Program-made: the position numbers and the translations under genes | In this document: piece by piece, positions 1 to 64,000 of the stretch | Layout of the letters: each line of letters opens with the position of its first letter | Numbering within the stretch: position 1 is the stretch's first letter | Assembly (NCBI GenBank): GCA_016748015.1 | Contig: JAAOMT010000518.1 | Span: 372,001-436,000, forward strand | From: Geosiphon pyriformis uo1 | Taxonomy: Eukaryota > Fungi > Glomeromycota | Reading direction: 5' to 3' | DNA: 64,000 nucleotides | The notes under the pieces: model-generated | Told to the model about the DNA's origin: nothing | What the model saw: the letters and a program-made list of their open reading frames with translations, nothing else | The model's database searches: none

Positions 1-3000
1 AAAAACTTTCTATTTTTTAAAGATTTATTAATATAAATAATAAAACCTCTAAACTAAATTCCATGTAAATATTTCTGAACAGTTAAAAATTTATTAAAAT
101 TTAAAATATTGTGGATATTATAAATTAAAGATATGTTTAACAAGTTAAAATTAGGGCTGATTATAAACTTATAAATTAAATCAAACTAATAAAACATCAG
201 ATTTTTTAGATTTAATCTTTTTTAGTGACAAAATATTTTTTAATTTATAATTATACTATGCTTATTCAATAGTTTGTTATTAAAAGTCATACTAAAATGC
301 TTTAAAGAATTAACTGTACTATAATAATAAAAAATCTTCAAAATAATTAACATCAAAAACTTGTTAAGATTATAGAAAGCACTAAACATATTATTAGCCA
401 ATAAAATTTTATTGTTCAAAAAAATCTTAAATATGTTTACAAAAAAATTGTTTATTAAACTAATTTTTAATTTCACAAAAAACTGTAATAAATTTATTGA
501 TACTTATTTCAATATTTGTAAATTTAAAAACTAATAATTAAACAAATGTTCAAGAATTCTAGCAATATTAAAGAAAGCAACCAATAAAACTATTTTGCTT
601 TTCATTTGTATTTGCTCAAAAGTTTTTAGATTATATAAAAAAAAAAATATAATAATTTATTAAGAAAATTCCTTAACAGATTAACTTTGATTTTAAGTTC
701 TTTTTTTATAAAAGCATTTTATTTGCTATATACACTTTTTGAAATAAAACTGAATTAAGTTTTATAATTAATAATTGGTTGCAAAATAGCCAAAACCAAA
801 TAAAAAAACTGCTTATTTGACAAAGTTTTCTTTAATACTATATTAAAAAAAATCTGATATTTGAATGTATCTTAATTAAACTTAATTTGAATATATTTTT
901 AGTTAACAAAAAAATTCTTAAATATTTGTAAAGCTTATTTTTTTTTGCTATTATAATTAGCAGCTTATTAATAAATAAAAAAGCAATTCCAATTCTTTGA
1001 TTAGTAAAAATAGTTACTATCTTTTTATTGTTATCAAAACATTATTAATAGAAAAAAACTCACTAATAATATCTAAAATATATTGTGTAAATGTATAACT
1101 ATTTTTTATCTAAATTATATTATCAATAAAAGTACTAGCTGTAAAAAATAAAGTTCTGTTTAAACTAGTTTCTATTTTTTCTGTCTTTACAACAAACTTA
1201 ATATTTATACAGTATTTATATAAATGTTTATGTTTTTTAATCTTGTACAAAAAAAAATTATAGAATATTTTCCAAAAAAAAGATGAAAAAATCTTATCTT
1301 AACCCAAGTTATTATGTATTTTGTACTTATTTAAAAACCTAAAATTAATTATTATTCTATTAATTTTATTTTTGTGTAAATTGCCAAAAAATTTAATAAA
1401 CTTTTTACATATTTTTATCTGTTTTAAACTCTGTTGCAGATGAATTTAGCCAACAAAATTATAAATCTTATGGATATTTTGCAAAACTAATTATATTTTT
1501 TTTCTTTTTTTCAAGGTATTTTTAACAATAAACTTATAACAAAAATTAAAGTTTGCATAAAAATGTCTTTAAGCATTAAAAAATTGTTTTCATAAAACAT
1601 ATTAAATTTGCTACAAGCAAAAAAAATACAGTCTGACAAAATTTTTAATAGAATTTTTCTAATTGTTTTAATTAAAGCTATAGATTTAGTATTTGTTAAT
1701 ACTTCTTTTTACTTATATAACTTTGAAATTATAAACATTCAAGCTCTTTTTCAAGATACAAAAACCAATTCTAAAACCAAACAACTGTTTAGTAAATTCA
1801 AAAGAAATTTTAGAATATTACTGCTGTTATGTTTTTATAATTTATTTAAGATATTAAAAAAACTAACTGCTTTACTATTAAAAAAATATTTAATTATGTA
1901 CTCCAATTTATCAAAACTAATTTTTATTATTATTTTAAAAAACACATTATTGTTTACATAATTTAAAAGCTTATATTGACAGAACCAAAAATTAAAATAG
2001 TTTTTAGTATTAGATAATCTTAGTCTAATTTTTTATAATATTATCTATCTTATTTTTTATTTTATTTAGTTTCAAAACCAAGTTGTTTTTAATCACCAAA
2101 TAATTAAACACTACTTTTCAAAATGGCCATTTTAAAATACCTTCAATTATATAGTCTTTGTTTATACAAAATTTTTTTATTCTTTTATTAATAACTTTCC
2201 TAATAGCCAAAGTCTTAGTGAACTTTAATTTTCAAAACTTTAAAACACAATATTTTTTTTTGGCTATATATAAATTATTTTATATCTAATTAGAAATTGT
2301 ATACTAAAAGCTCTAATATTATCAAGTTTTAATTATATATTTATAAGACAACCAAAATTGAAAGCATTATTAAAAACAAAAATCTTAACAATCTTAAAAA
2401 CCAAAACTTTTAATTTGAAAAATTTAAAAAACTGCTTATTTTTTAAAGTATTGAACTCATTATATTAATGTTTAAAAAATACTTTATTTGCTGAATTTAC
2501 CAATACTTTTTTTAAGATATCTCATATTATATCTAATTTATTTTACTTTTTTGTATTTTAAAATTTGTATAAGATTAAAAACAAACTCAATAACAAACTC
2601 TTTTTAAAATATGTCCATTTTATTTTATTAGCATTTTTTATACCAAACTTTCAATAATTTTAATTAGTCTATTTGTATATAGTATTTAGACAAATATTCA
2701 AAAAACCATTTAATTTAAAGAAAATTAATACAGCTTTGTAATTTGTGTTAAAAAACTTGAACATATTAGAAATTTTATAACTAATAATTATTAACAAAAA
2801 ATAATTATTGACAAAATATAATCAATAGTCTTTTTTACTTTTTTTAAGTTGCTTTAAGTAAAAAACTTAGCAGAAAATTTTTCAAAAAACAAGCTATGTA
2901 AATTCAAATCAGAATATTTTTTAAAACTAGCACTTTTTTTAACTTATTCTTATTGAAATTACATTCTATTACCACATAAAAACTTAAACTAATTGTTTTG

Positions 3001-3019
3001 GCAATAAAAAATTTAATAT
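1..3019 (-). mobile_element. Decayed non-LTR retrotransposon (LINE), copy 1, 3' part of ORF2 (end of APE, RT); runs off the window's left edge
   Basis: Minus-strand translation through stops gives RT core 'TLFFTASTFIDNII*I' (~1105-1150, decayed FVDD) and APE region 'KFFIAKTISLSFYVVIECNFNKNK..ASFKK' (~2900-3015). Colinear with the copies at 36.4-43.2 kb and 49.8-56.9 kb. Confidence 0.85.
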
Positions 3020-3686
3020 TGTTATAGTTAAAACTCATACTTTTTATTAATTATCACATGTATTAACCATTGATGTCATATAATTAGCCACCCTATTTTT
3101 AGATAATAATCATTGACCTGATCAATAATCTGACTATTGATCTGATTATTGACTTAGTCGTTGACTTGATTATTAATCATTTTTAATAGCTATATAAGCA
3201 ATAAATCTCTTAACTGTAAAAAAACATGTCAGAAATCAAGAAAATCAAATAAATAAAATAACAACTTTTATCTTAATTCTTTTCTTATCACTAATTTCTC
3301 TTTTCTTACCTTCAAGTATCCAAACATTTTGGAATAAAAAATTATTTGTTGATTATTTTTTACCCTTTTTCTGAAATGTGTAATTGTAGTATTTAAAGAC
3401 TATTAAATAAAATGTGACTAAAGAATATATCTAATACCTAATATTGAATTCTAAAAGTGCTAACATGAGACATAAAATTATATCAATGTGTGATTATTTG
3501 TTAATAGTATAGACTATTCCTTTACCTTCAGATTCTCTGGGTATTTTTTAAAAAGTATAATGACTGAGATATTTTATGAGACTGATCTCACATATTGAAT
3601 CCATACTTATTCAATTCACTCTTTGAAGTTGAATTCTCTTTAATTCTTTTCATTACCCTATAATTTTGTTTTCTTTTGCTATTCAT
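3020..3686 (+). repeat. LTR family B (solo LTR, main part); its last 29 bp lie at 10490-10518
   Basis: Starts TGTTATAG (3020); the far piece ends CTGTAACA (10518). 4-bp TSD ATAT at 3016-3019 and 10519-10522. Removing 3020-10522 restores the LINE frame (QTENI|KFFIAKT). Contains TATATAAG and AATAAA motifs and a 12-bp tandem array. Confidence 0.75.
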
Positions 3687-3926
3687 TGTTACTCATAGAA
3701 TATAAAAAGTATATTAGCACATAAATTAGCCAATTAAAAGTAGTCATAGTAAAATGTGGAATTCCAGGATTCCTCTCAAAGGAATTATAGGATTCCTGGT
3801 ATAAAGAATTGAAGAATTAAGAAATTTCAATTATGTATATATATTGGTAGCATTAGAAGTAGAAAAAGACAAACCTCTCAGTTTAGATTTGATCTAAGCA
3901 ATCTTCCACATCACAAATATTAATAA
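3687..3926 (+). repeat. 5' LTR of the family A element, truncated after 240 bp
   Basis: Aligns to 9759-9975 with 24 substitutions and one 23-bp indel; similarity stops at AATAA (3926). Confidence 0.9.
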
Positions 3927-4206
3927 GGAATTCTTATATCTCAATTTGTAATCAACAAATGTCATAAATTATATATTATAAAAGAAAGAAATTTACTAAA
4001 CCAGGATTATTTACCCATTCATAAATTATCAAATCATTAAATCCAAATATTATTAAAAAGATTTTGTTAATTAGGAATTTTTAACCTTATTTGTTTTAAA
4101 AATAATAAAAAATATGTTATAATAAAATATAATATGTGTATACACAACTAAATTAAAATCAGAACCAAAAATTTAAAAATACTAATAAGCTAAAAATATA
4201 TGTTTG

Positions 4207-5034
4207 CTAATAATCAGCATCTCTGAAATCTTGACCAGATAAGGTAATACCAGACAAAACATTCATACTACCATGTCCACTTCGATGACCTGCACCAGAA
4301 CCAGACATGCCCATATTTTGACCACTACCACCGTATTGATCATTTTGATTAACACCAGAACCAGGGAAACCACCTGAGAAAATCCTACCACTTTGCTGAC
4401 CACCATAGTTTAAACCTAAATGAAATGCTTCTTTAACTATTGGAGATTAATGTCCATGTTCAGACACATCTAAATTTTCCAGATTATTATATAGGGCCTT
4501 GTCATTGCCATGATCCGATCCATTACCACCTTGACTATCACTATTGCCACCACAACTAAGACCATATAGAAAGTCTGAATCTCAGCAATATGTTTGCTCA
4601 AATTTTACTCTATTATATATGAGATTCTTATCCAATAAAGCTTTTTTCAGATCTTCTATTATATGTTGGATGAATAATCTTTCATTACTACTACTCGAAA
4701 AAAAACTAACATAAGTCATTGAATGATCTGTTCTACTTATCAAATTAGTATTGTTATTCTCTCTAGAAGTCAATAAAGACCTAAGGCAAATCATAAGACT
4801 ACACAAAGGATTATCATTAAGGTTGACATTTAAAAAACCCCATGTAACTTGATGATTGATATTACATGAAAATGTAATTCAGCTTAACACCACCAATGTG
4901 TTGGTTTTAACTTGCTGAACTATTATGTCTGCATTTTGCAAACTGTTAACAAAGGTAACGAGATTATCAAGAGCACACTACTGTTTGTTATGGAATTGTA
5001 TTTGATTGTAAACTGATCTAATAACATAAGACAT
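4207..5034 (-). pseudogene. Decayed tobamovirus/virga-like (TMV-fold) coat-protein gene with a Gly/Ser-rich C-terminal extension; candidate endogenous viral element
   Basis: One frame of 276 codons from ATG 5034 to TAG 4207, with 4 internal stops each one transition from a sense codon: MSYVIRSVYNQIQFHNKQ*CALDNLVTFVNSLQNADIIVQQVKTNTLVVLS*ITF...NLNDNPLCSLMICLRSLLTSRE...IQHIIEDLKKALLDKNLIYNRVKFEQTYC*DSDF...GGQQSG..GGFPGSG..YGGSG. Order and spacing of motifs match TMV CP as I recall it. Confidence 0.6.
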
Positions 5035-5161
5035 TTTTAAAAAAAAATTTTTTGTTTGTTTATATAATCATTTGTAATGTGTATAAGATTTCGGGTTTTT
5101 ATGTTTATATGGTTATTTGTTTATTTGTTATATTTACCGATAATAAAATAATTTGTGATTT

Positions 5162-8100
5162 CAATATTGTAATGAGTATGATCTCATTTACAATCCACTG
5201 ATCTGCATAATCTACATAATCTCAGAAGAAGAAGAACCAATTAGCAGCTGCACATCGGAATTGGAATCAACTTTCAATCCCAATTTAAACTCTGACAACA
5301 ATGACAACAAAAACAATGGTTTTAGCTCTACTCAATATGGCATGGAAAATAATAGCAATTCAAACTTCGATTCAAACCCCAAAACATACATTGTGCTTCC
5401 TGATCTTTTCAAAAAACAGGAACTTAAATAGTATAGTGACAACAATGAAGGTATCATGCCAGAATGTACACATGATACAGATGCAAGATTTGATCTAAGG
5501 TATTCAGAAAAAGACGCCATCAAATTGAAACCACATTCATGCACCTGCATTGATCTCAAAATAGCACTAGAAATCCCAGCAACAACAATAGTTTAATTAG
5601 CATCTAGGAATAGTTTAGCAAAAAAGGGAATCAACATCAAAGGAAAAATAATTGATGCAGAATATGTAGAAAACATCATTGTAATGCTACAGAATAATTC
5701 TGAAAAGACCTATATCATAGAGCCAAATTAAAAGATAGCACAGACAATATTCCTACCTCTAGTAAAAATAGCTCAGTTAGTGTTAGTGGGAAACAGGAAA
5801 CAATTAAGAATTATAGCTAGAAGGATACAGGGTTTTGGATTCACAGATAGAATAGATGTACCAATTAATATGGCAAAGGAAGAAATTGTTGACAAAGGAG
5901 AAATTATTTCTACCTATCAACCAATTTCCATTCTATTATATGACCAGTACATGGTAGTTATAAAGAGAAAAGTAAAAGATCAAGTTTAGATTTTTGAGGC
6001 AGAAGCAACACTTTGTAAATTAAGAGAGATTGGATTAGTTAATCTATATATACCAGCCAAAAACCACAGTCACATCAAAATTCCCATTTACAACAACACG
6101 AAAAATGTCATCAAGATACCAGAAGGAACTACTATTGGATACTTAACCACCAAACTTGAAGACTAACTGCCAAACACCATTCCAAACTTTCTACAACTGT
6201 GTAGATATGTAAATATTACATTTCAAACCATATACAGATGAAAAAAATGTTATTTGCTCCAAACAGAACAATTGGAACAGATAAACTTGGGAAACTTAGA
6301 CTCATTCCAATGGATACAATTCAAAATGTTACTTAACAACTTCAATAACATCTTTGCCAGTGAAAACAAATTTGGTAGAACTGATATAATCTAGCATCAG
6401 ATCAAGACTGAAAATGCAATACTAATAAAACAAAGATCATACAAAGTACCACTAGCTAGCCATGAGATTATTTGTCAAAAAATCAACCAGATGCTTGACA
6501 ACAGACTAATTCAGCTATCAATAAGCTCATGATTATTACCAGTAGTACTAGTTCATAAGAAAAATAGAAAAATCTGCTTTTGTGTGGATTACTGGAAACT
6601 GAATGGAGTAACAAAAGAAAATAGTTATCCAACTCCAAAGATCCAAAAACTTTTTGATGCTTTTAGAAAAAAGAAATAATTCTCAACATTAGACTTAGAC
6701 AGTAGTTATTGGCAAGTAGCCATAAAACCAGAAAATAAAGAGAAAACAGCTTTTACAACTTGAAAAGGAAATTTCGAATTTAAAGTGATGCTATTTGGCT
6801 TAATGAATCCTCTGGCCACTTTCCAGTGACTTATGGAAATTGTTTATACTGGGCTACTATGAAAATCAGTAGTTATATACTTAGATAACACCAATGTGTT
6901 CTCAAAAACATTTGATGACCATCTGTATTATCTTTAACAAGTATTTAAAAGACTCAGACAAGCAGGATTAAAATTAAATACAAACAAATGCTTTTTTGGC
7001 AAAACTAAATTCAAGTTTTTGGGACATGTTGTGAGCAAAGACAGTATCAAAACAGATCCAGACAAAATTAAGATTGTTAAGAACTTTCTAGTACCAAATA
7101 ATCTCACAGAATTAAGAGCATTTTTGGAATTTGCTGGATATTACTGCCACTTTATTAAAAACTTTTCCAAAATAGCTTAACCACTATACTAACTCCAAAC
7201 AAAAAACACCAAATATGAGTAGACTGAAATCCAACAAAAAATCTTTGACACACTAAGAAGAAAACTTATTTAAGCTTTAGTATTAATCTATTTAGATCAC
7301 AATAAACCATTTATTATCACTACTGATACATCAGGCCAAGCATTAGGAGCAGTACTATCACAGAAAAGACTGAATGGAAGAGAATATCCAATAGCATATG
7401 CCAGTAGAAGCTTAAGTCTAGCAGAAAAGAACTATAAAACTCCAGCACTAGAACACTTAGCTATCTATTGGGCTGTCATCAAATAGAAAAAATACTTGAG
7501 TCAAAAGTTTGATGTGTATACTGATTACAAAGGATTGACTTCAATTCAGAAACAAGAATTTGGAGATGATTGTCATGCCAGATAAAAAATAGAACTTTTA
7601 CTATTTAATTATACAGTACATTACAAAAAAAGAAAAGAAAACAGAAATGCTAACGGATTGTCACAAATAAGACAAATCTAAAAACATTTCAACCCAAAAA
7701 TATAACAAAAAATGAATATACAAAAATATTAACAACTCCAATATTATATAAATACCAAATTGTTCAAGAAGAAATTATTTCAAAAGAAACAAAGAAACAT
7801 AAAACAACAATCAAAATATTTTATCAACCATCAAAATATACTTTACTGAAAGAACAAAAGAAATCTAGATCAACCAATCAGAGAAAGAGACAATATTATT
7901 TAACATGCACTCAGATCCAACAGCAGAACATTTTCATAAAAAAACAACCATGGAAAGAATTAAAAAAAGATACTATTGGCCATCAATGTATCTAAACATT
8001 ATTTAATATATTCAAAATTGTAATGCTTGTCAAAGAAAAGGTGGAACAAAACTCAGTAAACTATTAAGACTAATCAAAGTGAAACAACTATTTGATCATA

Positions 8101-9071
8101 TTAAAATTGACTTAGTTGGACCATTAACAATCATTAGCAGAAGCAACAGATATATTGCAGTAGCCATAGATTATTTCATAAAATGGCCAGAAGCAAAAGC
8201 CATTCAAAGAACAGATGCAGAATCTATTGCCAAATTCATTCATTAAGATTTAATTTGTCAACATAGATGTCCAAAAGAACTACTATTAGATCAAAGAACT
8301 CACTTTGTGAATAGAACATTGGCGGAATTAAGTCAAAGATTTGGAATAAAAAGACCATTATTATTCCCATATTATCCACAAACAAATGGGCTAGTTAAAA
8401 AGTTTAACAGAACATTGTGTGAAGCCATTGCCAAAATCAGCCAAAAAAACTAGGACAAATAAGATTTGATTATACCATCAGTATTATTTGCTTATTGGAC
8501 AATAAAGCAAGACACTACACAAACAACACTATTTGAATTAGTATACAGTAGAACAGCAACATTACTAGTTAAGATAGAAGTCAAAACATATTCAACAGAA
8601 CCAATAACAAAAGAAAATTTTCAAAGAACATTGTTAAGAAAAACATATAACTTAATGGAAACACTAGAAAACACATGGCAAAAAGCAGCTGATAACATCC
8701 AAAAGTTACAAGAAAAACAAAAAAAAAGACACAATAACCAACTATCAGAAAAACCAGTTGAATTCAAGATTGAAGACAAAGTACTTTTACATCATACTAA
8801 AGTGAAAAAACAATGGAGTGGAAAATTTGATTCCAAATGGGACAGACTATTTCACATAAAAAAAATTCTTGGAAATAGAACTTATAAATTAAGGTGGAAC
8901 AACAAAATCTTAACCAAGGCAGCACATAGTGATTAACTGAAACAATATCACCATAAAGCATTATCATCTACCAATAATATTCCACAATTAGGAGTACAGA
9001 AAATATTAGTTAAACCAGATGAGATTTTATAAGATCAAGAACCAATTATAATTATTGAACCAAACATGTAA
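5162..9071 (+). pseudogene. Decayed Gypsy pol: dUTPase (~5450-5850), RT (~6400-7050), RNase H (~7300-7660), integrase (~7900-8940)
   Basis: RT: CFCVDYWKLN, FSTLDLDSSYWQV, MLFGLMN, YLDN at 6878 (decayed YLDD), KFLGHVV. RNase H: TTDTSGQALGAVLSQ, IAYASRSL. Integrase: H-SDPTAE-H...C-NA-C zinc finger, IDLVGPL, LLDQRTHF, PQTNGLVKKFNRT, WDRLF (GPF-like). Confidence 0.92.
5450..5850 (+). pseudogene. Retroelement-encoded trimeric dUTPase domain (decayed)
   Basis: All five dUTPase motifs in order and in the RT frame: DARFDL (5480), ASRNSLA, GKIIDAEYVENI, KIAQTIF, RRIQGFGFTD. Confidence 0.88.
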
Positions 9072-9131
9072 AATTTAACAACCAAAAGAGTATATAAAGA
9101 CATAATATATGTGACAAAAGACAGCAGAAAA

Positions 9132-9738
9132 ATGGAAATTACTGACAGCATTTACTCATTAGCACAACAACTGTTTCAACTAATCCAACAACAAGAGATG
9201 GAAATTACAATCAACTAACAAACTATCAGATACACAAACACCAGAAAAAGACCACGAGATAAAATACAGAGGAAAATAGAAAACACTGTAGACAAAATAA
9301 TCACAAAAGTGAAATTGACAATAAAAACACAATCAAAAGTTACCCAATATCAAGAGTTGACTATAAAAACTTGGAATTGGTGGATACAACAATTTTCAAG
9401 AAACTTTTGTTACTTTTATTTGGGACAACACTTGAACATTCAGGACTTGTATATGGATAAAACAAAACGATTATTTGATACAACAATACTGGAACAACTG
9501 GAACAATTTGACCACACAAGCAAGAGCCATTTATCAGCTACACACTGGATTTCAAAATCGACCAGAAATCTTACTTAATCCAGAAATAAACTCTATTATC
9601 ATTAACCAAATGGGAAAAATAACCAACACTCAATTTGAAGAATTACAGAACAAGATAGCACAAGTAATTCTTGAAAAAAAAGTTCAAGAAATACTTAAAG
9701 ACAGAAAATTAGAATTAGGAGATCTCAATGGAGCTTAA
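9132..9738 (+). pseudogene. Accessory ORF3 of the Gypsy element (unknown function, ~200 aa; one internal stop and one frameshift)
   Basis: ATG 9132 is in frame with ORF 9309-9578; shifts into ORF 9475-9738, which ends 4 bp before the PPT. Confidence 0.55.
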
Positions 9739-9742
9739 TATT

Positions 9743-9758
9743 AAAAAGGAGAGAATAA
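9743..9758 (+). promoter_or_regulatory. Polypurine tract (plus-strand primer)
   Basis: AAAAAGGAGAGAATAA directly 5' of the TGTTAC start of the 3' LTR. Confidence 0.85.
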
Positions 9759-10489
9759 TGTTACTCATAGAATATAGGAAGTATATTAGCACATAAATTA
9801 GCCAATTAAAAGTAACTGTAGTAAAATATGGAATTCCAGAATTCTTGGTGTGAAAAATTGAGGAATTGAGGAATCTCAATTATGTATATATATTGGTAGC
9901 ATTAGAAATAAAAAAAGACAGACCTTTTAGTTTAGATTTGATTTAAGCAACCTTCCACATCACAAATATCAATAAATAATTATTCACTATCTTAATCCCC
10001 TTTTTACTCTCAATGCTTCATGTTGATAGTAATTGATACTTAAATCACACTGAAACAATAGCTCTTGATCATGGCTATTAACAGGATACTAACATGCAAA
10101 TTGCCTTGGCTTATTTTTTTTATTTTTTTTTATTTTCTTTTCTTGCTTTATTTTTTTTATTAATTTGATTAAAAAAATATACATACAGAAGTACTGATAT
10201 CAGAATATAGCACAGATAAAAGACCCAAGAATAAGAGTAGACACTCGAAATTAAGAATATCTTACCAGGAAAATTACTGGCCATTATGCTGAGAAAGAAA
10301 TTGACAAAACTGTGGTTTCGGAAAGCTACAGATAAAATTATAAATTAAATCTCTATCTATTATACAAAGAACTCAACCAAAACCTTTAAACAAACAACAT
10401 TTTTAGATATCTCCAAGAATTTCAATCAATTAAGCACCAAGTTATGAGTTTGTTATTTGATTTGAGACCCCAAATAATTATCTGTAACA
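9759..10489 (+). repeat. 3' LTR of the family A element (~730 bp)
   Basis: TGTTAC...GTAACA inverted ends; homologous along its length to the solo LTR at 52960-53766. Confidence 0.88.
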
Positions 10490-10518
10490 CTATTAGCTTG
10501 TTATTCCAATCTGTAACA

Positions 10519-12870
10519 ATATTTTCAGTTTGACTAAAATATATACTTGTCAATGCTTTAACATAAATTCCTAAAATTACTACCAAAAAATTATTATTAA
10601 ACAAAAGACAAACTAATAAAAAATAACTTTGAATTTTTAACATTTTATATATATGACAAACCAACTTATTATCTATTATTATTGTTATATTTAAATTCAA
10701 ATAGCCAGAATTTAAACTAAACACAAAAACTTTTAAATCAAAAAACTTGTTTTTTATTTAAGACTTAATCTGTTCTTTTAGTTTCATATTAATAATAATA
10801 AAAACCAAATTACCAGAATTTTTATGTTATCTAATAATATTTTTTTATTTAGCCAAATTGTTTATCTTTCTAATATTACATATTGCAAACTTCCAAACAT
10901 AATCAGTTATTAAGATAAAAAATGTACCAAAAAACTTAAGCCAAAGCACAATTGATTTAATTTTGCCAAAACTGAATCAATAAAAATTTTAAAAGCAATT
11001 ATTTTCTATTTCAAGTTACTTATTTTATTAATTAAAACTTTAAAGCTATTTATATTTAAATCTGAAGTCTTAATTTTGCTGTTAAAAAAAAAAAAAAAAC
11101 AATATCTGTAAGTTATCTAAAATCATATTTAAATTCAAACTTAAAATTAATAACACAAAAACAATTAAAAAAAAAATTAAAAAACAAAAACCAAAAACAC
11201 CAAATTTGTATTGTTTAACTTTTATATAATATTAAATACTTGGTTAGCCAAGAATTTTAAAGAATACTTCAAAGAAATCAGACAAGTATTAATAAACAAA
11301 CCATTTTGTAAGACAAAAAGAATCTTATCAAAATACAGAGCACCAAAAAAAAACAATTCAAAACCAAAACCAAAGTAAGTATTATTAAGAACAGAAGCCA
11401 ATAAAATTATTTAGGTTTATAATTTGTTATTAAAAACAGCAGAATATGAGATAAAAACACTTTTTTTAATATATAACTTGGCCAATTAAAAACAATCTAT
11501 ATCTAAAGCAAATTTTTTATCTATTTTCAAAAACAGAAAAGTAAATGCACTTGATTTATTATAATTTAGAACAAAATATTTAAAACATCTACATTTTTTA
11601 CAACAAATTAAACTTAGTCTAATCCAAAAAAGTTTCATATTATCAAAAATTAGTTCTGTATAAAAGATTAATTCTAATTTTTTTTTGATCCAAAACTAAT
11701 TACAACACAATAAACTTTATTGTTAGCTTCAAATAATTAATTAACTATATATGTTTCATATTAACTTTTTCTAATAAAACATTTAAATTATAAGCAGTTG
11801 TTTTTACAAACAGCATAAATAAAAACACTCTAAACTGATTTCTTAATATTTAAATATTATGATTTTTTATAGTTTTGGCAATATGTATTAAATTTTTTCC
11901 AATTAAAAATAACTACTTTGATGTTAACTAATTAGCTTGACTTAATTTGACAAATTTTATTACAATTTTCTGTTATAGCTTAATAAATTATAATTGAATT
12001 GACACTATTTAACCAAATTTAAAGAAAACTATAATAATTATTTTTTTTAGCATATCTATGAAAATTTTTTTAATAATTATAGCTCAATCTGAACAAAATT
12101 TTTGTTTTTTGAGATTATTGTTTACTTTAATGCTTTTTTTTAGTCAATAATACAACTTTTTTTATGTTCTTTTTTGATGTAATATAAATCTGATAATTTT
12201 TTTAAATTTTAAAAAGATAATAATCTTCACAAAACAATTTATTTTTAAATTTTTTTTTTTAATAATCTGTATTTTTGTTATTACTAATTTATGTTTAACT
12301 GCCAATAAATTAATATTTAAAGCAAAAGTTTTTTTAAAAACTATTTTAACTTGAGTTTTCACTATTTTAAAGTTAATTTACTTTTTGTTTAGAAAAATAT
12401 AAAAAAGAAAAAGAAGAGATTTTTTATTTTTATTTATGTTATAATTAATTACATCAATAGAAGAACTATATTTCAAACTAATATTAATTTTCTTAGCTTT
12501 AAAGATTATTATTAATATATTACCAATATTATTATTACTGAATTTACTATTTATATCTAAATATATATTACTTTTAAAATCAGATTTAACCAAAAAGATA
12601 TTTTTATTATTATTAAAGTGCTTAATATTACTTATAAAAACTTTTTTTTTCTAAAAGAAAGAATTTTCAACTGGACCATGAAAAGTTTTCTTAAGCACTT
12701 TTTTCTTAAACATAATGCTATTTGAAACAGTTTCCAAATTTACCATAAAAAAATTATTTGCTTAAAAAAATATTAAGAGTAATATTACAAAAAAAACAAA
12801 ACAAAAACTTCTTTATCAAAAAAATATTCTTTGAAAAATTTGAATGTAAAAAAAAAAGAAGTTTTTATAT
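10519..12870 (-). mobile_element. LINE copy 1, 5' part (5'UTR, ORF1 from ATG ~12746, start of the ORF2 APE domain)
   Basis: ORF1 'MVNLETVSNSIMFKKKVLKKTFHGPV...'. APE start 'WKFAICNIRKINNLAK'. Continues in frame into 1-3019 once the nested LTRs are removed. Confidence 0.8.
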
Positions 12871-14859
12871 TATTATTATTTTATTATTTATAATATAATT
12901 ACAAAAGCCAAAAAAAACCAATTATTTTATTAATATTAAATTTTTTTGCTTTAAAAATATTTGTTTTAAAGTTAAAATAAGTTTAATTTTTATTATCTAT
13001 TTTATAATTACTATTAGCCAACAAATTATTGTTTGTTTTTTTATTTAAGCTAGTTTTTATGTTCAAAAATTTATTAATACTAATCAAAGATTTGGTTAAA
13101 AATATATTTTTTTTATTGTTTAAATGTTTAATATTGTTAATTAAAATCTTTTATTTTTAAGAAAAAATATTATTAATAGAATTATAAATAGGTTTTTTAA
13201 CTGTTTTTTTAATTATATTATTATTTATAATAATTGTTAAGATTATTATAAAAGAGTTTGTTTTTTGAAAAATTGTAAAAAAAATAATAAAAAAAAACAA
13301 TAAATTTAAAATATATGAAAAAAAAAAGTTAAAATTTTAATCAATTGTATATAATATTAATAAAAAGTATTAAAACTTTATTAATAATATTTTTAAATAT
13401 TGTAATTATAATTATAATTAAATTAAATTCTTTTATAAAAAATTTTTATAAAAAATTATAACCAATTTAAATTATTTATAATAATAAAAATTTTAAAAAA
13501 TAAAAACAACAACAACAACAATAATAGTAATATATTTGCTTTAAAAATTTTTTAAGTTTAAGTTTAAAAATGTATATATTGTAATTTGTAATTAAATTAT
13601 ACTTAATAAACAGATTAAATAAAATAATTAACAAAATAAAAATTATTGTAAAATTATTTTAATATTTTTATTAAAGATTAATAAAATGTGTTTTTTACAA
13701 ATTTAAAGTATTAAAATAAATTTACATATTTAAAACTTTTAGTCAATGTAACGAAATTCAAAAAGCCAAAAAATCCAAAGTATATAACTGTTAAATATAT
13801 AAAAATGTAATATATTGGAATTTGCAAAAAATAATATAAAAATGCTTAGTATTATTTATTTATTATAATATGAAGAATACCAATAAACTGAAAAATCAAT
13901 TAATAATAAAGAGAATCATTTTTTTGAATATTATTTGGCTTATTTCGTCAATCTTGGATATATTCTATAAAAACCACTAAAATATTCATACATTTTACTG
14001 GTCGATTCAGATTTTCTAATGGTATGAGCTTGACACAAAGATATTTTGTAATTCCAAGAAGAGCCCTTTAAAATAAAAAAGCTCAGAACCTAAAGCCTTT
14101 TTATTATTAACCTAACACAAATTATAAAATTCATCTAAGGTGGTAGTGATAAATAATAATAGCAAAATGACCATTGGACTCTGCTTGAATTTGTCAAAAA
14201 ACTAGCAATTGTTTTGTTTGAATTTTGAAATTTCTCAGCTCCAACGTAATAATAATGTTCGTAAAATAAAAATAAAAGCATATAATGATATTGTCCATGT
14301 TGGAATTTTTGCCGTGCCCAGAGAAAATTTCAAAGGTTTAAAAATTGGGTGTATCAAGGAGGCCGAATAAAGAAAATTAAAATAAACGCCCCTGTAAAGA
14401 TGACATGTGTCGTTAAATGGATAGGGAGATAAGATCTGTATATGTTGGTGTGTGGAGCACCTGTCCCCAAAATCTTGGCGATCTCTTTATTTGAACAAAT
14501 AATAAACATTAAAAATTAAAAGGCGTCTGTCCTTAAAAAGAAAAGGTCTAAAATATACAGGGCCTACCAGGGCTTACTTTTTGTTATCAAAACAATTTTG
14601 GGGATTAAGGTTGTGCATATTTATAGGAATGAAAATAAGAAATAATTCCGATAATTGTTGTTAATTTTATAATGACTTTAAAAATGATATCGGGGGCGGG
14701 TAAAGGGCCGAATGGAGGATGGTAAAAAAGTAGAAATTTACTGGCGAATAAAAACCGGGGAACAAAGAACCAATTTATCCGCTATAATGTGAAAAAGATT
14801 GAAAAATAGGGAACCATATTCTATGCTGTAAATAGTGATTTTCCCATTTTGATTTTTCC

Positions 14860-17026
14860 TCATTTCTTCTCAGAATTCTTTTATATGAAAAATTTGATAT
14901 GAATTATTTTGTGCGAAAAAAATTATGAAAAGATTGATCTTTGAATAAAATTAACACTTACCATAGCAGTTTTAACTTTTTCAAATTCTTTTAGCATTTT
15001 ACGACGTGCTCCGAGAGCTGCAACCCCTTTTTGTTCAAGAGCGGTATCATCCAATTCAATTATATCTTGCCACTTCATCCCCTCAAATACTGAAGTATAT
15101 TTGTGCAAACGAAGGCTACGTAGCCATTGAGGAATATCTAAAAAGGTAATCAAGAGGTATCAATCAATCAAATAATTCATATTTCGTAATCATATAATCA
15201 GATATTTTAGCTTCAAAAATTCGAAATGATGGTAACCTGCTAAAAGATTGAAATCAACAGTGTCATCATTTTGTTTCTTTTTATTTTTACCGAGACCTTT
15301 CGCATTGCTGGCATTATGTGAGGCATCACTATGATCACTTAGATAACCAATTTCACCCCCGTTATCATCAACATAATGTATTCCAACACCTGGAGGTTGT
15401 AAATGAGTTGATTTTCCACCAACTGCTGCGTTCCATGGATGAATTTGATATAAAACACCAGAAGGATTTGTACTTGGAGATGCAGGGCGAGATCCTTGCC
15501 TAGATCCAAGTGTTTTTGGACTTGGCAATGGAGATTGTTGTGGAGATCGAGAGTTCCCATCTGGGTCATACATTGAAAGGACAATGTTTGCTTGGTTTGC
15601 ATATTTTTCTTCGTGAACGGTAGCAGGAACACCGGATTGTCCCTTTCCATGATTTCTACGAAATTTCTTTACGTCACTCTCAAGAACAACACGGTTTCCA
15701 GAACTATTACTAATACTCCAATTGGTCAATTTTTTTGTAACGATATCAGCTTCAGCGGCAGCTTTTGCAGCTTTATTTTCAGCAAACATTGGTACTACAG
15801 GTGTTGAAACCATACTAGCCCAACTTCCACCAACCAACGGGGATAATTCACCATCAAATGCTACAGTTCCAGGACGTGGTGATCGTATAGGAAAATTAGC
15901 AGTTGTCCATGGAAGAGTACTAAGATCCGCTGATTTTGGACGCCCGTTACTAGTTCTATCTTTATTATTGACACCACTATTGGCTGTACCTGGAGCCCAG
16001 ACAGGTTGATCACTTTCTGATACCATAGATTTTGGTCTTGAAGAATATAACGCCGCAGTTCTATTGCCTGTATTGGCTTGAAGTCTAGCTCTTTGCTGGG
16101 CCAAAGCAGCAGCAGGATCCGAATAAATTGCAGCTTCAGGTGATAAAAATTCTATACCAGAATGACGATCATACAATCGACGTGGATATGAGGGACTTGT
16201 TGGCGACTTGAGAGCCATCCCGGCGAGTTTAGCCTCGACCTCAGCCTTAGCCATAGCTCCCGCCAATTGAGCTTGCATCATATCTAATAATGAAGAAATA
16301 AATTTATTGAAAGAAGTGGAGTATCAGAAGGAATTGAATTTAATCAAATAGACTCTAATGGATAGAAATAAGAAACACTTTACCTTTTTCTGGATTTGCC
16401 GGAGACAATAAAGCCCCCATTGGATCGTTTCTAGCCATTTGTTGTAAGACGGTAATAAAAAATCTAATTTGCACTTGGGTCGAATGTTGTAACAAGCTGT
16501 ATAAGGCAGCAGTTCGTTCAGCCTCTGATAATACACGGAACCATTGTTCAAGCGCACCAAGTTCTTCTTTGAAGTTTTGGTCTAAACTGGCAGTCGCCAT
16601 TTCTTCGAGGGTTTGTTCGTAGTGTTGTAAGTCTTCGAACCACTTATCAATTGCTTCGGCTATAACCAACAAACGTTAGGAGGAAAATGTTGAGTTTTGA
16701 AACCAAGATAAAAATGACGAGGATTGTGACCCGTGACGAGATTCAAGATCTTGCATTCTCAAAAGGGAACTGCGACAACCGTGTGAATATTCAGATATTT
16801 TCCCTAAAAGTAAGCGGACTTCTTATCGGAAGATTTTCTTACCTTCGGGTGAGTGATAAGAAGTGTTTGCGGAAAATATTTCAGAAGTTGGACGTGAAGA
16901 ACCTCTATGGTTTTGCGGTTGTTGTTGTCCTAAGTGGGATAGGTCAATTGATTGACGATATTGTGGGTTTGATCCAGATTTTGCCTGAAGATTAAATTGC
17001 TCTGATACAGGACGTTGAGAGGTCAT
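14860..17026 (-). CDS. VTS1: Smaug/Vts1-family SAM-domain RNA-binding protein (exons ~17026-16843, 16659-16384, 16283-15237, 15137-14962, tentative 14877-14860)
   Basis: N-terminal '[33 protein letters not shown]' region and SAM domain '[14 protein letters not shown]...[16 protein letters not shown]'. GT-AG junctions keep the frame. The last exon is uncertain. Confidence 0.9.
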
Positions 17027-17230
17027 GATGAGTAAGGTTAATGGAAGAAAAGGGAAGGCAAAAAGGAATTGGGAAGGTAAAAATGATATGAATAGTCCAA
17101 ACTTGAGTTGATGATGAATGAAAGAGTTGGTATGTTAGGGGATAAGGAAGAAAGTAGTGCGCTTTCTATAAAGGTTATTAACTAGCGATATACAAGTTCA
17201 ATAACAAATTAGGCTACTACTACTGCTTTC

Positions 17231-17320
17231 CTGCTGCTGCTGCTGCTGCTGCTCGTTTCTTTACTAGTATCAGAGAGAGAGAGGGTGAGAGAGAGAAGGA
17301 GAAGGAGAGGGAGAGGGAGA
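17231..17320. repeat. (CTG)n and GA-rich microsatellites upstream of VTS1
   Basis: CTGCTG run at 17231-17252; GAGAGA/GGAGA tract at 17272-17320. Confidence 0.8.
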
Positions 17321-18174
17321 GTACTTTTGTGTACCTTGGTATTTGTCGGTCGGTTAAGATAGACGACGATAATGATAATGATAATAATACTTGTTTCTGT
17401 TTTGCACCGCTTGTCGCTTTATGTACTATTGGGGAAGTCACGAGTAGTTTTTCAAAGTCTTTGGCTACACAAATTTCCTTTCACGTATAATTGAATTATT
17501 TCCTTCGATATAGAAAAGTCAAGAGCATTTGTTAACTCTTCCTTGGATTCTTTGATGATAAATCAAAATATTATTTTAAGATCTATCTCTTTTTTGAACT
17601 TCACGTTTTCAGATCTTGGAAATAATGTTTGTAAAGTCGCGAGGAAACCTTGGTTTTTGATTTCAATGCAAATTATGCCCGCAGAAAGCATACTATATAG
17701 TCTATTTTTAAATTTTGCATGAATTTTATCGATTTTATTGTTTCAAATTTTGAGAAATTCTATTTATAGGTGATATCTTTGTTCATATAAAAAATACTGT
17801 GCCAGTTAAATTTATTTTATTACGTAACGATTGGCCGTTCAGAAAAAAGCTTTTAAATATATTTTAGGTACTAATTCTAGCACTTTATGAAACGTTGCAT
17901 TATAACCAATTTTTTCATTTATTGTTTTAAGAAAATTTTAGAAAATAAAATTGTTCATTCAATAATAATAATAAGAGATATATAATAAAATCAAGTTTAA
18001 CATTTTAAATAACTTTTTTTTTTTGAATTAATTTTTAATTTTAATAATTATTATTTTAATGAATAATGAAAAATTATTTTTATAATAAAATAATTCAAAA
18101 TTTGTATAAAAACTTTTATTTATATCATGTATCACATGTGAATTTGATTTTCCACGCCAAACTTCATACTCGAG

Positions 18175-20883
18175 ATGAATTTTCACTTCCTCAAGAACCC
18201 TACAAGAATTTACTTCAAATTAGCACGCAAACCAACACCAATTCTAACCAATACACTTTTTGAGTCGAACCTGAACTTTTTTAATTCTTTAAATTTTTCC
18301 TTTATTCACAAAAGGTGCTTTAATGAAATTGCTTTTGGTGCCTTGAAGAAACGACCGATACCTCCAGACATGTCGATTTATCCTCTAAGGCCTCCTATAG
18401 TCACAATAATGGGTCATGTTGACCACGGAAAAACAACTTTGCTAGATGCATTAAGAAAGTCCTCAGTTGCAGCAGGTGAAGCGGGTGGGATTACCCAGCA
18501 TATAGGTGCTTTCTCTGGTAAGAATATGGTTTAATACAGCAAATTGTTTTTAGATTTTCTTCTATTGTCAAAGATTTATTTTACTAAGAAACCGTGATAC
18601 TTTCTTTGACATTTAGTGACCTTGCCTTCTAAGCAGACCATTACCTTTCTCGATACTCCTGGTCACGCCGCTTTCTCTGCAATGCGTGCTCGTGGCGCCC
18701 ATGTAACCGATATCGTGGTTTTGGTAGTTGCAGCTGACGACGGTGTTATGCCACAAACAATCGAAGCTATTAATCATGCAAAAAACGCTGGAGGTAAAAA
18801 AAATTAGTTTCCCATCCTCTGAACTCTTAATTGTCCTTTGTCATATTCTGTCGCGGGTTTTTTATATCACATTCAGAACCAAAAACTTAATTATGGCTTT
18901 TATACTCCATATTTTACGTTGTTCACATATCATGGAATACCGCGAGATCATTTACAGTACCCATAGTGGTGGCTATCAATAAAATTGACAAGCATAATGC
19001 AAATACGGTAAATTTCTCTCCTGAGTTTTTAGTAAATCTAAAATACCTGGATAATTATTTAGAGTGATACTTTTTTGATATTATAATTTTGCAGGCTAAA
19101 GTCCGTGAATCTCTTTTGGCACATGGTATAGATTTAGAGGAATTTGGGGGCGAAACACAAGCAGTTGAAGTATCAGGTTTGACGGTGAGCTAATAAATGT
19201 AGTTACTCCAATTTTTTCACAAAACACTTTGACCAAGAATTTGGCTTTTCATAATTCTTAAGGGTTATGGACTCGATTCATTAGAGGAATCCATTATAGT
19301 GCTTGCAGAAATCATGGATCTGCGTGCTGAAATAGATATACCCTCAGAGGGGGTGGTCATAGAATCTCAGATAGAAAGGGGAAGGGGGTCAGTACTCTTT
19401 TTAAGATTTTGAAAGTTATTTCTTTTCTTTACCGTAATATATACTCTTTCCAATGGATTCTAGTGATGTTGCGACTATCCTTATAAAACGTGGAACATTA
19501 AAATTAGGAAGCGTTGTTGTTGGTGGAACGGCTTGGTGTAGAGTTCGTTCAATGATTGACGATAAAGGCCGCACCTTACAAAAAGCTTCACCTGGTACTC
19601 CAGTTCGAGTGATAGGCTGGAAAGATTTGCCACAAGCTGGCGACGAAGTAATTGAGGCTCCTGACGAAGTATTTATACTATGTCTCAAACGAGCATAAAA
19701 AAGACCAACTTAAAGGATTATTGAAAATATTTTATCATCATTTCAGGACTCAGCTAAATCTGAAGTAGAATATCGGCTTCTACTGAAAGAACAACAAAAA
19801 CTGGCTATAGATTCGGATGTTATCAATCAAAAACGCAAGATTCGCCAAACCGAAGTTGAACAAGAGAAATCAAAAATAAAGGACTTTAGAAGAGAAGTAT
19901 GGCTGTTCCATCAGGGGATGCGTGCAGAGTATCCTGTTCGCGAATCTATTAGGAAACCAGAATCCTTTATAGAAAATCATGAAAAGGAGTTAAGAGCCGT
20001 TGTCAAAGGTTCGCACATAAAACCCTCTAGTGCGTAAGGAGTATCGACTCATATATATATATACATATATATATTTAAGATTCTCTTATTCAGCTGATGT
20101 AAGTGGCACCATCGAAGCCGTTGTTGATGCCCTAAATAGTATAGGCAATTCAGAGGTCCATTTTAATGTGGTTCAACATGGTGTTGGAAATATTACAGAG
20201 TCGGATGTCCAAATGGCGTCTACAAGTAAAGGTAGGTATATAAGATTTGCATAATCAAATCCAAAAGGTTTGTATTTTAATCAACCCAAGAATGTCCACA
20301 CCAATGGTTTCTTCAACTTTTAATACCTCTTTTCTTTTGGATCTCTAGGTATCGTCCTCGGGTTTAATGTCAAGGCCGACAGAAAAGTTCAAAATGTGGC
20401 CAAGCAAGAGAAGGTGGAAATAGTGATACATAATGTTATTTATAAGCTTCTTGACGAAGTGAAAATTCGGATGAGTGAATTATTGCCACCAATTCTGCAA
20501 ACCCACGTCACGGGAGAAGCAACCATCTTGCAAATTTTCCAGCTAAATGTAAAGGGAAGAGAAACAAAACCTGTTGCTGGATGTCGAGTGATTAACGGAA
20601 AAGTATTGAAAAACCAAAAGGTCAAAATATTTAGAAAAGACCAAGAAATCTGGGAAGGCATGTCATTAAAGCTCTTTGAATATTTAAGTTGGTTAATAAC
20701 CATTTTTAACCCTTCTCATTTTTTTCGCTAGGGTCGATCGACTCATTTAAACAAGTTAAAAAAGATATCACTGAGGCGACTAAAGGAGTAGAATGTGGCA
20801 TCTCTTTTGATGGATTTATCGAATTCAAAGAAGGTGATCTCTTGAAAAGTTTCATCATTAAAGAAATTCCTCAAACTTTATGA
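18175..20883 (+). CDS. IFM1: Mitochondrial translation initiation factor IF-2 (multi-exon)
   Basis: G1 [19 protein letters not shown]3 DTPGH, G4 [14 protein letters not shown], and C-terminal '[20 protein letters not shown]'. Basic N-terminus consistent with a presequence. Confidence 0.92.
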
Positions 20884-22263
20884 GGCATAAATGAAATGGA
20901 CAGCTGGATCAATTTTGGTCTTATTTTATTAGAAGGTAAGATATCACAGAAAAAGATAAATGTAAGATCTAATATCATTTTTGATATTCGACAATTAAGA
21001 CCTCAAACGTAATAATACTGTGTCTTTGTTCATGACAATAAATCGAAAGTTTTGCAGCAAGGTGAGATATCTTTTTCAAAGCGAGAACGATAGCTTGGCA
21101 ATTTTTGTGATCAATGTTCATTTAAGGAAGCTACTTTTATATGGTGTAGCGCCAAAAATTGAAGGTGACGATTCTTGATGCTTGTTAATGTCCACAAGTG
21201 GATTTATTTGTAAACAAATGTGTAGGTGATCCTCTATTTTCGAAAGATTTGACTAGTCAATCAGCAACAAAATGAGATAACTTTTGGTGCCAATCATCTC
21301 TAAAAATTCGCAATGTTCTCTTGATCTTCAAATTCAGAAAACAATGTTTTATTAATTGAAATTGTTAAATGCTCCAAATAAGCAATTTAGTTTGTGATAC
21401 TAGTGATAAAATTCGTAAATTTATCAGGCTCTTTAAATGCAGTCTTGAATAAATTTTGGCTTCTGATAAGTTTTTATATCAGTCACTATGAACATGTAAC
21501 CGGAAGCTAAGTTCATTCACAATTATTGATCCTTTGGACTTAGAGATTGCAATTTATAACTTGATCTGGTGATTAAGATATTGTTGAACCCAGGAAGCTT
21601 TTCATCACAAATATACGGTTTTTGGAGGCTGCAAGGCATCGACGAAATCAGAAAAAAATTTTACTTTCCCACACATGTATAAAATATTATATACATTTAG
21701 ATTGTTATCAATTAAATAACGCATCGATAATGGGCTCAGGCTCCCTGTGCTTAATCCACGGGATAACTCTACTCCCTTCAGTCTTCATAAGCAACTCCAG
21801 GGTCCAAAGCTGCAAAAAAAACAGTCTAAGAGTCGACGGAAAAAAAAACTGCACACATTTATGCAAATCCCTCCTTGAATTCAGTTCTACATGCCCAGAT
21901 GAATACAAAAATTGAAAACCCAAGGAGCAAAGATAAGAGTTCCATTACAGTTATACACTAACTCTTGTCCATATCGTTCCAAAGATATCCAGCAATAGCT
22001 TATCTCTCAAATCTCATCATCGCGCTCTTCATCAACTGTTCGGCCACTCCTTTCTCTAGTGTCTTGTATAGTTAATTTTAAAGAAAATAATCAAGTTGGA
22101 AAAGAAAGATAAAACATGAAAAAATATATATAGAGTAGACAAATCGTGGCGGTCCAAACAAGTGAAGTGGTAATTGCTCCGAGGAGCCACGTTATAGATT
22201 GAAAATCCAGAAAACAGGTCCTAGCCAGAAAGCCATTTTTGGATAATTGTCCAATTTCACTAA

Positions 22264-23882
<1,619 letters not shown>

Positions 23883-24185
23883 TATATGTTTTGCTTGCCC
23901 TTGGATGTTACGCGCAAGAGCCGGAGGAAGGCGAAAAAGAGGTAAAAGAGAGGGACGGAGAACGTAAGAGAAACGTTTGGACTCGAGAGGTTCGGAGACG
24001 ATGGATAAAAGGCTGGCTAGGATTGGATGAATAAGCAAAAGGAAATTATGGCTGGTGTTTTTGTCAGTAAAGTGACTCGAGGGAGCCTGGAGGGATTAGG
24101 CGTGTAGGTCGAATTACCTAAAAAGAACAATTACGCTACTTAGTACCACTCAACGGAGGACAAGCATGCCCCTCGCAAGGTTTCA

Positions 24186-24187
<2 letters not shown>

Positions 24188-24226
<39 letters not shown>
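24188..24226. repeat. (TAA)n microsatellite
   Basis: About 12 consecutive TAA units. Confidence 0.9.
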
Positions 24227-26541
24227 GTAATGAATAGAAAGATTACTCAGTTATCAAACTAACTGTGGCAATTTCAAAAAAGCGTACAATCCTCACGGTA
24301 ACATAGTCGGGCATTTTATCAGTCATTTAGACTAAAGAAATCATAAATTCAAAAATTCAAAAATAAACATGGTTTGGGGCTCGATTTACTAATGGCATGT
24401 TTGTATCTTTTAATTGTCCCTTCACATTAGTGAAAACAAGCCGCAGGTCTTGTCAGTTTTGCTCTTTTTACCTGCGCGCGATCGATCTTAACATCATCAC
24501 TAACAGTTAAGACCCATTGCCTTTCTTTTCACCCGTGACATGGGCATTTTCGTCTTCCACCCGCAATTTTAACGTGTTTCCCCCATCCCTCGACCTGCTT
24601 TATCCTGTTCGAAATGGTTTTACGATGGCCTAGCTCCTTTACCAAAAAGCATTGTGTCAAGCCATTGTTTTTTTTGGCTCGTTTTGCCTTTTTCAGCACC
24701 CTATTTAAATAATGGTTTATTTTGCTCAAAAAATGAATTATAACATCGTAATTCAAAGTACTTTGACTTAACCGATTATAACAGATGGGGTTGCAGTATT
24801 TGGCTGCAAGAATTGACAACACCAGAAACACTTTCAAAAAACTGTTGCAAAGCAACCAAGCAAGCGAAAAGTCGTCAAATGGCCAGAAATAAAACAATTA
24901 TTCGAAGAAAAGAATATTAACTCTGATGCATCCATATAGAAACCGTACAGTGCAGACGGTAAAGGTAACATCAAGAAGCTTGCATCAATTAGCACTCCCA
25001 GGGTTTTATCCGCAGCACATGTTTCAACCTATCACATATGAAGTAGCCATGAAACCAAGTCAAGTAGCATCCACTCCTCCCGTCGCCGCGATGGAATGAT
25101 GGTGATGATCGTGATAGCGCCGGTGGTTGTGGGGAGGAAGACGATGGGGAAGATGACAACACTTGAGAAAATGACGGGTGTAAATGACAGTAACAAAGAA
25201 GGGAAAATCCTTTCTTCCTGATTCATTACGAATGAAACATTGATTATAAGTCGACACCATTAGATAAGATCTCTTATTATAAATATTTGTTTCAGCAAGC
25301 TCTAAGCAAACCAAGGCGTTTAAGGCTGTTTTCAGGGCTCTTTGTGATCTTTGATATAACATTTAGTGTTTCTCCAAATTTTTTAATTGGCCCCGTATGG
25401 TGATATTACTAGCTGGAAGATGCACTCTTGTCGATCCTTCTTTAAGCATGGCAACGAAAATCCTTTGGAGTATTTGTCTAGGCTTTGAGTCCTATAGAGT
25501 GATAACAGTAAAGAGAGCATTTTTGGAGTTTTAAAATTTTCAACCAGTTACAATTCAAGGCAAAAAGTTGCAGCTCTTAATAATAAAAAATGGTTGCAAC
25601 CCAGTTATGATGGCATCTTTAATCAATTGAAACCCGATACTTTCTCTTTATTACGGAGATTATTAGAAATAAAAGTGTGGTACCAAATCCTTAACTATTT
25701 TGCTTAATAACTTAAATACCTTTCAATTACTCAATCTCATTTCAAATCCAGCAGTCTCAAATATCCGGATAGCGAAGTGGGAATTCTTTACTTGAATATT
25801 TTTAGTTCAGATAGGCGATGTTCGGAAGGTAATAAAAGTTTTTAATGTTATCACGAAAATGTGAGCATTAGTCATAAAACAGAATCTTATTAAAAGCAAA
25901 AAAACTAGACTAATAAATGGCTTTGCTGAATGGAAAAAAAGCAAGGTAGACTATGATTATGGTTGTGATTGTTCAAGTTCTTAATAAATAGTCAAATTGT
26001 TTTTGCTGTTCGAATCAATGCCCTTTTTTGGAAATCATTTCCAAATTATAACAACTTAGAATTTTTAGAATAAATATTAAAGTTTGTTTTACTGTTTAAT
26101 ATTTGAATTAATTTTGATTTTTATAACAGTTATTTAGTCTGAATTTAATAATATAAATTTAATTAAAAATGATTGTTGTTAAAACGATTTTTTTTAATTT
26201 ATTATATTAATTATTAAGTTAATTGTTTTACTTATTTATTACTTTATACCTTAATTTGTAATATTTTTATTCTTTTAAAATACAATAATTATAATAATTG
26301 AAACAAATAAGTTTTTAATCTATTTAGTTTTGAATCATCTAATAAAAACTTGATAATAAACTAGAAGTCTCTTAAAATGCATATGCAAAAGCTGGAACTC
26401 CCAAATTTTTAATATTTACAAGTGTTTAAAATTGTTTAGAAATAAATCGTCTTATAACTTAAATAAAAAAATTACTGGAAAATACAGTCCATCATTCAAC
26501 CTTCAAACATTTAATACCGTTGCCCATATTTAAATATACTG

Positions 26542-28778
26542 TCAAGAATTTCCAGAAGGGATAGTTTTCTCGGGAAATCTTGGACCGGAAGGCTTATCTG
26601 ATTCGCCCCAGTTGAAACCGTTCTGTTCCAAAGTTTGTTGTATACGTTGTAAGGCAACTTGATTTTGTTGAGTTATGTTCTTCAATGTTCGAATTTGCTC
26701 TAATAAAGCATCTTGATTCGCTACTATATCATCATTCAATCCCGAATACCCAGGACGCGTCGGCTGAGAAGCGTACGATCGGGTGCTTTCAAAGCTAGCA
26801 CGATCATTGCCTGAAAGAAAAAAGTATTAATAAATTTCCCAAGTAAAGTTATTTCAACGTAATTTATTGAGAGTTTCTGACCCATTGTGTATCCTGAGCT
26901 ATTATCACCAATTAAAGTAACATTATCGGCTTGTTCCTAAACACAAGGTAAGACAGTTAGGGGCAATTATTATATGAGGCTTTAAAATTCAATTTGTATT
27001 GATGTTTTGTGGAAAATTTTGAAATACATACACGAACATTAGGTGAAGGCCTTCGATATTGTCGCATTGCTTCCCAAACCAGAGTAAAATTCCTACCCAC
27101 AATGATTGAAGGCAAAGCAATCAACTAAAAGAATCACAATTTCTTCATTAATCTAGATACATAAATATTGTTCTCAAGTAAATTTCATAATTTACCTACC
27201 AAAATTCCGCACATCATGGCAGGAAACGCGATCACCTTGCCAATAAAAGTGGTAGGGACCATATCCCCTAAATTAAAGATGCTATCAATACGCGACAAGA
27301 TTGTAAGAGCGAGAGAGATACATATATTTACCATATCCAGTTGTGGTAATAGTAACCATAACAAACCAAAAGGCTGATGGTATGCTGTCGAAAGCACTGT
27401 ATAAAATTTTATCAAAAATATTATTTTCAATATTATTCAAACATTAATAAAATTTAATAGCAAACCTTGGATTTCCTTTGCTGTCGACAAATATGCGCTT
27501 TTCTTGGTCCCAAGTACCTAAAATTTCAAATTTGGTTTAAATTAGATATAAATCAGACATTCCCTAAATCCATACAACAAATGAGTGAATACAAACCGCG
27601 TTCAGCGAAATAAAGTAAAGTGGAGAAAAGCACAATACTTGTAACCATAAAGAAAAACAGGGCACCTAAGGCATCCATACTTCTTTTGACCGCAACAATC
27701 ATAACCTCAATTGTCATGATTATCGTGGATGAATATTTGAATGCCTTAAATACGCGAAGTAAACGAAATAAACGGAGAATGGTAAATCGGAAATCATATG
27801 TCTGTTTGAGCAAAAGAAAATTTATGTTTAATGGATTATCTGAACTCCCAAGAGTGAGCTTTCAAAATAAAATATTACCGTGTCATGGTGAAATATTAAC
27901 TCGATGTAATAAGGAACAATCGCGATAAAGTCGATAACGGCCAAAGGAGCTATTTCCAATTGCCGGAAGGAGCGAAATCAAGTTTGATGATTATGTATGT
28001 TTATTGAGCTAAATGACATAAAGGTCAAACTTGTGTGTTCCATTGCTTTTCCAAATTTTACATAAATGTAAAATCAAGCATAAATTCGGTCGGACAAGTT
28101 TAAGAAAATTCCTTAACATAGTCAATAATTGATAGAGAAATATCATCCTTACCAGTAACGTGCCTCATCAATTGCTTCGAACTATCAGAATGAGCTACAA
28201 CACGAAAAATGTATTCTATTGTGAAGATTACCACTATTGTAGTTTCAAAATTAAACCTATGAATCAAAGAATGTTACTTAAATTCAAAGAATCATGAATA
28301 ATGATCAAATACTAGCATGGACTTACCATACGGCACTGGAGGTTGAGCGAAAGGTGGGTATCGTCTCGATGGTAGTCAACACCGCACTGAGAACAATAGT
28401 AAAGGAAACAAATACGTTGACATAAAAAGCGGCACGACTTGAAGACGGATCTTCAAGTAATAAAAACAAATCTCGTTTCCAATCGTTTCTCATTGAATTT
28501 GCCTCTGTATTGTTTGCTGCTCTGTTGTCAGTGTCATCATCAAGTTCTCTCAACTCTGAAGGGAGCTCGGTAACTGGCCACTCTCCTTCCATGTTGACAC
28601 CAGAAATCGGGCCTCTTCTAAGATGGGAAAGATGAACTATATGCGGCTGTGGTTCAGAGGTTAAATCCTGTACATGTGTTTGATGGGGAGAGTTTATAGG
28701 TACCAATGGTATAGAAGGGTGAGCAAGCGAAGCTTCACTTTCATCAGGAAGTCTTGTAAACTCTCGGTGCTTATTCAT
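26542..28778 (-). CDS. Voltage-gated (6TM, Kv/Shaker-like) potassium channel (multi-exon)
   Basis: 'LLEDPSSSRAA' pre-S1, S4 'ILRLFRLLRVFKAFK', pore 'TITTTGYGDMVP' (split by an intron near 27331), S6 'GILLIALPSIIVGRNF'. Confidence 0.88.
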
Positions 28779-29717
28779 ATTTTGTAAGTAAGAATAAAAA
28801 ATTGCGTCTTTGAAACCAATCGGAAGAAACTTTTTCTCGGAAGTAAACTACTAAAATTGGCTTTAAAAAACTACCATCAGTAATACTTGTGTACCAGTTT
28901 TAAAGTTTCACGGGAAAGTCAAACGAGACCATTTTATTCATAGAAATATCACGAGATTTATTTCGATTATCACTTATATATGAATTTTGTTATAATTTTA
29001 ACGATTCACTTTTTTTCACTTTCATAATATTTCTTTTAATACAACAAATTAGTGAGAAGTCGAGTTTATACTATTACAAAAGGCTAGTTCACTAGGCCCT
29101 ACTGGCCTAAAGGTGTCCTAGAACAAGAATAAATACGTTTTCAATTAAAAATTAAGGTCATTCGAAATTATCATGCAAGACTCTGAACCGAGAGTACTCT
29201 CTTGCTGCCACCACCGTTTCTTAATAACCTGTTCATTATATAGAATGTTCACAAAAAATTTAATCGGTTTTTATAATTTCAGTTTTTTGTAATCCGCGTT
29301 GTTTTTGTACTTTTTTTTCATGTTTTGTTCAACACGCGTTTTTTTTATTGATTTTAAATATCCTCATGGGTTCCCCCGACGCGATCTTTGGTCTGGTCTT
29401 TAAAAACAAATCAAATCTTTGATTAAATCTTTATAAAAGGAAACACACTCCCACTGTTTTATCATTTTGAGAAATTGAAGCTTAAGAGCCCGCTAGTCAC
29501 TTTGAGAAAATTATTTTATACCAAGTCTTCTTCCACTCTCAATAATATCACCAACTATTCATCCTCGCCGCTGCTATCTCAAGACTATCGCCACCAAGAA
29601 CTTGATAACATATCACCGAAAGATATCACTTCAAACATTAATATCATTAATAACTATCGACAGTCTGATATACCAGCTACCGTTTCTAAACTCCGTTCAC
29701 GGCATAGCAGACCAATA

Positions 29718-31044
29718 ATGACTCCACATTTTTGCTACCATGATAAGGAAAATACCGAACCTACCTTGCCTCACGTACGTTTAGTTAAAAAGCGCAAACA
29801 AAAACAAGAAACGGCATCAAGGTCCTCACATAAGCACTTAAAGCTTCTTGACTCTGACGAAGAGGTAAGAGACGTGAGAAATCAATGCTCCCTTTAAATT
29901 TTTTAAATAATACCCAATCCCACTTTTTAAAAGGGTCAAAATTCTGGTGTACCCCCGCTATCGCCAATAAGTCAAGTGTCAAAATCACCACGCCAAGAAG
30001 ATAATAATCCCATGGTAGAATCGGGTCCACCTTCTCCCCACCAGGCTACTTCGCCTCAAGGGGCTGATATTTTCTCTTCATATATCCGTTCACCTTCGAG
30101 TCAAAGCCCTTCAGTAATTACGCAATCACCTTCACACCAAGAGATTAAAAGTCCATCGCCGCAACCGCAATCACCGTCCCCCGGAAAGTCGGATATTTAT
30201 TCTACGGAAACAGGATTGCAATCACGGCAGGACAACCCAATTTATCACAGATCAATAAATTTGACAGATATCAATTCAACGGTTGAACCACCAAAATTGA
30301 AAGTTACAAAACTCAGTCAGAAAGCTAGGGTTCCAGTTCGTGGATCCAGTCAGGCTGCTGGATATGATCTATACAGGTATTTGAGACATTTCTTACGAAT
30401 CCAATTTCTCCACAATTTCTAATCAAATATTTTATATTGGTGCTGGTGCAGTGCCGCTGATATTAAAATACCAGCGAAAGGTCAAGTATTGGTACCTACC
30501 GGTTTATCAATGGCCGTTCCAAAAGGAACTTATGGAAGAGTAGCTCCCCGAAGTGGACTAGGTATAATGATTAATGCGGTTTTGACTTGTTACATGTATT
30601 TATCTATATATAAGTTGCACAAATTTTAACACCTAAAATCCGATTAGCCGTCAAACATTCGATTGACTGTGGTGCTGGGGTTATTGATGCAGATTATAGG
30701 GGTGAAGTCCTTGTTCTGCTATTCAATTTTGGACAAGAAGATTATGAAGGTAAACCTTTATTTCATTATTTCAATTCTATTTTTGTAACATCTAAAAATT
30801 TCCATGTTCCTTCTTGCCTTTGATGCCCTTCTAGTAAAGGAAGGTGATCGTATCGCTCAACTTATTCTTGAACACATAAGTACTCCTGACGTGGTTGAAG
30901 TAGATGTAAGGTTCAATTGTTCTTAAGATTAATATGATACAATCTACTTGAATTAATATCCGAAATTGAAAATTTTCATTTTCGCAGTCATTGGAAGATA
31001 CTGTGCGCGGTGCTAGCGGTTTTGGATCGACGGGGTTTAGATAA
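29718..31044 (+). CDS. DUT1: Host dUTPase with a long Ser/Pro-rich N-terminal extension (start codon uncertain; could extend upstream)
   Basis: Spliced motifs [41 protein letters not shown]; stop TAA at 31042-31044. Confidence 0.92.
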
Positions 31045-31307
31045 AATCTCCATCATGAAACGGATCCTTTTCCATCGAAATTCTTGCGTTTTCCATTCAT
31101 TAGCACAATCAGATTTTCATTTTCTATTCGCACACTTCGAAAATAATCCGTCAAACTCTAATTCTCGTTGCCCAATATGTACTCTAAATTCTTAAAATTA
31201 ATTTCTTTTCTATTAATAAATAATGTCACTGTTCTCATACTGCTGTAACAGTCGGTGATGGTGTAACCTGATCTTACATCAATAGCCAATTCTCTGATGT
31301 TTACAAT

Positions 31308-34300
31308 CTACCCTTTTTCAAGCCTGTTCAAAATTTCAATGGCTTTACGTAAATTATGGTCGGTCTCATTCATTACTTTTCTACACACTTCTATGTCCCA
31401 TCCTCCTTGTGATAACCATGCAAGCTTTTTTCTACGAATTTCTTCTTTCAATTTAATGTTCCATTTTTCTTTGACCTCCGACTCAATTTCTACTCTTTTT
31501 GTTTTATCGATTGCTTTTGTGTTCACAATAAACGCTCCACTGATCGGTCGGTGGTCAGATACTTTACATTCATACCGTTGATAATTAACTTGTTTTATCT
31601 TATTGCCTCTCCACAAAATGCGATCGCACCATGCGGGAGTTCGTTTCTTATCCGATGAATCATAAGTGTCTTCTCCAGGGTTATACTTGTAAGTTGGTGC
31701 AAAATTCAATATTCCTTCATTAAACGATTTCAATCGGAATCCGGGATTTTTTAATCTTTGTTTGATCAATTGATCATTTTCCAACAAAGTCGCAAAATCT
31801 TCTTTACGAACTTTTTCAATTACCACTTCGCGTGGCAAATCAATCCGGTAATTAAGATCTCCGCTTAAAAAACATATCTCATGATCTAAAATGTTGGCGC
31901 CATCACCTCCATCCACGAAGACTTGAGCATAATCGTTAAGAGAATTCCTCTCCAAATCGTTGGTGAGTGCGGGAAATTCTGCTGACTCTAGAATTTTTAC
32001 GGAATCATGATTGCGTTGGGTGATATGTGTTTGGCCTGCAGCTAAATGGCAGTTGACAAAACATATTGAAGAATCATCGTAAATGAATCTTGTAGCAATA
32101 GCCCCCTATAACATTAGTCAGTAAAAAAAATGACGAATAATTACTTTATATCAAACGCCATTCTATAAAAAAAAAATTATCAAGAAATCAATGCTAACCT
32201 TGTTACCATGATATCCGCCTAAGCCGGTTTTACATTTTGTAACATCGATATTCTTGAGCCGTTTCCACTCGGTGTCTTTAACAAACACGCAAGTGAACAG
32301 TCCGACCAAATTCTCCGCTTTTACCAGCTTGTAATCACATCGATTTCCAAATGCAGCATGCTCGCGAACCGCTCTTACCAATTTATCGCGCCAGAGTCTA
32401 TATCTTTGCGTAATATTTTCATTCAATTGTTTGTCCGCTTTCTTTTTGGACATTAACATAGTTTCTATGGGAGAAAAGGGTTTTAATAAGTTGGTTTCAT
32501 TATTTCGTAAAGGGTTAATTAAGTACAATGAACCTTACTAGCAGTCATTTTCTTCGATTCCAAATCAATTATCTCTTGGAAACCAATGACAATCAAATCT
32601 GGTGCATCGATACTGGTGAAACAAAGCCGCAAAAATTTTACATCTTCAGCAGATGCTTCCAAGTCTGCGGGCTTTGACGCATCAATATTCCAAGAACAAA
32701 TTAAAATTTTAATTTCTTGATACGTGCAATACCTTTGCTCGTATTTAACCATTTCATTTGCTTCGAAAAATAAAATGAATTTAAAAATTAAATGCTCCAA
32801 TTTAAAATTTCTCATTGTATAAAGGAAAACTCACCAAGCCAATCCTCCTGCATCAATCCATCCCACACCGAAATATGGCCCTCGTCGCTCAAACTTCCAA
32901 CTTGAAGTCGTTCAATTTTCTCTCGCCATAACCCCTCATCATCTAAAAGCAAGTCGATTACAGAAGTCTTATGAGCTTGCCATTCCTTTAAAACCATCCA
33001 AGGTCCCTTTGTTTTTCGCGTATCATATACATAAATCTTTCCAGTCTTGAAACCAGCCCACAAATATTCTCCGACACCTAATGAGCTTGTGATACAATAA
33101 TTAGAAACTGGCACCACAGATAATTTGGAGAATGTACTGACATCCCAAATTGTAAAGGTTCCGTTATCATGCCCAATGTAGACAAAGGATTTCTCATTTG
33201 TCTGTGCCATACAGGTTACATTCCCAACATCGGAGCCCACCTCTCTTTTTGAAGGAAGACTTGATCCTCTTTGTTCCTCAACAGGGTTGAATACTTCGAT
33301 ACTCTTGCCAGCACCCATCCATAGGTTATGGTTTACTATAAGTGCACAAGTTTGTTTGCTAGCTACCCGTAATGGTCTTGGACTAGATTCTAGAGAAGGC
33401 ACTTCATGATTATTGCTATCTGGAGACCAAAGATTCAACTTGCCATTTTCATCAATGGTCCATAGCTGAGATTCATGACTTAAAATAAAGTTTATGGAAT
33501 GGTTGTGGGCTTTTGAAGTCATTTCTACAACCTTCCTAGTATTAATATCAAGCGCAAATAGTGCTCCATCATTTGTGCCACACCAAATATATCGTCCGAT
33601 ATCTTCCAAACGTCGTGCAGGTCGGAATTTTAAACATGTAACCTTAGAGTCACCATGGGAGATAGTCGCAATATTTTCAGCAGTCCGTAATTTCCATACT
33701 CGGGTGCTTGTTGATGCGGTTACTACCAAATCACCAGCGATACCAAAGGCACGGATGGAGCTCTTAGAATAAAGATCTTCCACCAATTCATTGAAGTGAG
33801 GGGCCCGACGATTCGCATGTGTTGCATCCGGAAATCCAAAATTAGTCTGGCATTGATCGCTTGTAAAACGATTGACTAAAAGATCTTCACCAGAATCAGC
33901 CTCCCCGACGGAGGATTCTGACCCAGAATGATTTTGATGGAAATCCCGTTTAGGAACGCTCAACTTTTGTGGTCGATTAATTTCAGACTCAATGGAAAAC
34001 ATGCTTCGCTGTGACAAAGCTGGACGATCAGGAAGGGGTGGTCTATCACGGGTAGAAAATTTTAATCCCGTCTCGGTGAAATTTTCTGGCTTAAGGGTAG
34101 GTTTGTTCATAGGACGCGGCGGAAGAGAGGGCTTGACTTCAGCTACGAAAGTTTGATCAAAAGTTTGATTACGATTACCTATAAGTCGAGGAGGTTTAAG
34201 AGGAGCAGCCAAATTTGGAAAATCTCGAGGAGGACTTTCACTTGTTACCGACATATGATCTTTTTCGACAGATAAAGACAAGGATTGTGTTGAGCTTGAC

Positions 34301-35425
34301 GATAATGGAGGCGAAGAGGGTGGTTGATGCTTGAAGATCCTTTTTGGTTTCGAAGGAGGCACCTCACTAAATCTTCTATCTACAGGGCTAAATACCTCCG
34401 GCTCTTCATGGATTTCATCCGAGATAAAGCTTGAACCATTAGCCATTAAATCATTATAATCTGCAAACGGATCGAGTGCATGTGAGTCTTGAAACGGATC
34501 GATGTCACTTTGAGTAGAGAATTCTGAGGAGTGTGGATTAAATGAGTTAAAATCCAAAAAAGAGTTTTTGGAGCTGAAATTAGATAAAGTTCGTGTAGAT
34601 GAATGATTTGCGGGAACATTAATTGAATCGGTTTCCAAAACTGAGTTAGGTTCTGTTTTTTGAGGTTTTGAGAGTAAACCAACCGGGATGTGAGATGGTA
34701 CTCCATTGAACTTGTTGGTAAATGTCGATACACTCGAGGCTCCCAGCTTTTGAGGGTTTGTTTTTGCCAAGTCCGCAGACTCTGGTTTTTTAGATTCTTT
34801 AATTATATTAAATTCTGAAGCATGTGGTAAAACTTTGGGCCGGATAGCCGGTGGTGAGGGGGAAGTTTCAAGGAAAGAAATCTTTGACGATTCTTGCCCC
34901 GGAGTTCTTAAGGGACGTTGCATTGCTGACACTGCGCCTATAACATGCGCAACTTTTTTAAAGGATTTTCGTTCATACCTCTGCCGTGAATCATCTGAAA
35001 ACTCAATTGTAAAATCGAAAAATAAATAATTAAAAAAAGCTGCCCAAAAGATTGAACTTCAATTTTTTAAGAGACTATTTGGTTTTCTACCTGTTTCTAA
35101 AGACCCTGGAGGGGGTTTTACAGGTTGTTTTTGCGTCAGTTGTTCAAACAAAGATAATTTTGAGCTGACTGAACCAGTGGTAGATTCATCTATCTCTTGT
35201 TCATTATTTGATTTATTTTTGTCGACTGTGCTAGCAGAGGAGAATAAATTAACTGAAACGAAACTTGAAAATTTGAACTCCACTCGAACTCGACTTACCA
35301 GGTTTGAGAGATCTTGAAGAGGAAGTAGGCCCTCCCACTGTGTGAGGTATAGAGCTCGAAGGCTCGGATGACGGCAGAAGTCGGGGTGATTGTCTAAGTG
35401 AGCTTCTATTCAAATTGTTGCTCAT
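31308..35425 (-). CDS. Inositol polyphosphate 5-phosphatase with a Pro/Ser-rich N-terminus and a WD40-like region (multi-exon)
   Basis: 5-phosphatase motifs SWNID, IGFQE, FVNCHLAAG, GDLNYRI and PAWCDRILW. Upstream beta-propeller-like repeats (IWDV, VWDG, LWTID). Confidence 0.9.
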
Positions 35426-36389
35426 GCTTTCAAAGAATTTGAATGAACTAATGAAAATGGTCCGAATCTCAAATAAAAAATATGTAATAAATAACAAGTG
35501 TTGCAATTAAACTGAATGCCCTGTATGCTAATAAAAGCTGAAAGAACCAATTGGTTACCTTGACTAAAAATATTTAATAAACAGTTATGTTTATAATTAA
35601 ATTAAATAATTTAAATTAATAAAATAGTTGGTTTATAAAAGTTCTTTATTTTATAAATTTTTAAATAATAAATAACAAAAGATTTTAGCTTAAGATATAA
35701 TTCTTTAAAAATGATTTATTTACCAAATATAATGCATAAAATATAATTTAAATATTACAATATTTGTATACAATAATTTGATTGTGATTAAAAACAATAT
35801 TGTAATTAATTGAAAACTTTAAAAAACATATTGTAAAGAATAATATTTAAATTTAAATTATATGTTTATTATTTTAAAAATTCAAATTTGTTATTTTTGA
35901 TATATTTTTTAACAACTTATATATTTAGAATTGTTAATTTGCTAAATTTATTAATATTTTTTTGCTTAAATATCTAGGTCAATTTTATTGTTATTTAAAT
36001 ATATATTAATATATATGTTTTATGTTTTTTTACATGTAATTAGTTATTTAAGCTAATTAAAACCATATTTTTTATATTTAAAAATTTATTATTATTATTA
36101 AAAAACATTAAAATTTTTAATTTATTATATGTTTAATACAAGTTTTAATAAATTTAATAAATATTATATTTTAACATTATATTTTGCTATTTTATTTGTA
36201 TTGTTTTTATATTTATTATAAATAATAATATTTTTTTTATGTTTGTTTTAAGTTTAATAAAAAAACTTTCAAATTTTTTATTAAAATAAATTTAAAAACA
36301 AATTTTTTGGTTAAAATTAAATACAAATTTAACTATTTTTTAATTTGTATTTTAAAATAAACTTATTAATATATTTTTATTATTATTAT

Positions 36390-39300
36390 TATTATTAACA
36401 AATCTAATCCAATCATTATTTAATATACAGAAGCAAATAAAATAATTTAAACTAAACATAACTTATGTATTTACTATATATAACCAGTTATTTAAATCAA
36501 TTAAAACTATACTATATATTCACATTGACTTCTAAACTATTATTTAACTCTGAAAAAAAAACAGGTCTTATGTAATCTAAAATTAACAACAAAAGATTTA
36601 ACAATTCTAAATAAGTAAACTACTTTTATCAAAGAAAGCTAGATAGACTATTACATATCTTAAACCAAGTCATTTTTCTTTATATTAATTCTATATTTCG
36701 ATCTAAAATTTTATATTCTACTACAATACATATTAGCAAAATATCAAACAAAATTAGCCACCATTATTAAAGCTTTTTTTTATTCTTAAATCTCAATGCC
36801 ACTTTATTAATTCAATTTCTAAAAACAAATTTCTTGTACAAAATTTCATAAATATTGAATGTTAAACATTTCTAAGAAAAGAGTATATAGCACTAAAAAA
36901 ATTGATAGAAAACAAACTTCTATTAAAAACTTTTACAATTCAACATAATTTAACAAAATCTTAAAGTATACTAAAATATCTTTTAAATAAGTAAAAACAT
37001 AATTAAATAATTTAATATTATCACAAAACAGACACAATACACTTAAATATTTTTTTTTAAATAGTTTTTTTCTGATTATAATTAGTAGTCTTCTATGTAC
37101 TGTTTTTATTAAATATATATAAAAAGCTATTAAAGATTTATTGATAAAACCAAAAAGCATATAGAAGTTAAGATGTTAAACTGAAGTAGTACAATACCAA
37201 TTAATATTCTGAATAAAAAACTCTTTCAAAATTCTTATATTTAAATCTGCTTTCTATTAAGTCTAATTAACTATTTAATAGATATTACAAACAAAATAGT
37301 AAGTATTGCTTAAAACAATCAAATTATTTGTTAAAATAAATTTTTCATGTATATTAATAAGTAAAAAAATACAGAACTGTATTATATTATCTGTAAAAAT
37401 ATTGGCTTTGTTATTGTTAGTATTCTCTAAATAGTTTTTAATTTTTACTTATATAACAGAAATATCTTAAGATTTTATTAAGTTGACTATATATTATTTT
37501 TTAATTAAGCATTTGTTTTTGAAATTAGGCACATAAAATCTAAGCTTTAATACACATATATTTATAATGGCTTAGTTGTCTATATACAAAATTACTAAAC
37601 AAAAAAAAACATATTTCAAAGCCAAAGCAATAACTTATAATTTAGTTATTGTTAATAGCAGCAAACCAGAAACTCTAATACTTATATTTACTCAAATCTT
37701 AAAAAAATATGCTGCTGCTTTACTTATTATATTTATTGTATCTAAACCACTCAATAAACTATCAGTATATACATTAATTTCTCCTGTTTATAGTTTATGT
37801 AAATATTTTTAAACATCCAGAAATCTTTTTAAATCATAAAAACTTAAACAGCTAGGTTAAAACTACATTCTATGTTATTAATAAGAAGATTATTTATGTA
37901 TATTAAAGTTTTTACAAATTACACCAGTACTAAATTTTTTGAACTTAGTTTTTTCCAATAATAAAAAATTTTCTAATCCATTATTAAGTCATGTTTATCC
38001 AACAATTAATTACCAAAAACAATACCAAATTGCTTTAAAGACTGAATTATATTGAAGTAATATAAATTATTCAGAATATTAAACATTAAAAAGCAACTAA
38101 AAAAGTAGAATATACAAAATAACTTATTTACCAAAAACATATTGTCAAAAAATATTCTTATTAGGCTTGTCAAAAAATTATTTACAGAGTTAATTTTCAA
38201 CTTAACAAGAAATTATAATGGATTTTTTGGCATCCAATCTGCAATTTGTAAATCTAAAAACTGGTGTATGAATAAATAACTAAGAATACTCATTGCATTA
38301 AAAAACCAGATTAATAAAGTTACTTTGCTTTCTATTTATATCTGTTTATATCTGCTTAAATAATTTCAGTTCATACAAAGATAGATAATACAAAGTCTTA
38401 TTGAAAAAGTTACTTAGCAGATTAGCCTTAAATTTAAGCTTTTTTTTAATCATAACATCTTATTTTTGACATATACTTTTGAACACAAAACTAAATTGTA
38501 TTTGATAACTGATTATAGACTGCAAAATTGCTAAAACTAAGTAGAAAAATTGCTTATTTAATAAAGTTTTCTTGAGTATTATGTTTGAAAAAAACCTGAT
38601 ATTTAAATATGCTTTGACAAGACTTAACTTAAATATATTTTTTGTTAATAAAAAAATTCCGAGATATTTGTGAAATTTTCTCTACTTAGCAATAAAAATA
38701 GATTGGTTATCAATATATAATAAAGCAACTACAACTCTCTAATTTATAAGAATTACACCTGTTTTTTTATTGTTAATACAAATGTTATTAATTTTAAAAA
38801 ACTAATTAGTCAGATTTAAAATGTATTGTGTTAAAGCTTGACCATTTTTTATCTAAATAGTATTATTTACAAAAGCATCTGTCACAAAAAAAGAAGTTTT
38901 TTCTCTACTAATTTTCATTTTATTTATTTTAACTACCAAATTGATATTAATTCAATATTTACATAAGTGTTTTTGTTTTTTAATCTTATACAATAAAAAT
39001 TTTCCAAAAAAATAGTAAAAAAACTTTATCTTAATTTAATCTATCATATATTTTGTAATTATTCAAAAGACCAAAATCTGTTATTACTTTATTAATTTTG
39101 TTTTTATATATATTATTGAAAAAATTGATAAATCTGTTATATATCTTGATATACTTTAAACTAGCTTTTAAATAGTGTCATCCAACTAAATTATAAGCTT
39201 TACACATGTCTTATAGAATTAATCATAGCTTTTAGTTTTTTTTCAAAACATCTTTTACAATAAAACTAACAGCAAACATTAAAGATTGAGTTAAGATATT

Positions 39301-42300
39301 TTTTAATACTAAGAAATTGTTACAATAGAAAATATTAAACTTGCTATAAGCAAATAAGATACAATCTAACAAAATTTTAAACAGAATTTTCTTAGCTGTT
39401 TTAATTAAAGTTATGAATTATGTGTTTATTAAAATGCTATCTCAATTATATAGTTTGAAGATTATTAAAACCTATGATTTTTTCTAAAGAACTGAAATAT
39501 TACCAAGAATTAGACAAGTATTTAATAGATTTAATAGACAATTTACTATTATATTATCACAATATTTCTAAAGTTTATTAGTTATGTTAAACAAACCAGT
39601 AGCTTTACTATTGAGCAGACTACTGATTACTGAAATCAAATTCTTTAAGCTGATGACTTTTATTATACTAAAAAAGATGTCTTTATTTATATATACTAAG
39701 AGCATATATTAATCAATCCATAAATTAAGCAAAGCTAAAAGAATTTTGCACTTTTTTGTCCAATTTTTTATAATCATATCAACTTTAAGCTTTACTTTAT
39801 TTGGCTCCAAAACTAATTTTTTTTCAATTACTAAATAGTCTAAAACTATCTTTCAAAATAGTTGTTTTAAGACACTTCTAATTATGCTATCTTTATTAAA
39901 ACTGAAATTTTTTAGGTGTTTTTCAATTATGTTTCTAATAGCTGTATTTTTAGCTGTCTTAAATTTATAGTATTTGGATTTGTAATAACTATTTTTAATT
40001 ATTAATAAATATTTAATTATGTCTACAGAATTTGCATTATTATAAATTAAGCTGTTAATTTCAGAAAATCTTATATTATTAACAGATGATTATATCTTAA
40101 TGAAATGCTTAAATTCTAGCTTATTGCTTGAGCTCAATATCTTAGACAACATAGAAACCAATAATTCCAGCTTGTAAAATTTTAAAGACTATTTGTTTCT
40201 TAAACAATTAAATTTATTATATTAATATCTAAAAAACATTTTATTAGCTATATTTACTACTATTCTATTTAAAACTTTTTATATTGTATTTAAGTTTTAA
40301 AGATTTTTAGCTTTTGAAAATTCATATTATATTATTAAAAGCTTAACAGAAAAACAATTCTTGAATCTTATTTATTTGGCATTATCTGCATTTTTTGTTT
40401 TAAATTTCCAGTAATTTTTATTAGTCTGTTTACAAGCAATGTTTAAATAAATGTCTAATAAGTCTTTTAAACCAATTTAAATTGAAACTGCCTTATAATT
40501 AGTGTTAAAAAAATTGGAAACAGAACTAACATTACAAATTATGATAACTAATAACAGATTTTTACCCAAAAAAATATAATTAATAATTTTTTCAACCCCT
40601 TTTAAATTGTGCTAAATAGAACATTTAACCAAAAAGTATTTATCTAAAGAATTTACTAAACTCATATTTGGACACTTGCTAAAACTTGCACATTTTTTAG
40701 AACTATTTTTATTAAAGTTATTATCTAAGATTATAAATAAATTAGAACTAGTTACCTTAAAAATAAAAGAGTTAATATTAGAAGTTTGCATAAATCTAGT
40801 TTCAATTGATGCTCCAATATACAAATCCAAAACCACAACTAACAATTTGCTCTTGAACAGAAAACAAACTAAAATTATTTAACCAGAAATTTTTTCCACT
40901 TTTGTAATATAACAAGCCAAAAAATTGTTCATAATAATGGCTATATCAGTTCTAAAAAAGCTATTTTCCAGGCTAAATATGAAAATTTAGACTCCACTAA
41001 ATTTGTTTATTATCTATAGCTTAATATTAGACTTAAGTTTTATTTTAATTATAATAAATATTATGTTTTCAGAATTTATATGCCATTAAATAATGTCTTT
41101 TTGTTTTGTCAAATTGTTTATATCTTTGATATTACATATTGCTATTTTTCAAATAAACTTATTCATTAAGATGAAAGATATATTAAAAAACTTAAATCAA
41201 CATACAACTGATCTAATTTCTTCAAAATTGAGCCAATAAAAATTTTAAGAGCCACTATTTTCAACTTTAGGCTGTCTAATTTGATGATTAAAACTTTAGA
41301 ACTACTTATACTTAATACTAAAACTTTAGAATTTGCCAAAAGAAAAAGAGAGAATAATGCTTATAAGCTATCTAAAATTATGTTTAAAACCAAGTTCAAA
41401 TCTGTAATTATTGAATTAACTAAAATAAGAGCAAGAAAAGACAAAACCAATAGTATTAAGTCTATATTACTAAGTCTATACACAATATTAGACACCTAGT
41501 TAGCCAAGAACTCCAAAGAGCATTTCAAAAAAGCCAACTAATTACCAATTACAAACATATTTTGAAAATTAAAGATCTTATTGCCAGAAAGTGAAGTATT
41601 AAAAAAAGAAAGCCCAAAGAAAAAAACAAAACAAATATTAATAAAAACTGTTATTAGAGACATTATTTAAGTCCAAGACTTACCACTAAAAGCAGCAAAT
41701 TAAAAAATAAGCATTATTTTTTCTTGTATAAAGGTAAACAAATTGAAAATAATTCTAATTTAAAACAAATCTTTTAAAAACTTTTTTTTGAACCAGAGCA
41801 AAAAAACCAGAAAAGTTGTATTTAAAAAAAAATATTCAAAATACTCATATTTTTTACATCAAATTAAATCTAATTTAGTCTAAAAAAGCTTAATATCATT
41901 CAAAATAGACTTTGTACAAAAAACAGATTCTAGTTTCTTATTAAATTTAAAACTAATTATAATATAGTAAATCTTATTATTAGTGTCAAATAATTAATTG
42001 ATAATACAAGTTTTTTTACTAATTTTTTTTAATAAATTACTAAAATTATAAACAGTTATTCTTATAAAAAGAGTAAACAAAAGTGTCTTGAATTGATTCT
42101 TAAACATCCAAATATTACAATCTTCTATAGCTTTTATCATAAATACTGAATTTTTTCCAATTAAAAATAATTATTTTGATAACAACAAATTAGTTTAACT
42201 TGATTTAGTAAATTCTATTATAGTCTTTTATCACAGTTTAATCAGTTGTAAATAAATTAACACAATTTAATTAAACTTAAAAACTGTGACAATGATTATC

Positions 42301-43157
42301 TTTTTTGGCATATTTATAAGAATTTCTTTGATTATTACAGTCTAATCTGATTTAATTTCTTATTGTTGTTTATGATAATTCTTTTTTTCTAAGCCAATAA
42401 TACAGTTTTATTCATATTTTTTTTAATGTGAATATTAATCTAATAATTTTCTTAAATTTTGAGAAAGTACTGATCTTTCCAAAACCATTAATTATTGAAA
42501 AAAGTTTTTTAATTATCTAAGTTTTTGTTATTGTTGACTTTTTTTCTATTGCTAAAAAATTAATATCTAAAGCAAAAAATTTTCTAATAGCTATTTTCAT
42601 TTAAGTTTTTACAATTTTAAAATTAATTCATCTTCTGTTTAGAAATATATTAAGAAAAAAAGAAAGAAATTTTTTGTTTTTATCCATTCTAAAGTTAATT
42701 GTACTAATAGAGAAGTTATATTTTAAATTAGTATTAATATTTTTAACCTTAGATTGTTGTTGCTAAACCAAAAAAACCACTATTACTATTACTTACTGAA
42801 AAATTATTATTTTTACTATTATTAAATTTATTATTTATGTTCGAATATATACCACTATCAAAACCAGATTTGCTTAAAAAAATTTTTTTTTGTTATTAAA
42901 GTGCTTAATATTACTTACAAAAAAATTTTTCTTTTAGAAGAAAAAACTTTTAATTAGTCCATAAAAAGCATTTTTAGGTGTCTTTTTCTTAAACATATTA
43001 TTACTAAAAGCAATTATCAGATCTATCACAAAAGAATTATTAGCTTGTAAAATATTAAAAATAGTAATACTAAAAAAAAACAATAAAAAACAAAAACTTC
43101 TTTTTTAAAAACTATTCTTTAAGAAATTTGAATATAGAAAAGAAAAAAGTTTTTTTT
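36390..43157 (-). mobile_element. Near full-length decayed LINE, copy 2 (ORF1; ORF2 APE-RT-RNase H-Cys/His; 3' tail)
   Basis: APE 'KIAICNIKDINNLTKQ' (~41100-41150), RT 'TSFFVTDAFVNNTI' (~38860-38900), RNase H 'VYTDSLL' (~37755-37772), C-terminal 'CLFCD', 3' tail followed by (TAA)n at ~36380. Confidence 0.85.
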
Positions 43158-44719
43158 ATATTCTTATTAATATGTTCAAATTTTTATTAATATTAATATT
43201 TATTTATTGTTTACTATTAAAAATTTTTGAATTTTTAATAATTTTTTACAATTTAATATTTAATATTTTTATTTTATATATTTATAATTAACAAAAAAAA
43301 ATTATAATATATATATATAATTTAAATATTTTTTGAAAATTTACATAAAAATTTTGTATTATATTTTAATTATATTGTTTTAATTAATAATTTATATTTA
43401 ATAAATTTGATTTTAAAAAAATTACTTAATATATATAATAAACAATATTTTTATTTTTGTATTTTTTGTTTAGTCAAATTAATATTAATTATTTAGTTTA
43501 AAATATATATTAAATTATTTTTTAGATTTAATATTTATTTACTATATTATTAAAAAAAATTTTGGTATACTACATAATTTAAATTATTATTAAAAACAAA
43601 AACACTTATATAATTTAAATAAAATACTTTAAAAATTAAAATTGTTTTTTTATTGTTTAATTAAATATTTATTAATTTAAAATTTTTTGTTATTTTTTGG
43701 CTTTAAATAATAATAATATTTTATTAAATTATAGTTTCTTATCTATTTTTTGTTATTATTATTTTACAAATAAAAATAAGTTTTTTGTTTTTTTTATTAT
43801 ATCTTTTATAATTTTTTAAAATACAAATTTTTTTGTAAATTTAGTAGCTGTTTTTAGCAATAATATAATTAAAAAAAAATGACAATAAAATTTGTTTATA
43901 ATTTTGTTAATAATACTTTTTCTTAAAAACACAAAAATTTTATTAATAATATTAAATACTTAAATAATAAAAAAACATATTATTAAACAAGTTTTTAATT
44001 AATATTAACAAATTTTTAAGCATAATTATTATTTTAAATAGAAAAATAAATAGTATTTTGTTGGTTGGTAATAATTACAAAGCAAATTATAAAAATTAAA
44101 TTTATTTAAACTTTAAAATAAATACTTTTAAAACAAAAAAATTTTAAATTAATTCAATTAACTATAAAATAAAAATATTATTGTTTTGAATTAATTTTAA
44201 AATTGTCAAAAAAAAAGTAAAAATATTTATAAAAAATTTTATGTATTAAATATTAATTTTTTAACAATTAAAAAAAAACATTACAATAAAAATAGCTATT
44301 TAAAAATTGTTTTTTTAATTAATGAATTTATAAAAATTATTACTTTTTTAAAATCTGAAAAAATTATTTAATTATGTATTTTAAAAAAAACATAAACCAA
44401 GCTGCGATATTGGCTAATAAAATTTTTTTTAGTAAACAGTAATCTTAAAAAACAAAAAATTTAATAAAATTAAACTATAATAATTAAAAAAATTTTTATA
44501 AATATGTTAAAAAATAATTATTTAATTTAATTTAAGTTTAATTAATAATATTAATCTAATTATAATAAAATTTTTTAAATTAAACTAAATTGATTTTTTG
44601 GTATTTAAGTAATTAATCTTAATTAATAAAAATTTAATATATATAATTAAAATTAATATAAATTGAATAATTTAGCTGTTAAAAGATTATTACAAAATAT
44701 TATTGTTTATTTTGTTTTT

Positions 44720-46600
44720 TATTTTATTTTTATAAGTAAAATCCAATTACTATTTAATACAATATAATTATTTAGAGTTCTAAATTAAATATAATTTATA
44801 TACTTATTATATATAACTAGTTATTTGGCCAATTAAGACAATATTATGTAATTATGTTAACTAAAACTTTCTTAACAGTATTAATAAAAAATAAATAGCC
44901 AATCTTCAAACTAAAACTAACAGCATAATTTTTTTTAATACAAATAAGTAATATTATCTAAAATCTTAACAAAAAAACCATAAACTATATTAACTATAAA
45001 GTTATTTCTAATTAACAAACTTTTACAATTCATATTGACTTGAAGTCTTAAATTAGAAATTCATATCTGTTTTCTATAATTGTTAATTAAATTTTGAATA
45101 AATTTAACTAATTTAAATATAGTAAGTTTAACATTTTTAAAAAAAGCCTTGGTTTTTACCAAATAATTTTCAAATATAAACTTTTTATATAAAATTATAT
45201 ACAAACTAATATTAAAAACACACAAAATTAAAGACTAAAAAACCATAAACAAAGCTATATTTACATTAGTCAAAGATTTTTAGAGAGAAAAACATGTATT
45301 TAACAAATCTTACCAAACAAAAAAATCTGAACTGTAAATAAAACTGTAATTCAAAAACTTTATTTTATTATAATATATATATAATATACTTAAATAGCTA
45401 TAATTATATAAATACTTTCTAACTACAACTAACAACTTTTTATATAGAGCTTTTATCAGATATATATGTAAATTAGCAGTAGTTTTGCTTATATATTTGG
45501 CAATCATATAAGATTTTAAACTGAAACAGTATATTTTTAATTAATATTACCAATACATAAAAAATTTACAACATTAAAATTTGGTCTAATTTTCTATTAA
45601 AAATATTTTATAATGATTTGTTATTTTAATAAAATGACAAGTATTGTTAGATACTACTTTATTATTAGTTATTAAAAATTTTTTCTTGAAATTTACTAGA
45701 AAAACAAATTCTAAAAAAGTAGTTTAATCAGTTAGTTTATCAATATATTTATTGTTTAATATATTAGAATAATTTTTTATCTTTATCCAATTTACAAAAA
45801 TGTTTTTATTTTTGACCAAATTACTAATCTGGTAGTATTCAATTCAATATTTATTATGGAAATTAGGTTTTACTAATTTAAGTTCAGTTTAATATACATT
45901 TAAAAAAATCTAACTATTAATAAAAATTGTAACCTTAAAGGAAACCAGAATATATTTAAAAGCCAAAACAATAATTTGTATCTTAATTAAGTTAAAAACA
46001 ATATCTTATAAATCTTTACTCTTGTATACAAACCCAAATTAGAAAAATAAACAGCTATATTACTAATAGCATCAAAAAAACCAAAAATTTTAACAAAACT
46101 ATTAATGTAAACTAAGATTACAAGCAAAAATACAACTTTCAAATTAAAATAAATAATATTAAAACTATTTATATTAATCATATTTGTTTTAAAAAAGTGT
46201 CTAAAAACAAATAAAAAATCTTAGATTAGACTATTATTCTTAACAAAATCCGAAATTTATGTAAACTAAAAAAGAACTAAGTCTCTAAAATTCAATTATT
46301 TCTATTAACATAAATCTCTCTAAGTAAAACATTTATTATAATTATTCAAAAATTGGTCTGTAAAAATAATGCCAAAATACTTTAAAAATCAACAAATTTA
46401 AGAATATTCTATCTGACTTAGTATGTTTAAAACAAGAATACTGTATTTAAAATAAAAAGCATTAAATATATTATTAGTCATAAATATACTATTATGTAAA
46501 AATATTTTAGTAATATTAGTTAAAAATTGTTTACTAAATTAATTTTTAGCTTAACAAAGAATTAAAAAAAGTTCTGAAGAATCCAATATTGTTTATAAAT
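44720..46600 (-). mobile_element. 5'-truncated LINE fragment, copy 3 (post-RT, RNase H region, 3' tail)
   Basis: Colinear with the 3' end of copy 2; same 3' tail at ~44730-44850. Confidence 0.7.
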
Positions 46601-47369
46601 ATAATAATATATAATCTTAATATTTTTTAAAAAAAATTGATAAAAAGACATATATTATTAATTATATATTTATTATTAATATTAAAATTTAATATAAAAT
46701 AATTTGTTTTAATTTTAAAAAAATTTTAAATTAAGTTTATTATATTATTTTTGTTTTTAATAAAATAAATTTTTTTTGAATTAAATTAAACTTAATTTAT
46801 TATAAAAATTATAAAAAGTTTGATTATTTTGTATTAAAATATAATTTTTTATTTTTTCTAATAATTAACTTAAAAAATTTATTAAATAAATATTTTTAAA
46901 AAAATACAAATCTTAATAATCAAAAAATTTACAATTTTATTATTAAATATGATAAAATAATTTTTATTTTTAATTTAATTTACCAAAAATTATTTATTTT
47001 AAATAAAAACATTAATTTTTTTTATTTAATAATTAATTTTAAAATTAAATTAAATTTATTAAACCAATAGAAATCAATTATTATTATACTATTTATATAT
47101 ATATTGTAAATATCTTAAAGAAAAATACATTTTAAAATTAAAATAATTGTATTATAACTTTTATTTTTATATTATAATATATGTTTTTAAAATATATAAT
47201 AATATTATTAATTATAAAAAAAATTTAAACTTTTAAATTAATTTATTAATAAATATATTAAAAATATTTACAATATAAAATTTTAAATTATAAAAATTTA
47301 ATATAACAGCAGATAAAAAGTTTAAATTATTAATTAATATAAATTTACAAATATAATTAATATAATAAA

Positions 47370-49670
47370 GATAGCAAATAAGCTAAAAAAAACTTTTTGT
47401 CTTCTTAATTTTATGAACAAAGAGTAGAAAAGTTGCAACTAATATCTTTCCTAAAATATCTAATAAAATTTCAACCAGAAGAGTTCTTTCTGTAGTAGAA
47501 ACAACTAGATAAAACGTTTTAGAAGTCTTTCCTTTACCTAATAATCATAAAAAGCTGCTTTTAGTAACTATTGAAGCAACTTTTTCATCTTTGGCTGGTT
47601 TTTTATCAGTCAAAGTTTTCTCAAAAAGACACATTTGAATTAGTTTCAGTATTGCCTCCATCTCTACTAAGAGCCCAAAAGTGTTTAATAATAGATTAAT
47701 TAATAAGCTGGTATTTTTTTCCATAGCTTCAACATCTGGTGCTGCTAGCACCTCTTCTTCAAAAAAAATGGTCAAAAAAACCAAAAGTTCAGAAAAGTGG
47801 GGGCAGTTACTTGCCTCTGCTATTATTATACTGAACCCTTTTGTGGTTCTAACTGAGATTTTAGGTGAGATTTTTACTGTATTATCCAGCATATTTTTCA
47901 AGATAGACCAAGATTAATCATAGACTGTGTTGCCTAATATAGTATTTTCTAACAGATCTTTGCCAGTTCTGAAAGTAAAACAACTATCTCCTGTTGGATT
48001 ACTTGTTCTTGAAAACTAGACTGATCAGATGGAAACTGATTCATTTTCTCTTCTGGTTTCTGGTGCTGTCACTAGTAGTGCTTGGGAAACTATTACTAGT
48101 TGTCAAAAGTTTACTGGATGGGTGGTCTTCTTTCTGGTATCTGGTACTACTTTTAAGATCAAATTGGCTTATATTAAGACTGTTTTTCAGTCTGTACATG
48201 GTTTTTTGGGTGCAAAATTTGTTTCTAAAGACAATATAAAGCTTTTTTGTGTGAAGTTTGTTTCTTAAAGTTTTCTAAATGCTGTATTTTTGGTTGAGCT
48301 TACAAGTTCTGTTCACATTATTACTCTTAAAATTATCAAGTCTTTGGTGGTTTCTGAGGCTGGCTCCCCTTCTGATGTTATTGCATTGTGTGATGTGTCT
48401 TTGGGTGTATTTGTTGCTAACATTAAGATAGCTCTTGGTGTCTTTGGTGAAATTTCTTATATTTAGTCAAGACCTATTGGTATTTGGCAATATGTTGTTG
48501 TTTACTTTAAAAATTTGAATGCTGTTACATTTGCTTTTAATTACTGGTTAGTTTTGGTGGGCAAAAATAATATTAAAATTCTTCCTTTAGTAAATCAAAA
48601 TAAAACTATTCTGTTTTGTGATAGGTTTAAGGCCAAGTTGGTTAATCTCCTCTCTGGCTGCATAGCTTTTGAAATTAGTGATATGATTTCTCAAGTTAAT
48701 AGTTAGACATGTTTCATTCTCGGTTCTCTTAAGTCTGGTTATTGTTCTCAGTTTGCTCTGATTACATTTGGTTCTTAGGTTGATTTGGATGCTGTAGTAC
48801 TAAAAACTAGTACACTAAAAAAATACCATATCTGGTGGGAAACCTCTGGTTGCTGGTGTTGTTTTTGGTGTTAAGAGATAGGCCACTTGGCTATGGATTA
48901 TAAGGTTGCTCCATCTCTTTCTTCTAAGACTCCCAAGGTGTTTAAACTACATTTTGTTGGTTCTTTGTCTTATGTAAAGACATCTGTTCCCCTTGTTCTT
49001 TCTGAATTTCCTCTTTTGGTGACTTCTGTTTCTTTTGTGGCTGTTGAAGATTCTTTGGTGTCTTTTTGGCTGGCATTTCTGGAATCTAATTTGGTCAAGC
49101 TTTCTGTTTTAGTTGAATCTATTATTAAGTCTATTGGCTCTATAGTCAAAGTTTTTGAACAATTTATTAATAATGATCTGGTTTTAAGTTCTGCTTTTGG
49201 CCTCAGAGTCAATGAAGTTTTGGTTCACATAAATAGTTTTAGTAGAGCTGTTGGTAAGTTGGAGTGAAAAGTGGTTGCTCTGAAAGTTGAGTGTGGTTTT
49301 AAGAATGTTGATATATTTGGTTCTTATATAAGTTTGTTATCTTTTGATAATGATATGTTTTCTAATTTGATGTCTCTTTGAGAACATGAATCTGCTGCTG
49401 TAAAAACTGATGTCTTTAAAACAGCTGAGTGGTTGGTTGGTTTGGTTAATAATAGTGTTACATTATTTGAGATTGTTCAAAGAATGTTTTTTTTGGGTAA
49501 ATTTTCTTCTGATGCATTAATATAGTATAGCCTAAACTGGCTCAAGTAGCTGGTTACATGTAGTAAGCACATAAATTATATTTAGCCCTAGATCACTTAG
49601 TTTGGTCCTAATTTTTAGATGGTGTTTGGACCATACTCATTAAATTCATAATAATAATAATAAAAAAATA
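47370..49670 (+). mobile_element. ORF1-only non-autonomous retroelement (Half-LINE-like) with a CCHC knuckle and a LINE-type 3' tail plus (TAA)n
   Basis: ORFs 47681, 48029, 48515 and 48887 share one frame ending at TAG 49523-49525. Knuckle 'CCFWC*EIGHLAMDY'. The tail starting at the stop matches the LINE 3' ends. Confidence 0.7.
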
Positions 49671-49799
49671 AGTTAAACAAAAAGTTAATATAAATTTTTT
49701 AAAACTTATTTGCTTTTTTTTAAAGTTTTTTCAATTAATAACTATATTATTATTATTTATAAACTAATTTATAAAAACAATATTTAATTATTTAAAATA

Positions 49800-52700
49800 T
49801 TTAAAGATTTATAAAATATGTAAATTTCTTTAAAATAATTAAAAACAAAAAAGTACATTTTTTTAAAAAAAAGTTTTTTGTTTTTGTTTTTTCTTATAAT
49901 ATTGTTTTCAATATTTTTTAAATAAATAATTTTTTTGTAATAAACCTAAAAATTACTTCAAGTAGTAGTATATTTAAAAAAAAAATACTTAAAAGAGTTT
50001 CTATAAATAATATTAAACACTTTAATAATAATAATAATAATTTTTTTAGTCAAATTAGGTCTTAAAAATAATATGTATTCAAATATAGATAGTAAATTCA
50101 GTAATAATAAAGATAATAATATCTCAATAAACGCTAATAGTGGTTTTTTTTGGCTCAGCAGTAATAATTTCTAAAGCTAAGAAGTTAATACTGGTTTAAA
50201 ATATAGTTGTCTTATTAATATAATTGACTATAATATAGATAAAAATAAAAAACTTTTTTTTTTCTTCTTAATATTTTTTTGAACAAAAATAATTGACTTC
50301 AGAATAATAAAAATTTAAGTTGAAAAAAAGTTTTGCTTTAAATATTAACTTATTAACAATTAAGAATAAATCAATAACAATAAAAATACAAATTATTAAA
50401 AACATTTTTTCAAAAGTAAATAATTTTAAAAAAACTATTACTCTCTCAAAGTTTGAAAATTATTAGATCTATGTTTATATTTAAAGAAAACATGAAAAAA
50501 ATTATATTATTAACTAACAAAAATAGTATTATAGTAAACAATAATTTAAAAAAAAATTTTATAAATATGTTAAAATATAATTATTATTATAGTATTTGAA
50601 TATAAACAAATAACATTAATCTAATTATAATTAATTAGACTATAACAGAAAATTGTAATAAAGTTTGCTAAATTAAGTTAAACTAATGCTTTAATTATTA
50701 ATTAATTATTATTAATTATGAAAAATTTAATACATATTATTAAAGCTATAAACAATTATAATATTCAGATATTAAGAAATTATTTTAAGACATTTCTGTT
50801 TATTTTATCTATAAAAACAACTGTTTATAATTTGGATACTTTGGTAAAAGAGATTGGTAAAAAAACTTGTATAATTAACCACTTTTATAAAATTAATAAT
50901 AAAGTTTATTGTGTTATAATTGGTTTTGTTTTAGAAAAAAATTTGGAATTGGCTTTTTACATGGAGCTAATTTTTAATAATATAAAAATTTTTTGGACTA
51001 AGTTGAAATTAATGTATTGTAAAAAGTATAGACACTTTGATTATTTAATTTTTAAATATAATATCTTTAGTATAACTGTTTTTTTTTTAAGAAAAGTTTA
51101 TATAAAGTTGATTTTAGATAAAAATCATATTTAATTAACTTATTTTTATGTTAAAAAAAAGGTTTTTATTTTACAATTGATGGCTTTTGATAATTAATTT
51201 TGAACATAAGTAGTTTTTTTAACAAATATTAATAAGAATATTTATTATGATTTTTATATTAGTTTTCTATTTTTTAGTGTTTTTTTTTCTGTTATTAAAA
51301 ATTTGCTATTAAGTTTAGTTATTTATATTAATACTTATCTGACATCTTTAGAAAAGTCTTTAAAACTTTTGATTAATTAAGTATTTAGTATTTTTTGTAG
51401 ATTAAATAGTCTAATCTTGAGTTTTTACATATTTATAGTTTCTTTTTTTCTTTTAGTAAATGTTAATTTAAATTAAATATAGTTATAAACAGCTTAAGTA
51501 AGGTTTTTTTTATGTAATAAATGGTTTAAAATCTTTTGTTCTAAGTATAAGTAGTATAAAAATTCTTATTACTAAGATAAAAAGTATAAAATCCAAGATA
51601 ATTATATTAAAAATTTCTATAAATTCTATTTTAGTAAGTTAAATTAGTTGTATACTAATTTAAATTCCATAATATTATTTTTATTTTAATAAATAAGTTA
51701 GTTTAAAAGTTTGCTGCATGTAATATTAAGGGTATAAACATTTTAGCTAAACAAAAAAACATTGTTTATTGATATTTGGATTTTGATAATATGATTTTAA
51801 TTATTATAAAAACAAAATTAAGATTTAGTATTAGACTATAGACTATAAATATGTTTAATAAAATTTATATCTTTATATTTGGTATAGATAAAAGATATTT
51901 TGATGTTAATATAGTTATTATTTTAAATAATTCTTTGGCTTATTATATTTCAAAAGTAGAAAAATTTCAGATTAGATTATTTTAATTTATTTTTATTTAA
52001 AAATAAGTTTTTTATCATGATTTTGGATTTGTATATTAGTGTTTTTGCTAAAACCAAATTTAATTAAGCTGTAAAAGTCAACTTTTTTATTGCTAATACA
52101 ATAAATTCTAGTCTTTTTGTGGTTTTAAATAGAAATTTCAAAATAAATAAATCTAAAAAAAGCATAAATTTCAGATTTTGTTTAGATTTGGATTTGGTTA
52201 ATTTATTTAGTAAGCATTTTTTGGTTAAAGTTTTTACTTAAAACAACTCTAAAAAGATTGAAAAGATTATTAATTTTGTTTTTATAAACAAAAATTTGTT
52301 ATTTGCAATTACATATTATAAAATCAACTTTATATCTAAATTTTTTAACACTAATTACAAGGTAGTTGTAATTTTAATTAAATTAAGTGGCCTTTTAAAT
52401 ATTTGTTTAAATAATATTTGCAAACAAATAAATAAGAATTATTGAAAATTTATAATTAAAAATACAGATAATATTAAGTAATTATACTTTAAAAAGTGCT
52501 GTTTTGTTAAGTTTTTAATTACAATAATAAGTTTGTAAATATAAAATATTGTTAAAATTTAGATATAATATAAAAGGCATTAAAAAAAGTTGTAATAAAC
52601 TCTGCTAATATAATGTTTTTTAAAAATTGGTTTAATATGTTTAAGTATTTAAGAAACAAGCAATTATTAAAGTTCTTTGAATTAAAATTACTGGTTTTCA

Positions 52701-55700
52701 AAATGGTAAAAAAATTAGATTTGAATAACAAGCTTAAGTTTAATTGTTTTTTTTATACTTGATTAGTTATAAATAATAAAAAGACCTTTAAAATTAACAA
52801 ATTAATACAAAATAGTGTAATTGTTATAAATATTATTAAATATTTGTTATTAATTAAGAAAAAATACAAAAAATTTAACTATTTTAAATCTAAAGTAGCT
52901 GAAGATATATATATCAAAAAAATAATCAAAAAGTGTATAAATAATTTTTGCTTTAATAATATTACTCATAAAAATTAAGAATTATAATAGTAGATAAAAT
53001 AGCTAATCAAAAATAGACATAATAAAAAGAGAAATTCTAAAATTTCTTTTAAGAAATTGCAGAATTTCAGAATTCCAAAATTCTTTTTAAAGAAATTGAA
53101 AGATTTTAAAAAATTTTATATAAAATAATTTATGTATATATAGTAAGAGTATTAGAAGCAAAAAAAGTAATAAAGTTAATTCAATAGAATTTAATAGAGT
53201 TTAAAACAATAATACTTTTTTCTTCAAAAGATAGTTTTCTATAACTTAAAGTAAAATTACATAAAAATATTAATAAAATTATTCATTATTATCCAATCCA
53301 TATTATTATTACTTGATTAAAAAAATATTAAATCACTTTATACTATCAACACTCTATATTAATAAAATTTAATACTTAATTATACTAGACTAATAGCTTT
53401 TGATTATGGCTATTAATAAAATACTAATTTTTTATTTTTTTTTTTATTTTTTTTTATTTTTTTTTGTTTTATTTTTTTGTTGTTTACTAATCAATTAAAA
53501 AAATTAAGTGCTAAGTATTTGACATTAAGAATGGTTTAATAAAAGACTTAAGAACAAAAATAGCTTACCAGAAGGGCATAATTACCAAAATAAACCAGCC
53601 AATATGCTGAAAAAAATCATCAATTGAATTTCTGTTTATTATACAAAGAACTCAACCAAAACTTTTAAACTCCAAAATCTTCAGAAATTACCAATATTCT
53701 TAGTTATTAAGCACTAAGTTACAGATTTATTATTTGTTTTAATATTCCAAATAATCATCTGTAACAATAAAAAGCACATAATAAGAAGTATTTTAAAAAA
53801 ACTATTTTATAAAATAGTATTGAATTATTTAGTAGTAGAAGAAAAATTGGTTTTAGAACCAAAGAAAGTAAGATCTAAAGTTAATAAGATCATAAAAAAA
53901 TAGATAAAAAAATATAAAGTGTTTTAAATGCTATCTGGTTTATAGTTTTATTAATATGTATTTTTGAATTAAATAAAAAATAATGTTTTTTTTAGTTTAA
54001 TAAATAAAATTAATATAAAAAATTTGGTTATAGCAATTAAAGTTTTGTTTAATAGCAAAGTTATTGGTTTATTTAACATATTTAATAAGCTTTAAAAACA
54101 TTGTAACAAAGTAGTTATACAGTATTTTTTGAATTTATTAAATTCTTGTCTGATTTTTAATAATGTTTTAGTTTTGTAAAAAAGAACATAAATTTTAATA
54201 ATTCTTAAGTCTTATGAGTAAGATAATATTTTAATAAATACTTATTTAATTGCACTAATTAAGATGACCAGAAAAATTTTGTTTAAAATTCTGTTAGATA
54301 AAATTTTTTTTATGTATAGTAAATTTAATGTTCTCTATAAAAATAATTTTTTAATTTTAAAGAGTACTTTAATTTAATTTTCTGTGTTTGTTGTTAACTT
54401 AATAATAGAAAATATTTTAAAAAAAAACTAAAAATTTTGGCTCGTATTATAAAATATATGCAAAATTTATAATTTAGTTGGATGGTTCTACTTAAAGACT
54501 AATTTAAGGTGTATTAAAATGTATGACTAGTTTATAAATTTTTTTGAAAACATATACATAAATAGAATTAAAAAGATAATAACAGATTTTGGGTTTTTAA
54601 ATAAGTACAAATACATAATAGACTGAATTAAGGCAAAATTTTTTCATCACTTCTTTAAAGAATTTTTTTGTTAACAAAAAATATATTTAAATTTAGTTTT
54701 ATTAAAGTATATTTAGATATTAAGTTTTTTTCAAATATAGTTTTCAAGAAAATTTTATTAGATAAATTGTTTTTATATTTAATTTTGGTAATTTTACAAC
54801 TTATAGTTGACTATCAAATACAGTTTAGTTTTGTGTTTAAGAATATTAAAAGTAAAATATTATAATAAAAAAAAGCTCAAATTTAAAGCCAATTTGCTTA
54901 AAAATTTTTTTAATAAGACTTTATATTACTTATTTTTATATGAATTGAAGTTTTTCAAGCAAATATAAATAGCAAACAAGATGGCTTAGTAGTTAAGTTC
55001 TTTAATACAATAGAAATTTTTGGCTATTTATTTGAGCACTATTTTTTGAATTTGCAAATTATGAACTAAAGACTTATAAATTTTTTACAGTTTTTAATCA
55101 AGTTAAGAATCAACTTTATTAATAATTATTTGGCAAATATTGTAAAAATATTTTTAAATAATAAAATTTTTTTGGCAATAACTTATTTAATGTTTTTTAT
55201 TTTTTGAAGCACTTAAATGTTGCTTTTGAAAACAAGTTGGTAAACAAGTATAAAGTAATTTTGAATTATTATTGAAAAAAATAAATCTTAAAGACTTAGT
55301 ACTATTATGATTTATTAAGATTTTAGTTTATAAAACTAAATTTTTTAATAATTTTAATAAGATTGCTTTAATTTTTGATTGCTCAAATTTTTTTCTGTTT
55401 GAAAAATTTTTTAAATATTTGTAAATATTTATATAAGTTATAGATAAGAGTAATTAATATATATACTAATAATTTATTAAAAAGCTTAAATATTAAGAAA
55501 ATAACAAATAGAATAATTGTTTATTTTTTTAATATTAAAATAAATATAAATGTTAAAGTTTATGATTTGTTATTTTCTATAATATTTTAATTACAAATAA
55601 TTATGTTATTATTAAAATATGTTCTTTTTTTTTGCTTAGTAGTTTTATATATAAACAACTAAACTATTATAAATATATATATTTTGAAACTTAAATTTTA

Positions 55701-56870
55701 CTTATCTAACTTTTAAAATAAGTATTAAATAAAGAAACATTATATAATTAATTTAATCAAATTAAAAAACATTTTTGTAGTATAAATAAAAATCAAAAGC
55801 CATTCTGAAATTGTTAACAATAATTAAACAAATGTTTTTGTATATAATATAATCTAATTTTAATTAATATTTTTAGTTAGTATATATAAAAAATTTATTA
55901 TAGTTAATAATTTGGTTGTGTTAAGCAATGCTTCTTATTTTGTTTATAATATTTATTGAACTGTTTGTTATGTTTAATAAAAAGCAAGTTTAGATACAGA
56001 GATTATTAATAACTTGTTTATTTAGAACATAAACTGAACTTATATGATCTTGGTTTAATATCTGAATTTTCATATACTTTTTAAATTTACCAGTAAAACT
56101 TTGGCTGTTTTTTACATATATTTAATAAAAATAATCTATAAATAATTATTAATTGCAGTTAAAAAAAAACTTTATGACAAAGATTATTTAAGTATTTTAT
56201 GTTTAATATATAGTAATATTAAATTGTCTAATCATGCTTTTACTTATTCAAAAAATACTATTGTATATTTTTAAATATTACTTAGTTATGTTTAATTATA
56301 GATGTTTTTAGTAAAAGCTTATTCTTTATTATTATCTTTAATGTTATATATATTTTTTTAAGATATTAAATATTGATATTTATATAATTTTGTGCAAAAA
56401 TTTTGTTTTTAAAGATTAGATAAATAAAGTAAAATTAATTTTTAATAATAAAAAAAAGACCAAGTTAATAGTAATTGGTTTTGTTTATTACTTAACTAAA
56501 AATATTACAATATATTGTGATTATTTAAATCTAAATTTAAGATAAATATAAAGAAATATAATTTAATAAATAATATAAATATAATACTTAATATTTTTTG
56601 TGATATGTCTGATTTTTTGTTAATTGAAGTAATCTATTTACTTAATATTATTAAGTTATTTATTGTTAGTTTTAGTTTGTATAAGGCTTGTTTTTTTTTG
56701 GATATAAATAGTAATATAAGAATTTATATAAATATATAATATTATCTTGATTGATTTAAATAGTTAGTTATATATAGTAAGTATATAAATTATATTTAAT
56801 TAAATTTACTTGGTTTGTTTTTATGTATTAAATAATAATTAAACTATATTTGTTAATAAATTTAAATAAA
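49800..56870 (+). mobile_element. Decayed LINE, copy 4, interrupted by a solo LTR and lacking the RT catalytic segment
   Basis: ORF1 region, APE 'KVCCM*Y*GYKH' region at ~51700, RT N-terminal part at 54000-54660, RNase H 'IYTNNLLK' at ~55460, 3' tail at ~56740-56870. Confidence 0.8.
52960..53766 (+). repeat. Solo LTR related to family A, inserted in LINE copy 4
   Basis: T(A)TTACTCATA...CTGTAACA ends. TSD ATAA at 52956-52959 and 53767-53770. Removal restores the LINE frame FNK|KHIIRSIL. Shares blocks such as 'TATACAAAGAACTCAACCAAAAC' with 9759-10489. Confidence 0.88.
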
Positions 56871-57729
56871 AAATAAATATATAAATTCAAGTTATTTACA
56901 AAAAAATATAAATAATAAGAATTAAAACTATTATACTTAAGTAAATAAATTGTTTATTAGTTATTGTCTTATAAAAAACCAAATTACAAAAAAATAAACA
57001 TTTAAATTAACTGTTTTTATATTTAAAAAACTTAAATTAATAGTAAAAAACATGATTTTTAAATATTAATATAAATTACTAAATTTAATAAAAATATTAT
57101 AAATATTTAAGTTTATAATATTAATTTTTTAATTAAAATAACAAATATTTTATTATTATTAATAAAAATATTATTTAAAAAAAATTTTTTTTGGCAATAT
57201 TCAAAATTTTTTAAGTTGTTATATAATAATTGTTAATTTAGATTATATTATTAATAAAAATATTAGTTATAAAATAAATTATCAAGTTTGTAATATAAAT
57301 TAATAAATTAGTTTTGTTAATAAAACAAATATTTATTCTATAATTAAAAAAAAATTGGTTTTTTAATTATAAAATTAATTAATACTTTATTTTTTATGAA
57401 TATTAAAATAAAATAAAAGTTTTTGTAATTGAAAAAAACTTTAGTATTTTTAAATAAATTGTTAAGAAATTAAAAAAAATAATAAGTCTTAAATTAGAAT
57501 GTAATATAAAATAATAAAATTAATAATATTATATTTAATACAGATACAATTTTTTTTGTTTATAAAAAATATTTTAATAAGTTAATAGATTTTTAAAAAC
57601 TATAAAATTCTAATATTAAATTTAAAATAAATAAAACTGTTAAATAATTAACAAATTTAGTTATTAAAAATAAAATTTAATTGTTATTATATAATATATA
57701 ATATTTTTAAATAAGCTTTTTCTTATAAA

Positions 57730-57870
57730 TTTAACTTAATTTAATTTTAATTGGCTTAAATAACTAATTATATATAAAAAATACATAAATTATATCTAAT
57801 TAAAATAATATTTTGCCTTATTGTATTAAATAATAATAGAGTTATACTTTATTAAAACATAATAATAATA
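57730..57870 (+). repeat. Isolated LINE 3'-tail copy followed by (AAT)n
   Basis: 'ttggcttaaataactaattatatataaaaaatacataaattatatcta' matches the tails at 49530-49590 and 56750-56800. Confidence 0.6.
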
Positions 57871-58125
57871 TTTTGCTAAATTATATAAAGTTTTTATAAT
57901 GTATTTTAACTATTATCTTAAATATATATATATTAATATTAATTATATTATTACAATTTGTGCTGAAAAGATTTTTGCAAATTTTATGTTTTTATATTTT
58001 ATTAATATATATATATATACATATTGATACAAATTTATTGTCAGTTCAAATAAGAATAAACATATTGATTTTGAAAAAAAAATGCAAAAACAACAAGTGG
58101 TTTATTTTTTATAAAATCAGCTCTA

Positions 58126-58692
58126 ATAGCAAACTTACTTTTAGAAAACAAATAAGTAGATATTTGTCTAGATTTACAAAATACAAAAGCGAATATGCAA
58201 AATCCAAGTGAATGGGTTTATTTATGCAGTTTCTATTGATTCTGGTATTTGTACACCTTTCTTTTATTATAGGAATAGGTAAAATGGGCCATGAAATATT
58301 GAACATATTGCGTTTATATGGACAATTTGATATCATGAAAAGACAATTTGGCATAATCAACCTTCAGATGCAAAAAGAAGGATAAAAGACTTGACATATA
58401 TGTGGCAAAAAATTACAAGTTTACAAAATGAAATTCATTATATTCTTCACTTGTCATTATTATTCCCCCTTTTTGAACTGTCGAATATGTAAACCAAAAA
58501 ATTAGAGAGATTACACAAAATACAGTTCGAAAATGCTCGGTTGGGCATATTATCAATTTCGACAACGTTTAATAGACATATACGTCTAAAACTGGCAGCT
58601 GATGTGGAAATATCCAAAACATCGGAGGATTCGAAGTGTATAAGTGCCGAAATTGTGGGACTGTAATAGATAGAAATGGCGCTCGAGGAAAT
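58126..58692 (+). pseudogene. Decayed TnpB/Fanzor2-like RNA-guided endonuclease (C-terminal RuvC-ZnF half)
   Basis: In order, across frameshifts: RuvC-I 'YAVSIDSGICTPF' (D at 58238; DPGIRT-like), bridge helix 'QKITSLQNEIH', RuvC-II 'VIIIPPF-ELSNM' (E at 58475), 'VRKMLGWAYYQFRQRLI' (58533), 'YTSKTGS*CGNIQNIGGFEVYKCRNCGTVIDR-NGARG' (58579-58690). Confidence 0.85.
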
Positions 58693-60069
58693 AGTGGTCG
58701 TATTTAGTATTGATGTGTTACAATCCATCAATATTGATTAAAATTGATTTGTTCATTATAGAAAATCAAACAATGAATAAAGAGCAAAAATTTTATTCGT
58801 CTTTCTTGGCTCACTTTGGTAGAGCGTTTGCCTAGTGAGTTAAATGTAGTTTTCCATAACAATGCTGATTTCCTTTTCAAACTTTTCTAGCCATGTTGGT
58901 AAAGATTCGATTTTCAGTAAAATATCTTTTAATTCTGTTTGAACCCAGATTGTATTTCTAAGAATTACTAAAATTGGTAAACAATGGAAACTTATTGTGA
59001 TGAAATTTACATCTTTGGAATTTGGCTTGCCGTATTTTTGCTTTTGGTAAAGCAAAGGCCAACATTTGTTTCTAATAGCGTTTATTCACCACATAGATGG
59101 TTGTGAAAACATCTTTGAGGACCCTTTAAATCTTGTGCTGGTTATCAATTTATGCTGACCTCGGTTAAGTTTCTTTACTTTCTAGGAATTTTTTACATAT
59201 GCAAGCGAAAAACTGAAGTTTGTAGGAAATTACAGGAAGAAATTTACGTCAAATCCTCGATCATAGAATATTTTTTCATGTTAAAATGTGGTAGTAATAG
59301 GAGGCCAGTGGCTATTTCCGCCCTCCTGCAGAGGGAAAAATTGGGTAGCTCGCAGCGTGAATGATAATTATAATAAAAAACAAAAAAATCTTGCAAACAC
59401 CCAGAAGCACCGTGTTTCTTTGCTGTTCTCAATGGTCTAATTCTTAAAAGGTTTGGGGCGACCTGCTAGATTTAGGGTTTTTGTTTGTCAACATTTTTTT
59501 TATTCTACCACCTATTCTGAGTTGTTTTTTGTTGGTAGTCAAGGCTTTTATGCTTTGTCTTGGGCTAGCTACCGACTCTGGTTTCCAAGTTTTTGTTTTT
59601 GTCTTTGGGTTGCTCCTATCGTCACACTTTATACTTTTTATATTTTCATATTTCTCCTTGTCTCCATCCTATACCTTCGTAGTTCGACTTTGTGTAGAAA
59701 ATTCTAAATTCTTTGGAATTCAAAATACAGTCCTGGAATTATCTACAATTGGGAATCTTTTTGACCAAGAAAACCAATTTTAGGTCGTTTTATTAATTCA
59801 CTTCTAAGTATTAGTCTTTTATATTAGCCTTTCAATAAAGAAGTGTGCTTTGCACGAACTTAGGTTGCTTCGTGCACTTTAAATTTTCTTTAAAGTTTCA
59901 TTTATACTCTTCATATCTGGTTCCTTATTTGTCGCTCTTCTCTAATAACCCAGGTATTTTGTGTTAATACTTTTTAGCATTCTGTTAAAATAGTATCCCT
60001 TGTGATACCGTATCCCTTAAAACAATTTTTGCCATTCTGTTTGGTTAAACAAACAAGTTTCTGTAGATA

Positions 60070-63000
60070 ATGACAATTAAAGGTAGACAACTTTTTGTGG
60101 GAAATGTAAGCTTGTGTGCAATTTCTATTCTTCGCCTGGTTTCACTTGTGTTATTGAAAAATCCAGTCTTCTAATTATCATTGGTTTCCTTTAAAAAACA
60201 AATAGCTTCCTTTTGTTGGTGAATATACAATCGCCTTTGATTTTGGATTTTTTACTAGATTCTCAGCTTACTCTGCCTTTATATTTATATTTTCTATTTT
60301 CTAAGTTGGATGGCAGGATTTAAAGGTATTTATTAGTTCTGTGAGACTTTAATAATCTGATTTATAATCAAAGTAAAATTGCTTTTGAGAACACTTCTGA
60401 TTTATTCGAAATATTCGTTCCGTTGCTTAGGATTTATTTAGATCAGCTGGCAGTGTACAACGTGCAAACATTATGCTAGGTCGTGACGGACGATCGAAAG
60501 GACATGGGATTGTGCTTTACGCCACCGTGGCTGATGCTCAAAAAGCTATGGGTAAAATTTAATATACCTCATCTCGAGTTTTGAAATCTCTGGCCATATA
60601 ATAATCCGAGAATTTTTTCAAATTTTTTTTTTACTTTGAAATTTTAAGCAACATTTGATGGGTATGAATGGCATGGCCGAAGATTAGAAGTTCGTGAGGT
60701 ATTAAAACACAATTTTGTCTTAAGTTTATATAATTGCTTTTATATAATAATCTTCATCTCCTTACATTCTAGGATCGAAGTGCGATGGACTTCCCTCCTC
60801 CTCCCCCACGTAGTGAAGGTGCAAACTCTTTGATGAAAAATGAGGTAGATTTAATGTAACTTTGAAAAGCCTTACAAATTTTGTGAACCTAGATTTCTAA
60901 CATTGAATCTCCATTAGATTGAGAACGAAAATCTTTCCTCTTCAAATGGTACAATAAACACATCATCATCATCAATAGTAAATGATATTAGTGTTAATGG
61001 TAATTCTTCAACGCAAGCCTCTTCCCCAATCGAATTTCCATCCGAGAATATCTCTATTGGTAACGGAACTTCAAACGGTACTTATACCTTGGATGAATCC
61101 TCAACATCCACAATTACCAACACAAACGCAAGTAGTATGACCACTGTTGCTGGGTTAAATGGAGTCGGGGGCAATATACAGAGACAGCTTTTTGTCGGAA
61201 ATGTGAGCACACTCTCTATAAATACATACTTAATTGGAAAGTTTGCGATCAATCCATTTATAATCTTCAATTTAAAATGATTGAAAATAATCGTTTATTC
61301 TTTTCATAATAATTTTAGCTACCTTTTCGCGTACGGTGGCAAGATTTGAAGGATTTGTTTCGAAAGGCTGGAACTGTAATACGTGCAGATGTTGCTATGG
61401 GTTACGATAATCGATCTAAAGGTCATGGGACAGTTTTGTTTGCGACCCTAGAAGATGCGAAAAACGCGATTGGTAACGTAAATTTTCTGAAGCTGTGACT
61501 TGATGATTTATAATTTTTTCCGGAAGATTATTGAAAACTTGAGGTTTTTTAAGCCATGTTTCATAATTATAATTGGCAAAGTCGGACTTTGGAAGTACGT
61601 GAAGATCGAGGCTTTGTGGATCCTAATAATGGAACTGGAAGCAACTTTTTCCCAGAAATAACTCGTCGCGTTCATGAACAAGTCTTGAACCAACATTCAC
61701 AAAATCCATTCGCTCCAGGAGCTCCAATGATCGCACCTGGTATATATTATGGTGTAAGTCAAAAATGTTAATCATTTGTAATCAAATGTCATGAATCTTT
61801 TACACTATATAAGCGAGTTATGTTCTCAATCCAAGCCCAGGGGAATACAAACACCTGCACCTAATTACGCTGGACGTTTACTTTTCGTGGGAAATGTGAG
61901 ATTATTTATTGATATATATTTGCTGGGATAATTATTATTTCCTTACATGGCTCATCGATAAATCATTTTCCTTTATATCAAAGCTACCATTCAATTGCCA
62001 ATGGCAAGATCTCAAAGATCTTTTTCGCAATGCTGGTAATATAATTCGCGCAGATGTATCCACAAATTACGATGGAAGGAGCCGTGGGTTTGGTACAGTG
62101 CTGTTTGCCACACCAGAAGATGCTCGTAACGCCGTCGGTAAATATTTTCCGAAGGATTTGTAAACTTTTATTTTCTTAAAAACATGTTTTAAAGAAATGT
62201 TTTGTATGTTATTTAGTAATGTATAATAATCGTGAGTATCAAGGCAGAACGCTACGCGTTCATTTTGATAAATTCGCGTTACCTTCAATCCCACCTCTTC
62301 CTCATCACCCTGGCCCACATATACATCTGGTACAACCGGTACATCCACATCATCGACCTCCTTTGCCTCTAATTCCTCCTCACAATTTTCATATGGGATT
62401 GGCTCCGTCAATGCATCACCCTCATTTTTTACCATCTGCTCATATGGGACCGTTTTCTCCGCCTTTGACTACTCCGCCACCATTAACAAGTCCTCCTCCC
62501 TATCCTGCCACGGCATACAACATATCATTAAACCATTTAGCTTCTACTGTAGCAAATGCTTCAACAAATGGAAGCACACCATTTCAACAAATGACAATGG
62601 TATCCTCTGCGCCTTCACACGGCAGTAACATTCAACACTCAGCAAGTAATAGTACGTCTCAAACTCTTAATCCATCGCAAGATCAATCACTGTCGGCTCC
62701 TTCGTTAGTACAATTCTCTAGTTTTGGTCCTATTGGAAAAAATCATTCCGTTCAAACAGTCAACAATTCATCATCAACATCAAGTTTTGGTTCCGTAAGC
62801 GCATTCCCTAACCCTATTTCTGGAGTAAACAACAACGGGAATTCTAGTACAGGAAACAATAATGCTGAGAATGCTTTAGGTGTTTCTAAAAACGAAAGTC
62901 CTATAATCCAATCTTTAATATCTATGGCTGGTTTACATGTTAATCCAAATCCTCCACAACCACTTTTTTATCATCATCATCATCATCCACATCTCTCACA

Positions 63001-63670
63001 TCACCCGCACCATCGCCCTCCAGTGGTATCCTCAGCTGCCTATCATCACGCTCATGCTTTTGCTGCCGTACATCACCATCAACAACAACAGCAACATCAA
63101 CATCAACATCATCATGCACTCCAACATCAACACCCTCATCCACAAACTAACCATACTCATCATCCACATCATCATCATCATCATCATCATCATCACCACC
63201 CGGGTGCGATTGGTAGTGGAATCGTAGGAGGTAATCATCTTCATCAGCATCTCCCTCATAATATTCCTTATAATTCACAAGTTTCATCGAACTCATCAGT
63301 ATCAGTAGCCGGAGCAAATGGATTACATAATAATTCTTCATCAACTGGGATTACAGATGCGGAAAAAGGAAAAAATGGGAGCAGCTTAGGAACAACCGCT
63401 TCAGTACCCAACGACACCGGAAACTCAAATAACAACTCAAGTGGCAATAATAGCAACAATACTTCGATCTCTTCACCACCACTGATTGTTCCTTCGGCAG
63501 CTATATGGAATAATAATGCTACTAATATGTTAAGTGGAACCTCGAACAGTGTCATTAATGGAGGAATCAGCACAAGCGGTGTGATGAGTATTGAAATGGC
63601 CACTCTGGCTGCGATTGGACCAGTAATTCCTACTGCTGTTCCACAATCGGTTTTCGTGAGAAATATCTAA
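60070..63670 (+). CDS. RNA-binding protein with three RRMs (Gbp2/Hrb1/hnRNP-M-like) and a long His/Pro/Ser/Asn-rich tail (multi-exon)
   Basis: Three repeats of 'LFVGNLPF..WQDLKDLFR.AG...RA.......GRS(K/R)G(H/F)G.V.(Y/F)AT..DA..A' followed by 'GR.L.V' ends; GT-AG junctions keep the frame. Confidence 0.88.
62970..63200 (+). repeat. CAT/CAA trinucleotide low-complexity tract encoding poly-His/Gln
   Basis: HHHHHH, QQQQQHQHQHHH and HHHHHHHHHH runs in ORF 62219-63670. Confidence 0.9.
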
Positions 63671-64000
63671 TATTTGAGGAGGAAATGAGGATTGATTATT
63701 TGAGACTCGGAATTGAAGCAAATTTCTTTAATTTTCGATTTTTCCATAATCCCTTTTTTGTATATAAATAAATGAAAATTTGTCGTAAATTTAGAGCAAT
63801 TGGGGTATGGGTGAGGAACAGACAGAATCAACGGTCACGGGCATCCATAACCGTTCAAGAATGGGTCAGATGGGGTGTAAATAGTCGTATCAGTCAGGTT
63901 TGCGAGATGAACACTATATAGTATAAAATTTTCTGGTTTTAGTTATCCAATTTTTTCATTTGTCCTTTAAAAAATAGTGAAAAATAACAATAAAACTTTC

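Follow-up and report, generated by a model that had tools for sequence, protein, structure and literature searches.

What is a gene resembling the coat protein of TMV doing, antisense, inside an LTR retrotransposon of the fungus Geosiphon pyriformis, and how did it come to be there? The locus lies in a stretch of 64,000 nucleotides of contig JAAOMT010000518.1, which was analysed as a whole and is referred to below as the window. A sequence-only reading had described here a frameshift-free minus-strand ORF with four stops, of which the first ~150 codons track TMV coat protein, and both parts of this description stood up. The minus-strand frame at 5034–4207 runs from ATG to TAG with zero frameshifts; its 275 codons, not counting the end stop, include four internal stops at codons 19, 52, 151 and 196. 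Approximately 19 stops are expected by chance (19.5 ± 4.2 in dinucleotide shuffles), and the remaining five frames over the same region contain 16–41 each. A chance open frame was ruled out, as four or fewer stops occurred in 0 of 3000 dinucleotide shuffles of the region. Codons 1–150 taken separately are also more open than chance (equally few stops in 2 of 3000 shuffles).

The first 150 codons (4585..5034, minus strand; stops at 4978–4980 and 4879–4881) form a TMV-type coat protein domain. With the stops read as X, residues 20–149 matched positions 17–141 of the Pfam profile PF00721, TMV_coat (125 of 146 positions, E 7.7e-6), and no other Pfam family was listed for the frame at E up to 10. 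This profile comparison, which the sequence-only reading had suggested after repair of the stops, gave 26.8 bits against a curated cut-off of 26.5, a thin margin that is backed by the scores of two relatives described below (52.5 and 36.1 bits). A stop-free piece of 98 codons matched PF00721 on its own at E 1.1e-4. Compared with the coat protein of the tobamovirus CGMMV, the window gene keeps the late Y-x-R-x-x-F-E motif and, of the DTR motif, the basic but not the acidic residue. It differs from the PF00721 coat proteins of Virgaviridae and Benyviridae in being broken and in having a Gly/Ser-rich tail in frame.

A search of 1,835,955,588 representatives without a word index returned exactly two matches: P0003, of 155 aa, at E 2.3e-9, and P0004, of 182 aa, at E 4.1e-4. 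Both are unnamed environmental singletons and intact members of PF00721 (E 9e-14 and 1e-8, respectively), 36% identical to one another and 24–28% identical to the coat domain; against P0003, no gap interrupts the 144 aligned residues (24% identical, 55% similar). The ATG of the window frame coincides with the start motif of both relatives. Length and conserved columns are likewise held in common with them, whereas the Gly/Ser-rich tail is absent from the two intact proteins. Against a profile of P0003 and P0004 the coat domain scored 70.7 bits, compared with at most 9.2 for shuffled sequences (1915 scored of 2000) and 1.7 for the reversed sequence, a score that is partly circular, as both relatives were found with the coat domain itself. 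Possibly, the two represent an undescribed virus group; the ESM Atlas gave no usable match for either. A protein search with a word index yielded no matches with the whole frame, and only P0003 and P0004 with a three-row profile (coat domain, P0003, P0004). Scanning of a viral contig collection produced one chance match (24 residues in contig L001, with unrelated frames), and scanning of a metagenome contig collection none. No named virus protein matched the coat frame at E 0.001 or better, from which we infer that the donor belonged to a distant, unclassified lineage.

Among solved structures, the coat frame as a single sequence had no match and P0003 alone found one coat protein (E 0.089). 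The top two structures for the three-row profile were tobamovirus-type coat proteins (E 0.086 and 0.097, below significance), of which that of CGMMV (E 0.097, not significant alone) aligned in the same register. Structure models built from the three-row alignment reached a mean pLDDT of only 43.9 and 52.0, and neither Foldseek nor VIA-align found for them a significant match to any structure, the models being too poor to test the fold. The weak rows of these searches included five furo- or pomovirus coat or readthrough proteins among the best 27 viral rows (E 0.45–1.5), and one low-confidence model had at rank 10 (E 2.0) the chain 4gqh, which we take to be TMV coat protein. The absence of TMV-family chains among 50 structural matches listed is, with models of such low confidence, no evidence against a coat fold. 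By homology of sequence, then, the segment holds a broken homologue of TMV-type coat proteins. The earlier label 'tobamovirus-like' is right as to this homology, but not as to closeness, as the nearest proteins are the two environmental ones.

Beyond codon 151 the frame continues into a Gly/Ser/Asn-rich tail of 124 codons (4207..4581, minus strand; internal stop at 4447–4449), with 22% Gly, 14% Ser and a GC content by codon position of 0.55/0.44/0.18. The tail had no match in Pfam and belongs to no known family; it is nevertheless more open than chance, with as few stops in only 13 of 3000 shuffles. The stop at codon 151 (4582..4584, minus strand) may be a break, or else the coat protein may naturally have ended here, possibly at a leaky stop with the tail as its readthrough part, since the C-termini of P0003 and P0004 lie 1–2 residues past the equivalent position. 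In comparison with the coat-readthrough genes of furo-, pomo- and benyviruses, the frame stays open behind the stop, but the tail has only 124 codons. We favour a break, because a conserved residue is kept at this position in both relatives and because the context of the stop is not known to fit any readthrough signal.

The element around the gene has the LTRs, the polypurine tract and the order reverse transcriptase–RNase H–integrase of a Ty3/Gypsy LTR retrotransposon. It begins with a 5' LTR cut short (3687..3926, plus strand), which retains approximately one third of the 731-nt LTR, counted from its start, with patchy likeness extending to ~3946, so that the remnant is ~240–260 nt long. Decayed pol follows at 5153..7510 (plus strand; dUTPase, reverse transcriptase and RNase H, PF00692, PF00078 and PF17919; 18 stops in 784 codons), then a decayed integrase region at 7890..9068 (plus strand; PF17921 and PF00665; 6 stops in 393 codons) and a broken extra reading frame at 9130..9740 (plus strand), which has open stretches and no Pfam match and is common to many copies of the family. 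The dUTPase of this element family, at 5430–5810 (plus strand), is placed between protease and reverse transcriptase. The polypurine tract, AAAAAGGAGAGAA (9743..9755, plus strand), stands three bases before a complete 3' LTR of 731 nt (TGTTAC...GTAACA; 9759..10489, plus strand), both ends of which match a solo LTR of the same family at 52960–53766 (plus strand). This solo LTR is more diverged (70–82% in pieces) and has a perfect 4-bp duplication, ATAA; the family therefore makes 4-bp target duplications. At the element itself the likely duplication reads TCAT on the left (3683..3686) and CTAT on the right (10490..10493), two transitions apart with 2 of 4 bases matching. Outer LTR ends are retained on both sides. 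The gene thus does lie, as had been proposed from the sequence, antisense within an LTR retrotransposon; the opposite strand carries dUTPase–reverse transcriptase–RNase H–integrase between two LTRs.

The element had inserted into an older high-copy repeat (~3228–3686 and 10490–10518), which shares its terminal ATCTGTAACA with the LTR. Another copy of this older repeat, a contig of the X2 run aligned to 3512–3682 with 28 differences in 171 letters, runs on directly into sequence like that from 10490 onward (by eye, 18 of 23 letters agree), so the unit 3687–10489 looks like one insertion. Comparison of the flanks found no second LTR pair in them. Just outside, at 10553–10996, begins the first of three copies of a decayed repeat that are 66–70% alike (the others at 40809–41252 and 51678–52038), and at 47548–49264 broken frames of higher GC amid AT-rich DNA, with no Pfam match, are possibly another decayed mobile element. 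Ordinary fungal genes were recognised by Pfam at 14900–35100 and 61900–63700, and encode a Vts1-like RNA-binding protein, an IF-2-like factor, a calcineurin-like phosphatase, an ion channel, an inositol phosphatase-like protein with a beta-propeller and an RRM protein.

A piece of pol of 90 residues adjoining the coat gene had 94 matches, all 94 of them G. pyriformis proteins (48–81% identical), in support of the early-diverging fungal host that had been suspected from the letters. The coat gene is a virus-like gene in host chromosomal DNA, set within a host LTR element and with intron-split fungal housekeeping genes from ~14.9 kb; a virus-like gene in host DNA with host flanks is what defines a non-retroviral endogenous viral element. 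What the element lost can be read from its relatives. Pol at 5153 resumes in the middle of the polyprotein: in the family protein P0089, gag lies at residues 266–393 and protease at 599–688, and the match to the window starts only at residue 822 (5159). Seven of eight long family proteins tested match the window, none of them upstream of 5150. Without a full 5' LTR, primer site, gag and protease, the copy in the window is a defective chimera.

The foreign segment measures ~1.2 kb, roughly from 3927/3946 to 5152/5158, and in coding sense comprises a 118-nt leader, the ORF and a 260–280-nt trailer. Short patches of likeness between segment and element are found at both junctions. The leader (5035..5152, minus strand; 16% GC, A/C-rich in coding sense) and the trailer (3927..4206, minus strand; 17% GC) equal host intergenic DNA in AT-richness. 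The predicted fold of the trailer was worse than 200 of 200 shuffles, so that no stable fold is present (the 3' end may be cut or decayed). No Rfam family was found in the segment and no tRNA gene in the window. Nor were other viral genes seen in the window: the profile of P0003 and P0004 matched the coat locus only, 34 selected frames contained no other viral family, and an alpha-like replicase or movement gene was found neither in the segment nor among those frames. P0003 and P0004 sit on contigs of 1131 and 1124 nt, close in size to the segment, a likeness that is weak evidence because such collections mostly yield short contigs.

The AT-rich leader and trailer would also suit a retrocopy of a host mRNA, that is, of a coat gene domesticated earlier by the fungus, with its Gly-rich tail and host-type untranslated parts, and then captured by the element. 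The tail missing from P0003 and P0004 agrees with this, and the parts of PMC6520822 considered here describe domesticated TMV-coat genes in Schizophora flies. We judge such an origin improbable, however, since no poly(A) is seen at the 3' junction of the segment, the sequencing run analysed contains no other copy that is at least 80% identical, and no parent gene is apparent: neither G. pyriformis nor any other fungus contributed a protein to the coat-gene matches, although the collection searched includes the G. pyriformis proteome.

Copy number was judged from one sequencing run, possibly the source of the assembly itself, in which copies of at least 80% identity are seen. Over 3500–10200, 62,972 contigs align, yet positions 4160–5009 are covered by just one of them (3897–5188, depth 97.5), which has no differing letters, includes the leader and reaches ~30–50 letters past the junctions. 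On the LTR and pol flanks there are many variant contigs, with a summed depth of 1e4–4e5 that is not to be taken as a copy number. In other copies of the element ordinary LTR continues after 3926 and ordinary pol precedes 5159, from which it follows that the foreign segment stands in place of the remaining 5' LTR together with primer site, gag and protease.

These counts bear on two further explanations. The sequence-only reading had offered, as one of its alternatives, a capsid-like cargo of the retroelement family, and a cargo gene of an element subfamily, perhaps substituting for gag, would indeed occupy the position that the coat gene has; older copies below 80% identity would also escape detection. 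Against this, the gene is antisense, the primer site and protease are gone with it, only one contig carries it while family copies are normal at both junctions, and the 94 family proteins have no meaningful match to the coat profile (best 10.2 bits). We therefore consider cargo very improbable. Hardly to be expected, too, is an error of assembly, or contaminating sequence fused to a repeat, even if the segment was found in one run only, possibly that of the assembly, and its junctions lie within a very high-copy repeat. A single contig spans LTR, segment and pol at a depth resembling that of other long contigs (72–114), the coat gene is decayed like the element, and an RNA virus is not expected in a DNA run, where the type of the run is our guess. 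The other alternative offered earlier, an endogenised virga-like virus gene, does fit.

Decay of the gene resembles that of its surroundings. Of 217 aligned columns in the LTR pair, 193 are identical, and all 24 differences are transitions, accompanied by a 23-nt indel (distance 0.125 K2P). Stops number 4 in the 275 codons of the coat gene, against 24 in the 1177 codons of pol plus integrase (Fisher p 0.63). CpG observed/expected is 0.23 in the coat gene, 0.08 in pol and 0.04 in integrase, compared with 0.67–0.80 in three host exons; the element family was probably CpG-poor already before the insertion. The coat gene was probably intact at capture and has been decaying for about as long as the element.

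We propose that the locus is a broken, single-copy coat gene that a Ty3/Gypsy reverse transcriptase, switching template, took from the RNA of an as yet undescribed fungal virus, and that was then integrated and left to decay, a reading to which we assign a probability of roughly 0.6. The steps, drawn in part from general retroelement biology, may have been as follows. Plus-sense viral RNA would have been packed into a particle of the element, where plus-strand DNA, begun at the polypurine tract, would have left the LTR at about base 240–260 and moved onto the viral RNA, copying it from a point near the 3' end and finishing at the 5' end. Copying in this direction would account for the antisense orientation of the gene and for the layout of leader, ORF and trailer. 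The DNA strand would then have gone back to the element's strand within pol, where the sequences are alike over short patches, and integrase would have inserted the chimera, both outer ends present, with a 4-bp duplication. An alternative jump, in which minus-strand synthesis switched onto viral minus-strand RNA, would give the same product. Able to integrate but, lacking primer site and gag, unable to move again, the chimera would have stayed single and decayed together with the element.

Several points weigh against the proposed reading: the target duplication agrees at only 2 of 4 bases, the LTR pair differs by the 23-nt indel, no second viral gene accompanies the coat gene, its leader and trailer resemble host intergenic DNA, and the single copy is known from one run. 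Moreover, repair of a DNA break at a later time would leave a scar hardly distinguishable from that of template switching, and the two are not firmly told apart here. In a repair event, viral cDNA would have been patched into a break of the already integrated element, with deletion of ~3 kb or more. The local resemblance of segment and element at each junction suits this equally well, and the milder CpG loss of the coat gene compared with pol and integrase might suggest a later arrival, although in a family that was probably CpG-poor before insertion this difference loses its force. Viral fragments can also integrate without LTR sequence in Aedes, as described in parts of PMC8048955. The equal stop density of coat gene and element speaks against late repair, as does the deletion, which starts inside the 5' LTR and takes the primer site. 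Strand transfer happens at the primer site. On balance we think repair an unlikely origin, if a credible one, and prefer capture by template switching during reverse transcription.

Such capture has precedent. Non-retroviral endogenous viral elements fused to LTR retrotransposons are known from Aedes, where they are put down to reverse transcription and recombination in the particle of the element (parts of PMC8048955). As in the window, viral sequence is there joined to Ty3/Gypsy-type sequence; unlike the window, the Aedes hybrids concern another host kingdom and another virus group, whereas in the fungus the element is kept over its whole span, with both outer ends, and shows what was replaced. 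The nearest counterpart of the gene itself is eTCPL, the endogenous tobamovirus-coat-like gene domesticated in Schizophora flies. Like the window gene, it encodes a TMV-type coat protein in the nucleus of a eukaryote, is single-copy and was detected by profile only, but in flies the gene is ancient and has been conserved in synteny from species to species, while ours is a decaying one-off within a fungal retroelement; the portions of PMC6520822 consulted contain no fungal case.

A viral donor is plausible, as Virgaviridae-related viruses are reported from the AM fungi Rhizophagus irregularis and Paraglomus brasilianum, where the supplement table, contrary to the main text, has P. brasilianum as negative; a tymo-like virus of G. 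pyriformis and endogenous viral replicase genes in Mucoromycota are also recorded (all from parts of PMC7482067). Tobamo-like viruses and viviviruses of fungi have Virgaviridae-related or Martellivirales replicases, but in the portions of PMC12090730 and PMC12169780 used here their coats are reported as flexivirus- or potyvirus-like, of the flexuous type, in contrast to the TMV-type gene of the window. Endogenised RNA-virus genes, TMV-coat genes in flies and virus–LTR hybrids are thus already known kinds. The present locus is real, and we regard it as a one-time endogenous viral element that goes beyond an ordinary pseudogene but falls short of the capsid-carrying element family imagined earlier; its host lineage, coat type and anatomy of capture were not found described. 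Full-text searches, several of them broad, in the main texts of mostly open-access papers brought up no report of such a coat gene in the genome of a fungus.

Being a single dead copy, the locus is unlikely to serve any function today, and it likely gives rise to no coat protein. More tentatively, and with real doubt on our part, the segment could be the near-complete fossil of an RNA (a genome segment or a subgenomic message) of undescribed, TMV-coated, rod-shaped viruses infecting the Glomeromycotina lineage, with P0003 and P0004 as living members. Lying antisense behind an LTR promoter, it could have given heritable antiviral small RNAs, with the surviving piece of LTR as the putative driver of antisense transcription; transposons in R. 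irregularis give rise to small RNAs, according to 10.1101/2021.03.30.436303.

Unlike metatranscriptomes, the locus preserves the record of the host in nuclear DNA, and it is an unusually complete scar of the capture of RNA-virus sequence by an LTR element in a fungus. If our reading is true, a virus with a TMV-type coat replicated within a fungus of the arbuscular mycorrhizal lineage, and the gene would be a fossil sign of rod-shaped-virus infection in these fungi. It would also provide a candidate host group for the orphan coat proteins P0003 and P0004, and would bear on the question of whether rod-shaped plant viruses passed via root symbionts.
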